A DNA stretch of 64,000 bases. It comes from Chloroflexota bacterium (lineage in GTDB: Bacteria; Chloroflexota; Chloroflexia; DAOUBH01). Under the pieces are notes generated by a model. That model did not search any database, was not told the DNA's origin, and saw only the letters and a list, made by a program, of their open reading frames with translations. Of the stretch, positions 1-64,000 are shown piece after piece; positions within the stretch are counted from its first letter, which is position 1; each line of letters opens with the position of its first letter. Location: assembly GCA_034432775.1 (NCBI GenBank), contig DAOUBH010000022.1, positions 27,170 to 91,169 of the forward strand, given 5' to 3'. Made by a program: the position numbers and the translations under genes.

Positions 1-473
1 TCTTCATTCCCTGGACTCTTGCTGGAACCCTTGGGTCCTTTATCCGGTTCCCGCCCTTAAAGCGGACCCTCCAGCACATCCTCCGCAGATATACATACAG
101 TAGCGCCAGTTCAAGGGCCCTCAGTAGCGCCTACTCCGACCCATCGCACCTCACTCCTGAAGTCATCGAACGTTACAAGCTACCGTTTAAGACACCCGGC
201 TGGGACAGCGCCACCCTCCGGCTGCTGGCACAGAGCGGTGAGAACTCCCTTGTATCGAGGCTTTCAGAGATATCGCAACCTACGTTAGCTATTTGGGGAA
301 AGGAGGACCGCGTTGTGCCGCCCTATCTAGCACAACGCCTGGCTCTCAACGTTCCCAACTGTCGGATACAATTTATAGGGCACGCTGGCCACCTGCCCCA
401 TGAAGAGCAGCCGGAGGCTGCCGCAAAGGCTATCGAAGATTTCTTGAGGTCAGAAGGTTACGATCCCCTTTGA
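1..473 (+). CDS. alpha/beta-fold hydrolase, C-terminal fragment (5' end outside window)
   Basis: Frame open from window edge to TGA 471-473; tail ...IWGKEDRVVPP...FIGHAGHLPHEEQPE resembles the C-terminal His region of alpha/beta hydrolases. Confidence 0.5.
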   Translation, partial: FIPWTLAGTLGSFIRFPPLKRTLQHILRRYTYSSASSRALSSAYSDPSHLTPEVIERYKLPFKTPGWDSATLRLLAQSGENSLVSRLSEISQPTLAIWGKEDRVVPPYLAQRLALNVPNCRIQFIGHAGHLPHEEQPEAAAKAIEDFLRSEGYDPL

Positions 474-489
474 CTTGAGGTAGAAGACC

Positions 490-1179
490 TTGCTTCCCAT
501 CAGTGACGAAATACGCGCCCGAACTTTACCCTTTGTGGAATACACCGTCATAGCCCTAAACGTACTGGTATTCCTCTATGAGGTGTCCCTCGGCCGGGGT
601 ATGCAAGCCTTCATCTACGGGTTCGGGGTAATTCCTGTCGAGATCGTCACAGGCGAACCGTTGCGCGGAGTTCCCAATCCAGTGCCTACCTACGCCACTA
701 TTTTCACCTCCATGTTTGTCCACGCAGGATGGCTGCATCTTCTGGGCAACATGCTCTACCTATGGATATTCGGCGACAACGTCGAAGACAACGTAGGCCA
801 CTTCGGATTCCTCCTCTTATACCTTTTCTCCGGCGCAGCAGGATCCTTTGCCCACATACTTCTCAACCCTGGATCCACCGTGCCAACCGTTGGAGCCAGC
901 GGCGCCATCTCTGGAGTTCTTGGCGCATACCTAGTGCTCTTTCCGTCCGGTCACATTCGATCGCTGGTGTTCATTCCGCCCGTCATAACCGTTGCCCGAA
1001 TTCCTGCCCTAATCTTCATAGGATTCTGGTTCCTAATGCAGTTCATGGGGGGCCTGTCTAGTTTGGAAAACCCTCAGGCCTCAGGCGTGGCCTTCTGGGC
1101 CCATGTTGGAGGCTTCTTGGCAGGTATATTATTGGCGAGCTTCCTACGGAAAAGGAGAAACTACGTATATTATGGGTAG
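490..1179 (+). CDS. rhomboid family intramembrane serine protease
   Basis: GASGAISGVLGAY (GxSG catalytic Ser) and AHVGGFLAG (catalytic His) motifs; several hydrophobic helices; TTG start. Confidence 0.8.
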   Translation: MLPISDEIRARTLPFVEYTVIALNVLVFLYEVSLGRGMQAFIYGFGVIPVEIVTGEPLRGVPNPVPTYATIFTSMFVHAGWLHLLGNMLYLWIFGDNVEDNVGHFGFLLLYLFSGAAGSFAHILLNPGSTVPTVGASGAISGVLGAYLVLFPSGHIRSLVFIPPVITVARIPALIFIGFWFLMQFMGGLSSLENPQASGVAFWAHVGGFLAGILLASFLRKRRNYVYYG

Positions 1180-3616
1180 GAAGCCGATAAGGCAGCTGCG
1201 AAACCACAGACGTAGGTCATCTTCTAAACCATCCAGAGGATGGCTGAGGGTCCTCTTCTTCTTGCTATTCGTCCCGTCGATGCTTGCCCTGATACTGGCC
1301 ATAGTGGCCGCAGGCACGGCCTACTCATACTACGTTGAGACCGCTTCGGCCTTGGAGAGGTTCCAGGGAGCTTCTTTTGAGACCACCAAGATCTACGACA
1401 GAAATGGCGTACTGCTCACCGAGATCTTCGATCCCAGGGCCGGAAGACGAACCCACGTGACACTAACCGAAGTGCCAAAGTACTTCATAGATGCTACAGT
1501 GGCCACCGAAGACGCCACTTTCTTCAGCAATCCGGGAGTCGACATCAGAGGCATCCTTAGAGCGGCCTGGGTGAACCTTCAGGGAGGGGAGATATCTCAG
1601 GGCGGGTCCACTATCACCCAGCAGCTAGTGCGAAACGTGATCCTGGCCGACGAGAAGTTCGAGAGAAGTCTCTCGAGGAAACTTCGGGAGACAGTGCTGG
1701 CCCTTGAGCTAACCAGAAGATACTCCAAGGAACAGATCTTAGAGATGTACGTAAACGAGGTCTACTACGGAAACTTGGCCTATGGGGTCGAAGCCGCCGC
1801 CGAAGCGTACTTTGGCAAACAGGCCAAAGACCTCACCTTAGCTGAAGCCGCCCTACTGGCAGGGCTTCCTCAGGCTCCGACCCTTTACGACCCGACCATC
1901 AACTTCGACCTGGCCAAGGAGCGCCAGAGACAGGTCCTCAACCTGATGGTCAAACAGGGCTACATTACCCAGCAACAGGCCGACGAAGCCTACCTCCAAC
2001 CCCTGAGCATCAGGAAGCGGCACGATGTTCAGATGCTAGCGCCCCATTTCGTCAACTATGTAAAGGAGATTCTAGAAGAGAGGTACGGGCCAGAGGTAGT
2101 TAACCGGGGCGGTCTTACCGTCTACACCACTCTGGATCTGCGCTTCCAAGAGTTGGCAGAACAGGCAGTACGCAGCAAACTAGAGGAGCTGCGTCAACGT
2201 AATGCCCACAATGCCGCCCTGGTCGCAATGAAGCCTGCCACTGGCGAGATACTGGCCATGGTAGGCAGCGCCGACTTCTACGACGAGAGTATCGATGGGC
2301 AGGTAAATGTGGCCAACTCTGAACGCCAGCCAGGAAGCTCCTTCAAGCCCATAGTCTATGCGGCTGCTTTCACTAAAGGATGGGGGCCTGGCACCGTTGT
2401 CTTAGATGACCGCACTGGCTTCCCTGGCGGCCCCGGCGGAACCCTCTGGTACCCCAGGAACTACGACGGGCGTTATCACGGCTACGTTACATTACGCTCG
2501 GCCCTGGCTAATAGTTTCAACATCCCGGCCGTTAAGGTGCTCCAATTTGTGGGTGTGGCGGAAGCCATCGATCTGGCACACCGTATGGGCATCACTGGCC
2601 TCAACCGCGGCCTGAGTTGGTACGGACTCTCCCTCGTGCTGGGCGGTGGAGAGGTTAAACTTGTGGATATGGTGAACGCCTACAGCGTGTTCGCCAACTA
2701 CGGCGAATTCGTTCCCAAGACAGCCATCCTCAAGGTCATCGATCGTAGCGGAAACGTTCTCGAGGAGCTTGACGCCCAAAATGTTCCAAGAACCCGCGTC
2801 CTGTCTCCTCAGGTGGCATGGCTCATCAGCGACGTCCTCTCTGACAACAGGGCGCGAACGCCGATGTTTGGGGCCAATTCGCCCCTTCGGCTCAGTCAAC
2901 CCGCAGCGGCAAAAACTGGAACCACGGAAAACTATGTGGACAGCTGGACCATCGGCTACACTCCTTACCTGACGGCTGGCGTATGGGTTGGAAATTCCAA
3001 CAGCCAGCCCATGTATGAAGTGGCGGGCGCCATCGGAGCCGCCCGGATTTGGAACGCCTTCATGGAGTCGGTATTTGCCCACCCCGAACTGAAAGCAGTG
3101 CTTGCCGACCCCAAGGGCAATCTGCAGACAACCTTTGTACGTCCTCCCGGCCTTGTCTTCGGCCGCTGTGTGAGCGTCATGGACACTCGGGATAGGCCAT
3201 CTCAGCAAGCCACTCCGGGAACCGAGACGAGCGCGCCAGTGTTCATAGCTTCCGACTGGTGGCCTGCCGATAAGCTGCCCAGGGGCCAATGCTCACCTGT
3301 TAGCCAGGGGACACCCAGCGTCCCCAGCCTGGAAGAGCCAACCCCAACCCCCACACCGGAACCCACGCCAGTACCCATCCCGCCCAACATGACCAGAGTG
3401 CCCGACGTGTTCGGGCTCCCCGAGGAAACAGCCCTGCGCATGATACGGGAAGCAGGCTTAGTAGTAGGCAGCGTAAATTACCAGACCCAGAAAGATATGC
3501 CCCCGGGGGTGAACATCAACATTGTGCCCCCAAGACACGTCCTCAGCGTAACTCCCACCTACGGAACAGTACTGCCCAGGGGCTCTGTAGTCTTTGTGGC
3601 AGTAAGGAAGGAATGA
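1172..3616 (+). CDS. class A penicillin-binding protein (transglycosylase/transpeptidase) with C-terminal PASTA-like domain
   Basis: GT51 motifs EDATFFSNPGVD and GGSTITQQL; transpeptidase SSFKP, ANSFN, KTGTT; N-terminal TM anchor; Pro/Thr linker then MTRVPDVFGLPEETALRMIREAG; ATG 1172 after AAAGGAG (longer ORF from 1103 is probably upstream extension). Confidence 0.85.
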   Translation: MGRKPIRQLRNHRRRSSSKPSRGWLRVLFFLLFVPSMLALILAIVAAGTAYSYYVETASALERFQGASFETTKIYDRNGVLLTEIFDPRAGRRTHVTLTEVPKYFIDATVATEDATFFSNPGVDIRGILRAAWVNLQGGEISQGGSTITQQLVRNVILADEKFERSLSRKLRETVLALELTRRYSKEQILEMYVNEVYYGNLAYGVEAAAEAYFGKQAKDLTLAEAALLAGLPQAPTLYDPTINFDLAKERQRQVLNLMVKQGYITQQQADEAYLQPLSIRKRHDVQMLAPHFVNYVKEILEERYGPEVVNRGGLTVYTTLDLRFQELAEQAVRSKLEELRQRNAHNAALVAMKPATGEILAMVGSADFYDESIDGQVNVANSERQPGSSFKPIVYAAAFTKGWGPGTVVLDDRTGFPGGPGGTLWYPRNYDGRYHGYVTLRSALANSFNIPAVKVLQFVGVAEAIDLAHRMGITGLNRGLSWYGLSLVLGGGEVKLVDMVNAYSVFANYGEFVPKTAILKVIDRSGNVLEELDAQNVPRTRVLSPQVAWLISDVLSDNRARTPMFGANSPLRLSQPAAAKTGTTENYVDSWTIGYTPYLTAGVWVGNSNSQPMYEVAGAIGAARIWNAFMESVFAHPELKAVLADPKGNLQTTFVRPPGLVFGRCVSVMDTRDRPSQQATPGTETSAPVFIASDWWPADKLPRGQCSPVSQGTPSVPSLEEPTPTPTPEPTPVPIPPNMTRVPDVFGLPEETALRMIREAGLVVGSVNYQTQKDMPPGVNINIVPPRHVLSVTPTYGTVLPRGSVVFVAVRKE

Positions 3617-3934
3617 AAACAGATAAAGCGCCAGCCATGCACCCCCTGTCGACCCAGCCCTTCCTGCTTACCCGTGCTGGCTGACTCCGACCAGGTTTCC
3701 CCACGGCGCCCAGGATTGCCCGCTTACCGTTGCTTCCTTCCGGACCTGGCGGGGTTCACGGGATCCTGCCGCGTAGGACCCAGCCTTCAACGTCGCCCGG
3801 CACGGGCAGTCCAACAAGAACCGGCCTCGAGGGGGACTTCGACCCCGCTACAGCGGATTGCGGGTACAGGGCACCGCTAGCTCCCCGTCTAGCATGGCTG
3901 GCATATCCATTATAACTGGACCCGCGGTCATCGG

Positions 3935-4795
3935 CTATCTTGCCGAGAGGACCGCTATGCCCGCGACCATAAGGGCCGATCCTGCCAGCTTCGAAATGGT
4001 GCGGCCCTCCTCCAGCCCCTTCGCCCCTAGTAGAACACCGAAAACTATGCCGATTTCCCTGGCTGGAGCCACATAGCTCACAGGGGCCATGGACATCGCC
4101 ATCAACACCAATATGTAGGCCAGAGGAGATAGCAAGCCAACCGCCAGAACTTCCCTCCGATGGCTACGCCACTCGCTAATTACCTTCTTCCGCGACACCA
4201 GGGCTAAGGGGGTCAACAGGAGGACCCTGCCCACATCAGCAGCGTAGTTTTGCAGGAGCGGTGGTGTGAGCAGTACACCCACTGCATATTTATCCCAAAC
4301 TGTATACGTCCCAATGAGGCAGGCAATTGCCAACCCGAATAACACACCTGGTCGGTCCACTGGATTCTGCCTGGCGGCCGACCAACCTGACACTAGCACA
4401 GCCCCGGACAGTACCATGAGAGCCCCCAGCAAGTTTTCAAATCCAGGACGCTCTCCGATAAAAGCTGTTGCCATAGCCGTCGCCATCAAAGCCCCCAACC
4501 CACGGGCTAAAGGATATACCACAGACAGGTGAGCTTCCTGGTAGCCGCGCAGCAGCGTGCAATAGTACAGGCTATGCAGCACCCCTGCCCCAGCCATAAA
4601 CAGTAGGCTGTGAGGCCAGGTACCACCGCCTACGACCCAGAGGGTAGCCAGGGCCATGGGCAGGTACGCAACAGTTGCCCACAGGCTGAAGAGCCAGACA
4701 AAACCAACAACCATGCCAGCCCTTCGCGCCAGATAATTCCAGCTGGCATGGCACAGTGCCGAAGCAAGAATCAAAAACAAAGGTCCTAGATGCAT
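3935..4795 (-). CDS. EamA/DMT-family membrane transporter
   Basis: 286-aa polytopic hydrophobic protein with two-repeat architecture typical of drug/metabolite transporters. Confidence 0.6.
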   Translation of the reverse strand: MHLGPLFLILASALCHASWNYLARRAGMVVGFVWLFSLWATVAYLPMALATLWVVGGGTWPHSLLFMAGAGVLHSLYYCTLLRGYQEAHLSVVYPLARGLGALMATAMATAFIGERPGFENLLGALMVLSGAVLVSGWSAARQNPVDRPGVLFGLAIACLIGTYTVWDKYAVGVLLTPPLLQNYAADVGRVLLLTPLALVSRKKVISEWRSHRREVLAVGLLSPLAYILVLMAMSMAPVSYVAPAREIGIVFGVLLGAKGLEEGRTISKLAGSALMVAGIAVLSAR

Positions 4796-4837
4796 CCAAC
4801 TCGCTCAAGGTAGGCTGCGGATGAGCCCAAGGCCCGC

Positions 4838-6175
4838 TCAGATCCCAGTTAAGGTCGCGAGGTCCTCAGGACGATCTACATCGACCAGTATGCCAGGATC
4901 GTTCACAGTTATCTCAACCACGGCCTCGGGCCACCGTGCTGCCACCTGCCGCCCACCAACATCCCCCTTTAAAGCAGAGAGCTCGGCGAAGAACTTCCGC
5001 GGAAAGAGCACGGGGTTACCCCGGCTGCCCTCAAACACCGGCACAATAATGCTCTCCGGATGATCCCTGTGGCTCCTCAACAGAAGGTCCACAGTGCTAG
5101 ACTGCAAAAGAGGCTGGTCTCCCAAGCAGAAAAGGACCGCTTCAACACCTGGATCGAGGGCGCCTAAACCTGCGCGCACGCTGCTGGCCAGCCCCTCGGC
5201 CCAATCACTATTCTCGACGAAGGTTATCGGTAGCCCCTGCAGCACCCGCCTGAGCTGATCGGCCTGGTACCCTCCCACTACAACGACTTCGCCCACCTCG
5301 GTGTTCAAGACGATTTTAACGCTCCTGCGAGCCATGGGCACCCCGTCTATCTCAGCCAGCTGCTTGGCACCCCCGAAACGTCTCCCCTGCCCCGCTGCCA
5401 GCAGCACAGCCGCCTTTCGACGGTCCACGGCTTCAATGCTGTCCCATGCTACAAGCAGCACCCCGAAAACCCCTGGCCGCGACAGCACCCAATGGGCGAA
5501 GTCCAGAGCCACCCGTCTATCCACAAGATTCACCTTGTTCAGCACCACCCATACGCGGGCCTGGCGTGGGACCCCCTTAAGACCGCCTTCGGGGTGGGTG
5601 ACAGCCAGCGCCACGATCTCCGGGGTGAGCTCATGGCCCTCCTTGAGACCCGTAAGGGACACGAAGGCTTCAAGGCGATGGACGACCTCGTCGGAAAGAG
5701 GCATGTTCAGAGCATCGGCGCCAACCAATACCAGTACCTTGTGGGACTTGGAAGGTATCACAGGCTCGTGCTCTGCTGGCACCTTGAGCGGCCTCCTGCG
5801 CGCCCCATCGCCCTCTACAACGGTGAGGTCCACGCCCGCTAAGCCCGCCAAAGTCTCGACTTCTTCGGGCTTTAGCCCATGAAGCTTATCATCCCTGATG
5901 CGGCTACCGACCACGGTGACATGGCCGTGACGTTGCAACCCGTCAAGTACCGTACCTTGGACGTCTTTGCTCTCATCAGCAATCACAAGAAAGGGACTTT
6001 GTGACTTGCCGGGCATCGAAATATTGGTGGTGGTAGTGGTCAATACCTTCCACCCCCTGGACGCCGCCTCGGCTGCCAGCCGAAACATCACTGTGGTCTT
6101 GCCACCCCCGCCCACCAACGTCACAATGTCGCCCCGGCGTACGTCCAGGGCCTCCATCAGAGTGGCGTAGTCCAT
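4838..6175 (-). CDS. fusion: YqeC-like selenium-dependent molybdenum hydroxylase accessory domain + MocA-like molybdenum cofactor cytidylyltransferase domain
   Basis: N-terminal half has VTLVGGGGKTT P-loop and VLTTTTT; C-terminal half has LLAAGQGRRFGGAK, NSDWAEGLASSVRAG, CLGDQPLL, SRGNPVLFP, VDVDRPEDL, matching the MocA/MobA nucleotidyltransferase fold. Confidence 0.65.
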   Translation of the reverse strand: MDYATLMEALDVRRGDIVTLVGGGGKTTVMFRLAAEAASRGWKVLTTTTTNISMPGKSQSPFLVIADESKDVQGTVLDGLQRHGHVTVVGSRIRDDKLHGLKPEEVETLAGLAGVDLTVVEGDGARRRPLKVPAEHEPVIPSKSHKVLVLVGADALNMPLSDEVVHRLEAFVSLTGLKEGHELTPEIVALAVTHPEGGLKGVPRQARVWVVLNKVNLVDRRVALDFAHWVLSRPGVFGVLLVAWDSIEAVDRRKAAVLLAAGQGRRFGGAKQLAEIDGVPMARRSVKIVLNTEVGEVVVVGGYQADQLRRVLQGLPITFVENSDWAEGLASSVRAGLGALDPGVEAVLFCLGDQPLLQSSTVDLLLRSHRDHPESIIVPVFEGSRGNPVLFPRKFFAELSALKGDVGGRQVAARWPEAVVEITVNDPGILVDVDRPEDLATLTGI

Positions 6176-6359
6176 CGGCCTACATTCCGGTATGGGTGTA
6201 CTAATTATCCAGCAGGATTATAATTCTTCAAAACCACGGGAGCAGCAAGAAGACGGAGCTTAATCAGTCTATCCCACCATGGAAGTCCGCATCGCGTCAG
6301 TTCTGCTGCTGAAACAGCCCTTAGAGCCACCCGCTGCAGCAGACAAGGTAAGCTGACCG

Positions 6360-7343
6360 TCAAGGGGTTCGTTTGCGTCGGGCCTCTGGATTTACACAAT
6401 GAGGCGGCATCTCTCCCCGAAGGCCTGCCTTTAGGTTTTCCACCGCCAGCATAGCCATCTTCAGACGCGTACCCCGACTAGCACTCCCTATATGGGGCAG
6501 CACCACCACGTTCGGAAGTCTGAGAAGGGGATCGTCGGGAGCAATAGGCTCGGGGTCCGTTACATCTAGCCCAGCGCCTCCGAGGCGGCCAGTCGCCAAG
6601 GCGTTGTAGAGGGCCTTGTGATCTACTACGGGTCCACGAGAGGTGTTCACCAGAATGGCAGTAGGCTTCATGAGGGCCAGCTCTCTTTCGCCGATCATGT
6701 GCCGTGTCTCGTCGGTCAACGGAACATGCAGGCTGACGAAATCTGCTTCTCGGAGCAAATCATCCAGCGGAGCGAAACTGACCCCGAGTTCCCTCTCTGC
6801 GTCCAGCTTTCGCGACCTGCTGAAGTAAACTATCCTCATGTCGAAGCCCTTAGCCCGCCTAGCCACCTCATACCCGATACGTCCCAGGCCAATTATGCCC
6901 AAGGTCGCATGGTGCACATCGCTCCCGAGAAAAAGGTTAGGCAACCACGTTTTCCAAAGCCCCTGCCTAACGTAATCGGCGGCTTCCACCAACCTACGGG
7001 CGACGGCCAGCATCAAGGCGAAGGCTAGATCGGCTGTGGTGTCTGTAAGCACTCCCGGTGTATTCCCGACGTAGATTCCCTTGGATGTGGCCGCAGCGAC
7101 ATCGATGTTGTCGTAGCCAACCGCCATGTTGCTGATAACCCGAAGCTTGGGGGCAGCGTCCATCACCTCAGAATCGATGCGATCGGTGAGAAGCGAGAGG
7201 ATGCCCTCAGCATCGCGAACCTTAGCCAGCAACACCTCCCGAGGAGCGGGTAGCTCGTCAGGCCAGACCTCGACACCTTCCACGGCAGCCAGAGCGTCCA
7301 TGGCGGCCTGAGGTAGCGGTCGACATATAAAGACTCGGGCCAA
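6360..7343 (-). CDS. D-isomer-specific 2-hydroxyacid dehydrogenase (glyoxylate/hydroxypyruvate reductase-like)
   Basis: NAD-binding GIIGLGRIGYEVARR; catalytic region NTSRGPVVD...LDVTDPEP...LPHIGSAS. Confidence 0.8.
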   Translation of the reverse strand: MARVFICRPLPQAAMDALAAVEGVEVWPDELPAPREVLLAKVRDAEGILSLLTDRIDSEVMDAAPKLRVISNMAVGYDNIDVAAATSKGIYVGNTPGVLTDTTADLAFALMLAVARRLVEAADYVRQGLWKTWLPNLFLGSDVHHATLGIIGLGRIGYEVARRAKGFDMRIVYFSRSRKLDAERELGVSFAPLDDLLREADFVSLHVPLTDETRHMIGERELALMKPTAILVNTSRGPVVDHKALYNALATGRLGGAGLDVTDPEPIAPDDPLLRLPNVVVLPHIGSASRGTRLKMAMLAVENLKAGLRGEMPPHCVNPEARRKRTP

Positions 7344-7345
7344 GG

Positions 7346-10023
<2,678 letters not shown>

Positions 10024-10031
10024 TTCGGCCG

Positions 10032-11612
10032 CTACTCGGGCCCAGCCGGCCGATCGATGAGGGAGGCGCAGGTCATCTCCGGGGCTGGGGGCAGAGCCAG
10101 CAACTCCAGAACAGTCAAAGTAACATCACAAAGCCGCCGAAGGGGAGGTCTCAAACGCACCTTCCGATAGGGGCTGTCCTCCGGGGCGACAAGTATAGCA
10201 GGAGCCGGGTTCATAGAGTGGGCAGTGTGAGGACCACCTGTCAGGGGATCTATCATCTGTTCGGCGTTTCCGTGGTCAGCGGTAACTACCAGTATCCCGC
10301 CCAGAGCCAGCGTGGCATCTACCACTCGACCAACGCCCTGATCCACAGCTTCGGCAGCCCTTTTAGCAGCTTCTATTACTCCTGTGTGGCCCACCATGTC
10401 ACAGTTGGCATAGTTTATGACGACGAAGTCGTACTTGCCCGAACGGATCCTCTCCACGGCCACATCGGTCACCTCGGGAGCGCTCATCTCTGGCTTCAAA
10501 TCGTAAGTGGCCACCTTGGGAGACGGAACTAACAGCCGGTCCTCTCCCGGGAAGGGCGTCTCGTAACCGCAGTTCAAGAAATACGTCACATGGGCATATT
10601 TCTCTGTCTCGGCCACGTGGAACTGGGTGAGCCCATGGTCGCTTATGATCTTTGCCAATGGGTTCTTTACCTCCAAAGATCTGAAGGCCACCAGAACGGG
10701 CAAACCCTCTTCGTACTCGGTCATCGTTACGAATAGTAGGTCCTCAAGAGGCTTCCCGCGATCGAACTCGTGGAAATCGGGCAGAACGAAGGCTTTCGTC
10801 AACTGCCTGGCCCTGTCAGCCCTGAAATTGAAATGTACCACCGCATCGCCGTCTCTCACCTGGCCTACAGGTTTCCCCGATGCGTCCAGAATGACACAGG
10901 GCACTATGAACTCGTCGGTAGTTCCTTCGCGATAAGAACGGATTATGGCCTCCTCCGCGCTCGGGGCGGTGCGACCCACACCATGAACTATAGCATCGTA
11001 AGCAAGCTTCACCCGGTCCCAACGCTTATCGCGGTCCATGGCATAGTACCGGCCAGACACCGACGCAATCCGACCTACATCGATTCTCGCCGTAGCTTCT
11101 TCCAGCTCCTTTACGAAGCCAAGGCCAGAATCCGGCGGCGTATCCCGCCCATCGGTAAAGGCATGCACGAATACCTTTCGGAGGCCAAACCTCGCCGCCA
11201 TATCGAGCAGTGCAAACAAATGACGGGAATGGCTGTGTACCCCGCCGTTGCCGATCAGGCCCATGAAGTGCAGCGCGGATTCCCTGGTACGCGCATGCTC
11301 CATGGCCTTGACCAACGCCTCGTTGGAATAGATAGTCCCGTCTTCAACAGCCCTATCTATCAGAGTGAGGTCCTGATACACGATGAAGCCGGCTCCGAGG
11401 TTCATGTGGCCGACCTCGGAATTGCCCATCTGTCCTTTGGGCAAGCCAACGGCTTCCTCGCAGGTCTTCAGCTCCGTACGAGGATACGAGGCCCAGAGGC
11501 GATCGAAATTGGGCGTGTTGGCCAGATAAATGGCATTTCCGGGCCCTGGGGCCGCCAGCCCCCAGCCATCAAGTACGACCAGCACTACCGGCCTATGTAA
11601 CCTTGCCTCCAT
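10032..11612 (-). CDS. gpmI: 2,3-bisphosphoglycerate-independent phosphoglycerate mutase
   Basis: VVLVVLDGWGL, MGNSEVGHMNLGAG, HGVGRTAPSAEEAI; 526 aa. Confidence 0.95.
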   Translation of the reverse strand: MEARLHRPVVLVVLDGWGLAAPGPGNAIYLANTPNFDRLWASYPRTELKTCEEAVGLPKGQMGNSEVGHMNLGAGFIVYQDLTLIDRAVEDGTIYSNEALVKAMEHARTRESALHFMGLIGNGGVHSHSRHLFALLDMAARFGLRKVFVHAFTDGRDTPPDSGLGFVKELEEATARIDVGRIASVSGRYYAMDRDKRWDRVKLAYDAIVHGVGRTAPSAEEAIIRSYREGTTDEFIVPCVILDASGKPVGQVRDGDAVVHFNFRADRARQLTKAFVLPDFHEFDRGKPLEDLLFVTMTEYEEGLPVLVAFRSLEVKNPLAKIISDHGLTQFHVAETEKYAHVTYFLNCGYETPFPGEDRLLVPSPKVATYDLKPEMSAPEVTDVAVERIRSGKYDFVVINYANCDMVGHTGVIEAAKRAAEAVDQGVGRVVDATLALGGILVVTADHGNAEQMIDPLTGGPHTAHSMNPAPAILVAPEDSPYRKVRLRPPLRRLCDVTLTVLELLALPPAPEMTCASLIDRPAGPE

Positions 11613-12298
11613 TCTTCGACCTCTCCTCGAAAACCCAGCCGTGCATTATACCCCACACTCACGAGAAGCCCGCCCAGCTGCCCGTGCGAATTTGGCCAGA
11701 ACCTTTGTGCAGCCGAGGCGAGCATACCTCCGGTAATACCTAGCAGAGCAAGAAGGGACAGCATTGAATCTTCCTGCTTGGGGAGATAAAACTAAACGCA
11801 AGGCTCAGTGTATGCCCCAGCCCACGTTCAAGTTCGGCCGTGCAGGCTAGAGCGACTAGCATTTTTTTCTCCAGTGGGTCCCACCCTCGGGCCTCATCGG
11901 CTGCGAGAATACCTTAAAAAATTCTAGGACGTGGCCTATCTTCCCCCAGCTAACAACTATCGTATCGGTATGTAGTTCCGCAGAATCTGAGCTCTTGGCG
12001 CGCGTACGCCCGTGTACGATTGAAGGGCAGTGCCTACTGCCAGACAAGTCAAGCACTGTCAGGGACCTGCACAGTTAACACGAGGGCAGGAAGACGAAAA
12101 CCGATGGACGTATAGGGTTCGCGGTACGGGCAGCCTCCGAGCTTCGAATGATACCTTTAACCCGTTATATACATTGGTATATTGCCGTTAAATTCTGACG
12201 CAATCTTAAAAGATGCTACGCATAATGAAACAAGTAGGCTTTTGCACTTTCAACTCTGGTACAAAGACTTATCATGCCACAGGCGGGAGTGGCGGAGC

Positions 12299-15061
12299 AT
12301 GTCCGTGGTGTTTAAACCGGAAGTGAAGTGGGTACCAAGTTACTGTTATCAATGCAACGCGGGCGGACCAGATCTATTGCGCGTTAAGGTAGTAGACGGG
12401 GTAGCAGTAGGACTAGAGGGCAACCTTGATTTTGCTAGTGTCCATCCAGGCGGGGCAAAAGTGTGCGTCAAAGCATATGGGCTAATTCAGAAACATTATA
12501 ACCCAAATCGCGTCAAGGCCCCGCTGAAACGCACGAATCCTAAAAAGGGTCTGGACGAGGACCCTGGTTTCGTAGAGATCACATGGGATGAAGCCATCGA
12601 ACTGTGGGCCCAGAAACTCCTTGAGGTCAGGAGTCGAGGCATAGTAGACGAGAACGGTTATCCACGTGTCGCCTTCGCTGAGGGGTCTGATGGTGTTTGC
12701 CCTTCGTATTATGGCACCCTGCCAGTGATTTTCGGTGGCCTCTCACAGGCTCTAGGGCTCCCTCCCGGGATCTGGGGACCTACCGAATTTACCATGGCGC
12801 AAGGGGGCGGCGTGAAGTGTTACCACACCGAGCATCTGCTTGGGGAGCTGTGGCACAAAGGCTTCACGTGTGCTCAAGATACCCCACTCTGTGATTACAT
12901 CATTGCCATTGGCAGAAGTGACGACACGTCCTTCGGCGTCACGGGAGCGAAGCGCCAGGCTGAGGCCAGAGCCAGGGGATGGAAAAGGGTCCAAGTAGAG
13001 CCACACCTATCGGTAACCGGAGCTACATCTGACCGATGGGTCCCCATAAGGCCCGAGACCGATCATGCATTTCTTTTCGCTATGATCCATGTTGTCCTTC
13101 ACGAAATGAATTGGGCTGAAGTGTGTGACATCCACTTCTTGAAAACGATGACCAATAGCTCCTATCTGGTTGCGCCCGATGGCTACTTTCTGCGAGACCC
13201 GGTGTCCGAAAAGCCGCTAGTGTGGGACACCGTGGACCGAGCCGCCAAACCCTTCGATAGGGACGTGAAGGATCCCGCACTTGAAGGTGAATACGAGGTC
13301 GCCGGGATCACCCTTGGCCCAGACTCCAAAAGAAGCAGATTCGACCGCGTTTCGGTCAAGCCAGCCTTTCAACTGCTCATAGAACACGTGAAGACGTACA
13401 CGCCGGAGTGGGCATCAGAGATCTGCGATGTTCCTCCGCAAACCATTAGGGAACTGACGCATGAGTTCATTAGCCATGCAAGAGTAGGAGCAACCATCAC
13501 CGTCGACGGCATTGAAATGCCCTATAGGCCAGTGTTCATTGCCCTCGGCAAGACCCAGAATAACGGATGGGGCTCCATGCAGTGCGTCTGGGCAGCCCAC
13601 GTTTTGCAAATGCTCGTCGGCTCGTTGGAAGTACCTGGGGGACACTTAGGGACCCGGGTTCTGTTCTCAGGCCCGCCCAGAAGAACAGCTGATGGATTTC
13701 TCGAGTATCCCTTCAACCCGACAGACAAGGAGAACTGGCGGTTTCCTCCTGGCCGTAGGGATGGTGTGCCATCCCTCTGTCCACTGACAGGACCTTTTCT
13801 GGGCCCCATGCATCTGGGGTGGAAATGGACCGTGGACCCACCTCCACACTGGCCGGCTCCGAGCGTACCCGACATATTGATCACCTACAAGGTGAACCCG
13901 GTCATCTCGCAGTTCGATACACCAACTATCGTGGAGGTACTTCGCAGGATCCCCTTCCATGTGGCGTTTGCCTATACCCTGGACGAAACAGCTTGGTTCG
14001 CGGATCTCGTGCTACCAGAAGATGGAGACCTGGAAGCACTGCAGGTTTTCCCCATCGGCGCTACAACCTTTATGGAGAACTTTTGGGAGCATGTCGGACT
14101 CGCCATAAAGCAGCCTGCAGTACCACGGGCGAATAACACGCGGAACATTACCGACATAGCGACCGACTTGGCGGAAAAACTAGGAATGCTGGCTGCCTAC
14201 AACGAGGCCCTAAACCACGGCGCCTTCCTTGGATTTGTCTTGAAGGATACCCCGCACGAATTACAGCCAGACAAGAAATACACAGCGGAAGAGATCTATG
14301 ACCGAATCTGTAAGGTAGCTACTTACAACCTCAGTAGGGGATCGGAGGAATTCGGATTGGAGTGGTTTAAGGAAAAGGGAGCCTTCTTCGTTCCTTTCCC
14401 CAAGGTCGGTCCAGGGATAAGCCTGGGCCCGATTTACATGCGTCCATGGTACCTTTACCCCTACATGCGCCAGTCTGGCATCCGCTTCGAGCTCCCCTAC
14501 CAGGAAAGGTTGAAGAGGATCGGTGAAGAGCTTCAAGCACGCATCAGCGAGGCCAAGATAGACTGGTGGCAGGCACAGGCACACGAATACCAGGCATTGC
14601 CGAAATGGCACAGTACCAGCACAATCATCGACGATGTTATTGCCAAACGTTACGGGAAAAACCCAAATGACTACCCATTTTGGCTTCTTGCTACCCGAAG
14701 CATGCAATATGCTTGGGGATCCAACATAGCAGTTCCGCAGATGCATGAAGTAGCCGAGCGCGTGTTGGGTCACACGTGGGTTCAGATGAGCACCCAAGCG
14801 GGCAGGCTTCTCGGAATTAAGGATGGGGACGAAGTGTGGATTGAGTCTGCATATGGCAAGGCGCGAGGGAGAGTTAAGCTGAGGGAGGGAATCCGAGCAG
14901 ATGTTGTGTTGACAACGCAGATGTATGGCCACGTGAAAACCCCGTTCGCTAAGGATCTCAGACTCCCAAACCTCAATCAGATAGCTCCAGCGCTAGTGGA
15001 GTTAACCGACGAAACTGGGGGTTCTAAGGATCATGTCAAAGTGAAGGTATATAAGCCCTAA
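12299..15061 (+). CDS. molybdopterin oxidoreductase catalytic subunit (DMSO reductase/MopB superfamily), no Tat signal
   Basis: ~920 aa; N-terminal C-x2-C-x3-G-x33-C (YCYQCNAGG...KVCVKAYG) at the position of the MopB FS0 cluster motif; no RRxFLK motif; ATG 12299 after GGGAG; long ORF from 12182 is likely upstream extension. Confidence 0.8.
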   Translation: MSVVFKPEVKWVPSYCYQCNAGGPDLLRVKVVDGVAVGLEGNLDFASVHPGGAKVCVKAYGLIQKHYNPNRVKAPLKRTNPKKGLDEDPGFVEITWDEAIELWAQKLLEVRSRGIVDENGYPRVAFAEGSDGVCPSYYGTLPVIFGGLSQALGLPPGIWGPTEFTMAQGGGVKCYHTEHLLGELWHKGFTCAQDTPLCDYIIAIGRSDDTSFGVTGAKRQAEARARGWKRVQVEPHLSVTGATSDRWVPIRPETDHAFLFAMIHVVLHEMNWAEVCDIHFLKTMTNSSYLVAPDGYFLRDPVSEKPLVWDTVDRAAKPFDRDVKDPALEGEYEVAGITLGPDSKRSRFDRVSVKPAFQLLIEHVKTYTPEWASEICDVPPQTIRELTHEFISHARVGATITVDGIEMPYRPVFIALGKTQNNGWGSMQCVWAAHVLQMLVGSLEVPGGHLGTRVLFSGPPRRTADGFLEYPFNPTDKENWRFPPGRRDGVPSLCPLTGPFLGPMHLGWKWTVDPPPHWPAPSVPDILITYKVNPVISQFDTPTIVEVLRRIPFHVAFAYTLDETAWFADLVLPEDGDLEALQVFPIGATTFMENFWEHVGLAIKQPAVPRANNTRNITDIATDLAEKLGMLAAYNEALNHGAFLGFVLKDTPHELQPDKKYTAEEIYDRICKVATYNLSRGSEEFGLEWFKEKGAFFVPFPKVGPGISLGPIYMRPWYLYPYMRQSGIRFELPYQERLKRIGEELQARISEAKIDWWQAQAHEYQALPKWHSTSTIIDDVIAKRYGKNPNDYPFWLLATRSMQYAWGSNIAVPQMHEVAERVLGHTWVQMSTQAGRLLGIKDGDEVWIESAYGKARGRVKLREGIRADVVLTTQMYGHVKTPFAKDLRLPNLNQIAPALVELTDETGGSKDHVKVKVYKP

Positions 15062-15082
15062 GACAAGGGGAGGGTACTTGCC

Positions 15083-15733
15083 GTGGCACGATGGGGAATG
15101 GCCATCGACCTCAGGAAATGCAACGGATGTCAGACGTGCACCGTAGCATGCAAGATCGAGAATTTCACCCCAAAGGGTTTGCTTTGGGGACAAGTTTACG
15201 ATTATGAGACCGGGCAGTATCCCACAGTCCAACGCCGCTTCCTTCCCGCCCTTTGTATGCACTGTGAAAGTCCGCCATGCAGAGACGTGTGCCCGACAGG
15301 CGCCACCAAAAAGAGAGAAGACGGAATCGTTTATGTCGATTATCAGAGGTGTACCGGTTGCCAGGCATGTGCCTTAGCCTGTCCGTACGAAGCGCGCTTC
15401 CTCTACACGGAACGGGATGGGTATTTTGACCGACGCAGAACCCCATACGAACAGTTCCCATACGAGTGGAGAGCACCATCGCAACGGTTTACGAACGGAA
15501 CCATGACGAAATGTACCTTCTGTATGCACCGGATAGATCAACACCCAAATAAGCGTCCAGGTATAGATCCGGAGGCCACACCTGCCTGCGTCGTTGCCTG
15601 TATCACCGGAGCACGGATCTTCGGTGATCTGGACGACTCAGAGAGCGAGATCAACAAGGTAATCCGGGAACGACGCGGCTTCACACTGCTGCCTGAGCTC
15701 GGGACTGGGCCTTCCGTGTATTACTTGCCCTAA
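15083..15733 (+). CDS. 4Fe-4S ferredoxin-type electron-transfer subunit of molybdopterin oxidoreductase
   Basis: Four Cys clusters: CNGCQTCTVACK, CMHCESPPCRDVCP, CTGCQACALACP, CTFCMH...CVVAC; GTG start 9 nt after GGAGG. Confidence 0.85.
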   Translation: MARWGMAIDLRKCNGCQTCTVACKIENFTPKGLLWGQVYDYETGQYPTVQRRFLPALCMHCESPPCRDVCPTGATKKREDGIVYVDYQRCTGCQACALACPYEARFLYTERDGYFDRRRTPYEQFPYEWRAPSQRFTNGTMTKCTFCMHRIDQHPNKRPGIDPEATPACVVACITGARIFGDLDDSESEINKVIRERRGFTLLPELGTGPSVYYLP

Positions 15734-15753
15734 AAGCGAAGCTCTAATAGGGT

Positions 15754-16605
15754 GTGTGGGAGGTAAAGGCAGTGATTTCCATCCATGGTCAGAGAAACTG
15801 GGGTTTCACGACAGCTCTGGCAATGTTCCTCGAGGGGAGCTGTGGCGCCACTACGGTAAGCGGAATACTTCTAGGCAATCTACCCATGGTAATACTTGGG
15901 GTAGCCCTCGGAATGGCAGCCGGCTTGATCCTTTTACTTGAGCTCGGAAATCCGAAAAATGCAATCTGGTTACTTGCAGGCATACGTCATGCTTGGATTT
16001 CGCGAGGTACTCTCCTACTACTGTTAGTCATTGTTTTTGGCCTTGCATACGCTCTCGTCGGCCTGCCAACTGTGGGCGCCCCGCCCGTCTTAAGCGTAGT
16101 CGCGGGTGTCACCGCTGGAATCGCAGGCCTCTTGCTGACACTGTACCCAGGGTTCCTGCTCGCTTCGTTCAAGCCCATACCGTTGTGGCATTCGGCCTTG
16201 TCGCCCATTCTCTCTTTCGGCATTAGCGCCCTAGGCGGTTTCGGCGTAACTTTGGTCATGTCCCCACTGGTAACTGTAAATGCAGTACAGATGACGATTC
16301 CTGCAGTGTCAGGTGCAGTGGTCTTTCAAGCCGTGGCGTGGTGGGCATTTATCGACACAGCGCTAAAAGGTAGCGTTACAGAATCCCACGGAGCTAGGGT
16401 GCTATTGGGGCTACCTGTCTTCTCAGCTGGGGCCATCGCGGTTGGCTTGGCATTACCTGGAGTAATCATGGTTTTAGCGTGGGCCGCAGGCGTTACATCA
16501 CTTCCGTTGTATGTCGTAGCAGGGGTATGTCTGCTTGCTGGAAGTCTAAGCGCTAGGTACGCCCTATTAAGGGCTGGTGTGCGATTGCGGTGGCAGCCGG
16601 CCTAG
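15754..16605 (+). CDS. integral membrane anchor subunit (NrfD/PsrC/DmsC-like) of molybdopterin oxidoreductase
   Basis: 283-aa protein with ~8 hydrophobic helices directly downstream of the catalytic and FeS subunits. Confidence 0.6.
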   Translation: MWEVKAVISIHGQRNWGFTTALAMFLEGSCGATTVSGILLGNLPMVILGVALGMAAGLILLLELGNPKNAIWLLAGIRHAWISRGTLLLLLVIVFGLAYALVGLPTVGAPPVLSVVAGVTAGIAGLLLTLYPGFLLASFKPIPLWHSALSPILSFGISALGGFGVTLVMSPLVTVNAVQMTIPAVSGAVVFQAVAWWAFIDTALKGSVTESHGARVLLGLPVFSAGAIAVGLALPGVIMVLAWAAGVTSLPLYVVAGVCLLAGSLSARYALLRAGVRLRWQPA

Positions 16606-17299
16606 CCTGGAACCGAAGGCAGCCTCAGCCTCCATTCTGCCGCGGGACACGCGAATGAGGCCAGGACTGTCCCGGGAGTTATATGGAAGCTAACGGAGGA
16701 TATCCGAGCAAATCCCCAGATCCATCAAACTAATAGATCATTAACCGGTGAGGCAAAGGGGTTCTTGCATCAGCCGGGCGCTCAGAATGGGGAGCCAGCA
16801 CCCTACTTGGCTCTGGTGCGGCTACTGATTGGTCTGAGGGGGTCTGACAGGTAGAGTATACCCTCTTCTACCCCCATCACATATCCTTCTTGCTGCTCAA
16901 TGGCCGATCTCCCCATAAACCAAGTACCGTAATCATGCATCACATCGAGACCATACCAGCCACGCCACGAGGTATCGCGATAGAGCCAAAGCCTAGGTAG
17001 CCGTCGATACACATCGGGGGAGGACTTTCCACGGGTTCTAATACGGACTCCGGTTGCTAAGGGTGAAACGGCTCACGGAGGGAGAGCCTCAGGCCAAGGC
17101 CATCCACACCAGTAGTGCAGATAGGGGTGCAGTTCACCAACCGTCGCTCAGCTCCTTCAAAGCAAGTTAAGGCGTCTCCATCGTCCTTGGCCCCGACATT
17201 GGGGCTCGAACTGAAAGGGATTGACCTCCATGATACAATCTACTGTGGAGTTCGACCCATACCTTTTCGCTAAAAACCCCAAGTCTAGGTAGATGGACT

Positions 17300-18082
17300 G
17301 TGTTGACCCACGCCTTTATCCAGATCCGCGGCCTCACTAAGGTCTATTTGTCAGACCACGGACAAGTGCTCGCCCTCGACGGCATAGACCTGGACATAGC
17401 AGAGAAGGAGTTCGCTTCCATCCTGGGACCCAGCGGCTGCGGCAAGAGCACCCTCATTATGCTCATAGCAGGCCTCATACGCCCCACATCGGGAAGCATA
17501 ACCATAAACGGCAGACAGATCGATGGTCCATACACTGATCTGGGGATAGTCTTTCAGCGGGACGTTCTCCTGGACTGGCGAAATGTACTGGACAACGTAT
17601 TGCTCCAGATCGAGATCCGCAGGCTGAAACGATCCGATTATGAGAAAGTTGCCCTTCAGCTCCTCGACAGGGTCGGTCTGGGCGAATTCACTACAGCCTA
17701 TCCCAGGGCCCTGTCGGGAGGCATGCGCCAACGGGTAGCCATCTGCAGGGCCCTTGTCCACGACCCGCCTCTCCTGCTTATGGATGAGCCCTTTGGAGCC
17801 CTCGACGCCCTCACTAGAGACCAGATGTCCCTAGATCTTATGCGCATCTGGGAACAGACCCATAAGACGGTACTCTTTGTGACCCACAGCATACCCGAGG
17901 CTATCTTCCTTTCCGACAGGATTATCGTCATGTCGCCGCGTCCAGGCCGCATCGTAGAAGACATCCGCATCGAGCTGCCCAAGCCGCGACGCTTGGCCGT
18001 GCGCGATACCCAGGACTTCGCCGACTATGATCGCCACATCCGGGAGATCTTCATGGCCCAGGGTGTGCTGGTCGAAGGATAG
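17300..18082 (+). CDS. ABC transporter ATP-binding protein (NitT/TauT family)
   Basis: Walker A GPSGCGKST, signature LSGGMRQR, Walker B LLLMDEPFGALD, H-loop VTHS. Confidence 0.85.
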   Translation: MLTHAFIQIRGLTKVYLSDHGQVLALDGIDLDIAEKEFASILGPSGCGKSTLIMLIAGLIRPTSGSITINGRQIDGPYTDLGIVFQRDVLLDWRNVLDNVLLQIEIRRLKRSDYEKVALQLLDRVGLGEFTTAYPRALSGGMRQRVAICRALVHDPPLLLMDEPFGALDALTRDQMSLDLMRIWEQTHKTVLFVTHSIPEAIFLSDRIIVMSPRPGRIVEDIRIELPKPRRLAVRDTQDFADYDRHIREIFMAQGVLVEG

Positions 18083-18102
18083 ACGTTTGGCAGGAGGAAT
18101 GT

Positions 18103-18930
18103 ATGGCTGAAGGTGTCACAGCTGTTAAGGTCGAGCAGAAACCACGGCCTCGCGCAAACCTTAAGGACTACTACTATCCCGTGGCAGCTGCGATCGCGTT
18201 CCTTCTCTTGTGGGAGGGAATTGTCCACCTGCTGAATATCAAGCCCTACCTGCTGCCAGCACCGTCAAACATCCTTCAAAAGCTGACCGGCCAGTGGGGA
18301 ACCATCTGGGACTACACGCTCGTCACCGGATTCGAGGTGTTGCTAGGCTTCCTGCTGAGCATAATCGTGGGCATACCGTTGGGCATGGTCATATTCTATG
18401 TAAAGGCCCTGGAGAGGGTTATCTATCCCTTTCTAGTGGCATCTCAGACTATCCCCAAGGTAGCCATCGCACCACTTTTGGTGATCTGGTTCGGTTTCGG
18501 TCTTACGCCCAAGGTGATCGTGGCCTTCTTGATAGCCTTCTTCCCCATAGTGGTCGATACTGTGGTAGGGCTGAAAAGCACCCCTCCAGAGATGATCTAT
18601 CTAGTAAGATCCATGGGAGCCAACAGGCTCCAGACCTTCCTGAAGATCAGTTTGCCCAATGCCCTCCCCAATATATTCGGCGGCTTGAAGGTCGCCATCA
18701 CTTTGGCGGTAGTGGGTGCTGTGGTGGGAGAGTTCATAGGTGCCGATAGGGGCCTCGGTTACCTCCTTGTGGTCGCCAACGGCTACCTCGATACCCCCCT
18801 GGTCTTCGCTGGGATCATTGTCCTCAGCCTCATGGGCATATTTCTCTTCTTCGTCATTGAGATCATCGAACGCCTCCTAATGCCTTGGAGATCCGAAGAG
18901 CAGACGGAGATAGTCAGGGGGACCATGTGA
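18103..18930 (+). CDS. ABC transporter permease (NitT/TauT family)
   Basis: Polytopic membrane protein; EAA-like region RSMGANRLQTFLKISLPNALP. Confidence 0.85.
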   Translation: MAEGVTAVKVEQKPRPRANLKDYYYPVAAAIAFLLLWEGIVHLLNIKPYLLPAPSNILQKLTGQWGTIWDYTLVTGFEVLLGFLLSIIVGIPLGMVIFYVKALERVIYPFLVASQTIPKVAIAPLLVIWFGFGLTPKVIVAFLIAFFPIVVDTVVGLKSTPPEMIYLVRSMGANRLQTFLKISLPNALPNIFGGLKVAITLAVVGAVVGEFIGADRGLGYLLVVANGYLDTPLVFAGIIVLSLMGIFLFFVIEIIERLLMPWRSEEQTEIVRGTM

Positions 18931-20321
18931 GGCAGAAACACCAGCAGGAAGCAGATCTGCTCGTCCTGGGGGAATGGATCCTCCTGTCAGCAAACGATGC
19001 CCTACAACGGGGAGCCATAGCGGTACGGGACGGCCTTATAGTCGATGTTGGTCCCCAACGAGATGTTATGGAACGGTACCGCGCCAAGAGGGTCATCGGC
19101 GGCGCCGATAGGATCGTTGCTCCCGGGCTAATAAATACCCATACCCATCTCTTTCAGACCTTCCTCCGCGGATTGGGCGAAGGGCTGCCATTGCGCACCT
19201 GGGTCGAGCGAGTAACTACCCCTGCTGCCCTTGCCATGACCTGGGAAGACGCCTACCTGTCGGCTGCCCTGGGCCTCATCGAGGCCCTTCACTCCGGAAC
19301 TACGGCTGTCTTCGAGTATGGGTACGCCTTTCCAGATCCATCCCTGCACGAGGCCACCTTGAAAGCTTTCCTCGATGTGGGAGTGCGTGGCTGGTTGGGG
19401 ATAGGTGTCAACGATGCTGGGATTGAGTTCGGCGTCCATCCGGCATTCATTCAGACCGTCGATGAGGCTCTGAAGAAGGTGGACGATTTGCGTGTCGCGA
19501 TGGCCAGGCTTGGCCAGATGCCGGTCCAGTTAGCCCTCGTCTCGGGAAGCATCAGAGGCCTATCTTCCCAGGGCGTCAGGGCCTTCCATGGGTACGCAGA
19601 GGCCAACGGTCTACTCTATTCCCTCCACCTCAAAGAGATACCCCAGGACGACGAAACAGCCCTGCTGCGTTTCGGTACCAGGGCAGTGCCGTGGCTCGCT
19701 GATTGCGGGGTCCTCAAGCCTAATCTCCTCGCTGTCCACTGCGTGTGGCTCAACCAGGAGGACATAGACCTCCTGGCTGAGGGCCGCTCCTCTGTGTCCC
19801 ACAACCCCGTCAGCAACATGTATCTAGGTGCGGGGATAGCTCCAGTGGCAGAGTTGCTGCAACGTGGGATCGCAGTAGGCTTAGGCACCGACGGGCCAGC
19901 AAGCAACAACAGCATGGACATGCTCCAGACGCTGAAGTTCTCCATACTGGGACAGCGAGCCCGAAAGGCCTCGCCCGATATCATAACCTCGAGGGACGGC
20001 TTCCGCATGGCTACGGAGGACGCTGCCCGGGCCTTGGGGGTCGAGGGTCTTCTTGGACGCATCGCTCCTGGATATGTGGCCGATATTGTTGTTTTCCGCA
20101 CCGATACCTTCCAGGGAGTCCCTTGCCATGACCCCTACGCTACGTTAGCCTTCTCAGCCGGTTGTGGCTCCGTAGAGACCGTGATGGTCGGAGGGCGGAT
20201 CGTTCTAGAGGAGGGTCTGGTCAAGACCCTCGATGAAGCCGACATCGTGGCTAGGGCATCGACAGCAGCCAAGGATCTGGTCCAGCGAGCAGGCATACCC
20301 GCAGGAGTGTTCGTGAGGTGA
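18927..20321 (+). CDS. metal-dependent amidohydrolase (cytosine/guanine deaminase or chlorohydrolase-like)
   Basis: APGLINTHTHL metal-binding HxH, later HCVW and GLGTDGPASNN; GTG start overlaps permease stop (GTGA). Confidence 0.75.
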   Translation: MRQKHQQEADLLVLGEWILLSANDALQRGAIAVRDGLIVDVGPQRDVMERYRAKRVIGGADRIVAPGLINTHTHLFQTFLRGLGEGLPLRTWVERVTTPAALAMTWEDAYLSAALGLIEALHSGTTAVFEYGYAFPDPSLHEATLKAFLDVGVRGWLGIGVNDAGIEFGVHPAFIQTVDEALKKVDDLRVAMARLGQMPVQLALVSGSIRGLSSQGVRAFHGYAEANGLLYSLHLKEIPQDDETALLRFGTRAVPWLADCGVLKPNLLAVHCVWLNQEDIDLLAEGRSSVSHNPVSNMYLGAGIAPVAELLQRGIAVGLGTDGPASNNSMDMLQTLKFSILGQRARKASPDIITSRDGFRMATEDAARALGVEGLLGRIAPGYVADIVVFRTDTFQGVPCHDPYATLAFSAGCGSVETVMVGGRIVLEEGLVKTLDEADIVARASTAAKDLVQRAGIPAGVFVR

Positions 20322-21345
20322 TCTCGGGCATCACCATGAATCCCGATGCCGATCCCCAGGTGTTGAAAGCCATAGCCCGACAGGTGGAGGAGCTCGGATT
20401 CTCCTACTGCTACGTTGCCGACCAAGGCCTGAGTCGCGACGTATATGTGACACTGTCCAACCTGGCCGCCTCCACCACAAGCCTACGGTTGGGCCCTGGA
20501 ATCACTCACCCCTATGTGCGGCACCCGGCCGCCACAGCCGTGGCCATAGCGACCCTAGATGAGCTATCCCACCACAGGGCCTTCCTGGGCATAGGAGCCG
20601 GTGGCACCCGCGCCCTCGCCCCCTCAACATCGACAGAAGAGAGCCACTCCGCGCCTGCACCGAGGCAGTGGAAATTGCGCGACGGCTCTGGACCGGCCAA
20701 CCCGTAGACTTTTCCGGCCGCTACTTTCAGCTTAGAGGCGCCCGCATCAACTTTCCTTGCCGGCACAATATAGAGGTACACTGGGCTGCCCGGGGTCCCA
20801 AGATGCTACGCCTGGGCGGTGAACTGGCTGATGTAGTTTTCCTCCATGGAAACCCCCACAGCGAGATAGCTGAAGCTGTGCGCCATGTTCGGGCGGGAGC
20901 CCTTGAGGCCCAACGGAAAGTGAGGATTCACCTGGCACTGCCAATAATCTATGATCAGGCCTCCTTCGAGAGCGGACGCTTAAGGACAGCTTGCAGGTTG
21001 GTCGATCTCACTGAGGATGCCAGGAGGAGGCTGGACATATCCACACAGCTCCATTCCAGGATCAGGGAGCTGGTGCTATCGTCGCAGCTCGAGTCCGCTG
21101 CACAGCTTGTGGAGCCTGAACTGGTCAGGCAATTTGTAGTCGACGCCACAGACCCGGAGTCGCTTCGCGATCTGGCCAGGACCATAGCTTCTCTCAACTT
21201 GGACGGCTTTATAGTGGAGATCAGTAACCCGTACCTGGCTGCAACTATACTTCCCGTGGCCCATCAGGTCATCGCCAAGACCATGCAGCTGCTCAAGGAC
21301 CAAACTACTGGTAGTCCACAAACCTATCAGGGAGGTGTCCCATGA
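20318..21345 (+). pseudogene. F420-dependent LLM-class (luciferase-like/Mer-like) oxidoreductase, reading frame broken by apparent -1 frameshift in a C5 run (20619-20623)
   Basis: N-terminal frame ...LGPGITHPYVRHPAATAVAIATLDELSHHRAFLGIGAGG (Mer-like); C-terminal part continues in another frame as PLNIDRREPLRACTEAVEIARRLWTGQPVDFSG...; one extra C would restore GAGGTRALAPLNIDRREPL. Confidence 0.6.
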
Positions 21346-22424
21346 GGCGTTTCAGAGGCTTACGGTGGTATCAGATCCTCACACTACTCGTGCTAGGGCT
21401 CTTTCTAGTTGCCTGCAGCCAGCCAACACCGGCACCCCCGGCCGGAGCCCAGGCAAGCCCAGCGCCCAGCCCAGCACAGCCTACCCCGACAGCCAAGCCG
21501 GCACCCGACAAGGTCACCCTCAGGCTCTCATGGCGGTGGAAGGCCGAGTTTGCACCCCTGGTCCTTGCTGACGACAAAGGCTTCTTCAAGGAAGAGAACA
21601 TTGAAGTGCAGCTCCTCGAAGGCAAGGGGTCTGGTGATGTAGTCCCCCTCATAGCCAACAAGACCGACACCTTCGGCTACCTTAATCTCACCACGGTGGC
21701 GATAAGCACAGCTAAAGGTCTACCCGTAAAGGTTGTGGCCGGTCTTATGGCTAAGAACCCTTCAGCTCTGGCCTTCTTCGCTGAGAAGAACATAAAGCAA
21801 CCCAAAGACCTAGAGGGCAAATCCATTGCCCTGACACCGGGTGAGGCCTTCGCCGTCATTTGGCCAGCTTTCGCTAAGAAATGGGATATCGATACCTCCA
21901 AAGTCACCACCGTCAACCTCGACCCCAGCGTTAAGAATCAGGCGTTCCTGGAAGGACGCATCGATGTACTTCCTGTCTATGTGAACAACGAGCTGCCTCA
22001 GATCCGCTACCAGGCCAAGAAGCCCATCGACATCCTCACGCCAGCCGATTGGGGCTTCAACACCATAGCCAACGGGATCATCACCCACGTGGACACCATC
22101 AAAGAAAAACCCGACCTGGTACGCAGGTTCGTCCGCGCCGTAGCTAAGGGTTACAAGTACGCAATCGACCATCCAGACGAGGCAGTAGCCGCCGTGTCCA
22201 AGCGGTCAGATGCCCTTGCCAGCCAGCCGAAGGAGGTGCTCCTCGAACAGGTCACAATGACCTTGGACTTTATGTACAGTCCCAACAACAAGGGCAAGCC
22301 CATCGGATGGATGGCCGATGAAGACTGGACCGCTACCATCGACCAACTCTTCCAGACCGGCGCCATCGATAAAAAGCTTCCCAACGACACCTTCTACACG
22401 AACGATTTCGTACCCAAGGAGTGA
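21342..22424 (+). CDS. ABC transporter substrate-binding lipoprotein (NMT1/THI5/SsuA-like)
   Basis: Signal peptide with lipobox LFLVAC-S, Pro/Ala-rich linker, periplasmic binding protein body; start overlaps LLM stop. Confidence 0.8.
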   Translation: MRRFRGLRWYQILTLLVLGLFLVACSQPTPAPPAGAQASPAPSPAQPTPTAKPAPDKVTLRLSWRWKAEFAPLVLADDKGFFKEENIEVQLLEGKGSGDVVPLIANKTDTFGYLNLTTVAISTAKGLPVKVVAGLMAKNPSALAFFAEKNIKQPKDLEGKSIALTPGEAFAVIWPAFAKKWDIDTSKVTTVNLDPSVKNQAFLEGRIDVLPVYVNNELPQIRYQAKKPIDILTPADWGFNTIANGIITHVDTIKEKPDLVRRFVRAVAKGYKYAIDHPDEAVAAVSKRSDALASQPKEVLLEQVTMTLDFMYSPNNKGKPIGWMADEDWTATIDQLFQTGAIDKKLPNDTFYTNDFVPKE

Positions 22425-22439
22425 ACTAACTAGAGGCCA

Positions 22440-22826
22440 GTGGAAAAGAGGTTCGTTAATCCAGCCGAACTGCATGCTCCCTTGGGAGCTGGCTGCCACG
22501 TAGCTGTGGCCGGCAGGACCATCTACGTGGCAGCCCAGCTTCCCTTGGACAAAGACGGTAACCTCGTCGGGCCCGGCGACCCTGTGGCTCAGGCCGAGCA
22601 GGTGTTCCGAAATCTGCAAGCAGCCCTTCGGGCCGTGGATGCCAACCTGGGGGATGTCGTCAAACTCACAACATATCTGAGAGACCTGGAGCATCGCCCC
22701 TTGGTCATGGAAGTACGTAATAGGTTCTTCGGTAGCCACCGCGCCCCGAGCACCCTGGCCCTGGTCGTAGACCTCCCGGTGCCGGGGGCTCTCCTCCAGA
22801 TCGACGCTATAGCCGTGAAGGACTGA
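22440..22826 (+). CDS. RidA/YjgF/Rid-family protein (paralog 1)
   Basis: 128 aa; RidA core (...IYVAAQLPLDKDGNLVGPGDPVAQAEQVFRNL...LLQIDAIAV). Confidence 0.85.
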   Translation: MEKRFVNPAELHAPLGAGCHVAVAGRTIYVAAQLPLDKDGNLVGPGDPVAQAEQVFRNLQAALRAVDANLGDVVKLTTYLRDLEHRPLVMEVRNRFFGSHRAPSTLALVVDLPVPGALLQIDAIAVKD

Positions 22827-22828
22827 TC

Positions 22829-23227
22829 ATGTGGGCCCGTAAAACTATTTCGCCCCCACAGAACCCGAGGCCCACCAGTTACTACTCCCATGGAGTCCTT
22901 GCAGGTCCGTGCCTCTATACTGCTGGCCAGACCTCCAGGGACCCCCACGGAAACCTTGTGGGGTCGGACAGCATAACTCTTCAGGCTGCCCAAGCTCTCC
23001 GCAACCTGAACAACGTACTGAACGAAGCAGGCATGACACCTTCCGACATCGTGTTCCTTCGTGTGTTCCTCAGGCGAGCCGAAGACTTTGAGGCTGTTTC
23101 GCAGGCCCTGAGGGCCTTCTTGGGCAGCCACACCCCTGCTATCACCGTAGCCATCGTAGAAGGGTTAGCATACCCCGAATACCTTCTGGAGATAGAGGCC
23201 ATAGCCGCAGCAGGGGACCCGCCATGA
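22829..23227 (+). CDS. RidA/YjgF/Rid-family protein (paralog 2)
   Basis: 132 aa; ...LYTAGQTSRDPHGNLVGSDSITLQAAQALRNL...LLEIEAIA. Confidence 0.85.
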   Translation: MWARKTISPPQNPRPTSYYSHGVLAGPCLYTAGQTSRDPHGNLVGSDSITLQAAQALRNLNNVLNEAGMTPSDIVFLRVFLRRAEDFEAVSQALRAFLGSHTPAITVAIVEGLAYPEYLLEIEAIAAAGDPP

Positions 23228-23607
23228 AGCAGCGGATCTCAGTACCGTCCATACATCGACCGACCACCTATTACTCTCATGCCATCGTAGTAGACGGGTG
23301 GGTGTACACGGCCGGCCAGGCTCCGCACCGTCCCGACGGAAGTGTCTGGGAGCCATCGGACCCTGAGGGCCAAATTCGCCAGGTATGGGAGAACATGCGC
23401 GAAGTCCTCGAGGCCGCTGGCTCGAATCCTGAGAATATCCTTCGCCTCGTCGTGCTGCTCAAGGACAGGGACCTCGTGCCTCTCTTCTGGAAAGTCTCCA
23501 GCGATTACTTGGGGACTTGCCGCCCGGCTACATCGCTGGCCGTGGTGAAGGGTATGGCCGATACCCGCTATCTAATAGAGATGGAGGCCATTGCGCTGTG
23601 CCGCTGA
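23224..23607 (+). CDS. RidA/YjgF/Rid-family protein (paralog 3)
   Basis: 127 aa; ...VYTAGQAPHRPDGSVWEPSDPEGQIRQVWENM...LIEMEAIA; ATGA overlap with paralog 2. Confidence 0.85.
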   Translation: MKQRISVPSIHRPTTYYSHAIVVDGWVYTAGQAPHRPDGSVWEPSDPEGQIRQVWENMREVLEAAGSNPENILRLVVLLKDRDLVPLFWKVSSDYLGTCRPATSLAVVKGMADTRYLIEMEAIALCR

Positions 23608-23622
23608 GCTTCCCAGCTCAGC
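23603..23622 (+). terminator. candidate stem-loop (gctgagc-ttccca-gctcagc) at convergent gene junction
   Basis: Perfect 7-bp inverted repeat overlapping the RidA-3 stop; weak T-tract only. Confidence 0.25.
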
Positions 23623-23702
23623 TCTTCGCACATCGCTATAAGGCTTACCCAGATCGCCGAGTGAACACAACTACGCACGGGGGAGCAGCACTGTTCTCCT
23701 CG

Positions 23703-25016
23703 CTAGTCCCCCTGGCACAGGACCTCTAGATCTTCCCAGAAGCCAGGATACGAGATATTCACGCACTGAGGGTCCGAGATCGAAGTCTCCCCGTGGGCCA
23801 CCAGACCTGCTACGGCCAGGGCCATGGCCATCCTATGATCTCCGTAGCTGTTCACAGCTGCCCCTCTGAGCTTCGCTGGTCCATAGATGCGGAGACCATC
23901 GGGCAACAGATCTATCTTAGCTCCCATGCGGCCCAGCTCCGTGGCTACAGCCAGCAGTCTATCGGTTTCCTTGTAGCGCAGTTCCTGGGCACCCCGGATG
24001 GAACTTACCCCTTCCGCAGCACACATAGCCACGGCCAGGATCGGCACCTCGTCGATTAACCGGGGGACCTCTTCAGGCACAATATCCGTTGCTCGTAACG
24101 TGCTACTAACAACGCGTAGATCTGCCAAGGGCTCCCCGCCTGTAGTCCTCAAGTTATTAGTCGTCACCTGGCCGCCCATCCTGCGCAGCACATCCACTAC
24201 ACCTGCACGAGTAGGGTTAACACCTGTGCCAAGCAGCTCAATATCTGCGTCGGAATGTATGCACCCTGCCACGAGCCAGAAGGCTGCCGATGAGATATCG
24301 TTGGGAACTACCACAGACAAAGGCTGCAAATCCTTCCCACCTCTCACGTAGATCGAGCCATCCTCGGACCGCAGGTCGGCGCCCATGGATCGGAGCATGC
24401 GCTCGGTATGGTCCCTTGAGGCTGTCTTCCCATATATCACTGTCTCGCCGGAGGCCATAAGGCCGGCCAGCAGCAGGGCAGACTTCACCTGTGCTGAGGC
24501 CACGGGCAGCTCATAGGATATAGCCTTGAGGTCGCCCCCCATTACAGCTATGGGAAGTCTTTCACCTCCCTGGCGTCCCCAGATGCGGGCACCCATAGAC
24601 CTAAGGGGAGCCACTACCCTGCCCATGGGTCGCGAACGAAGCGAGGCATCGCCAGTTAGCACCGCGAATAAGGGCTGGGCGGAGAGCATACCCAGCACCA
24701 GACGAGCCGTCGTGCCCGAATTGCGGGCGTCCAGTACGTCTTGGGGTTCCTGTAGCCCCTGCAGGCCCACCCCATGGACCCTCACAATCCAACGTCGGGA
24801 AGACTTGGCAACTACTTCGAGGGTCACCCCGAGGTGCTCTAGAATTTTCATGGTAGCCAAGCAGTCATCCCCGGGCAGAAAGTTCTCGACTAGGCTCTCA
24901 CCAACAGCCAGGGCTGGCAACAGAAGTGCCCTGTGAGATATCGATTTGTCTGGGGGCACTTCAACCCTACCTTTCAGGCCCGAGGGCGGCCGCACAACCT
25001 TGATGTCCCCACTCAT
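23703..25016 (-). CDS. aroA: 3-phosphoshikimate 1-carboxyvinyltransferase (EPSP synthase)
   Basis: N-terminus GRVEVPPDKSISHRALLL, later LGTGVNPTRAG; 437 aa. Confidence 0.95.
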   Translation of the reverse strand: MSGDIKVVRPPSGLKGRVEVPPDKSISHRALLLPALAVGESLVENFLPGDDCLATMKILEHLGVTLEVVAKSSRRWIVRVHGVGLQGLQEPQDVLDARNSGTTARLVLGMLSAQPLFAVLTGDASLRSRPMGRVVAPLRSMGARIWGRQGGERLPIAVMGGDLKAISYELPVASAQVKSALLLAGLMASGETVIYGKTASRDHTERMLRSMGADLRSEDGSIYVRGGKDLQPLSVVVPNDISSAAFWLVAGCIHSDADIELLGTGVNPTRAGVVDVLRRMGGQVTTNNLRTTGGEPLADLRVVSSTLRATDIVPEEVPRLIDEVPILAVAMCAAEGVSSIRGAQELRYKETDRLLAVATELGRMGAKIDLLPDGLRIYGPAKLRGAAVNSYGDHRMAMALAVAGLVAHGETSISDPQCVNISYPGFWEDLEVLCQGD

Positions 25017-25453
25017 ACCAGAGAGTACCTGTCTCGCTTATAGTCATCCAGAAAGACTGCGCAGCTGTCACACAAAACCACATAGCCCTTTCGCATACGG
25101 GTGCCGGCTAGGGTCTTGTGCCTGTAGGAGTATCCATAACGGGACACATGGCGCGAGCAGTAGTAGACTCTACATCTGTCACAGGAAGTCAGCGAAAGGC
25201 CACCACAACCTTCCCAACCACAAAGCCCTTTGGCGTTAAGGGAAGCGCCCACTTGCCTTCGGCGTTGTTCCAATATTTCCCCGGCCTCTCGGGCCGCATC
25301 CCGCCAGAAAGCAGGAAGGCAACCGAGGCAGACCCTCCTGTTGACATCGCCGTGGGCCACGCAGAAGTATCGGCCACAGTAGGTACAACGATCCACGGGC
25401 TCACGCCTGCAGGCAAGTACCCGAAGTCGTTTCGTCTCACACGTGAGGGCCAT
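25013..25453 (-). CDS. cysteine-rich hypothetical protein with two C-x2-C-x4-C-x2-H ... C-x2-C repeats (zinc-ribbon-like)
   Basis: 146 aa, 14 Cys; CTYCGRYFCVAH...CLGC and CDRCRVYYCSRH...CDSC; stop overlaps aroA start (ATGA); 12 bp downstream of aroC. Confidence 0.5.
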   Translation of the reverse strand: MALTCETKRLRVLACRREPVDRCTYCGRYFCVAHGDVNRRVCLGCLPAFWRDAAREAGEILEQRRRQVGASLNAKGLCGWEGCGGLSLTSCDRCRVYYCSRHVSRYGYSYRHKTLAGTRMRKGYVVLCDSCAVFLDDYKRDRYSLV

Positions 25454-25465
25454 GGCCAGCCCACT

Positions 25466-26548
25466 TTACAAACGCGCCAGACGCTGACGGAGCCAATGAT
25501 CGACTAGCACCAGTGCCATCATAGCCTCAGCCACAGGCACCACTCGTGGGCATATGTTGGGGTCATGCCGACCCTTTACCTCTACTGGTACGGCTCTACC
25601 GTACCTGTCCACGGTTGTCTGGGGCCTCGAAATAGACGAGGTAGGCTTCACAGCTATACGCACAACGATATCCGCACCGGTAGATATACCGCCCAAGATG
25701 CCTCCAGCGTTGTTGGTTCTCGGTAAAATCCGCCCACCTACGTTGGCAAACTCGTCGTTGGATTGGGAGCCCCGAAGCCTCGCTGCCTCAAAACCCGCGC
25801 CAATCTCGACACCCTTCACGGCCGGTATACTGAGCATCGCTTTTCCAAGGTCGGCATCCAGCTTGTCGAACACCGGTTCGCCGAGGCCAGGAGGAACGCC
25901 CAGCCCCCATACCTCCACAATACCTCCGAGGGAATCCCCTTCCTGGCGGGCTGCTTCGATGGCCTCGATCATCTGCTTGGCGGCTTCTAGGTCCGGTGCC
26001 CGCACCGGGTTTTCCTCTATAACGTCCAAATCCACCCGTTCAGCACGGATCTCCCCAACCTGGCGCGTGAATCCTACTATCCTTATGCCAACAGTGGCCA
26101 GCAACTTCTTTGCCACGGCACCCGCCGCCACACGGCCTACCGTCTCTCTGGCACTTGCCCTGCCCCCACCACGATAGTCGCGGATCCCGTACTTGGCCTC
26201 GTAGGTGAAATCGGCATGACCCGGTCGGTATAGGTCCTTGAGGGGTTCATACTTTGTCGAATCGACGTCTTCGTTCCAAACCAACATGGATATTGGGGTC
26301 CCCGTGGTCACCCCTTCGAAGACACCCGATAAGATCTGAACCGTGTCGCTCTCCTTGCGAGGCGTTGTTATCGAACTCTGGCCGGGGCGGCGTCGATCTA
26401 ACTCTTTCTGAACGTCGGCTTCACTCAGGGGAAGCCCTGCAGGGCAGCCATCGATCACCACCCCGACGGCCGCCCCGTGGGATTCGCCCCAGGTGGTAAT
26501 TCGGAACACACTGCCAAAGGTATTGCCCATGTCTCTGGTCAAAGCCAA
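25466..26548 (-). CDS. aroC: chorismate synthase
   Basis: [33 protein letters not shown]...; 360 aa. Confidence 0.95.
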
Positions 26549-27357
26549 AAGGCATAGAGGGTTTGCATTCCAGCCTCTCTGCGAAACCCGAAGCCTTCGT
26601 AGAGCCTGCGGGATACCACGTTTCTGTCCTGGGTGCTGAGATTTACCTGGTGCATTCTACGCAAAGCCAGTAGTTTCACCAAAAACCTCAGCATCTCGGG
26701 AGCGAGTCGGCGGCCCTGAAACTCGGGAAGGATGGCAATACGGTCCAGGTGAGCCCAGAAGCCGTAAGTCGCATAGCTGAAATAACCTATGTTCCTTCCT
26801 TCAAGGCTTACTAGATAGGCCTCGACCTCAGGCTGATTCAGATACTCTTGAAAGGCCTCGCGCTCGTTCCACCAAAGCCAGGGATATGCCGCATGGTCAA
26901 TTTCCAGTATATCATCTAACTCGGCGTTTCCTGCCCTCCGGAAGCCCAGTTGTTGAGCCGGGTCTCCTTCGTCGCCCCGAACGCGATATGTGTAGTAAAT
27001 GAGGCGTTCCCATTCCACAAATCCAAGGTCAAGCCACAGGTTACCTTCCGGTAGAATTCCGTCGACCAGCAACAGCACCACCAGGGTCCCCAGGCTACGG
27101 AAGCTCCCCACAAGCGCATCCCACAGTACAGGTATGTCTTTATCCTCCCTACGGTATTCGACCACGTGCCCTATGGCCCTCCGACGCATCCATAGGTCGC
27201 CGATGAGATAATTACCGCTGTCTGGCATCCACCAGGCCAGGCCTGGATTGGCCTGTACATGCCGAAGGATATCTTCCTCAGGAATTAGGCTGTACCAACC
27301 CATGCCGAGTGCCTTCACATCGTCGGGGCGAAGTGGCAAGGGTCCTTTGAGGCTCAC
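26539..27357 (-). CDS. GNAT-family N-acetyltransferase domain protein
   Basis: C-terminal acetyl-CoA motif region [15 protein letters not shown]; N-terminal domain of unknown function. Confidence 0.55.
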
Positions 27358-28988
27358 TGGGAAACCTTATAGGCAGAGTCGAGACGAAGAAGGCCAAGGG
27401 GAGTCAGTTTTATCCCCTTGACAGAAGGCTTCACCAAAAGGTTCTCCTTTCCGTAATAGATCGGTATCACCACGTGTTCGCTCAGGGCAAGCTCTTCGGC
27501 CCGACGCAGGGCCTCGCGTCTCTGATCGCCGGACAGAGAAGCCGATTTCTCGATCAGCTGGTCGAACTCCTTGCTTGAGAAACCCACATGGTTAGCCCCT
27601 CCCTTGGAGGCGAGCAGAGGTTCTAGGATAGCGACAGGGTCAGGATAGTCCGCGATCCAACTAGAAATGAAGGCAGGCATCTCACCCCTGTCCAGCAAAG
27701 CCAGATAATCCCTCCACTCCACTCTCCTGACCTCCACCTCCAAACCGAGGTTATCCCTCCACTGCGCTGCGATGGCTTCTGCCAGCCGACCTCCCGTAGT
27801 ATACAGGTGGATGATGGGCAAGTTTTCCGGTCCCATATATGTCGATTCCCGCAGCAGTTGCCTGGCCTTAAAGAAATCCACGTTCTGCTGCGATGACAGG
27901 CTGTATCCGGCGAGGCTTGGAGGCACCAGACCCAAAGCAGGCTCCACACTGCCGTGGTATGAAGCCTTAGCGATCTTGCCGCGGTCCACTGCCAGGTAGA
28001 GAGCTTCCCGCACTTTGGGATCCTCGAAAGGCTTTGTCCGAAGGTTGAGACCCACATAAGTTACCGAGAACTCATCCACCTCCTGAAGCTCCCGGGAGAG
28101 GTTGCTGGAAGGATCTTTCACCCGGAACAGGTCGTCGGCCCCAACCCAAGCTAGATCTACCTTACCAGCCTCGTACAGGTTGAGGGGCTGAAGGGCCTCC
28201 GGGGATAAGATCAGCCGCACCTCTTTCACTGCTGGCCGTCTCCGGGGATAGGTGTCCGCGGGCACTAGCCGCATGAGCTCCTGCCGCCTCCACTCTTCCA
28301 CCCTGAAGGGCCCAGACCCATTCGGTTTCAGGGTCCAGTCGCCCCCAGCCGAAATCTGCTTCCTGTCGACCACGAAGGCGCAGGGAAAAGCCAGCTTGTA
28401 AAGAAAAGTTGGGTCGGGTCTAGACAACGCGATCTGGAGCTTGGTGGACCCCAGAACCCGCACGCCATCCAGCCCCGAGGCTTTACCCGAAATCCTCTCC
28501 TCGAAACCTTTGATGGTCGATAGGTAAGTGGCTGCTGGTAAGGTGGAGGGTGCATCGGGATAGGCTAGACTCGGATCGCTGGCCCGGTCCAGAGAGAATT
28601 TGATGTCCTCTGCCGTTATAGGCCTTCCGTCCTGGAATCTCGCATCAGACCTCAAGGTAAAGGTGTAGACGGTTCCATCTGACGAGACCTCGGGAAGCGA
28701 CGCAGCCAAGTCAGGCTGAAGGTTCAGATCATCGTCCAAGGTAAGCAGTCCACTAAATACCTGCCTGGCGACAAAAGCTGAGTCTACATCTTTGACCAAC
28801 GCCGGATCGAGGGTAGATGGGTCATCCCCGAGCGGGATCGACAAAGTCTGATCACCGCCAAGGGTGACTTCAGGCAGCCTGTAGTTCCAGCTTAAATCGG
28901 AGCAGGCCCCAAGGAAAAAGGCGAGAAGGGCGAAAAGTACAAGGAACGTCCTGGATCTCAGCATCAAACCTGTTCTGCGAAATGACAC
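27354..28988 (-). CDS. ABC transporter substrate-binding lipoprotein, family 5 (peptide/nickel type)
   Basis: Lipoprotein signal FLGAC-S; 544 aa, size and layout of OppA/DppA-like binding proteins. Confidence 0.8.
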
Positions 28989-29989
28989 GCGCTCAGATGT
29001 TCGCCATCGATCTTCCTAAGGGGCGGCTCCACCTTGCGACAGATCTCCTGGGCCATCCAACATCTGGTATGGAACCTGCAGCCCTCCGGCGGACGGAGAG
29101 CGCTGGGCACCTCTCCTGTCAGCACGATTCGCTCTCGCCGAAGCCTAGGATTAGGTACCGGTATCGCTGACAGAAGGGCCTTCGTATAAGGATGTTTCGG
29201 CCGTGAGAACAAGGCATCCACCGGTGCTATCTCGACCATCTTGCCCAAGTACATTACCCCAACCCTGTCCGATATATGCTCCACCACGCTCAGGTTGTGG
29301 GCAATGAAAAGATAGGTGAGGTTGTACTCCCTTTGAAGGTCGCGCAGGAGGTTGAGGACCTGGGACTGGATGGACACATCCAAGGCCGAAACGGGTTCGT
29401 CGCATACGATGAACTTCGGACTCAGGGCCAGAGCACGGGCTATCCCGATCCGCTGCCTTTGGCCACCGCTGAATTCATGAGGATACCGGCGGGCGTGTTC
29501 AGGATGCAGGCCCACCCGAGCCAGTAATTCCTGTACTCTCATCTCCCTCCAGGCCCTGTCTCCAATTTTGTGGATCACCAGGCCTTCAGCTATGCTCTCG
29601 CCGACAGGCATCCTGGGGTCAAGGGAAGAATAGGGGTCTTGGAATATAATCTGCATGTTCCGCCGCAGAGCCTTCAGCTCACTTCCCTTGATCCGAAACA
29701 GGGGCTTGCCGTCGAAGAATACCTCGCCCTTAGTGGGAGGAATCAATCCGAGAATGGTGCGGCCCAGGGTAGTTTTACCACAGCCACTTTCCCCGACGAG
29801 ACCGAAAGTCTCTCCTTCCCGCACTGAGAAGCTCACGCCATCTACAGCCTTGATGTACCCTGCCACTCTTTGCAGGATCCCACGCCTGACAGGAAAGTAC
29901 TTGTGGAGATCGTTGACGATCAGCAGGTCACGGCCTCGTGAACCCGACCTATCCTGTACCGACACGGCCCCCTCAGCGTGCCCCGTCAC
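28964..29989 (-). CDS. peptide ABC transporter ATP-binding protein (OppF/DppF-like)
   Basis: Walker [10 protein letters not shown], signature FSGGQRQR, Walker [14 protein letters not shown]-terminal oligopeptide-type extension. Confidence 0.85.
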
Positions 29990-31005
29990 CCTTCCTCCCT
30001 CTGCACTGCGTGGGCTACTGCTTCGCCAGCCGCTCTGTCATGGTACAGCCAGCAACGGACCCTACGAGTTGCCTGTCCGTTATAGGGAAGGAGCTCGGGC
30101 TCGGCCTTGTCGCAGGGCTCAAACCGTTTGGCACACCGGGGATGGAACCTGCACCCGGAAGGAAGGTTCAGCATGTTGGGCACTGAACCCGGTATGACTT
30201 CCAGGCGATCCTTGTTGATCCCAAGAACAGGGATAGAGGCCAGCAGGGCCTGGGTGTACGGATGAAGGGGCTCCTCGAACAGAGAATATGCGTCGGCATA
30301 CTCCACAATCTTGCCTGCATACATAACGGCCACGTTATCGGCCATCTCGGCCACAACTCCCAGGTCATGGGTAATCAGGATTATGGCCGTTCCGTGCCGC
30401 TTGCGGAGTTCCTTCATAAGCTCCAGGATCTGGGCCTGCACCGTGACGTCAAGAGCAGTAGTGGGCTCATCGGCAATCAACAGCTCTGGCTCGTTCGCCA
30501 GGGCCATGGCTATCATCACCCTCTGGGCCATGCCCCCCGAAAGTTCGTGCGGATAGGCGTGCATACGTCTTGCTGCATCTGGCACGCCTACTTCCTCCAG
30601 GAGCATCGTGCTTCTCTGCCAGGCTTCGTCTCGGCTCATGCCCCGGTGCACCATCAGCACCTCGGCTATCTGGTCTCCCACCTTGTATACCGGATTCAAG
30701 CAACTAGTGGGCTGCTGGAAGATCATGGAGATGCGGTTGCCCCTGTACTGGAGCATCTCATGCTCGGAGAGCTTGAGCAGATCGACCCCATCGAAGGTCA
30801 CCTGTCCTTCGACAATGCGGCCAGGAGGAGCAATCAGCCGCAGTATCGAAAGGGAGGTGACGCTCTTCCCGCAGCCGCTCTCTCCCACCAACCCCAGCAC
30901 CTCGCCTTCTCTCACGACCAGGTCGACCCCGTCGACGGCCCGAACGACCCCTTCGGTGGTGTAGAAGTAGGTTTTCAGATTTTCAACCCTCAGCAGCTCC
31001 TTCAT
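29986..31005 (-). CDS. peptide ABC transporter ATP-binding protein (OppD/DppD-like)
   Basis: Walker [30 protein letters not shown]. Confidence 0.85.
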
Positions 31006-31013
31006 AGCTTACT

Positions 31014-31916
31014 TCAGACCTTCAGTCTGGGATCCAGAGAATCCCGCAGCGCATCTCCGATGAAGTTGAGGGATAGGACCGTCAGGAAGATGCAGGCGCC
31101 AGGGTATATGGCCAGCCAGGGGTTGCTCCACATGTACTGCTGAACTCCATAGAGCATGTTGCCCCAGCTGGGAACCGGCGGCTGAATCCCCAGCCCCAGG
31201 AAGCTGAGGGCAGACTCTGTGATAATGAAAGCCCCCACCGATAGCGTGGCCTGCACAATAATGGGCGCCATCGAGTTCGGCACCAGGTGACGGAACATGA
31301 TCCTAATATTGGAGGCCCCCAGGGCCCGAGCAGCCTCCACGAAGTCCTGGCCCCTCAAAGAGAGCACGGTACCCCTTACGAGCCTAGCCGCCGGCATCCA
31401 GCCAAATATGGTGAGGATTATGACCATGTTGAGCACAACTATACCAACATGGCCTGTGGTGCCCACCATCTTCGAAAAGATGATCAAAAGCGGTAGGGTG
31501 GGGAGCGAGAGCATCAAGTCCACAATGCGCATACTGACAGCATCCACCCAGCCTCCGAAGAACCCCGAAACTACCCCTACCACTGTACCTATGGCGATAG
31601 TAAGAACCATGGCAGTGAAGCTTACCAGCAGGGAGATCCTGCCCGCGTACATCAAGCGAGTGAGGGTATCGCGTCCCAACTCATCGGTTCCCAAGAGGTG
31701 GGCACTGGTCGGGCCACCGAACATATTGCTGAGGTCCTGCTGGTCATAGGTATAGGGAGATACTAAAGGCACAGCTATAACACCAAGCACGAGGAGGGCC
31801 AGAATCACAAGCCCCACCACAGCCATCCTATGGCGCCGAAAGCGCCGCCAGAGGACCACGATGAAGGATGGTTCCGGAGGGGCTAGTAGTTCGACTTCAG
31901 CTCGAGCAACAGCCAT
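31014..31916 (-). CDS. peptide ABC transporter permease (OppC/DppC-like)
   Basis: Polytopic permease with ABC EAA-type loop region. Confidence 0.85.
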   Translation of the reverse strand: MAVARAEVELLAPPEPSFIVVLWRRFRRHRMAVVGLVILALLVLGVIAVPLVSPYTYDQQDLSNMFGGPTSAHLLGTDELGRDTLTRLMYAGRISLLVSFTAMVLTIAIGTVVGVVSGFFGGWVDAVSMRIVDLMLSLPTLPLLIIFSKMVGTTGHVGIVVLNMVIILTIFGWMPAARLVRGTVLSLRGQDFVEAARALGASNIRIMFRHLVPNSMAPIIVQATLSVGAFIITESALSFLGLGIQPPVPSWGNMLYGVQQYMWSNPWLAIYPGACIFLTVLSLNFIGDALRDSLDPRLKV

Positions 31917-31929
31917 CTCGCCAGTGACC

Positions 31930-32892
31930 TCAAGAGTACCGGATCCTGGGATCTACCAGGGCATAGGCTATGTCGGCTATAAGGTTCGCTATTACCACTA
32001 GCAGCGCCGTCATCACCAAAATCCCCATGGCCACGGGCCAGTCACTGCTGAACACGGCGTCATAGTAAAGCCTGCCCATTCCCGGCCACGCAAACACCGT
32101 CTCAGTGATGATGGCGCCCGCAAAGAGGTCGGGCAGGGCGAGGGCCACTACGGTGATTACAGGAATCAGGGCATTCCGCAAGGCATGCTTGAAGATAACT
32201 GTTCCTCTGCCCAGCCCCTTGGCTAATGCCGTGCGGATGTAATCCTGCCTCAAGACCTCCAGCATGGACGAGCGAATGAAACGACTCCAGCCAGCCACGT
32301 AAAAGAGGCTCAAAACTACCATGGGCAGTATCAGATGCTTGAGCCGGTCTATTGGGTCCCACTCGTATCCCGGGGTAGCCATGCTTCCAGCTGGCAGCCA
32401 TCGGAGGGTAACAGCAAATATGATTATGAGCATGAGGCCGAACCAAAAGGTGGGCATAGATATACCCACGAAGGAAAAGGCCGTCACGAGATAATCGAGC
32501 TTAGAATATTGTTTCACGGCCGAGTAAATCCCTATGGGAAAGGCAATAAGCAACGACAACACTAGGGAAGACGTCATAAGCAAGAGCGTGTTTCCAACAC
32601 GGCTTTGGATCAGCTTGAGCACGTCTACACCACGGGCTACGCTCCACGACGTGCCCCAGTCACCCGTCACGATGCCCTTCAGCCAGTCGATGTAACGCAT
32701 ATGCACCGGCTTATCCAAGCCGAGAAGTCGATTGAGACGCTCTATATCTGCCTGGGTGATCCTGGGGCTAGACGCACGGAGGGTGCTGAAAGGTCCTCCA
32801 GGGACAAAATTGAGGATGAAAAATATGAGGGCAGATGCGAAGAAAACCACCACCAACATCTGGAGCGAACGCCGTACGAGGTAGCCTGTCAA
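31930..32892 (-). CDS. peptide ABC transporter permease (OppB/DppB-like)
   Basis: Polytopic permease, 320 aa, first permease of the pair. Confidence 0.85.
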   Translation of the reverse strand: MTGYLVRRSLQMLVVVFFASALIFFILNFVPGGPFSTLRASSPRITQADIERLNRLLGLDKPVHMRYIDWLKGIVTGDWGTSWSVARGVDVLKLIQSRVGNTLLLMTSSLVLSLLIAFPIGIYSAVKQYSKLDYLVTAFSFVGISMPTFWFGLMLIIIFAVTLRWLPAGSMATPGYEWDPIDRLKHLILPMVVLSLFYVAGWSRFIRSSMLEVLRQDYIRTALAKGLGRGTVIFKHALRNALIPVITVVALALPDLFAGAIITETVFAWPGMGRLYYDAVFSSDWPVAMGILVMTALLVVIANLIADIAYALVDPRIRYS

Positions 32893-32993
32893 CTTCAGTA
32901 TCCCTTCACATAAACCTGTGCCTATTTTACATCGCTATATACTCAGGGACGCCGGTGGGGGACGACCGGACCGGTCGTCCCCCACTTACCCCT

Positions 32994-34859
32994 CTACTTC
33001 TTGGGCAGGAACCATTCCTCGACGTTCCAGGTTGGCGGCGTCTGGGTAGGTGTAGGTTTGAAGTTTTGGAGATCGGCCCTCGCAGCGGCCACATTCAGCC
33101 TGTAGAACAGCGGCAGCACAGGGAGCTCATCGGTGAAGATCTCCTGCTGCTGCAGATAGAGTGGGAGACGTTCCTGGTCGCTAAGGGTCTGGAAGGCCTT
33201 CTGGAGAAGCTCATCGTTCTGGGAGTTGCACCAACCTGGGATGTTCTGGCCCGAGTAGTTGTTTTCAGGTTTCGGTATGTTCTTGCAGGTCCAGAGCTCA
33301 AGACCGCCTGGATCGTCGCCAGCTACCCCGAAAAACACGCCAGTCTCAAAGGTGCGTCTGTACAGTGGCCCTTCGCTACCAAAGAACTGCTGGGCAGGTG
33401 TGAATTTGAGGTTCACTTCTATGCCCACAGCCTTAAGGTTGGCCTGGATAATCTGGGTGTACTGCTCACGCATCTTGTTGCCAGCCGTGGTCTCCAGAGT
33501 GAAACTGAACCTCTGGCCATCCTTCACAAGGATGCCGTCACTACCCGGCTTCCATCCCGCTTGCTCCAACAACTGCTTGGCCTTGTTTGGATCGTAATCG
33601 TAGGTAGTGATCTTAGCCTTACCCTTGTTGGCAGGATTCTCGGCCGATGCCCAGTTAGCAGGAGGCAGCCAGGTATTGGCCACGGTAGTCTTCCCGAACA
33701 GGACTTTGTCTACGATGTCCTTGCGGTTGATAGCATGGGCAATCGCCTTCCGGACATTCTTGTCCTTGAAGAGCGGATTGTCCAAGTTGAAGTCCAGATG
33801 CTCCCACACCATGGCCGGCGTGTAGAACACCTTTACCCCAGCGCTCCCAAGCTTGTCGAGCTCTGGTGCCTGCGAAATGCTCAGCGCGTCCTCGGTGGCC
33901 ACCTGTATCTCACCGGTCCTGAGCTGGGCAAGGAGCGTGTTGGTATCGGGAATGATCTTGAAAACCACGTTCTTGATCTTCGGCTTGGTGCCCCAGTAGT
34001 TGGGGTTCTCGGTTAGAGTTATAGACGCACCCGAAACCCACTCTTTAACTACATATGGACCGGCACCCACAGGCTTGCGGGCGAAGTCGGACTTACCGAT
34101 GTCCTTGGGCGCTACATTCTTGAGCACGTGCTCCGGCCAGACCAGGAGTCTGTCACCTGTCGAAACCTTGTTGTAGAGAGGATCGACCACAGGATCCTTT
34201 TGGTCCTTGAACGCGGTGAACTGAGCCTCAGCTTCCTTGATCTTCCCAGCCTTTATGTCAGCCTGCTCCTGCTCATATTTGGCCCTGGCCTGCTTAGCAG
34301 ATAAATACTTGTACACAATGGTCTGATCATCCGGGCAGGCCACCTCAGCGATCTTGTTGGTTAGGCTGCGATCCGGAGCTTGGGTATCGGGATTCTGATA
34401 CAGCTGGTAGCCAAACTGAAAGTCCTTGCAGGTCAGAGGCGTGCCATCGGACCACTTGACCCCTGGCTTCAACTTAAAGGTAACTTCCAGATGCTTGTCA
34501 TCCCCGTCACCCACAAACTTCGCTCCGCCGTTCTCGACGGTAGGCACACTCTGGGCAAGCTCGGGAACGTACTCGTTCTTGTCGTTCCGCTCGATCAAGG
34601 CAGCTTCTAAAGCATTCAGCACCACATGGGACACATAGAGTGTGGTTTCCGCCGAATAAAGGCTGTCAGGTTCTTGAGACATGCCTATAGTGATGGTGTC
34701 TACCGCTGCTGGTGGTTGAGTTGGAGCCGGGGCAGCTGTCGGGGCAGCAGTTGTCGGGGCTGCTGTGGGTGTGGGCGTTACAGCTGGCGCACAGGCTGCC
34801 ACCACCACAAAAACCGCTGACAGGAGCCCGAGGAACCATATCAGCTTCCTTCGATTCAT
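32994..34859 (-). CDS. ABC transporter substrate-binding lipoprotein, family 5 (second copy, with Pro/Thr/Ala linker)
   Basis: Signal VVVAAC-A followed by PTPTAAPTTAAPTAAPAPTQPPA linker; 621 aa. Confidence 0.8.
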   Translation of the reverse strand: MNRRKLIWFLGLLSAVFVVVAACAPAVTPTPTAAPTTAAPTAAPAPTQPPAAVDTITIGMSQEPDSLYSAETTLYVSHVVLNALEAALIERNDKNEYVPELAQSVPTVENGGAKFVGDGDDKHLEVTFKLKPGVKWSDGTPLTCKDFQFGYQLYQNPDTQAPDRSLTNKIAEVACPDDQTIVYKYLSAKQARAKYEQEQADIKAGKIKEAEAQFTAFKDQKDPVVDPLYNKVSTGDRLLVWPEHVLKNVAPKDIGKSDFARKPVGAGPYVVKEWVSGASITLTENPNYWGTKPKIKNVVFKIIPDTNTLLAQLRTGEIQVATEDALSISQAPELDKLGSAGVKVFYTPAMVWEHLDFNLDNPLFKDKNVRKAIAHAINRKDIVDKVLFGKTTVANTWLPPANWASAENPANKGKAKITTYDYDPNKAKQLLEQAGWKPGSDGILVKDGQRFSFTLETTAGNKMREQYTQIIQANLKAVGIEVNLKFTPAQQFFGSEGPLYRRTFETGVFFGVAGDDPGGLELWTCKNIPKPENNYSGQNIPGWCNSQNDELLQKAFQTLSDQERLPLYLQQQEIFTDELPVLPLFYRLNVAAARADLQNFKPTPTQTPPTWNVEEWFLPKK

Positions 34860-35116
34860 GCTCTACACCTCCAAGAGAGAACACTGCTCCGGTCGAAATA
34901 CCTACGGGATGCTTGCTGCCTAGATACACCACCTCCTTTCAGGTCAGGAAGACTGGTGCCCCAATCGATGGGTCAAGACTTCCAGAGAAGAGTCCTGCCA
35001 ACGACGGGTGCTCATGTCCTAGCGCTCCTGTAGTGGATGGGTCCCCCTATCCCAATCCGCTCGATCGAAATCGCTTATTCACGCCTACTGCAATATAGCA
35101 CTTCCCCTTGCCCACG

Positions 35117-36508
35117 TCAATTTCTGCCGAGATACGCACCCAACCAGGAACCTCTCAGTCCCAGGAGAGCCACGCCAAACACAACCAACCCCACTAGGAG
35201 CAACGTAGCCACGATTCCGATCAGGTCAGCCAAGGTCCCGGCAATGAATATTGGGAAGATCGCCGCCGCATTGCCCAAAGTATAGAGCACCGAAAAGACA
35301 CGACCTCGCATTCGTTCAGGCGAACGCTCCTGCAGTATAGTCTGGGCAGGAATGGAGATGAAGGCGCTTTCGACCCCCAGCATAACAGCTAACAGCATTA
35401 CTGCAGGAAGTATGTCCTGGAGGCTACTGTTCCCCCTCACCATACCGTATGCCGGCGGAAGCAGGGCCAACACAAGCACTGTCACACCCACCGCCAACAG
35501 ACTATAGTGCACCGAGGCTTCTTTCCGATGCCTGCCATATCTGCTCACCAGCCCGATCCCCAAAAGGATGCCAATGCCGGCTGGGGCCATCAGAAACCCG
35601 AGGTCGTTGGAGGCTATCCCAAGGACCCTGGTCACGTATCCCGTACCGAGGGTACCTATCATCAGGAAAAGGGCCGAAGCAACTGTAAGATGCGTTATGC
35701 TAATGGCCACGGAACGGTCCGACCTTATGAAGGACAGGCCCTCACGCAAGTCGGCGATTACGGCTGCCAACCTGCCCCGCCTGCGCTCGGGGACCTGTAC
35801 CAGTATGGCCTCCCGGGAAGGTATGGTAGCCACCAATAAAGCACAGAGCACGTAGAGGACAGCTACCACTGCGAAGACTGTCCTGGTGCCTACCAGTTTC
35901 ACAACCACTGGTCCTAACACGGCAAATCCCGCCAACTGGGCCAGGGTGTAGGTGAGGTTAAAAAGGGCATTGGCCTCCACAAGCCTGTCACGGCCCACAA
36001 GCTCCGGTATCACCGCCGCCTCGGCAGGACCGAAAAACTGGCTCACGCTGGAGAACACCAGAGTAACCAGGTAGAATCCGGCCAAAAGCAGGGGAAGGGG
36101 CCAGTTTTCCCCGATGGCTAAGTAGCCACCTACAGTAAAAACCCGTAAGGCATTCGTACTCACCAGCACCACCTTCTTGTTGACACGATCGACAAGTACC
36201 CCTGCTAAAGCTGAAAAGACCACCGCTGGGACTATGAAGGAAAGCAGTACCAAGCTCACGTAAGTGCTGGAACCGGTCAGCCGCTCAATCTCGACCAAAA
36301 GTGTGAAGGTCACCGCGTTTTGGGCAGTCTGAGAGATCGCCTGAGCCGACCACAACGCCAAGAAGGGCCTATTCTTGAGAATCCACGGGCCACGAGTGAA
36401 GCTCGGGGAGACAGGTGCCTTCAACCTTCGGGCCTCTGCACTATCTCCCGAAGTCGCCTTTCGAAGTCGCTCCGTGGCAGCATCACCCTCCGGCCGCATG
36501 TCAGACAT
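35117..36508 (-). CDS. MFS transporter
   Basis: 463 aa, ~12 hydrophobic helices, cytoplasmic N-terminal extension. Confidence 0.75.
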   Translation of the reverse strand: MSDMRPEGDAATERLRKATSGDSAEARRLKAPVSPSFTRGPWILKNRPFLALWSAQAISQTAQNAVTFTLLVEIERLTGSSTYVSLVLLSFIVPAVVFSALAGVLVDRVNKKVVLVSTNALRVFTVGGYLAIGENWPLPLLLAGFYLVTLVFSSVSQFFGPAEAAVIPELVGRDRLVEANALFNLTYTLAQLAGFAVLGPVVVKLVGTRTVFAVVAVLYVLCALLVATIPSREAILVQVPERRRGRLAAVIADLREGLSFIRSDRSVAISITHLTVASALFLMIGTLGTGYVTRVLGIASNDLGFLMAPAGIGILLGIGLVSRYGRHRKEASVHYSLLAVGVTVLVLALLPPAYGMVRGNSSLQDILPAVMLLAVMLGVESAFISIPAQTILQERSPERMRGRVFSVLYTLGNAAAIFPIFIAGTLADLIGIVATLLLVGLVVFGVALLGLRGSWLGAYLGRN

Positions 36509-36723
36509 TTGAGGCCTATGTCAGCTCCTACCCTCAATATCAGCCAATTGTATCCACCGCAAGGATGCGGCTTCTTAAGCCTCACAACATATCCGGGATG
36601 CACTTCCACAGGCCCCTTCACAGAACCACCACCGCTTCCATAGTTCAAGGGGCATTATACCCAGAAGCCGCCTCTAGTCTTTTGAGACAGTCCACGCTAT
36701 AATGCCTTTAGAGGTCATGCCTC

Positions 36724-38160
36724 ATGGCCAAAATGGGCATATATCAAAGGGCCTTTCGATGGCTAGCCCTGCTACTGGGCTTTGTGTTGTTGATCCTGTC
36801 TGATCGGGTTGATGCCCAGAGTAGCAGGGTCCTTGTGGCAAGTATCCGCGGCCCAATAAATCCCATTGTAGAGTCTTACGTCAATCGGGTCATCACCGCA
36901 GCCGAATCCTCTGGCGCGCAGGCCGTCGTGATAACCATGGACACCCCTGGTGGTCTGGACTCTTCGATGAGGAGCATAATCCAACGGATCCTCTCCAGCC
37001 GTACGCCTGTTGTAGTCTACGTGTATCCCGCCGGCGCCAGAGCTGGTTCTGCAGGCACCTACATCACCTATGCAGCTCATGTGGCTGCCATGGCGCCCAA
37101 CTCCAACATCGGTTCCGCAACCCCCGTGGCCCTGGGTGAAGGCGGCGAGCAACAGATGTCACCCGAGATGAAGGCTAAGGTGACCAACGACGCTGTGGCC
37201 TTCATCCGTGGGTTGGCCCAGCAGAGAGGGCGCAACGCTGACTGGGCCGAGAAGGCCGTTCGGGAAGGTGCAAACCTTCCAGCCTCCGAAGCTGTTGCCA
37301 TGGGCGTCGTCGATCTCCTGGCACAAGACATCCCGGACCTTTTGGCCAAGTTAGATGGCCGGAAGGTCGCCACAGCGGCGGGCCATCACGTTCTCCGCAC
37401 GGCGGGGTCAGAGGTCGTCACCGAGAACATGAATCTCGGAGAGGAGTTTCTGTACGTCCTTAGCGACCCGAACATTGCCTATATCTTGCTGAGCCTCGGG
37501 ATGTTAGGGATCTTCTTCGAGCTATCCAACCCCGGAGCCATACTTCCAGGCGTCTTAGGAGGTATCTTCTTACTGATGGCCTTTTACGGCCTCGGCATGC
37601 TGCCGGTGAACTGGGTGGGAGTACTGCTGATTGCCCTGGCCTTCCTGCTCTTCGTGGCAGACCTGTTCGTAACCAGCCACGGCGTACTTACCGTGGGGGG
37701 CTTGGTCTCCTTCCTTCTCGGGTCGCTCATACTCATCAACACCGCCTCGGCTCCGTATCTCTCAGTTTCCCTCCCCGTTATAATCGCCGTGGCCGCATGC
37801 GTTGCCGGGTTCTTCTTGTTTGCTGTGGGGGCTGTTTGGAGGGCTAGGCGGCGCAAGGTGGTCACAGGTGCTGAAGGCCTCCTCGGCAGCTTAGGTGAGG
37901 CGAGGACCGTACTGGATCCCTCCGGCATGGTCTTGGTACAGGGCGAACTCTGGAAGGCCACTAGCGAGGACGGAACCATCGATGTCGGAGAGCAGGTCGT
38001 CGTCACCAGGATCGATGGTCTGAAATTGACCGTCAAACGTGCCAGGGCCCCTGAACCTCAGCCCGCTGTTTCGCCTCAGCCGGGCGAAGCCGCACGCCAT
38101 TCGGAAGAATCCAAGCCGGTTAAGATGGAACCATCGGCCACCGAGAAAGGAGCCTACTGA
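36724..38160 (+). CDS. NfeD-family membrane-bound serine protease (long form)
   Basis: Signal peptide, ClpP-like N-domain, central TM block, C-terminal OB-like domain; directly precedes SPFH gene. Confidence 0.75.
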
Positions 38161-38993
38161 TGGAGTTCCTGGGTACCGCAGGGGTAGTACTCGTCATAGT
38201 AATCTTCGCCGTCATGCTCCTCAGCTCATCTCTCAAAGTCGTTCAGGAGTACGAGCGGGGCGTAGTGTTCAGATTGGGGCGACTCATGGGAGCCCGAGGC
38301 CCGGGCCTTGTCATGATCATTCCTATCATTGAGCGCATGGTAAAGGTGGACCTGCGCATCGTAACAATGGACATCCCGGTGCAGGAGTGCATCACCAGGG
38401 ACAACGTAACCGTCAAGGTCAATGCCGTAGCCTATTTCAGAGTCGTGGACCCCAACAACGCGGTAGTGCGGGTGGCCGACTACTTCCGTGCCACAAACCA
38501 GATCGCTCAGACAACCCTTAGAGCCGTGCTGGGTCAATCAGAACTGGACGAGTTGCTGGCCCATAGAGAGCGCATTAACGAAAAGCTTCAGCGCATCATC
38601 GACGAGCAGACCGAACCCTGGGGAATTAAGGTCAGCATAGTAGAAGTGAAGGACGTAGAGCTTCCACAGACCATGCAGCGCGCCATGGCCAAGCAGGCAG
38701 AGGCAGAGAGAGAAAAGCGAGCCAAGATTATACACGCGGAAGGCGAGTACCAGGCTTCCAAGATGCTAGCCGAAGCGGCCGAAGTTATCTCCAGGAACCC
38801 TGTCACGGTGCAGCTCAGGTACCTCCAGACCCTCACAGAGATCGCATCCGAGCGGAATACAACCGTGGTATTCCCGTTGCCGATAGACTTGCTCAGACCG
38901 TTTTTGACGCACCTGGTACCCGCTGCACCCACTTCCGCTCCTGTAGCTGGGGGCAGCGACGGTGACCCCGCCGGCCCATCTCCTACCACCTAG
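38160..38993 (+). CDS. SPFH/band-7 (stomatin-like) protein
   Basis: N-terminal TM helix then [15 protein letters not shown]...[17 protein letters not shown] and coiled-coil tail. Confidence 0.85.
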
Positions 38994-39364
38994 GAGCTCT
39001 GGCCAGCAGCTATATCCCTCCCTCTAATGGACGACGGGCAACGGCCCTTTCCCAAAGGCTGGAATGCACCGTCTCCCTGGACTGCATCTCGCCAGCCTAA
39101 TCTGGCTCAACTTAAGTGGCGCCAGGGCGCCCCGCTTCGTGCAACTTGGCAGCCGGTCGCCTGTCTGCTACAGTCAGTCTTCGGATCCCGCTGCCCAATA
39201 TCTGCCATACATCTGATGGCTGGATGATGCGACGAGCTACAGCAGCTCTCAAACCTAAGCTGCCGGGGTACGGAATAGCTTCACCATGCTTTTGCCATAT
39301 AAGGTTGTCCGACCCCCCAGTGAAGGGTACAATTACCCCAGCTCCGGAGTACAATGCGACGGAA

Positions 39365-40165
39365 ATGGTGCCTATTATAGCTGTCGCCAACCAGAAGGGC
39401 GGCGTAGGCAAGACGACCACCGCTGTAAACCTAGCAGCCTGCCTTCAAGAGCAGGGCAACAGGGTGCTGCTGGTTGACCTTGATCCGCAAGGCAACGCTA
39501 CCAGCCACCTGGGCTTAGATAAGCATAGATATGGCCGAAACATCTACGACCTGCTGTTGGCCGAGCAACCCCACAGCAAACCGGTTGTGACCGTGCGCCG
39601 AGGCTTGGATATAGTTCCATCCAACGCCCACTTGGCAGGCGCCGAACTGGAGATGACCGCACTGCCCGACAGAGAATCGCGTCTCAAGGAACGCCTCTTT
39701 CCGTTGACCGAGGGCTACGATGTTGTCCTTATAGATTGCCCACCGGGTCTGGGCCTCTTAACGGTAAATGCCCTGGCGGCAGCCAGCCGCATCCTTGTAC
39801 CTCTTCAGTGCGAGTATCTAGCTCTCGAAGGCCTCACCCAGATTCAAGAAACCGTGCGATTAGTGCGCCGTAGGCTCAATCCCCAGGCCAGGCTATGGGG
39901 CATCTTGATGACCATGTACGACGGACGCACTAACCTGGCAGCGCAAGTAGTGCGCGAAGTACACTCGTACTTTTCCGACATTCTCTTCAATACCGTGATC
40001 CCGCGCAGCGTTCGCCTCAGCGAAGCCCCCAGCTATGGGATGTCCATCGTCGATTACGACCCTGGTTCCAGAGGCGCCCAGGCGTACCGTAACCTGGCCA
40101 AGGAAGTATTGGAGAGACTGAGTACAGAAGGGCTCTCCAATCTCAGGAGGATGCAACTTGCCTAA
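39365..40165 (+). CDS. parA: ParA/Soj partition ATPase
   Basis: Deviant Walker A VANQKGGVGKTTTAVNLA; LVDLDPQGNAT; ATG 39365 (track ORF from 39116 is upstream extension). Confidence 0.9.
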   Translation: MVPIIAVANQKGGVGKTTTAVNLAACLQEQGNRVLLVDLDPQGNATSHLGLDKHRYGRNIYDLLLAEQPHSKPVVTVRRGLDIVPSNAHLAGAELEMTALPDRESRLKERLFPLTEGYDVVLIDCPPGLGLLTVNALAAASRILVPLQCEYLALEGLTQIQETVRLVRRRLNPQARLWGILMTMYDGRTNLAAQVVREVHSYFSDILFNTVIPRSVRLSEAPSYGMSIVDYDPGSRGAQAYRNLAKEVLERLSTEGLSNLRRMQLA

Positions 40166-41015
40166 AGGCGGATTGGGCAGAGGACTTGACAGTCTTATTC
40201 CGGCTGGGGCTGGCGAAGTCCTGGAGGTACCTATCAATAGTATTGGCCCAAATCCTCGACAACCGCGCAAGGCAGTCGACCCAGCTAGCCTGCACGAACT
40301 GGCAGCCTCCATCTCTCGTTACGGAATCCTGCAGCCGCTGCTAGCAGTGCCTGTTTCGCCGAAGGTGGGTCCTTCGGCCATACGTTATCAACTCATTGCC
40401 GGGGAACGACGGCTGGAGGCAGCTAAGCTTGCCGGCCTGACCCGGGTACCCGTCTTGCTGCTCGAGGCTTCAGCCCAGGAGACTCTAGAGATAGCGCTCA
40501 TAGAAAACGTTCAGCGCCAAGAACTCACACCCTTGGAGGAGGCAGCCGCCTACTATCACCTTATCAACGACTTCGGCCTCACACAACAAGAAGTTGCAGC
40601 ACGCGTAGGCATAAGCAGAGCAGCTGTGGCCAACAGACTCCGCCTGCTGAACCTGCCCGAAAAGGTAAGGGATGCCCTTCAGGCCGGCCGCATCACGGAA
40701 GGGCATGCCAGGGCCCTCCTCGCCCTGGACACCGAACCTGCCCAGCTGGCCGTGCTTACACGCATTGAGCGAGAAGGTCTGAACGTCCGACAGACCGAAG
40801 AGCTTGTCCGGCGGTGGAGTACGAGGTCGGAATCCAAACCGTCTAAGCAGATACCCGACCCAGATATAGCGGCACTTGAAGCTAGGCTCAGCGAGGAGCT
40901 CGGCGCCCGTGCTACCCTCCGCCTGAACAAGCGCGGCGGTAGTCTGACCCTGCGCTTTGCATCCCATGACAGACTGTACCAGACCGTAGACCAAATCCTT
41001 CGTAACAGAGGGTGA
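40158..41015 (+). CDS. parB: ParB/Spo0J partition protein
   Basis: N-terminal GLGRGLDSLIP, ParB box LIAGERR, HTH region; TTG start overlapping parA stop. Confidence 0.9.
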   Translation: MPKGGLGRGLDSLIPAGAGEVLEVPINSIGPNPRQPRKAVDPASLHELAASISRYGILQPLLAVPVSPKVGPSAIRYQLIAGERRLEAAKLAGLTRVPVLLLEASAQETLEIALIENVQRQELTPLEEAAAYYHLINDFGLTQQEVAARVGISRAAVANRLRLLNLPEKVRDALQAGRITEGHARALLALDTEPAQLAVLTRIEREGLNVRQTEELVRRWSTRSESKPSKQIPDPDIAALEARLSEELGARATLRLNKRGGSLTLRFASHDRLYQTVDQILRNRG

Positions 41016-41019
41016 TAAT

Positions 41020-41712
41020 GTGAGCAAGGTTCGTAGACCCGTTCAGCAGCCAAAAGGCCGCGGTAGGAGCTCCATTGGTCCCTTATATGTGGCAGCAGCG
41101 GTGCTGATCGCCGTCGCCCTGGTCGGGGGCCTCATATTCTTCAGTACACCGCGCCCAACCCAGGTCCAGGACCTCACTGGCATTCCTTACCGCGGCACCG
41201 AGCTGGGCGATCCGAACGCTAAGGTCACAGTTACAGAGTATTCCGATTTTCGCTGACCATTCTGTGCCCGTTTCGCCCTAGGTGTGGGGCGGCAGATCAT
41301 AGAGGAATACGTTAGGTCAGGGAAGGTCAAATTCGTGTACCGCCAGTTTCCGGTACTGGGTCCGTCCTCGGTGGTCCTCGCCGAGGCCTCAGAATGTGCT
41401 GCTGACCAGGGAAAGTTCTGGCCCTTGCACGATGCCATCTTCGCCATAACGGCAGACGGAAGCGAGCCTCAGATACCTGCCGAAAGGATCAAACAGATTG
41501 CGTCGGGTCTGGGGCTGGTCATGACTACCTTCTCAGACTGCCTCGACAACCATAGGGCTCTGGATAGAGTCAACCAACAGTTGTCCGAAGGCCAGCAACG
41601 GGGAGTCCGCTCCACGCCCACCATATTCGTCAACGACCGTATGCTTGTGGGCCTACAAGATTACCAGACCTACAAGCAGGCTGTAGAGGAGCAGCTTGCT
41701 AAATCGAAATAG
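41020..41712 (+). CDS. DsbA-family thiol:disulfide oxidoreductase, candidate selenoprotein (in-frame UGA 41254-41256 at first position of CxxC)
   Basis: Same-frame ORFs joined by one TGA: ...EYSDFR-U-PFCARF...; downstream GKVKFVYRQFP, QGKFWPLHDAIF, GVRSTPTIFVND continue DsbA fold; N-terminal membrane anchor. Confidence 0.6.
41274..41291 (+). promoter_or_regulatory. candidate SECIS-like hairpin downstream of UGA
   Basis: cgccc-taggtgtg-gggcg stem-loop starting 18 nt after the UGA, G/U-rich loop; short stem, unverified. Confidence 0.3.
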
Positions 41713-41787
41713 CTACGTCCACCCCCCACCTAGATCTTCTACCCGTGGATCACCCGGCACCTTCGGCCTGTCGGGGCCACAGGTCAC

Positions 41788-42804
41788 CTAACCTGAAGAG
41801 ATATTACTTTCAAAGTGCCTTGTGGGTGGCATCTCAGCCATGGCGCCCACAAGGCCGCTTCTTATACCAGCGGCCGCCGCCACCAGAGCGTTCTTGATAG
41901 CCTTCACATTTGACCTTCCATGGGCTATGATGACAACGCCTTTGACCCCAAGTAGAGGTGCACCACCTACCTCGGCCCAATCCATACGTCTAGCTACGCT
42001 ATGGATCGCCGGGAGCAAGACGCTGGCCACGGACTTCCTAAGCCACGTTTTAGTAAATTCCCTCCTGAGGGTACCGGTGATCAGGGCCGCAACCCCCTCG
42101 GCTGTCTTCAGCACCACATTTCCTGTAAAACCGTCGGTCACCACTACGTCTACGCGCCCTGAAAAGAGGTCACGCCCCTCGATGGGACCCACATAATGTA
42201 TGGGCAATTGCTTCAGTCTGGATACCGTGCCCTGCACTAACTGATTGCCTTTGGACTCCTCTTCGCCTATGCTCAATATGCCAACCCTGGGATTGCGGAT
42301 ACCCATTATCCTCTCGGCATACATGGAACCCATAAGGGCAAACTGTACCAGATGTCCTGGCCTGCAGTCCGCATTGGCACCAGAGTCTATGAGCAGGATG
42401 AAACCATGCTGAGCTGGCAACGGCACCGCTATGGCTGGGCGCTCTACATTAGGCAGTCTACCCAAGTACAAGTAAGCCGCGGCCGTCACAGCACCCGTGC
42501 TGCCTGCCGAAACCAGCGCCTGTGCCTGGCCTTCGGCCACCATTTTCGTGGCCACCACCAGCGACGAGTCCTTAAGACGCCTTACCGAGGCTATGGGCGG
42601 ATCGTACATGCTGATAACGTCCCTGGCATGAACTACAGTCAAAGAGGGCGGCAGATTCCGAAGGCGCTTCAGCTCTGCCTCTAGAAGGTCCCGATGTCCT
42701 ACCAGTACTATTTCTGCTCCTGTTTCATGGGCAGCCTGAACAGCCCCTCTGACCGTGACGTTGGGGCCATAGTCGCCGCCCATGGCGTCGAAGGCAATGC
42801 GCAT
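41788..42804 (-). CDS. plsX: phosphate acyltransferase PlsX
   Basis: MRIAFDAMGGDYGP N-terminus; 338 aa. Confidence 0.9.
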   Translation of the reverse strand: MRIAFDAMGGDYGPNVTVRGAVQAAHETGAEIVLVGHRDLLEAELKRLRNLPPSLTVVHARDVISMYDPPIASVRRLKDSSLVVATKMVAEGQAQALVSAGSTGAVTAAAYLYLGRLPNVERPAIAVPLPAQHGFILLIDSGANADCRPGHLVQFALMGSMYAERIMGIRNPRVGILSIGEEESKGNQLVQGTVSRLKQLPIHYVGPIEGRDLFSGRVDVVVTDGFTGNVVLKTAEGVAALITGTLRREFTKTWLRKSVASVLLPAIHSVARRMDWAEVGGAPLLGVKGVVIIAHGRSNVKAIKNALVAAAAGIRSGLVGAMAEMPPTRHFESNISSG

Positions 42805-42812
42805 GGAGAAGT

Positions 42813-45652
<2,840 letters not shown>

Positions 45653-45741
45653 CGTGCGGGCCTCCCGACCTATTTTATCACAGCCACTTGTACCCCAATC
45701 GCGTTGTCGCTGGCCTGACAGGAGCCCGCATCTGCTTCACA

Positions 45742-46887
45742 ATGGCTGAGATATCTGTAGTTTTCAACGCCCAGCTACTCCATGGAGGGGGAAGCTACAG
45801 AAACGCCGGCATAAGCCGATACATCCGCAACCTGCTGTCATGGCTACCCCGGGTAGATCCCCAGCTCTCCATCACGGCCTTCGTGAGCCCGGCATCCGAC
45901 CTGGATGGATCGAATGGCCTGCATCCAAGGGTCAGGCCCGTCGTCGCCTCCATGCCTACCAATCATCCGCTAATACGAATCCTCTGGGAGCAGTTGGTGC
46001 TGCCTGTCCGCCTGCGCCAGCTGCAACCCGATATCCTGCACTCCCCCTTAAATGTGCTGCCACTCATCGGCGACGTTCCATCGGTGGTCACCGTCCACGA
46101 CCTCGCCTTTGAGGTCTTCCCGGGGACCTATCCTGCCCTCAAGGGGCTCTACCTCAGGGCAAGCACCCGGTGGGGTACGAGGCGGGCTAACCGGATAGTG
46201 GCAGTATCCTATGCAACAGCTTCGGACCTTCGAACGTCCTACGGCATAGGGGAAGAGAAGATCGTTGTGGTACCTAACGGGGTCGAACCGCACTTCAGGC
46301 CTGTTCCCGCAGAGCAGCAGACAGCCTACAAGTTGGCTCGCCAGCTCGACCGCTATTTCCTCTACTTGGGGACATTGCAGCCCCGCAAGAACCTCACTAC
46401 ACTCCTGTACGCCTGGGCACATTGCAATGCACGGAGACACGGCTACACCCTGGTTCTGGCTGGGGCACCAGGCTGGAACTACCGCCAGATAAGGGAGACA
46501 ACGGAGCAGCTTCATATTGCTGAAAGTGTTAGGTTCCTTGGTTGGGTGCCTGATGCCGAAGTTCCAACACTCCTCAGTGCGGCCACAGCTTTCCTATACC
46601 CATCCCTCTATGAGGGTTTCGGCCTGCCAGTGATAGAGGCAATGGCTTGCGGCACACCAGCTGCAGTGAGCGACGCGCCAGCCCTCAAGGAAGTGGCCGC
46701 CAATGCTTGCCTGGTAGTGGAAGCAAAGAATGTGGCAGCCTGGGCCCAGACCATCGACCAGCTCGCTGAAGATTCCCAACTCCGGCGTACCCTCTCCCAA
46801 CGTGGGTTAGAGCTGGCCACCACCTATTCTTGGGAGAACACAGCTCGCCTCACCAGTCAAGTCTACCGACAAGTAGCTGGATCATAG
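45742..46887 (+). CDS. glycosyltransferase family 4 (GT-B)
   Basis: C-terminal EGFGLPVIEAMACGTPAAVSD motif; ATG 45742. Confidence 0.8.
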   Translation: MAEISVVFNAQLLHGGGSYRNAGISRYIRNLLSWLPRVDPQLSITAFVSPASDLDGSNGLHPRVRPVVASMPTNHPLIRILWEQLVLPVRLRQLQPDILHSPLNVLPLIGDVPSVVTVHDLAFEVFPGTYPALKGLYLRASTRWGTRRANRIVAVSYATASDLRTSYGIGEEKIVVVPNGVEPHFRPVPAEQQTAYKLARQLDRYFLYLGTLQPRKNLTTLLYAWAHCNARRHGYTLVLAGAPGWNYRQIRETTEQLHIAESVRFLGWVPDAEVPTLLSAATAFLYPSLYEGFGLPVIEAMACGTPAAVSDAPALKEVAANACLVVEAKNVAAWAQTIDQLAEDSQLRRTLSQRGLELATTYSWENTARLTSQVYRQVAGS

Positions 46888-46898
46888 GTCACGGAAAG

Positions 46899-47417
46899 GT
46901 GAGGTTAGTAACCAAGGAGCCACAGCAGACCAAGGTCGTCGGCCAACTGATAGGCTCAATGTTGGAGAAGGGCGATGTCATTCTGCTCTGCGGCCCCCTC
47001 GGATCGGGGAAAACGGTCCTTGTGAAGGGAATTGCCCGATCCCTGGGCATTGAAGAGGAAGGAGTAACCAGCCCCACCTTCACGTTAGTCAACGAATACA
47101 AAGGACGTATCCCCCTGTACCATCTGGATCTATATCGACTCGATAGCCAGCGGCAAGTGGTGGAGATAGGCATCACAGAATATCTGCACTCAGAGCTGGG
47201 AGTTACAGTAGTAGAATGGGCAGAGAAGGTCCCTATAGGGCTGATAGACGATGCTCTGGAAGTCGAAATGCATTATTTGGACGACCATGCTCGGGCCATA
47301 ACCCTGCGTTGCACGGGACCCCGGTCGTGCAAACTCCTTCATGACCTGCAGCCGGCGCTCAGAAGGTTTGCAGAGATGCAACCCAGCAACAACAAGTCAG
47401 GAGATTCCGAGCCTTGA
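46899..47417 (+). CDS. tsaE: tRNA t6A37 biosynthesis protein TsaE
   Basis: GDVILLCGPLGSGKT P-loop, SPTFTLVNEY; GTG 46899 after GGAAAG. Confidence 0.75.
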   Translation: MRLVTKEPQQTKVVGQLIGSMLEKGDVILLCGPLGSGKTVLVKGIARSLGIEEEGVTSPTFTLVNEYKGRIPLYHLDLYRLDSQRQVVEIGITEYLHSELGVTVVEWAEKVPIGLIDDALEVEMHYLDDHARAITLRCTGPRSCKLLHDLQPALRRFAEMQPSNNKSGDSEP

Positions 47418-48079
47418 TCTTGGCTATCGATGGATCAACAGAATGGTGCTGTCTCGCCCTCGCCCGAAAGGGCACGGTCCTCGCCGAAAAGGGTTGGATA
47501 ACACATCGCGGGCACACTGCAGATCTGTCCCAGGAGATCTTTCACACCCTGAAGCAGGTCGGCGCTGACTTACAGCAGCTGGAAGCTGTAACCGTGGCTA
47601 CGGGTCCAGGCTCCTTCAGTGGCCTGCGGTCGGCTCTGGCCGTAGCCAAGGGCATCGCCTTTGCCCTGTCTGTGCCCCTCGTGGGCGTGCCTACGCTGGA
47701 CGCTATGGCGGCCATCATGCACCCTAACGACAGGCCCGTATGGTGCATGATACGCTTGGGCAGGGGCAGGGCAGCGGCCGCGCGGTATAGTGTTGGCAGC
47801 CTGCCTCCCCGAAGGTTGGGGCCCTACATAGTTGTAAGTGCAGGTGATAGCAAAATAGACTTACAGCCTGGGGAGCACCTTTTGGGGGACTGGGACGTAC
47901 TATCGGAGGGTCTCGTGCCCACCGAGAGCACTCTGCCTGGGCCCTGGAAGTCTAGGCACTGCGCGATCCTGGCCTACCTAGGGGAAATCAAACTTCGTAG
48001 CCATGGACCCGACGATCTACATGCTCTGGAGCCCATCTACCTCAGCGGTTCTACAGCGCCGGGCAGTGCAGAGCTCTGA
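47414..48079 (+). CDS. tsaB: tRNA t6A37 biosynthesis protein TsaB
   Basis: ILAIDGST...VATGPGSFSGLRSALAVAKG; TTGA overlap with tsaE. Confidence 0.85.
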   Translation: MILAIDGSTEWCCLALARKGTVLAEKGWITHRGHTADLSQEIFHTLKQVGADLQQLEAVTVATGPGSFSGLRSALAVAKGIAFALSVPLVGVPTLDAMAAIMHPNDRPVWCMIRLGRGRAAAARYSVGSLPPRRLGPYIVVSAGDSKIDLQPGEHLLGDWDVLSEGLVPTESTLPGPWKSRHCAILAYLGEIKLRSHGPDDLHALEPIYLSGSTAPGSAEL

Positions 48080-48088
48080 GGCATACAA

Positions 48089-48757
48089 ATGATCTACACC
48101 ATCGAACCTATGACCATTGACGACATACCGGCAGTTATGGCGGTGGAAAGGGAATGCTTTCCCACGCCCTGGCCAGCTTCGGCTTACAAGCGAGAGCTGA
48201 GGGACACCAGTACTGCCCGGTACATCGTGGCAAGATACCACAGCACGGCCATTAAGGATCCTATAGAGCCAGCCCCGACCCGCTCCTTAATCCGCATCAG
48301 GATACCAATACTGGGCTGGCCACCGCCTCCGCCCGCTCCGCCCAAAGCACCTATTGTAGGTTTCGCCGGGCTCTGGTTGATGCTCGATGAAGCTCACATC
48401 ACCACTATCGGGGTGAAACCCACTCACCGAGGCCGAGGCGTAGGCGAATTACTGCTCTTGGGTCTCTTCGATGCTGCCCTGGCCATGAACGCCTCTCTGG
48501 TAACCCTGGAAGTCAGGGTTACAAACATCATCGCGCAGAGACTCTACGAGAAGTACGGTTTCGAAAGGGTCGGCCTTCGGAAGCACTATTACAGCGACAA
48601 CGGTGAGGACGCATATATCATGACTGTAACCGACATTCAGTCACCTTCCTACAAAGCCATGCTGCAGGGGTACAGAGCGCAGCTCTTGCAGCGACATCGC
48701 CAGCTGGAAGCAGCAGAAGAGAAATCTGTTGGGAACCATGCTGATTCTGGGAATTGA
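48089..48757 (+). CDS. rimI: ribosomal-protein-alanine N-acetyltransferase RimI-like GNAT
   Basis: GNAT core GVKPTHRGRGVGELLL; sits between tsaB and tsaD; contains Pro-rich insertion GWPPPPPAPPKAP. Confidence 0.7.
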   Translation: MIYTIEPMTIDDIPAVMAVERECFPTPWPASAYKRELRDTSTARYIVARYHSTAIKDPIEPAPTRSLIRIRIPILGWPPPPPAPPKAPIVGFAGLWLMLDEAHITTIGVKPTHRGRGVGELLLLGLFDAALAMNASLVTLEVRVTNIIAQRLYEKYGFERVGLRKHYYSDNGEDAYIMTVTDIQSPSYKAMLQGYRAQLLQRHRQLEAAEEKSVGNHADSGN

Positions 48758-49811
48758 GACCAGCTGCGACGAGACTTCCGCAGCAGTGGTAGAGGACGGA
48801 ACCTATGTACGTAGCAACATTATCTCCTCCCAGATCGAACTCCATCGTCTACATGGTGGGGTCGTGCCTGAGCTTGCATCGCGCCAGCACATTCGGCTCA
48901 TCCCATCAGTGGTGTCACAAGCGCTGGACACGGCAGGCATCTCCCTGGCAGACTTAGAAGCAGTGGCCGTCACCCACGGACCTGGCCTGGCGGGTGCGTT
49001 GCTCGTAGGCGTGAACTTCGCCAAAGCCCTCGCTCTATCCAGGCGCCTCCCGCTGCTAGGCGTGAACCACCTGGAAGGCCACATATATTCTACCTGGCTC
49101 AACTACCCCTACGACGCCCAATGGAGCCCGCCGGAACTGCCTTGCCTCATCCTCATTGTATCTGGCGGTCACACCCAGCTCGTACTTATGAACGACCACC
49201 TCACATTTCGAACCCTGGGCCGTACGCACGACGATGCTGCCGGCGAGGCCTTCGACAAGGTAGCGCGCCTCCTGGGCTTGGGGTATCCGGGCGGCCCAGC
49301 CATACAAAGGCTTGCCGAAGAAGGAGATCCCGACGCCTATCCCATGCCCCGGGCCAACCTTTCCAACCCCTACGACTTCAGCTTCAGCGGCCTGAAGACA
49401 GCGGTGCTTCGCCTCGTCCTTTCTCTGCAAGGCAAGGACCCCAGACAGCCCGACAAGCTGGCCCGCATTACATCTTCCCCGCCTGAGCTACCTAGAAAAA
49501 TCCTTGCCGACATTGCAGCATCCTTCCAAAAAGCAGTGGTCGATATGCTGGTAGCTCCGACCTTGCAGGCGGCGAGAGTCTTCGGTGTAAAGGAGATCCA
49601 CGTGGTGGGAGGCGTGGCAGCCAATAAACTGTTGAGAAGTCAAATGCTCCAGTTGGGACACGTAGTCCGCATGCCCCATCTACAACTCTGCACCGACAAC
49701 GGGGCCATGATTGCAGCAGCTGCCTATCGACTGTGGCTAACAGGTATCACTGCTGGTTTCGACATGGATTTAGAGCCAAATCTGCCACTGCGTACTACGC
49801 CTCGGGGGTGA
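48738..49811 (+). CDS. tsaD: tRNA N6-adenosine threonylcarbamoyltransferase TsaD
   Basis: LGIETSCDETSAAVV, HLEGH metal motif, VVGGVAAN. Confidence 0.9.
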   Translation: MLILGIETSCDETSAAVVEDGTYVRSNIISSQIELHRLHGGVVPELASRQHIRLIPSVVSQALDTAGISLADLEAVAVTHGPGLAGALLVGVNFAKALALSRRLPLLGVNHLEGHIYSTWLNYPYDAQWSPPELPCLILIVSGGHTQLVLMNDHLTFRTLGRTHDDAAGEAFDKVARLLGLGYPGGPAIQRLAEEGDPDAYPMPRANLSNPYDFSFSGLKTAVLRLVLSLQGKDPRQPDKLARITSSPPELPRKILADIAASFQKAVVDMLVAPTLQAARVFGVKEIHVVGGVAANKLLRSQMLQLGHVVRMPHLQLCTDNGAMIAAAAYRLWLTGITAGFDMDLEPNLPLRTTPRG

Positions 49812-50463
49812 GGATACCCTTCCGCAGAGCGAACTTCACCAGTTCAGCCCTGCTATGCAAGCCCAATTTCTCCATGATGTGCGATCTGTGGGCATCAACA
49901 GTTTTCGGACTGAGTACCAACTTTTCGGCAATCTCGCTGCTGGTGTAGCCTTCCGCCACGAGCCGCAGTACCTCACGTTCACGGTCAGTCAAGCTGTCCA
50001 GGGCATCGCGGGCCCCTTCGCGCTTCACCCGGTGAAGGTAGTCGCTCACCAACATGGTTACGACTTCGGGATAGAGGAACGTCCCTCCCTTTGCCACCGT
50101 CTCGATGGCATCGATCAACTCGGTGTCGGCGGCCTTCTTTAGGACGTACCCCGATCCACCGGCTTGCAGCACCTGGAAGAGGTACTCCTCGTTGGCATGC
50201 ATGGTAAGCACCAGGACCTTGCAAGAGGGGCATATCTTCCTGAGGGCTCTGATGGCCTCCAACCCGCTCATGCCCGGCATAGTTATATCCAACAACACCA
50301 CGTTGGGCTGAAGTTCCTTCACTTTCCCCAAAGCCTCTTCGCCAGTGCCGGCCTCCCCAACAACCTCCATATTGGGTTGCCGGTTCAGCAGGAGGCGCAG
50401 ACCCGCTCGAAGGATACTGTGGTCATCCACTATAAGGAGAGTTATCTTACCTTCACTTGCCAT
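49795..50463 (-). CDS. two-component response regulator, NarL/FixJ (LuxR-HTH) family
   Basis: REC domain LLIVDDH...VLLDITMPGMSG; C-terminal HTH LTDREREVLRLVAEGYTSSEIAEKL. Confidence 0.85.
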   Translation of the reverse strand: MASEGKITLLIVDDHSILRAGLRLLLNRQPNMEVVGEAGTGEEALGKVKELQPNVVLLDITMPGMSGLEAIRALRKICPSCKVLVLTMHANEEYLFQVLQAGGSGYVLKKAADTELIDAIETVAKGGTFLYPEVVTMLVSDYLHRVKREGARDALDSLTDREREVLRLVAEGYTSSEIAEKLVLSPKTVDAHRSHIMEKLGLHSRAELVKFALRKGILTPEA

Positions 50464-51514
50464 CGTGTATGGGAACTCTCAACTCGACGCGTGTCCCCCT
50501 GCCAGGCTCAGACTCGACCCTCAGCGTTCCACCCACCAGCGCCATACGTTCCTGCATGCCGAAGAGCCCTAGGCTCTTAAAGGCCTGGCCATCCGTAAGC
50601 GTCGATGGATCAAACCCTATCCCATCGTCCTCAACCAGTGCCCTTAGGGCCCCGTTGGTCCTTGTTAAGGTGACTTGAACCCTACTGGCTTTACTGTGCT
50701 TGGCCACATTGGTAAGGGCTTCCTGTATAACCCTGTATACGGCAGTTTCCACATGGGCAGGCAACCTATCAGTCCATCCTTCAACAGTGAGGCTGGAGGC
50801 AATCCCCAATTTCTTAGACCACTCTCCCAAATGCCATCTCAAGGCCGGTATGAGTCCCAGGTCGTCTAGGGTCTTGGGCCGCAACTCCAGGGCCATCCTA
50901 TGAACGCCCTCAAGGGCTTGATGGGTAAGCGAAAGCAGTTCCGACACATACCTGCGGACTTCATCAGGATTCGGCTGCTCTTCCAACACCTTTAGACCCA
51001 CGGCGATGGAGGTCAGAGCCTGGCCAGTGTCGTCGTGGAGCTCGCGGGCAATTCGCTCACGCTCCTCCTCCTGTGCCTTGATGATCCTTGCCGAAAGGGT
51101 CTGCAATTGCTCCGAGTATTGGGCTATGGAACGGGCCCGTTCAGCCAGCATATCGAGCATCTGGTTCATGGTGTGGGCCAATCGTTCCGTACCAGCATCG
51201 AAAAAGGGCGAATCGGGCACTCGAGCCTCGAAGTTGCCGGATCCGATCTCCCGGGCCGTTCGTTCCATGGCCACCAACGGTAGCAGGGCAGCTTTAAGGA
51301 GTAGAAAGTTGGTGATAATGCTGACAAAGGTTCCAGCTGTGGCCACCACCAGTGTGACCTCTAAAGGCGATTTGTCGGGGTGAATCGATACATAGGTAGC
51401 AGTCACCCAGGTGCCCACCACAGCACCGGCTATAACTATAACTGAGTTGGCTATAAGCACCTTGTAAGCTAGGGGGATTCGCGCAATGGTCCTAACGAAA
51501 CGGACCATGGCCAC
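50453..51514 (-). CDS. sensor histidine kinase (HisKA_3 type)
   Basis: N-terminal TM helices; H-box EEERERIARELHDDTGQAL; HATPase region VEDDGIGFD, GLFGMQER. Confidence 0.8.
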   Translation of the reverse strand: MAMVRFVRTIARIPLAYKVLIANSVIVIAGAVVGTWVTATYVSIHPDKSPLEVTLVVATAGTFVSIITNFLLLKAALLPLVAMERTAREIGSGNFEARVPDSPFFDAGTERLAHTMNQMLDMLAERARSIAQYSEQLQTLSARIIKAQEEERERIARELHDDTGQALTSIAVGLKVLEEQPNPDEVRRYVSELLSLTHQALEGVHRMALELRPKTLDDLGLIPALRWHLGEWSKKLGIASSLTVEGWTDRLPAHVETAVYRVIQEALTNVAKHSKASRVQVTLTRTNGALRALVEDDGIGFDPSTLTDGQAFKSLGLFGMQERMALVGGTLRVESEPGRGTRVELRVPIHDGK

Positions 51515-51533
51515 ATCCTGCCGATCCCCGGGC

Positions 51534-51836
51534 TCACAGGAGACCTGGGATCTTCATACCGCCTGCGATGGAGCTCAGTTTCTTCGCAGCCAACTCCCTC
51601 GACTTTGCCAGGGCATCGTTCACGGCAGTGAGAATCAGATCTTCCAGCATCCCTGGATCCTCAGGATCCATCGCTTCCGGATCAATTTTGATGGAGACTA
51701 TGCTTTGCTGGCCATTAGCCACGACCGTAACAGCCCCTCCTCCTGAAGTAGCCTCCACCCGCTCCGAAGCCAGTTCCTCTTGTGCCTTTAGCACCCTGGC
51801 CTGCATCTGCTGCAGCAGTTTAATGTTGGGCTGCAT
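51534..51836 (-). CDS. YbaB/EbfC-family nucleoid-associated protein
   Basis: 100 aa; MQQMQARVLKAQEEL...SGGGAVTVVANGQQSIVSIKIDPE. Confidence 0.85.
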   Translation of the reverse strand: MQPNIKLLQQMQARVLKAQEELASERVEATSGGGAVTVVANGQQSIVSIKIDPEAMDPEDPGMLEDLILTAVNDALAKSRELAAKKLSSIAGGMKIPGLL

Positions 51837-51999
51837 CCCCTATCCTCCATCGCTTCTAAGGAGATTCTACTACGAGAAGGCATGCCTGATCAGAGCACCA
51901 TTCTGGAAACCGACCGGGCATGTGGGCAGAAACCCTAAGAGGGCAACACTACCCTATGTACTTAGCCAGACCTGCGCCCAGCACATCTGGGACCTATGG

Positions 52000-53007
52000 T
52001 TAGACGATCACGTCCTCCTCACTGCGGGAGATCACGATCTCCTCCGCTTCATCCAGCCGCCGCACAACGTTCACAATGCGCTGCTGGGCTTCCTCCACCG
52101 ACTTAAGCCTCACGGGCCCCGAAAGAGCAATCTCCTCCTTCAACATTTCGGCCGCGCGGCTAGACATATTGCGGAAGACCTTTTCCTTGAGGTCCTCCCC
52201 AGCCGCCTTGAGAGCCAGGGCCAGGTCCTTGCTGTCCACCTCCCTGAGCACCCTCTGAAGGGACCTATCGTCCAGTTTCACCAGGTCGTCGAAAGTGAAA
52301 AGAAGTTTCCTGACCTGTTCTGCCAGATCTGGATCTCTTTCTTCCAGGCGCATGAGGATGGCCTTCTCCGTGGCCCGGTCCACCCGGCTCAGCAATTTGG
52401 CCACCTGCTCGATCCCGCCCACCGAAGAGTACTCATCTGCTATCAACAGCGACATCTTGTCCTGCAGAACCCGCTCTACCTCCCTCACAATATCGGGAGA
52501 AGTGCGATCCATGGTAGCCATCCGTGTCACAACGTCAGCTTGAAGGTCGTGATCGAGTGCCGCCAATATGGCACTAGCAGTGGTGGGCGGAAGATGGGCC
52601 AACACCAAGGCTATGGTCTGGGGATGCTCGTTTTGCAAGAAACTTACGACGCTCGAAGGATCGGTCTTCCTCACGAAATCGAAGGGCATCGGGCGCCTGA
52701 GGTTGGTTATGCGCCCAATGAGCTCTTCGGCCCTCTCCTTTCCCACAGCTTTTTCCAGAAGTTCGCGGGCATACCCGGCGCCCCCTACGGAAAGATACTG
52801 CTGGGTTACAGACATGTGGAAGAACTCTTCCAGTACCCTCTCCCGAATCTCGTCAGGCACCTTGTCCATGCGGAATATCTCCATGGTAAGGCGTTCGATG
52901 TCTGTGTCTCGAAAATGCTTGAGCACCTGGGCCGACGCCTCGGGCCCAAGGGCTATGAGCAGTGCTGCCGCCTTCTGAATGCCCCTTAGAGACGATTGGC
53001 TAGCCAT
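52000..53007 (-). CDS. fliG: flagellar motor switch protein FliG homolog
   Basis: 336 aa from ATG 53007 (GGAGG upstream); GIQKAAALLIALGPE, EHPQTIALVLAHLPP, C-terminal MSSRAAEMLKEEI. Confidence 0.75.
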   Translation of the reverse strand: MASQSSLRGIQKAAALLIALGPEASAQVLKHFRDTDIERLTMEIFRMDKVPDEIRERVLEEFFHMSVTQQYLSVGGAGYARELLEKAVGKERAEELIGRITNLRRPMPFDFVRKTDPSSVVSFLQNEHPQTIALVLAHLPPTTASAILAALDHDLQADVVTRMATMDRTSPDIVREVERVLQDKMSLLIADEYSSVGGIEQVAKLLSRVDRATEKAILMRLEERDPDLAEQVRKLLFTFDDLVKLDDRSLQRVLREVDSKDLALALKAAGEDLKEKVFRNMSSRAAEMLKEEIALSGPVRLKSVEEAQQRIVNVVRRLDEAEEIVISRSEEDVIV

Positions 53008-53312
53008 AGCTGGTGCCTCCGCCACATACCCATTCGCCGAAGTTGATTGCAGTTCAATCCCCATGGTACCAATCGACGCACAACGTCTAAAGCACCACAG
53101 GTACTTGTGGACCGGGTACCGAGGTACCCCATTCACCGCGAGTTGCCGGCCTTCCCCACCAAAACTCAGTAAAGCGAAAACCCACGCTCCGCCTAACTTG
53201 AGAAGGCTGCTATAATGGCCGCAAAGCCGGCGGGGCTTCAGAGCTGGTTTAAAGGGAGGATGGCTAGCTGAAAACGCGGGCCATTGTACCATTCGTGGGA
53301 GTCTTCGCCGTT

Positions 53313-53858
53313 ATGACTGGTCTAATCGTCTCCACTGTAATGCCTGCCATGGCCTTCGACCCTGCTGACCCTGCGATGGAGCGCGTCTGGCAGCGCTACG
53401 ACAAACCCATCGTGGATGGCGTCGCCTCCAACCGCTCTTGGATGTGGGGCCCCAACCCGAACACCGCCGGGATCTTCGACCCCTACGCAGAAAGCCCTGG
53501 CGGTCAAAGGCTCGTCCAGTACTATGGTAAGAGCCGCATGGAAATCAACAGGACCGACATAACAGACCCCAACCACCCGTGGTACGTCACCAACGGGTTG
53601 CTCAGCGTAGAACTGATCACAGGTCGTATTCAGAAAGGGAACGCCACCTTCGAAGACAGAGGCTGCGGTGCCGCTATACCCGTAGCCGGCGATCCAACCA
53701 ACACGTGGCCGACCTACCGGGGTCTTCAGGGGCGCATCAATACGACCGGCATGGGAGCTGCAGACCGAACTGGCCAGTATGTCACAGGAGTCCTGAACCC
53801 CGATGGGAGTACCTCGCCTTATCCCGGGGGCAACGACCCAGGGGCCCAGCTAGTCTAA
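53313..53858 (+). CDS. hypothetical secreted protein (possibly 5' part of a disrupted longer gene)
   Basis: Signal peptide MTGLIVSTVMPAMA-FDP; no known motif. Confidence 0.4.
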   Translation: MTGLIVSTVMPAMAFDPADPAMERVWQRYDKPIVDGVASNRSWMWGPNPNTAGIFDPYAESPGGQRLVQYYGKSRMEINRTDITDPNHPWYVTNGLLSVELITGRIQKGNATFEDRGCGAAIPVAGDPTNTWPTYRGLQGRINTTGMGAADRTGQYVTGVLNPDGSTSPYPGGNDPGAQLV

Positions 53859-53907
53859 CTACGACACAAACCTCGGTCACAATATCCCCAAGGCCTTCTG
53901 GGACTTC

Positions 53908-54765
53908 ATGCATGCAACGGGTACTATCTTCTCCAATGGAAGCTACCTAACGGCTTCACCCTGGTTCGACTGGGTATTCGTCATGGGTCCACCCATCGGC
54001 GAACCCTACTGGGCACTGGTGAAGGTAGGCGGCGTGGACAAATGGGTACTTTTCCAGCCCTTCGAACGTCGGGTACTCACTTACACTCCATCCAACCCCG
54101 ATCCCTGGAAGGTGGAGATTGGCAACATTGGGCAGCACTACTACCGCTGGCGCTATGAAGGAGTAGGTGCCACCTGCCCTGGTCCTAGCGCAACCCCCAC
54201 ATCTTCCCCAACGCCTACGGCAACACCGTCCCCGACAACTGTCTACGACTTCGTAGCTAGGGCTGACCACGCATCATGGTCTAGCGGCACCGGAAAGACG
54301 CAGCAGCACACCCTCCCCTTCCCAGGTTCAGACGTGGACAGCCGCGGCTTTGCCCTCTGGCGGACCCCAGCCACAATGGAGAATGGCTCTTCCGTATCCA
54401 GATGCCTCGAGACTCATCCCAAGTGGGTAGACAACGGTTTCATCCTGGGAACCTATACGGAGCTCTACTCGCCCATAGGTTAGACTGTCAACCCCAAGGA
54501 CCGCTTCCAGGCTAGGGCGGGCCTGCTGCAGGGAGCGGCCGCGGGCAACGTTCGCTTCAAAGTCATGATCCGTCCCGAAGGTGGACCAAACCAATGCGTC
54601 GTAGACATAATCGATGGCTACGGTGACGGGCTGAAGACTATGGACGTGGGCCTCGCCAGTTGGTCTGGCAAGAAGGCCGACTTCATCCTGGAGGTGGAAG
54701 CCAACGGGTCCTCGGGTCAGGACTGGGCATGCTGGACATCAGCTGCAATCGTCCGATACCCCTGA
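53908..54765 (+). pseudogene. hypothetical protein, coding frame continues through in-frame TAG at 54481-54483
   Basis: ORF 53908-54483 and 54484-54765 share one frame with coding-like codon use across the amber codon; Pro/Thr/Ser linker PSATPTSSPTPTATPSPTT. Confidence 0.35.
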
Positions 54766-54812
54766 TATCAAGGCAATAGCAATACGGCCTATCTCGTGCC
54801 CAACCTTCAAAG

Positions 54813-54831
54813 CCGTTGAATCCGACAACGG
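54813..54831 (+). terminator. candidate stem-loop (ccgttg-aatccga-caacgg) at convergent junction
   Basis: 6-bp perfect stem followed by GGATATTTGG. Confidence 0.25.
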
Positions 54832-54964
54832 GGATATTTGGACCCTGCTACTATTACCCCAATGACTCCAGGTCGGTCAAGACCCGTAGCGATCCGAAGG
54901 CAAGGCACATCAACCTATTCTGTCTCCAATACCTGGCACAAGGCTTCTGACAGAAGGACGTCGC

Positions 54965-55771
54965 TCAGCCAGATACCTTCCTGTAGAAGCAGGTCCTATA
55001 AGGCACCAGGCCCAATGCCCTCGGGGTTAGCAATATCTCTGTAGAACCCACAAAGAGGAAGCCCCCTGGTTTCAGTGAGGCCACGAAGCCTCTGTACACC
55101 CGGTCCTTCGCCTCAGGCGTAAAGTAGATCACGACGTTTCGACATACTATAAGATCGTAGGGCCCCCCATAAGGATCCCTCAAGAGATCGTGTTCCTTGA
55201 ACTTAACTTTGGTGCGCAAACGATCGCTAACCCAGTATGACCCCCGTCGCACCTCGAGATAATCGGAAAGGAACCTCTGAGGCACATTTCTTATGCATGT
55301 ATAGGAATACGGTCCCCCTGCCCGGGCGATCTGAAGGACCGAAGAGTCCACATCTGTAGCGAGGATGCTGTACCTAGCTTGCGGGTTGTGAGCATCGAGG
55401 AGCATGGCCAGGCTGTAAGGTTCCGCACCTACAGAACACCCTGCCGACCACACGCCTATGGAACCCGAACCTTCCAGCAGTACTGGAATGACCTCGTCTT
55501 CTAAGATTCGGTACTTCTCAGGGTCTCGGAAGAACTCACTTACGTTGATGGTGAGGAAATCCCGAAAGGCAGCACGCTGGCCGACATCCGACGCCAATTT
55601 CGAAGCTAGCTCATCGAGCGACCTCAAACCGTTTCTCGCAAGGTAGCCTTCCAACCTTCTCACCAGCTGGGACTCTCTGTAGCCCGACAGGTCTATCCCT
55701 AGGAGTGTGAGCACATCCCGCTGGAAACGCTTCAATTCTGTGCGTGCGACAGTTACCTGGCCACTGCCCAT
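54965..55771 (-). CDS. cheR: chemotaxis protein methyltransferase CheR
   Basis: SAM-binding VWSAGCSVGAEPYSLAM; 268 aa. Confidence 0.9.
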   Translation of the reverse strand: MGSGQVTVARTELKRFQRDVLTLLGIDLSGYRESQLVRRLEGYLARNGLRSLDELASKLASDVGQRAAFRDFLTINVSEFFRDPEKYRILEDEVIPVLLEGSGSIGVWSAGCSVGAEPYSLAMLLDAHNPQARYSILATDVDSSVLQIARAGGPYSYTCIRNVPQRFLSDYLEVRRGSYWVSDRLRTKVKFKEHDLLRDPYGGPYDLIVCRNVVIYFTPEAKDRVYRGFVASLKPGGFLFVGSTEILLTPRALGLVPYRTCFYRKVSG

Positions 55772-56793
55772 GATGCAAGCTCTACAAGCCTTTCAGCAAT
55801 TCTTGGCAACGGAACGACCTCGTCGGCAGCCCCAGCCTCTATGACGCTCCTCGGCATGCCGAAGACAACGCAGGTGGATTCGTCTTCCGCCAACACCTTC
55901 CCCCCTGCTCTGTGGATGGCCCTGGCCCCCTCTGCTCCGTCATTTCCCATGCCCGTCAGTACAGCAGCTACCGTCCTTCCACCGTAGTAGGATGCCAACG
56001 ATAGGAAAGTTACATCCACCGAGGGCCGAACGCCGTGGACCTTCGGTCCGCTTTCGAGGCGAACACGTCCCCTATCCACCACTAGGTGGATATCCCCCGG
56101 CGCCACGTAAACCTGCCCAGTCCGCAGCTCCTCGCCATGGGCTGCCTCCACTACTGGCAATGAAGAGGCCGCATCCAGGCGCTGGGCCAGTGCCCGTGTA
56201 AAGCCGGATGGCATATGTTGCACCACAACAACAGCGCAAGGAAGATCTCGGGGCAAGTGCGGGATCACCTCGTACAGTGCCCTTGGACCACCTGTAGAAG
56301 CTCCAATGGCTACCACGGCTTCGGCCGCGAGTCCAAGGCCGGGCGTAGACGCAAACGGTTTGCTTTCCGCCCTACGGACCGGCGTCTTATGCAGCCTGCT
56401 TCGAGCCGCGGCCTTAACTTTGGCAATGAGATCCTCGCCTAGAGTGACAATGCCCATGGCAGAACCATTCTGCGGCTTCGCTATGAAGTCCACCGCCCCC
56501 AACTCAAGAGCCCTAAGGGTCACTTCGGCACCTTCCCTGGTGTGGGAACTCAGCATAACCACAGGGGTGGGTCTATGTTCCATGATGCGTGCCAAGGCTT
56601 CCAAGCCGTCCATCACTGGCATATCCACGTCCAGAGTGACGACATCGGGCGCAAGGCTGATCACCTTTTCGACCGCCTCGGCCCCATTGGCTGCCGTATC
56701 CACCACCTGGATCTGCCGATCAGCCCCCAGGCGCCTGGATATGGCGTAGCGGATGAACGCCGAGTCGTCCACAACTAGAACCCGTACCCCCAT
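55753..56793 (-). CDS. cheB: chemotaxis response regulator protein-glutamate methylesterase CheB
   Basis: REC domain VLVVDDSAFIR then methylesterase domain IGASTGGPRAL. Confidence 0.9.
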   Translation of the reverse strand: MGVRVLVVDDSAFIRYAISRRLGADRQIQVVDTAANGAEAVEKVISLAPDVVTLDVDMPVMDGLEALARIMEHRPTPVVMLSSHTREGAEVTLRALELGAVDFIAKPQNGSAMGIVTLGEDLIAKVKAAARSRLHKTPVRRAESKPFASTPGLGLAAEAVVAIGASTGGPRALYEVIPHLPRDLPCAVVVVQHMPSGFTRALAQRLDAASSLPVVEAAHGEELRTGQVYVAPGDIHLVVDRGRVRLESGPKVHGVRPSVDVTFLSLASYYGGRTVAAVLTGMGNDGAEGARAIHRAGGKVLAEDESTCVVFGMPRSVIEAGAADEVVPLPRIAERLVELASWAVAR

Positions 56794-56795
56794 CC

Positions 56796-57152
56796 TCAGC
56801 CCACCATTTTTTTGACCGCTGCCAACACCCGCTGAGGCTCGAAGGGCTTGAGGACAAAGTCTTTCGCACCGCGCTTGAGCGCCTCGATGACCATGGCCTG
56901 CTGACCCATGGCCGTGACCATAGCGACACGCGCGGAAGGGTCAAGCTCCCTTATCGCTTTGAGAGCCTCTAAACCGTCCATATCGGGCATGGTGATGTCC
57001 ATAAGCACGGCATCGGGACGGATCTCCTGGTAGAGCTTCACAGCCTGGAGGCCATTCTCCGCCTCCACCACTTCGTAGCCGTGCTCCTTCAAAAGCCGTG
57101 AGCAACGCATCCGCATGAAGGCAGCATCGTCGACAATCATGATCCTCGCCAT
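56796..57152 (-). CDS. cheY: chemotaxis response regulator CheY
   Basis: 118-aa stand-alone REC: IMIVDDAAFMR...VLMDITMPDMDG...KDFVLKPF. Confidence 0.9.
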   Translation of the reverse strand: MARIMIVDDAAFMRMRCSRLLKEHGYEVVEAENGLQAVKLYQEIRPDAVLMDITMPDMDGLEALKAIRELDPSARVAMVTAMGQQAMVIEALKRGAKDFVLKPFEPQRVLAAVKKMVG

Positions 57153-57167
57153 AGTCCCTCCCAGATT

Positions 57168-57668
57168 TCAGATCTCCTTCGGAATTCCGTTGGCAGTCTT
57201 CACCAACATGATGCCAGTAGACGGGTCGAAACGTACGGTACGTGCGTGCCTGCCCCCTACGTCCTTACCTAGCACAGGCACGGCATTGGCATCCAACACC
57301 CGGAGGACTGCTTCTACATTGCGTTGGCCAACTTCCATCTGTTTACCCGCCAGCGGGCCAAGGTCGAGAAGTTTGGCTCCCCCTGAGAGCTTTGCCCTGA
57401 TCCCCGATGCCGGCACGCCCAGGTCCACAAGCATCTTTTTCAGGGTTTCCACCGCCACATCCGCATATTTCCCTGGCATGGATACGGGCCCTGTCCCATT
57501 GGATGGCAACAAGATATGGGCCATCCCGGCCACACCGAGCAGGGCATGGTACATCACCAGCGCCACGCAGGAACCCAGGCCGTATGCGACCAATATCTCA
57601 CCGGGCGCCTGGGCCAGCTTGACCTCACCGATGCCAACCTCTATCTGCACCGGCCTCATAGTAGACAT
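57168..57668 (-). CDS. cheD: chemoreceptor glutamine deamidase CheD
   Basis: 166 aa; LGSCVALVMY with catalytic Cys. Confidence 0.85.
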   Translation of the reverse strand: MSTMRPVQIEVGIGEVKLAQAPGEILVAYGLGSCVALVMYHALLGVAGMAHILLPSNGTGPVSMPGKYADVAVETLKKMLVDLGVPASGIRAKLSGGAKLLDLGPLAGKQMEVGQRNVEAVLRVLDANAVPVLGKDVGGRHARTVRFDPSTGIMLVKTANGIPKEI

Positions 57669-58270
57669 CGCTCCCTCATTTTGGACATCAGGTTGGCACT
57701 GGGCACCACGAGGAACACCCCAGCCATGCTTCGCTGGCCTTCGCCGAAGAGCGATCTCGCCATCAACACCCTGTCGTTGGCAATGACACCGTGGAATACC
57801 GCCTCACCCAGCATGGCCCCACTCATGTCGCATACCACTGCCGGAGGTGCGCAGGGCATACCCAAGCCCAGCATATCCGCCATATGTCCTACAAAGCTCC
57901 CGGCCATTACATTGCCCACTTCGGCCAGGGCAGATGCTTCTAGAGGGTCGAGGGCCATCATGTCGTGGCATGGCCTATCTAACAGCAGCTCGAGCAAGCT
58001 GGAGACACTGTCTGGAGGTAGAAGTAGCACGACCAAACAACTCCCTTGCCCATAAAAGAAGACATACACCCCTAAAGCAGGAGCCTCGGGGCTGCCCAGC
58101 ATATGCGACAGGTCACTCAGCGGAAGCTCCTCGAGCTTGAACTCCACCACATCGAGGTTCTTTCCGATCATGGCCGACAAAGACCCCAGCGCCCGCTGGA
58201 AAGCCCCGGCCATAAGCCTCTCGAGACTTTCGACTTCTCTGGCACCAATGAAGCCCTCATGGATCAACAT
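57656..58270 (-). CDS. cheC: CheC-like CheY-P phosphatase
   Basis: 204 aa; CheC/FliY-type ASALAEVGNVMAGS (E-x2-N) motif. Confidence 0.65.
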   Translation of the reverse strand: MLIHEGFIGAREVESLERLMAGAFQRALGSLSAMIGKNLDVVEFKLEELPLSDLSHMLGSPEAPALGVYVFFYGQGSCLVVLLLPPDSVSSLLELLLDRPCHDMMALDPLEASALAEVGNVMAGSFVGHMADMLGLGMPCAPPAVVCDMSGAMLGEAVFHGVIANDRVLMARSLFGEGQRSMAGVFLVVPSANLMSKMRERCLL

Positions 58271-60303
58271 CTAACAACCTCCATGGCCTTCGGTTCGGCA
58301 GTCATAGCGGCGGTCCTGAGGATGCTCCCAGCATCGAGGATGAGACCAACAGTTCCATCCTCCAGGATGGTAGCTCCCGAGACGCAGCTCATGTGAGTCA
58401 ATGGCACATCCAGGCTCTTAATAACTACCTCCTGGTTCCCTATCAGGGCATCCACCTTCATGGCCAGCTGGCGTCCACCTAAGTTCATCACCACAATCCA
58501 AACCTCCCTATCGCGCAGGTGTACAGTCGGCCTGCCGTGCAAGAGATCGTCCAGATCCACCAACGGGAGTGTCGCCCCGCGGTAGTCCGTTATTAGCCTG
58601 CCACCGAAGTAATGAAGGGCATCTACGGGTATCTTCATAACTTCTCGCACAGCTGTGAGAGGAATGGCGTAAGTGGTGTCCTTGGCCGACACGAGCAAAG
58701 CGTTGACTATGGCTAGGGTCAGGGGAAGTCTGAGTTCCACCTCCGTTCCCCTACCAGGCTCCGAGTGGAGCGACACCGTGCCATTCAGCCTCTCTATGTT
58801 CGATCTGACCACATCCATGCCAACACCGCGGCCAGATACCTCGGTAACTTTCGACGCTGTGGAGAACCCAGGTCTGAAGACAAGGTCCAACAGCTCATCC
58901 CTTCCCATCCTCTGGGCCATTTCCGGATTTATCAACCCCTTGACCAGTGCCGTTTTCCTCACCTGCTCTACGTCTATCCCTCGACCATCGTCCTCAACAC
59001 GGATGACGATCTGTCCCTCCTCGTGGCAGGCGACCAGCCTTATAGTGCCCCTCTCAGGCTTTCCGGCAGCCGATCTGACTTCAGGAGGCTCGATCCCGTG
59101 ATCCACGGCATTTCTCAGAAGATGTATCAGGGGATCCCCCACTCCCTCGATCACAGTGCGGTCCAGTTCAGTCTCCTGGCCTTCAATGACCAAGTCCACC
59201 TTTTTGCCACTCTTTATGGCCAGATCCCGAACCATACGAGGAAACTTGCTGAAGACGGTCCCTATAGGCACCATGCGACTCCGGGTAACTTCGAGATGCA
59301 GTTCTTCCGTAACACGTGCCATCTGCGTCGCCGCGTCCAGAAGGTCGCCCGCGGTGCCATCAGAACCCATCTCTTCTGCTATTTGAGCCCCAATACGGCT
59401 CAACCGCGTTCTCAGGATCACCAGCTCGCCCACCAAATTCATCAGGTTATCGAGCCGCTCCAGATCGATCCTGACAGTTCGTGCCAAACGCGCGGGCCTA
59501 TCAAGGTTGTCGCCACGAGGAGATATGGGCACAGCCTCATGGCCATCCGGCGCCCCTTCTCCGGCTCCCGTGTTAGCTTCGGCAGCCTTTACAGCTTCTA
59601 TCGACAACTCGTCGATCTCGTCGACCTGCTTGAGGGCCTCCCTTAAATCCTCAGGAGCAAGGTCAGTGGCTACATACATCACCAGTGCGTGGCCAACCTT
59701 CTGGGACTCGATGTCATCAAGTGAGGGAATAGAGGCTACGAGCTCGCCTCTTGCCATGGCCTCCAGGCAGAGCTGGAGTTGGCGGGCGGCGACGAAACTG
59801 CTGTCCCGGGAGACACGGGCTGCCACCTTGTAGAGCCGTCGGCCCTCCGACAGATACACTTCGATGCTGGCTCTCTCCAGGGCCGTAAGCTGATGATCCA
59901 CCCTCTTTGGAGAGCCCAACATCCTGCGAAGCGAGGCCACCAGGTCATCTGAAGAGGGTAGGGAAGTGCCTCCGACGATGGCTTCTCTCATTTCCCTCAG
60001 TTTGTCGAGAGAAGCCAGCAGACTGCTGACCACTTCGGATGTCAGTGAGAGTTGCCCTTGCCTCAGATAGTCTAAAACCTCTTCCATGGCATGGGCCAGC
60101 TGGGCCATGGGTACAACCCCTGCCAGACCAGCCGAACCCTTTAGGGTGTGGGCAGCCCTGAAGACCCGGTTAAGCAGCTCGGGTTCAATCCCCACTTCCT
60201 CCATGCGGAGGAGGTCCTCGTCGAGGGCTTGCATATGCTCGTCCAGTTCAGCTAGAAATAGGGCTAGCTCTTCAGCAGAAAGTCCTTCCATTGATACCGC
60301 CAC
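58264..60303 (-). CDS. cheA: chemotaxis histidine kinase CheA
   Basis: Hpt HTLKGSAGLAG, dimerisation and HATPase (DDGRGID, GRGVGMD) domains, C-terminal CheW-like domain; 679 aa. Confidence 0.9.
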   Translation of the reverse strand: MAVSMEGLSAEELALFLAELDEHMQALDEDLLRMEEVGIEPELLNRVFRAAHTLKGSAGLAGVVPMAQLAHAMEEVLDYLRQGQLSLTSEVVSSLLASLDKLREMREAIVGGTSLPSSDDLVASLRRMLGSPKRVDHQLTALERASIEVYLSEGRRLYKVAARVSRDSSFVAARQLQLCLEAMARGELVASIPSLDDIESQKVGHALVMYVATDLAPEDLREALKQVDEIDELSIEAVKAAEANTGAGEGAPDGHEAVPISPRGDNLDRPARLARTVRIDLERLDNLMNLVGELVILRTRLSRIGAQIAEEMGSDGTAGDLLDAATQMARVTEELHLEVTRSRMVPIGTVFSKFPRMVRDLAIKSGKKVDLVIEGQETELDRTVIEGVGDPLIHLLRNAVDHGIEPPEVRSAAGKPERGTIRLVACHEEGQIVIRVEDDGRGIDVEQVRKTALVKGLINPEMAQRMGRDELLDLVFRPGFSTASKVTEVSGRGVGMDVVRSNIERLNGTVSLHSEPGRGTEVELRLPLTLAIVNALLVSAKDTTYAIPLTAVREVMKIPVDALHYFGGRLITDYRGATLPLVDLDDLLHGRPTVHLRDREVWIVVMNLGGRQLAMKVDALIGNQEVVIKSLDVPLTHMSCVSGATILEDGTVGLILDAGSILRTAAMTAEPKAMEVVRC

Positions 60304-60330
60304 ATCGTGTTAATCTGACGTTTCGTCCCA

Positions 60331-60789
60331 TCAAGCTACTTGGGCAACAGCCAGAACCTCATCTTTCTCCGGCTGCGATAGGATACTGTCCAGGTCGGCA
60401 AAGATCACGAGTCTTTCGTCGAGACGGATAATACCCTTTAGATACCTGGTTTCCGACGTGGCCACCAGATCGGAAGGCTTCTCCACCATATCTTCCGTGA
60501 ACCGTAACACCTCCGTCACCGCGTCCACCGCCATGCCAATGGTTCTGCCGTCGAACACAATCACCATAATGCGGCCTGATGCAGCGTCTACAGATCCGGG
60601 CAGCCCCAAACGACGTCTGAGGTCGATTACAGGAACAACCTTTCCCCGCAGGTTCAAGACCCCCATCACGAAGTCCGGGCTGCCAGGAACCTGAGTTATG
60701 CGCTGCATACGTATGATTTCCTGCACTTTTGATATCTCCACCCCGTAGTGTTCCCCAGACAATGTGAAAACTACCAGCTGACCGTCCAT
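60331..60789 (-). CDS. cheW: chemotaxis coupling protein CheW
   Basis: 152 aa; LVVFTLSGEHYGVEISKVQEI...VLNLRGKVVPVIDLR. Confidence 0.9.
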   Translation of the reverse strand: MDGQLVVFTLSGEHYGVEISKVQEIIRMQRITQVPGSPDFVMGVLNLRGKVVPVIDLRRRLGLPGSVDAASGRIMVIVFDGRTIGMAVDAVTEVLRFTEDMVEKPSDLVATSETRYLKGIIRLDERLVIFADLDSILSQPEKDEVLAVAQVA

Positions 60790-60794
60790 GACCT

Positions 60795-61259
60795 CTAAGC
60801 CTCCTGTACTGCGAGATGTATCTCGAAGGTTCCAAATTCGCCTTCCAGAGGTACTACAAGCCGCCTAGGGGCCAGCGTGGAAATGCGAGTCGGACCGTTG
60901 CCGTTGACGATGGCCGGTGGCGATATCTGAAAGGGCCAACCAGACTTGGCCAACCATGTGGCAGCCCTACCCGTAATCACATTACCCAGTTCCGCTATCC
61001 CACTGAGCCCAAGTTCGTCCAGCTCGGTGACGGTCTCCCCCGACATTGCCGACAGAACCTTCAACGCAGCCTGCTTGTCTACGGTGTAGATGGCTAGCCC
61101 CTCCAATTTGCCTGTCATGCCGACCACTACGCCAACTCCATGGGAAGCGATGGGCCCTGCCTCCACCCGCGGCATACCCATACTCACATCCGACCCTGTT
61201 TCGGCCGTCAAAACTGTCTTGGCAGCATTCAAGAAGGCGTTTACCACTTCAGCCCGCAC
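60795..61259 (-). CDS. cheX: CheX/CheC-family CheY-P phosphatase
   Basis: 154 aa; LSGIAELGNVITG (E-x2-N) motif. Confidence 0.65.
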   Translation of the reverse strand: MRAEVVNAFLNAAKTVLTAETGSDVSMGMPRVEAGPIASHGVGVVVGMTGKLEGLAIYTVDKQAALKVLSAMSGETVTELDELGLSGIAELGNVITGRAATWLAKSGWPFQISPPAIVNGNGPTRISTLAPRRLVVPLEGEFGTFEIHLAVQEA

Positions 61260-61477
61260 CCGAAAAACCTCCCTAGGTCACAAGTACTCATAAGGTCGCC
61301 CGGCTCCCTGCAGTCCCATAACGTGTAGAATGTAAAATCGAAGTCTAGAGAGATCCTCGGCAGTGGGGACATCGAACCTGAGGTACAAAGCTACCGATTC
61401 GAATCGCTGGTTTTCCTAATGCCCCTCAGTACCCGTTTTAGCAGGCTTCCATAGGCTGTGCCGCCCTCTAAGGAACA

Positions 61478-62194
61478 GTGAGGTATATGGATCGACCCTG
61501 CGCCTGGGTATACATACCCCAACCCCAGATACCCGCCGTGGTCGTGGCCCGTGTGAACCGCTTCAGGGTTGAGGTGGACCTGAACGGCCTTCTGAGCGCT
61601 TACTTACCTAACAGCGGGCGAATGAGGGAGCTCATACACCCTGGTGCGTCCGTGTTCGTGTCACCTGCTCAGAGACCAGCAGCTAAGACAAGCTACGACC
61701 TGTTACTTGTCAGGCATGGAAAGGAGTTAGTTTCGGTGGATTCCCGACTCCCCAATGTTCTCATGGATAGGGCATTGAAAGCCAGCTGCCTCCCTGAATT
61801 AGGACCACTTGCCCACGTGCGGAGAGAAGTCCGGTGGAGGAACAGTCGCTTCGACTTTTCCTTCCTGCAGGATTCTCGGCCGGCTTTCCTAGAGGTAAAA
61901 TCTGTTACCAAAGTGATGGAAGGTGTAGGGCTTTTCCCGGACGCCGTGACAGCACGGGGCGATCGCCACCTCCGGGAGCTTATGGAGGCGCACCGTCAAG
62001 GTTTTAGAGCCGTGGTATTCTTTATCGTGCAACGGTCGGATGCCCAAGCCTTCGGTCCTGACTGGGCTGCCGACCCCGTATTCAGCGCGAGCCTGGTGGA
62101 AGCCCACAGCAGAGGCATCGAGATCTACGCTAGGAAATGCGACGTCTCCCTCACAGAAGTGTGTCTGGCCGACCCTCTGCCCATTATCCTTTAG
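61478..62194 (+). CDS. sfsA: sugar fermentation stimulation protein SfsA
   Basis: VNRFRVEVDL...AYLPNSGRMRELIHPGA...VDSRLPN; 238 aa. Confidence 0.8.
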   Translation: MRYMDRPCAWVYIPQPQIPAVVVARVNRFRVEVDLNGLLSAYLPNSGRMRELIHPGASVFVSPAQRPAAKTSYDLLLVRHGKELVSVDSRLPNVLMDRALKASCLPELGPLAHVRREVRWRNSRFDFSFLQDSRPAFLEVKSVTKVMEGVGLFPDAVTARGDRHLRELMEAHRQGFRAVVFFIVQRSDAQAFGPDWAADPVFSASLVEAHSRGIEIYARKCDVSLTEVCLADPLPIIL

Positions 62195-62203
62195 GAGGAA
62201 CGT

Positions 62204-63223
62204 GTGCCTTCTGAGATACTCGCCCGGGTAACTAGAGACAGCACAGTAGAGAGTCTGCACCGGGGATCCCTGGTGATTGCCGACCCCCACGGAAATCTTT
62301 GGGGCCACCTCGGTAATCCAGACAGCGCCCTGTTTCTGAGATCGGCCACAGCGCCTTTCGTAGCTATGCTACTGGTGGAAAGCGGCGCGGCTGACGCCCT
62401 CCAACTCGATGACCGGGAGTTAGCCCTGGTAGCAGGTGCTCACAATGGGGAACCAAAGCATATCGAGACCCTGAGGGAGCTCCTCCACAAAGCTCAAGTT
62501 AGTGAGGAGATACTGGCTTGCACGCCAGCTCTACCCTTGCACGGTCCAACGGCCCTAAGGCTCGCGTGCCAGGGCGAACTACCCAGACCCTTGTACTCCC
62601 CGTGCTCCGGCAAGCACGCTGGCATGCTCGCCCTCTGTAACTTTTATGGGTGGCCCACCGCTGGCTACTTGTACCCGGAGCACCCGTTGCAACAACTCCT
62701 TCTCGCCACGTACGCACAATTGCTTGATGTGCCACCTGAGCGCTTATTTACCGCTCCTGGAAACTGCGGAGCCCCAAGTCCCTACACACCTCTGACAGCT
62801 GTTGCCGCCGCCTATGCCAAACTGGCCTCGGCGAGACCAAATCGCAGCGTAAGCCTGTACCGCATTGCCACTGCCATGCAGGCTCATCCGGACATGGTGG
62901 CAGGAAGCGGAAGATTCGACACCGATTTGATGGAGCTATCCCAGGGCCGGATCCTCAGCCGACAGGCCGGTGAAGGGCTACAATGTTTCGCCCTTGTGGA
63001 AAAGGGTCTGGGGATAGCTCTGAAGGTTGAAGACGGGTCCCACAGACCGGTAGCCCAGATTGCACGATCTGTCCTGAAGAACCTGGGGCTGATGGACGAC
63101 CAAGCCCTGACCACCCTCCTGGAGCGCCATTCTCCCCCTGGAAGCTTCTACGGAGAACGCAGCGTGAGCCATGTTACGGCCGAGATCAACCTCAAGTGGA
63201 CACCTCCCCACGAGATATCGTAA
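62204..63223 (+). CDS. asparaginase II-family (PF06089-like) protein
   Basis: 339 aa with CSGKHAGM motif; assignment from memory of the family signature. Confidence 0.5.
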   Translation: MPSEILARVTRDSTVESLHRGSLVIADPHGNLWGHLGNPDSALFLRSATAPFVAMLLVESGAADALQLDDRELALVAGAHNGEPKHIETLRELLHKAQVSEEILACTPALPLHGPTALRLACQGELPRPLYSPCSGKHAGMLALCNFYGWPTAGYLYPEHPLQQLLLATYAQLLDVPPERLFTAPGNCGAPSPYTPLTAVAAAYAKLASARPNRSVSLYRIATAMQAHPDMVAGSGRFDTDLMELSQGRILSRQAGEGLQCFALVEKGLGIALKVEDGSHRPVAQIARSVLKNLGLMDDQALTTLLERHSPPGSFYGERSVSHVTAEINLKWTPPHEIS

Positions 63224-64000
63224 TGCCCCATTGGAGCAGAGAACGGCGCTCGATGTAACCCAGTATAAATGCCCCAAAGGTGATGGCAAGGCTCACCACA
63301 GAGACGGCCACATTTACCACCGGTACCACAGAGACCACAGTCAGAACTACTACGCCCAGCAGGAGTTCGGCCAACATCCGCAGCCTTCGGCTGGACGGTC
63401 CCTCGACTCTTAGAAGCCGGAGGATGCCAGCCCCCACCGCCATACCGACCACAACGTTGCCGAGGGATAGGACAAAGGCCAACACTCCAGTAAGCGCGAC
63501 GGGCGCTACAACGCCACCTATTATCAGCGTAAGGACGAACAGGACCAGAAGCATAATTGGCGCTATCAGCAGGGCGAGTATTCCAAGCCCGAAGGCCGCC
63601 AGAAGGCGCCGAAGCGCTAACTCTGCCACACCGGTTATAGCAGCAGGAAACAGCAGCACCAGGAGAAGACCCAACAGTAACGGGCCGACCATGGACCTCA
63701 ATCTATCCAGCACTACAGCGCCGACGGTCGGCTGAGTGGCTGGCCCGCCTTCGGGCGGAGGGACCCTCTCGATACCCCCGGCCAGACGTGCTCCAGGGTC
63801 TACCCTGGCGTCGCTCTTAGCAGAGTAGGTGATCTTGCCGCCCACTTGGGCCCCAGATCCAATCTCCAGCCTTTCCACATCGGCCCGTACAGGGCCTTGA
63901 ATTCTCCCTGAGATAGCAAGGCTCTGGCCGCTAGCAAGCACGTCCCTCCCCACCATGCCGTCGATGCCCAGGGTTCCTCCAGCGACTATGACATCTCTGC
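63192..64000 (-). CDS. bactofilin-like (polymer-forming cytoskeletal repeat) membrane protein, N-terminus beyond window edge
   Basis: Frame stays open to position 64000; beta-helix repeats DVIVAGGTLGIDGMVGRDVLASGQSLAISGRIQGPVRADVERLEIGSGAQVGGKI then several TM helices. Confidence 0.45.
   Translation of the reverse strand, partial: RDVIVAGGTLGIDGMVGRDVLASGQSLAISGRIQGPVRADVERLEIGSGAQVGGKITYSAKSDARVDPGARLAGGIERVPPPEGGPATQPTVGAVVLDRLRSMVGPLLLGLLLVLLFPAAITGVAELALRRLLAAFGLGILALLIAPIMLLVLFVLTLIIGGVVAPVALTGVLAFVLSLGNVVVGMAVGAGILRLLRVEGPSSRRLRMLAELLLGVVVLTVVSVVPVVNVAVSVVSLAITFGAFILGYIERRSLLQWGITISRGEVST

Follow-up and report, generated by a model that had tools for sequence, protein, structure and literature searches.

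Gene organization at the locus

The region described here lies immediately downstream of parB in the window, by which is meant the whole 64-kb stretch of DNA that was analysed. It contains two open reading frames (ORFs), 41020–41256 and 41284–41712, which are in the same frame and whose sole intervening stop is the TGA at 41254–41256. Translation through this codon yields ...VTVTEYSDFR-*-PFCARFALGVG..., and direct reading of the sequence and its translation bears out an earlier note, which had described two same-frame ORFs split by one TGA. Gene callers split the gene wherever calls are available: into ORFs of 78 and 125 aa in the public metagenome-assembled genome, and into 78 aa plus 125–133 aa in each orthologous public assembly with gene calls.

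The start codon is GTG 41020, and orthologues have ATG at the equivalent place. The AGAGGG sequence, the parB stop (TGA, 41013–41015), the 4-nt gap and the GTG all lie where the earlier note had put them. The Pfam matches on which the parB assignment draws were found on the identical parB of locus L094 and on parB orthologues. From the 4-nt gap, which is conserved, but among close relatives only, the dsbA-like gene is probably on the same transcript as parAB. The features of the locus are collected in Table 1.

Table 1. Features of the dsbA-like locus, with positions in the window
Feature	Position	Strand	Remarks
parB	40158..41015	+	immediately upstream, 4-nt gap; ORF list and Pfam ParB_N, HTH_ParB
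AGAGGG, Shine–Dalgarno-like	41007..41012	+	within the 3' end of parB; 7 nt separate it from the GTG; read from the sequence
dsbA-like selenoprotein gene (candidate)	41020..41712	+	230 codons including one putative Sec-UGA, plus TAG stop
N-terminal membrane anchor (putative)	41080..41142	+	approximately residues 21–41, PLYVAAAVLIAVALVGGLIFF; inspection of the translation
In-frame UGA, read as selenocysteine (candidate), residue 79	41254..41256	+	aligns with an invariant Cys; TGA kept in orthologues
Active-site motif U-P-F-C (Sec79-Pro80-Phe81-Cys82; Sec candidate)	41254..41265	+	aligned with C-P-S-C of BdbD and C-P-F-C of DsbA chain 4pwp
SECIS-like hairpin	41273..41292	+	8-bp stem UCGCCCUA/UGGGGCGG, GGUG apical loop; folding
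Cys126	41395..41397	+	invariant column in alignment A2
Cys174	41539..41541	+	invariant column in alignment A2
Thr199-Pro200, cis-proline loop	41614..41619	+	invariant; aligned with TP of BdbD (ATPTIYVND against STPTIFVND)

Protein family and domain architecture

Sequence comparison identifies the predicted product as a BdbD/DsbA-like thiol:disulfide oxidoreductase of 230 residues, with a putative membrane anchor. The best Pfam match is to Thioredoxin_4 (PF13462; E 7e-34, residues 62–223, 117.8 bits against a cutoff of 23.2), and this match crosses the TGA, covering both sides of it, so that the DsbA fold does continue downstream of the codon as had been claimed. DSBA (PF01323) comes second (E 1e-17, 64.7 bits; cutoff 25.6). 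The closest solved relative by sequence is Bacillus subtilis BdbD (3eu3; E 3e-19, alignment over residues 61–226), and alignment to 3eu3 and 4pwp suggests that the protein adopts a thioredoxin fold into which a helical domain is inserted. Among the ORFs of the window that were scanned, the only DsbA-family oxidoreductase recognised is the one restored by merging the two ORFs.

In the alignment of homologues the columns of residues 79 and 82 are invariant as Cys, and that of Pro80 is nearly so. In known DsbA and BdbD structures, the CxxC sits at the N-terminus of helix 1. It is the cis-Pro loop of the thioredoxin fold, represented here by Thr199-Pro200, that packs against this site. The second pair of invariant cysteines, Cys126 and Cys174, probably forms a structural disulfide.

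The N-terminus has six Arg or Lys in residues 3–16, followed by a hydrophobic stretch of approximately 21 residues, which on inspection fits the membrane anchor proposed in the earlier note. The putative anchor is conserved as protein in orthologues although synonymous sites are saturated. It would place the catalytic domain outside the cytoplasm. There is no Cys among the first 78 residues, and consequently no lipobox Cys; the protein is therefore not a lipoprotein.

The in-frame UGA in homologues and orthologues

The residue-79 column is an invariant Cys in 36 aligned homologues. At the 80 genome loci compared, it is occupied by Cys in 76 and by TGA in three, while one locus (L086) is without the CxxC motif; the distant homologues that carry TGA at this column, L015, L027 and L042, are all from Chloroflexota. 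Thus, when the gene is aligned with Cys- and Sec-containing DsbA-like homologues, a comparison that the earlier note had suggested, the UGA column has Cys as its partner and the two constitute a Sec/Cys pair. Among orthologues, the TGA is kept in L001/L091/L092, L002–L004, L005 and L094. Three other orthologue lineages, ~80% identical, keep it (seven further assemblies or contigs), and the records are FWWL01000212.1, FWWM01000288.1, three JGI metagenome contigs, one Logan assembly and GCA_964583015.1.

One base change is enough to turn TGY into TGA and the source is a metagenome-assembled genome, so that the gene could be taken for a pseudogene with a nonsense mutation, or the TGA for a sequencing or assembly error in place of TGT or TGC. 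This has next to no probability and is effectively refuted, as the identical TGA is found across four lineages that are ~80% identical in protein (window/L094, L001, L002–L004 and L005), in separately assembled public records between whose lineages synonymous sites are saturated. The divergence among the assemblies therefore also rules out a common contaminated reference. Two further observations, described below, also speak against it: both flanks of the codon are under purifying selection, and the hairpin that follows it shows synonymous conservation.

Between pairs of orthologues, pS is 0.59–0.85, while pN is 0.16–0.24 upstream of the TGA and 0.08–0.11 downstream. Both flanks are under purifying selection despite saturated synonymous sites. 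Over codons +1 to +9, which span the distance from the TGA to the first possible restart at GTG 41284, pN = 0 and pS reaches 0.55; these nine codons, PFCARFALG, vary synonymously only and are therefore translated.

This has direct consequences for the arrangement that the gene callers report, in which the TGA is a genuine stop and the locus encodes a 78-residue membrane peptide plus a DsbA-like domain, truncated at its N-terminus and lacking the CxxC, whose start codon is GTG 41284, 27 nt past the stop. A restart at this GTG would leave the nine preceding codons untranslated, contrary to their pattern of substitution, and the thioredoxin-fold match starts 17 residues upstream of the TGA. Strong purifying selection acts on the downstream part, although a domain deprived of its first beta-strand and its active site would have no function. 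Furthermore, the alignment of TGA with Cys is seen again in three unrelated lineages. The earlier note had raised the prospect that homologues might resolve into two independent genes at this junction; instead, both the homologous domain and the selection span the TGA. Continuity of the gene across the codon is directly supported, and two separate genes are very improbable.

The relatives that were found are either close or distant. A scan of GTDB species-representative contigs returned no close relative, the best match being only 46% identical, and the lineage is therefore absent from the species representatives searched. A DNA scan of metagenome contigs for EYSDFR-TG[A/C/T]-PFC recovered TGA forms on the FWWL and FWWM contigs only, plus four unrelated Cys forms, and provided no orthologues of intermediate divergence with which covariation could be followed. 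Close Cys homologues, P0006 and P0007, are 45–48% identical. Across the DsbA homologues of Chloroflexota, Sec forms are scattered among Cys forms, the four Sec lineages are each nearest to Cys forms, and the hairpins of these four lineages are unlike in sequence and spacing. This distribution fits repeated switching between Cys and Sec within the group.

A SECIS-like hairpin follows the UGA

Directly after the UGA, the transcript can fold into a hairpin in which U41273–A41280 pairs with U41285–G41292 to give 8 bp, closed by the GGUG loop at 41281–41284. The spacing from UGA to loop is 24 nt, and the folding energy is –12.0 to –12.7 kcal/mol. The hairpin of the earlier note is real, and only its extent needs correction, as the span given there (41274–41291) is the inner 7 bp of the stem. 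Published criteria for a bacterial SECIS element are a loop of 3–9 nt with a G at one of its first two positions, an upper stem of 4–16 bp, a spacing of 16–37 nt and an MFE of –7.5 kcal/mol or below (PMC13188914). When these are applied by folding, the window hairpin lies within all of the limits.

Further support for a function of this element came from the orthologues. Here, 6 of the 8 hairpin codons are identical in four orthologues, compared to 26 of 113 elsewhere in the gene (p = 0.0027). Restricting the comparison to codons of fourfold or greater degeneracy, 4 of 6 are unchanged in the hairpin against 6 of 55 outside it (p = 0.0018). Only two stem substitutions were seen, both of them one-sided exchanges of G and A opposite U, which convert G-U to A-U pairs. 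True compensatory double changes were not seen among the orthologues, because all of these are close to each other.

The stability of the window copy is only modestly unusual (z = –1.9, with 10 of 200 shuffles as good), and of the 76 Cys-form homologues, 8 have a comparable hairpin after their first Cys codon. The weight of the hairpin therefore rests on its position, loop sequence and synonymous conservation and not on stability. A hairpin that satisfies the model at –12 kcal/mol or below is present in 6 of 7 Sec forms versus the same 8 of 76 Cys forms. Among the distant Sec forms, L027 falls short of the strict requirement for a 4-bp upper stem, and L015 is an ambiguous case. Rfam scans, at gathering and at permissive thresholds, matched no SECIS family; their one match, to DicF, is due to chance and lies on the other strand.

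Decoding of the UGA

In the window, TGA is the commonest true stop. Of the 46 ORFs that reach 250 codons or more, 24 end in TGA, and one of these is parB, which lies four bases upstream of the gene. This bears on the idea that the organism translates UGA as Trp or Gly under genetic code table 4 or 25, in favour of which only the in-frame UGA itself can be cited. Such a code is refuted by stop-codon usage and its likelihood is vanishingly small. No other pair of long same-frame ORFs with a TGA between them looked like coding sequence when the whole window was scanned. Moreover, GyrB is ~70% identical to that of Thermomicrobium and other Chloroflexota, which places the organism in Chloroflexota, and we know of no sense-UGA code in this phylum.

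The machinery for Sec insertion was sought in the window and around related loci. ARAGORN detected only tRNA-Ser(CGA) and no tRNA-Sec in the 64-kb window, and no counterpart of E. coli SelA, SelB, SelD or YqeB was detected there by tblastn; the flanks of the orthologue loci likewise gave no tRNA-Sec and, in tblastn, no SelA, SelB or SelD. The window does encode YqeC (TIGR03172, 171 bits; cutoff 73). YqeC without YqeB is an unreliable marker of selenium use (PMC5029168), and its presence in a window where YqeB is absent is only a hint of selenium use. Elsewhere in Chloroflexota, L022 and L024 each carry a tRNA-SeC at a distance of 4–8 kb from the Cys-form homologue, and selD adjoins a Cys-form homologue in L082.

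It follows from the comparative evidence that the codon is translated, and this evidence does not by itself prove which residue is inserted. The UGA might be recoded or read through to give a residue other than Sec, either by leakage of a near-cognate tRNA for Trp or Cys or by a SelB/SECIS-like system that delivers Cys. UGA followed by C is a weak termination context, and the UGA is followed by C in all seven TGA forms. In addition, tRNAs of the "ReC" type with a UCA anticodon could be part of a Cys-charged, SelB/SECIS-like system, and the absence of genes for the Sec machinery from the window and the orthologue flanks agrees with such a view. Several observations speak against it and make it improbable. 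Both the spacing of the hairpin and its apical loop, which begins with G, are defining features of a SelB-binding SECIS, and Trp at residue 79 would inactivate the enzyme. The tRNA-SeC and selD genes are present at related Chloroflexota loci, and the nearest curated protein family, which is from the same phylum, is explicitly one of (seleno)proteins. Finally, the recoded site is exactly the catalytic Cys, the position where known selenoproteins as a rule form Sec/Cys pairs (PMC1088965). The narrower proposal, that the hairpin drives recoding of UGA to a non-Sec residue, through Cys delivery of the SelB/SECIS type or selenium-independent read-through in a lineage without canonical selA, selB and selC, is quite improbable. 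Were this true, the hairpin would represent a type of recoding signal of which no example among extracytoplasmic oxidoreductases has so far been described.

A candidate selenoprotein and its proposed mechanism

The Sec/Cys pair, the conserved TGA, the selection on its flanks, the hairpin and the ordinary use of TGA as a stop elsewhere in the window support the proposal of the earlier note that the locus encodes a candidate DsbA-family selenoprotein with Sec first in the CxxC. Very probably, 41020–41712 is a single gene for a BdbD/DsbA-like protein in which Sec, inserted at the UGA, serves as the nucleophile of U79-P-F-C82. By analogy to the standard bacterial Sec pathway, which is the basis of the mechanism proposed here, we infer that the UGA is decoded by SelB and tRNA(Sec). 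During translation, the hairpin at 41273–41292 would act as a bacterial SECIS element and bring SelB-GTP and Sec-tRNA(Sec) to the ribosome, so that UGA would be read as Sec and not as stop. The protein would then be held in the membrane by its N-terminal anchor with the catalytic domain outside the cell. Here, the mature enzyme, acting as an oxidase or as an isomerase/reductase, would carry a U79–C82 selenenylsulfide that is exchanged with cysteines of exported proteins, much as BdbD and DsbA perform the equivalent exchange with a disulfide. Under a shortage of selenium or of the machinery, translation would stop at the UGA and produce a 78-residue membrane peptide.

BdbD is an extracytoplasmic thiol oxidase of the monoderm B. 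subtilis and works with a membrane partner, BdbC. The window ORFs that were scanned include no gene of the BdbC, DsbB or VKOR type. The window protein resembles BdbD (3eu3) in that C-P-S-C aligns with U-P-F-C and in that the TP cis-Pro loop and the overall domain align. It differs in having a second invariant Cys pair (C126 and C174) and, as a candidate, in using Sec where BdbD uses Cys. The neighbourhoods of the distant Sec forms L027, L015 and L042 have no redox-partner gene in common: L027 is near a TlpA/AhpC-like thioredoxin and Lgt, L015 is near a DUF411 gene, and nothing recognisable adjoins L042.

Relation to known selenoproteins

DsbA-like proteins are among the commoner bacterial selenoprotein families. 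Form 1 (PF01323, UxxC) was first recognised in the Sargasso Sea metagenome by Zhang, Fomenko & Gladyshev in 2005 (PMC1088965), and Peng et al. (2016) counted 45 DsbA-like selenoproteins in 41 bacterial genomes (PMC5029168). A DsbG-like selenoprotein is attributed to Kryukov & Gladyshev (2004), as cited in PMC13188914. Both UxxC families, DsbA-like and DsbG-like, are established (PMC1088965, PMC13188914, PMC5029168), and reviews describe them as identified bioinformatically (PMC13188914). We found no report in the literature of the biochemical characterisation of any natural Sec-DsbA.

The window protein and DsbA-like form 1 have in common the DsbA-type thioredoxin fold, the UxxC motif and a SECIS hairpin with a G in its loop just after the UGA. 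In both, Cys homologues are widespread and what is known of the family comes from sequences. Form 1 is defined on COG2761/PF01323, whereas the window protein scores best on PF13462, with PF01323 second. As DsbA-like selenoproteins have been known since 2004–2005, the window gene would add a membrane-anchored member of the BdbD type, and it does not overturn current understanding. Merging two ORFs that are meaningless on their own restores the DsbA-family enzyme of the window and flags the organism as a likely user of selenium. A compact, conserved gene with close Cys homologues is also a reasonable test case for the role of Sec in extracytoplasmic disulfide exchange.

The window hairpin agrees with the E. 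coli fdhF and fdnG SECIS elements and with the bSECISearch consensus in being a stem-loop within the coding region directly after the UGA. With the general consensus it shares a small loop that begins with G followed by G or U, a spacing of 16–37 nt and an MFE below –7.5 kcal/mol. In contrast to the fdhF and fdnG elements, no bulged U is evident in the window hairpin, and no sequence similarity to them was seen, nor was any expected.

The best NCBIfam match is NF041057, the "Rcas_1661 family thioredoxin-like (seleno)lipoprotein" (E 5e-46), whose locus tag we take to be that of Roseiflexus castenholzii, a member of Chloroflexota. The alignment covers the whole catalytic domain (residues 62–224 against model positions 84–246), with a score of 157.2 bits that is below the 190-bit cutoff. 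Orthologue L001 (159.3) and the single-domain Sec forms L027 (150) and L042 (169) also score below it. The UxxC motif is common to NF041057 and the window protein, and the two differ at the N-terminus, as NF041057 is a lipoprotein family whereas the window protein appears to have an uncleaved anchor. Unlike the window protein, L042, L015 and L082 have lipobox-like motifs ending in AC or GC.

Reading frame and catalytic domain

Read directly from the sequence, the gene occupies one frame from GTG 41020 to TAG 41710–41712, in which the sole internal stop is TGA 41254–41256. The read-through translation is MSKVRRPVQQPKGRGRSSIGPLYVAAAVLIAVALVGGLIFFSTPRP...AKVTVTEYSDFR-*-PFCARFALGVGRQIIEEYVRSGKVKFVYRQFP...RGVRSTPTIFVND...AKSK, where the asterisk is the UGA. 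The earlier note had described same-frame ORFs split only by this TGA, with GTG 41020 lying behind AGAGGG and 4 nt after the parB stop, and the sequence agrees with it in both respects. The 4-nt gap between parB and the dsbA-like gene, which is kept only among close relatives, suggests co-transcription with parAB.

Profile matching of the 230-residue protein, with Cys put in place of the stop, gave Pfam Thioredoxin_4 (PF13462; E 7e-34) over residues 62–223, a match that therefore crosses residue 79, and DSBA (PF01323; E 1e-17). Of the solved structures, Bacillus subtilis BdbD (3eu3; E 3e-19, residues 61–226) is the best match; its C-P-S-C aligns with the *-P-F-C of the window protein and its cis-proline "TP" with T199-P200. 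Alignment with 36 database homologues shows C79 (the UGA position), C82, C126, C174, T199 and P200 among the invariant columns, and this places the UGA, as had been proposed, at the first Cys of the CxxC motif of a DsbA-family protein. This is one gene, with a DsbA/BdbD-type catalytic domain and a UGA at the catalytic Cys position. C126 and C174 probably form a structural disulfide.

By inspection, the N-terminus consists of a positively charged segment followed by approximately 21 hydrophobic residues with no cysteine. The segment resembles a membrane anchor, as the earlier note had proposed, more than a lipoprotein signal, and the catalytic domain would then be on the outer side of the membrane, a predicted topology.

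Features of the locus and UGA-containing relatives
Feature	Location or source	Strand	Motif or basis
AGAGGG	41007–41012	+	7 nt 5' of GTG 41020
parB stop TGA	41013–41015	+	read from sequence
Hairpin	U41273-A41280 / U41285-G41292, loop G41281-G-U-G41284	+	folding
TGA-bearing orthologue	FWWL01000212.1 (L001, L092)		junction translation
TGA-bearing orthologue	FWWM01000288.1 (L091)		junction translation
TGA-bearing orthologues	three JGI metagenome contigs (L002–L004)		junction translation
TGA-bearing orthologue	Logan assembly (L005)		junction translation
TGA homologue L015	Anaerolineae MAG		*PYC
TGA homologue L027	Thermoflexales MAG		*PFC
TGA homologue L042	Chloroflexi MAG		*PYC

Conservation of the UGA and translation across it

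A protein search returned three short matches of 131–133 residues that are 79–81% identical to the C-terminal part of the window protein. The synteny common to their contigs is parA-parB-[74–76 aa ORF]-[131–133 aa ORF]-plsX(-)-gyrB(-). When the orthologue junctions were translated across, all read ...TEYSDFR-*-PFCARFALGVGRQI..., every one with TGA. A GyrB search also located a region matching the window in GCA_964583015.1 (CAZOUK010000003.1, 212,607 bp, or its 212,654-bp twin); here, 1 of 7926 bases differs, the TGA is identical and the gene has been called as two pieces of 78 and 125 residues. GyrB neighbours at approximately 70% identity are Chloroflexota, including Thermomicrobium. On these comparisons, the UGA is conserved and not accidental.

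In the orthologous contigs alone, a gene for an FAD oxidoreductase of the DAO family separates the Band_7 gene from parA (L001 6742–7878; L002 6692–7837). There is no space for one in the window (38993–39400), which indicates a small indel, the synteny being conserved otherwise.

Among the three full-length orthologue lineages, pS is 0.59–0.85, which is near saturation, and pN is 0.16–0.24 5' of the UGA and 0.08–0.11 3' of it. The first possible restart codon 3' of the TGA is GTG 41284, and the nine codons between the two, P-F-C-A-R-F-A-L-G, have a pN of 0 with pS up to 0.55. As these codons are the remainder of the active site, the segment is translated as protein, and both flanks of the UGA are translated. 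Two independent genes at this junction in homologues, the outcome that the earlier note had set against its own reading, are ruled out by the purifying selection on the nine codons ahead of GTG 41284. A decaying pseudogene is ruled out by the pN of 0 in codons carrying the rest of the active site. A third alternative, a reassigned genetic code, is excluded because TGA is an ordinary stop that ends 24 of the 46 window ORFs with 250 codons or more, including parB four bases upstream, and because a scan of the window found no other coding-like pair of long same-frame ORFs joined by TGA.

A candidate SECIS element

The hairpin reported 3' of the UGA is real, the 41274–41291 first assigned to it being the inner 7 bp only. 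The bacterial SECIS consensus comprises an apical loop of 3–9 nt, an upper stem of 4–16 bp, a G at one or both of the first two loop positions, usually then G or U, a UGA-to-loop spacing of 16–37 nt and an MFE of -7.5 kcal/mol or lower (2026 review, PMC13188914). The window hairpin fits the whole of it, with a 4-nt GGUG loop, an 8-bp stem, a spacing of 24 nt and -12.0 kcal/mol for the bare stem-loop, so that the SECIS position proposed for it is upheld. In a shuffle test, z was -1.9 for the window copy and -4.5 for an orthologue copy. Hairpins of -12 kcal/mol or lower were present in 6 of 7 Sec forms versus 8 of 76 Cys-form homologues, the latter scored by identical rules 3' of the first Cys codon; counted by independent lineage, 3 of 4 Sec lineages have one (Fisher p = 0.007). 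By itself, stability is weak evidence for a SECIS element.

Stronger evidence comes from constraint at silent sites, for which codons with an identical amino acid in all four orthologues were used. Under the hairpin, 6 of 8 such codons are nucleotide-identical, against 26 of 113 outside (binomial p = 0.0027), and at codons of fourfold or higher degeneracy the counts are 4/6 and 6/55 (p = 0.0018). Only two differences occur in the stem among orthologues, both G to A opposite U, converting G-U to A-U; there is no double compensatory change, the orthologues being too close to provide one. The UGA and the SECIS-type hairpin are both conserved. The distant Sec forms have hairpins of their own, non-homologous to that of the window: in L042 the loop is CGUGA with a spacing of 21, in L027 it is CGUGC with a spacing of 26 and an upper stem of only 3 bp, and in L015 the hairpin is ambiguous. 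No Rfam model matched the window hairpin.

Six successive codons near the 3' end of the gene (Y-Q-T-Y-K-Q, 41662–41679 (+)) are also nucleotide-identical in 4/4 orthologues, against a saturated synonymous background. These are mostly two-fold degenerate, so that codon bias may explain their identity and a second constrained element need not be invoked.

Sec and Cys forms across the family

When one genome per GTDB species was scanned, 80 homologous loci with 31–46% identity were obtained, in Chloroflexota, candidate-phyla bacteria, DPANN archaea, Magnetococcales and others. At the aligned position 76 loci have CxxC and three have TGA; L086 lacks the motif and has CPYS. The four Sec lineages form no group of their own, and the nearest relatives of each are Cys forms. 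L027, for example, is 68–69% identical to three of these. P0006 and P0007, which by BLASTP are the nearest non-orthologous relatives of the window protein (45–48% identical), have CPFC and a similar membrane anchor. Such interspersion is the usual signature of a selenoprotein family.

UxxC selenoproteins, "DsbG-like" and "DsbA-like", were reported in 2004–2005, with nine DsbA-like sequences and one DsbG-like sequence in Sargasso Sea data (PMC1088965). DsbA-like proteins, of which 45 were counted in 41 genomes, are one of the commoner selenoprotein families of bacteria (PMC5029168). The best NCBIfam match is NF041057, "Rcas_1661 family thioredoxin-like (seleno)lipoprotein" (157 bits, cutoff 190). 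In contrast to this lipoprotein family, the window protein has no lipobox; it would work like the family without being a member by the NCBI criterion. The cutoff is also missed by orthologue L001 (159 bits) and by the other Sec forms with a single domain, L027 (150) and L042 (169); L015 (324) exceeds it only because it has two tandem domains.

The L015 protein (7490–8857 (+); Anaerolineae MAG HyVt-591, DRQW01000207.1) is a lipoprotein whose tandem DsbA-like domains have TGA-P-Y-C in the first and C-P-F-C in the second, the TGA being in the first only. The top-scoring database matches to the window protein, P0001 and P0003, are Cys-only two-domain proteins of approximately 400 aa.

Selenium genes

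Neither a tRNA-Sec in the 64-kb window nor homologues of SelA, SelB or SelD in the window or the orthologue flanks were found. In the product of ORF 4838–6175 (-), YqeC (171 bits to TIGR03172, "selenium cofactor biosynthesis protein YqeC"; cutoff 73) is fused with a MocA-like molybdenum-cofactor cytidylyltransferase domain that scores 155 bits, short of its cutoff of 186. The selenium-dependent molybdenum hydroxylase trait has two marker genes, of which YqeC is one. The window has no YqeB, and near the fusion there is no YqeB, selD or xanthine-dehydrogenase-type enzyme; YqeC alone is only a hint of selenium use.

In the Chloroflexota MAG loci L022 and L024, a tRNA-SeC lies 4–8 kb from Cys-form homologues. 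L082 (304–2147), from an Oscillochloris MAG, has a Cys-form DsbA-like lipoprotein gene tail-to-tail with a clear selD, whose product shares 40% identity with E. coli SelD. The DsbA family may be loosely linked to selenium genes in Chloroflexota, or this may be coincidence. At about 10000–18500 in L022 and L024, a PurM/SelD-like gene, approximately 25% identical to E. coli SelD, adjoins the Cys-form homologue.

Proposed mechanism

The finding is real, and the selenoprotein reading very probably holds, as a well-supported candidate. By the established bacterial pathway, SelB with Sec-tRNA(Sec) would bind the hairpin and Sec would be inserted at residue 79. The anchored, extracytoplasmic enzyme would then cycle between a U79-C82 selenenylsulfide and the reduced selenol/thiol, in exchange with substrate cysteines. 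Under selenium limitation, translation would stop to leave a 78-residue peptide. Of the window ORFs scanned, none was recognised as DsbB, VKOR, BdbC or CcdA, and no common partner gene was seen beside the distant Sec forms. A specialist would not be surprised by the gene, as the UxxC DsbA-like kind is already known; its use is in annotation correction and possibly as a model for Sec versus Cys in extracytoplasmic disulfide exchange.

Other features of the window

A three-gene set at 12182–16605 (+), with no in-frame TGA seen, includes a 959-aa molybdopterin (bis-PGD) oxidoreductase with only weak similarity to PhsA/QrcB/ArrA, each scoring far under its cutoff, a 4Fe-4S dicluster protein (15083–15733) and a 283-aa ORF without a family match. 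The set resembles a divergent molybdoenzyme complex bound to the membrane. A complete chemotaxis cluster (CheR, CheB, CheY, CheD, CheC-like, CheA, CheW and CheX) lies with FliG at 52000–61259, in a genome placed in Chloroflexota by GyrB. The 473-aa ORF 51568–52989 (+), which overlaps fliG on the opposite strand and is without a family match, is probably spurious. Finally, 3635–3897 (-) encodes a large (Alu-domain-containing) bacterial SRP RNA (Rfam RF01854, 195 bits).

Follow-up and report, generated by a model that had tools for sequence, protein, structure and literature searches.

The window, the whole 64-kb stretch of DNA that was analysed, carries on its minus strand a gene for the flagellar rotor/switch protein FliG (52000..53007). 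The gene translates into 335 amino acids from an ATG at 53007, with a ribosome binding site GGAGG (53016..53020, minus strand, read from the sequence) positioned 8 nt before that ATG. The start codon occupies a common position in the window and in three related loci (L082, L095 and L096). A longer reading of 430 amino acids, beginning at an upstream ATG, is an artefact, and the start that yields 335 amino acids is the one kept in three other lineages.

Downstream of fliG and on the same strand lie ybaB/ebfC (51534..51836, 163 nt away), a HisKA_3 histidine kinase (50453-51514) and a NarL/GerE-type response regulator (49795-50463), the last two assigned by Pfam. Upstream of it lies a chemotaxis operon, cheX-cheW-cheA-cheC-cheD-cheY-cheB-cheR (54965..61259, minus strand, Pfam), whose cheR stop is 1,958 nt from fliG. 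The sequence-only reading had described a fliG-like gene with ybaB, a histidine kinase and a NarL-type regulator downstream of it, about 2 kb from cheR...cheX and with no other flagellar gene in 64 kb, and our scans bear out each part of this description. By its gene content (CheA, CheW, CheY, CheB and CheR together with CheC, CheD and CheX, from Pfam), the operon fits an F1-type flagellar chemosensory system and is in this respect like the systems of Bacillus and Thermotoga. The whole 64-kb window contains no gene for a methyl-accepting chemotaxis protein.

Pfam scans of the roughly 60 predicted window proteins found no flagellar gene besides fliG, and no archaellum or CheF gene in the 64 kb. 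A blastp comparison of the open reading frames of 85 fliG loci with all open reading frames of the window likewise returned no fliE, fliF, fliH, fliI, fliJ or other flagellar gene; its matches were FliG, the che proteins, response regulators and a few housekeeping proteins (ABC transporters, plsX). The gene is thus found outside the usual fliF-fliG-fliH position, which is typical of FliG and does not define it.

The arrangement is shared by relatives. Synteny of fliG with ybaB is kept in L082, L083, L089-L091, L095 and L096, the kinase/regulator pair also stays with fliG in relatives, and the order of the che genes is repeated in L089. Wherever the DNA of these relatives can be read, it runs from the che operon through a gene for a 490-amino-acid protein to fliG, ybaB, the histidine kinase, the response regulator and tsaD. 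The presence of this 490-amino-acid gene amends the earlier picture of the locus: the gap between cheR and fliG holds a disrupted gene for a secreted protein on the opposite strand (53268..54762, plus strand), divergent from fliG. The window homologue of this conserved protein is broken by one frameshift, of 1 nt and near 53850, and by one in-frame stop (54481-54483); the gene is intact in L082 and L089-L091. Either the window copy is a pseudogene or the assembly is wrong at this place. Given its signal peptide, its P/T-rich linker and the lack of a match to any Pfam family, we ruled the protein out as a flagellar component.

Domain structure and conservation of FliG

The window FliG has the complete domain set of the family. 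Pfam assigns FliG_N (153 bits), FliG_M (119 bits) and FliG_C (155 bits), all three far above their gathering scores and together covering residues 7-326, and the NCBIfam equivalog model for fliG, TIGR00207, scores 407.3 bits over residues 4-335 with a cutoff of 226.7. The translated reading frame carries the peptides GIQKAAALLIALGPE, EHPQTIALVLAHLPP and MSSRAAEMLKEEI, the three that had been quoted when the protein was called a full-length FliG homolog from the sequence alone, and that call holds. Residues 107-330 align without a gap to Thermotoga maritima FliG-MC (PDB 1LKV) at 267 bits, and two structures of FliF-binding FliG_N, 5TDY and 5WUJ, match the N domain of the window protein.

The residues expected to touch the partner proteins are retained. 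EHPQ and the arginine of EHPQR (located in VTRMA) are kept and align to the same T. maritima FliG residues, and the Gly-Gly of the window protein (in SVGGI) aligns to the T. maritima Gly-Gly; following definitions in the structural literature on FliG, we take EHPQR to be the FliM-binding motif and Gly-Gly to be a hinge. The charged ridge of the torque helix was compared with the MotA-contacting reference residues K264, R281, D288, D289 and R297 of Escherichia coli FliG. It is in register with 1LKV, with K (ALKAA), R (MSSRAA), EE (LKEEI) and R (GPVRLK), and its EE pair is a conservative change relative to DD in E. coli and DE in T. maritima. The conservation check proposed with the sequence-only reading, on the ridge facing MotA and the contacts with FliM, therefore finds every contact motif kept in the 1LKV alignment. 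Canonical FliG proteins (T. maritima, PDB 1LKV/3AJC/4FHR; the Salmonella C-ring, 8UMD) have the same three-domain architecture and length, and share with the window FliG the EHPQ...R motif, the Gly-Gly linker and the charged torque-helix ridge. The window gene differs from them in genomic position only, and apparently has its own promoter.

The gene is also under strong constraint. Its closest relatives, besides an identical database copy, are the FliGs P0121, P0002/P0248/P0249 and P0250, at 88-92% identity. Between the window and L082, fliG has 91.6% amino-acid identity and a saturated proportion of synonymous differences (pS 0.72), in line with pS values of 0.70-0.82 across all 13 syntenic genes compared. 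Its dN of 0.055 is the lowest of those 13 genes; cheY has 0.075, tsaD 0.164 and cheD 0.30. The combination of saturated synonymous sites with the lowest dN indicates strong purifying selection on fliG.

We also compared distances to an external reference. Orphan FliGs, those encoded away from a flagellar operon as in the window, are 54.8-55.9% identical to a set of named Firmicutes FliGs, and for seven other close homologues of FliG the identity to this set is 55.2-57.5%; several of the seven are labelled Chloroflexi/Chloroflexota, and operon context is confirmed for one of them (P0003). Because the orphan FliGs are about as close to the Firmicutes proteins, the relocation appears to have occurred without relaxed or changed constraint. 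As far as the sequence can tell, fliG is neither decaying nor repurposed, and the window gene is most likely an ordinary, intact flagellar fliG in which the gene order has changed and no new function has arisen.

Flagellar clusters without fliG in related lineages

The best FliG match outside the clade, at 61% identity, comes from a Chloroflexi metagenome-assembled genome (GCA_023480825.1, locus L001) with the gene order flgC-fliE-fliF-fliG-fliH-fliI-fliJ. The two genes share a phylum label, but the L001 gene lies in a fliF-fliG-fliH operon whereas the fliG of the window clade lies elsewhere. With the FliF of the L001 locus as bait, we found a clade of 521-amino-acid FliF proteins (P0132, P0139, P0137/P0251 and P0141), which are 81-86% identical to one another and 47-49% identical to the outgroup FliF.

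In all six contigs that can be read at this position, fliH comes immediately after fliF, and no fliG lies between the two. The contigs are L086 (Logan SRR27730042), L087 (JGI 3300036768), L088 (FWWL01000960.1), L092 (JGI 3300042903), L093 (JGI 3300060601) and L094 (Logan SRR35183641). In at least five of them, all but L088, the end of fliF and the start of fliH share 4 nt; in L088 such an overlap is unconfirmed, and the FliH score there refers to a reading that begins at an ATG 22 nt past the stop codon of fliF. A tblastn search with FliG found no fliG in L086-L088. The cluster of the clade, adjoining gltB, is ordered flgC-fliE-fliF-fliH-fliI-fliJ-(M23/SLT)-flgB-?-fliK-?-flgE. In L088, it ends after flgE, the next gene (20300-21563) encoding a multi-pass membrane sensor-like protein; consequently, fliM, fliN, mot and flh of the clade must lie in further loci. 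The gene after fliJ (14058-14999 in L088 and 12747-13694 in L092) fuses an M23 peptidase with an SLT transglycosylase, and is a FlgJ-like cell-wall remodelling enzyme of a monoderm lineage.

The FliF proteins of these clusters keep the C-terminal helix ...EPELVAHVIQAWM, which presumably corresponds to the FliG-binding helix of FliF. If it does, then the FliF proteins of the clade need a FliG that is encoded elsewhere.

Several observations pair the orphan fliG with the fliG-less cluster. Four lineages of orphan FliG stand beside four lineages of FliF from fliG-less clusters. Both types of contig occur together in four samples: SRR27730042 (L095 and L086), SRR35183641 (L090 and L094), JGI 3300042903 (L089 and L092) and JGI 3300060601 (L083 and L093). 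One further fliG/fliF pair is drawn from samples whose JGI identifiers are consecutive (Ga0373637 and Ga0373638), and the FliGs found in NCBI only (that of the window and P0121) are mirrored by FliFs found in NCBI only (P0139 and P0132). Tetranucleotide frequencies of the orphan-fliG contigs, the window included, correlate with those of the fliG-less clusters at mostly 0.93-0.97, falling to 0.83 for the shortest contigs. The values of 0.93-0.97 are about as high as those between the window and its own syntenic relatives, whereas comparison with an outgroup Chloroflexi locus of equal GC gives 0.70-0.81. In the paired samples, the flagellar contigs have a GC content 2-4% higher than that of the fliG contigs. 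We considered the contig carrying P0132 (L088) as that of the window organism and ruled it out on its GC content of 65%, compared to 57% for the window; it belongs to a sister lineage.

Together these observations are good evidence, at the level of the clade, that the orphan fliG and the fliG-less cluster belong together; the link is shown for sister lineages, by co-occurrence in metagenomes and not by physical linkage. The window's own genome presumably carries such a cluster as well. From the sequence alone, two interpretations had been offered, an orphan switch protein for a flagellum whose genes lie elsewhere or a repurposed FliG. The first gains support from the co-occurrence of fliF-fliH contigs with orphan-fliG contigs, and the second runs against the very low dN, the retention of all partner-contact motifs and the lack of any rate acceleration. 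It had also been said that a flagellar gene set elsewhere, complete but for its own fliG, would make this gene simply a displaced one. A fliG-less flagellar core cluster does exist at the clade level, in six contigs and four shared samples; for the window's own organism, it is presumed. The pair of interpretations is accordingly supported only in part, as the fliG-less cluster comes from sister lineages.

The position of fliG and how it may have arisen

We consider it highly probable that the window belongs to a flagellated lineage of Chloroflexota and that this gene is its canonical fliG, probably the sole one, moved from the fliF-fliG-fliH position to one beside the chemotaxis operon. In an ancestor of the clade, which is a small one, fliG would have left the fliF-fliG-fliH arrangement that is universal elsewhere and would have been inserted anew beside the chemotaxis operon, with ybaB and the two-component pair downstream of it. 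The protein would still perform its usual tasks. Its N domain would dock on FliF, the MS-ring protein, at the C-terminal helix, its middle domain would bind FliM through the EHPQ...R motif, and the charged ridge of its C-terminal torque helix would engage the MotA stator. CheY-P from the adjoining che operon would switch rotation through FliM/FliN. The remaining flagellar genes would be distributed over other loci, the core one being the fliG-less cluster that adjoins gltB. The window FliG would then sit in a working motor, in a lineage known here from its genes alone.

The distribution of flagellar genes over several non-contiguous clusters is usual in Chloroflexota, a phylum in which direct evidence for flagella was limited, as of 2023, to Tepidiforma (PMC10284905). 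Tepidiforma and other Dehalococcoidia likewise combine dispersed flagellar loci, in a monoderm phylum, with a che system that contains CheC, CheD and CheX; their description covers three flagellar clusters and, by a term search, never mentions fliG by name (PMC10284905). In the literature searched, we found no description of a single-gene fliG locus beside a che operon.

The region upstream of fliG bears on whether the relocation was neutral. It is poorly conserved, with a single long invariant block across three lineages, GGTAC-N3-GGTACCCG-N8-GTAC (53101..53128, minus strand), which we annotate as a candidate operator. Between this block and the gene lies a candidate sigma-70-type promoter, TTTAGA-N17-TACCAT (53063..53091, minus strand), whose position and both hexamer-like elements are kept in the three lineages. 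The operator and the promoter have both persisted although synonymous sites between these lineages are saturated. However, a stricter consensus scan does not call TTTAGA-N17-TACCAT and reports no strong sigma-70 promoter. By eye, we found no sigma-28 promoter (TAAA-N15-GCCGATAA) upstream of fliG, the conserved elements there looking sigma-70-like. The regulator encoded downstream, of NarL type, is a candidate for binding the putative operator.

On the downstream side, a consensus scan predicted no terminator between fliG and ybaB, and fliG is possibly part of one transcript with ybaB and the HisKA_3/NarL-type pair. In the SRR27730042 lineage (L095, 2546-3057), the spacer between fliG and ybaB is about 510 nt long, compared with 163 nt for the window and some 105 nt for L082, and because it is so variable, co-transcription of fliG with ybaB is not assured.

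These elements could be taken to mean that the relocation was regulatory and not neutral: fliG would have its own promoter and a putative GGTAC operator, its supply would be set apart from that of the basal body, and a two-component controller would sit adjacent to it. We think this unlikely. If it were true, then motor assembly or torque generation would be controlled through a separate supply of FliG.

Could the window gene instead be a second, specialised copy? Some spirochete genomes have two FliGs, one of them encoded outside the motility operon (e.g. PMC7225975), and by analogy with FliG1 of Borrelia an operon-encoded FliG would build the motor while the window copy would be accessory or localised. 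FliG1 of Borrelia burgdorferi is likewise encoded away from the motility operon, but Borrelia also keeps FliG2 within it (PMC7225975), whereas the operon slot of the window clade is empty, fliF abutting fliH in six of six contigs from the matching FliF clade. Consequently, the stand-alone gene most likely encodes the sole FliG rather than an additional one. The four-to-four correspondence between FliG and FliF lineages argues against a paralogue as well. There is neither the acceleration in rate nor the loss of motifs expected from a sub-functionalised copy, and our FliG search returned no second closely related FliG, the next match after the orphan clade being the one at 61%. A paralogue is therefore very unlikely.

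The absence of any flagellar gene but fliG within 64 kb also invites the idea of a relic, or of a FliG repurposed after the flagellum was lost in favour of gliding, pili or an archaellum, and kept for a task outside the flagellum in connection with the che operon or the two-component system. Many Chloroflexota lack flagella, some have archaella together with F1-type che systems (bioRxiv 10.64898/2026.05.11.724246), and the conserved synteny of fliG with ybaB, the kinase and the regulator would fit such a role. Yet fliG has the lowest dN of its neighbourhood, and its FliM- and MotA-contacting residues and its FliF-binding type of N domain are kept, which would make little sense without partners. 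Moreover, the flagellar core cluster that occurs alongside, with a matching signature, is missing precisely fliG, and the window has no archaellum or CheF gene. We give this reading hardly any credence. As for a protein of the MgtE N-domain type, the alternative named from the sequence alone, there is virtually no chance of it: the folds of FliG and MgtE are known to be related and Pfam does report an MgtE_N match on residues 116-168, but its 24.6 bits fall below the gathering score of 25.9 and lie under the far stronger FliG_M match, the protein ends at its FliG_C domain with neither a CBS pair nor an MgtE membrane domain according to Pfam, and the score with the FliG equivalog model exceeds its cutoff by 180 bits.

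If fliG was moved intact, as we propose, then the locus matters chiefly for annotation. Operon-based annotators and genome-based motility predictors that look for fliF-fliG-fliH would wrongly report fliG as missing from the clade, on the strength of its core cluster, and would be equally mistaken in treating the window fliG as a stray flagellar gene. The clade would be a clean case, of a rare kind, in which one essential rotor gene has been excised from a highly conserved flagellar gene order, and would add to the evidence for dispersed flagellar genes in Chloroflexota. The view of how FliG works is unchanged, and the main use of the case is as a caution for operon-based motility annotation.

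Other features of the window

A second apparent frameshift, in addition to that of the 490-amino-acid gene, affects a luciferase-like monooxygenase (20318-21345, plus strand), which is present as two overlapping reading frames, one matching the N part and one the C part of PF00296. This break may point to assembly indels or to gene decay in progress. A three-gene set on the plus strand (12182-16605), preceded by about 570 nt of non-coding DNA, encodes a 959-amino-acid molybdopterin oxidoreductase with weak Pfam matches only, a 4Fe-4S dicluster protein and a 283-amino-acid membrane protein without a Pfam match; the set looks like a Psr/Dms-like respiratory complex.

Besides this oxidoreductase set and ABC/Opp transporters, the remainder of the window is chromosomal housekeeping DNA, with genes for a rhomboid protein, PBP1, SHMT, enolase and iPGM, and with aroA, aroC, parA/parB, plsX, gyrB, tsaEBD/rimI, sfsA and asparaginase II. 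It also includes the SRP RNA, of the large bacterial type (3635-3897, minus strand; Rfam RF01854, 195 bits).
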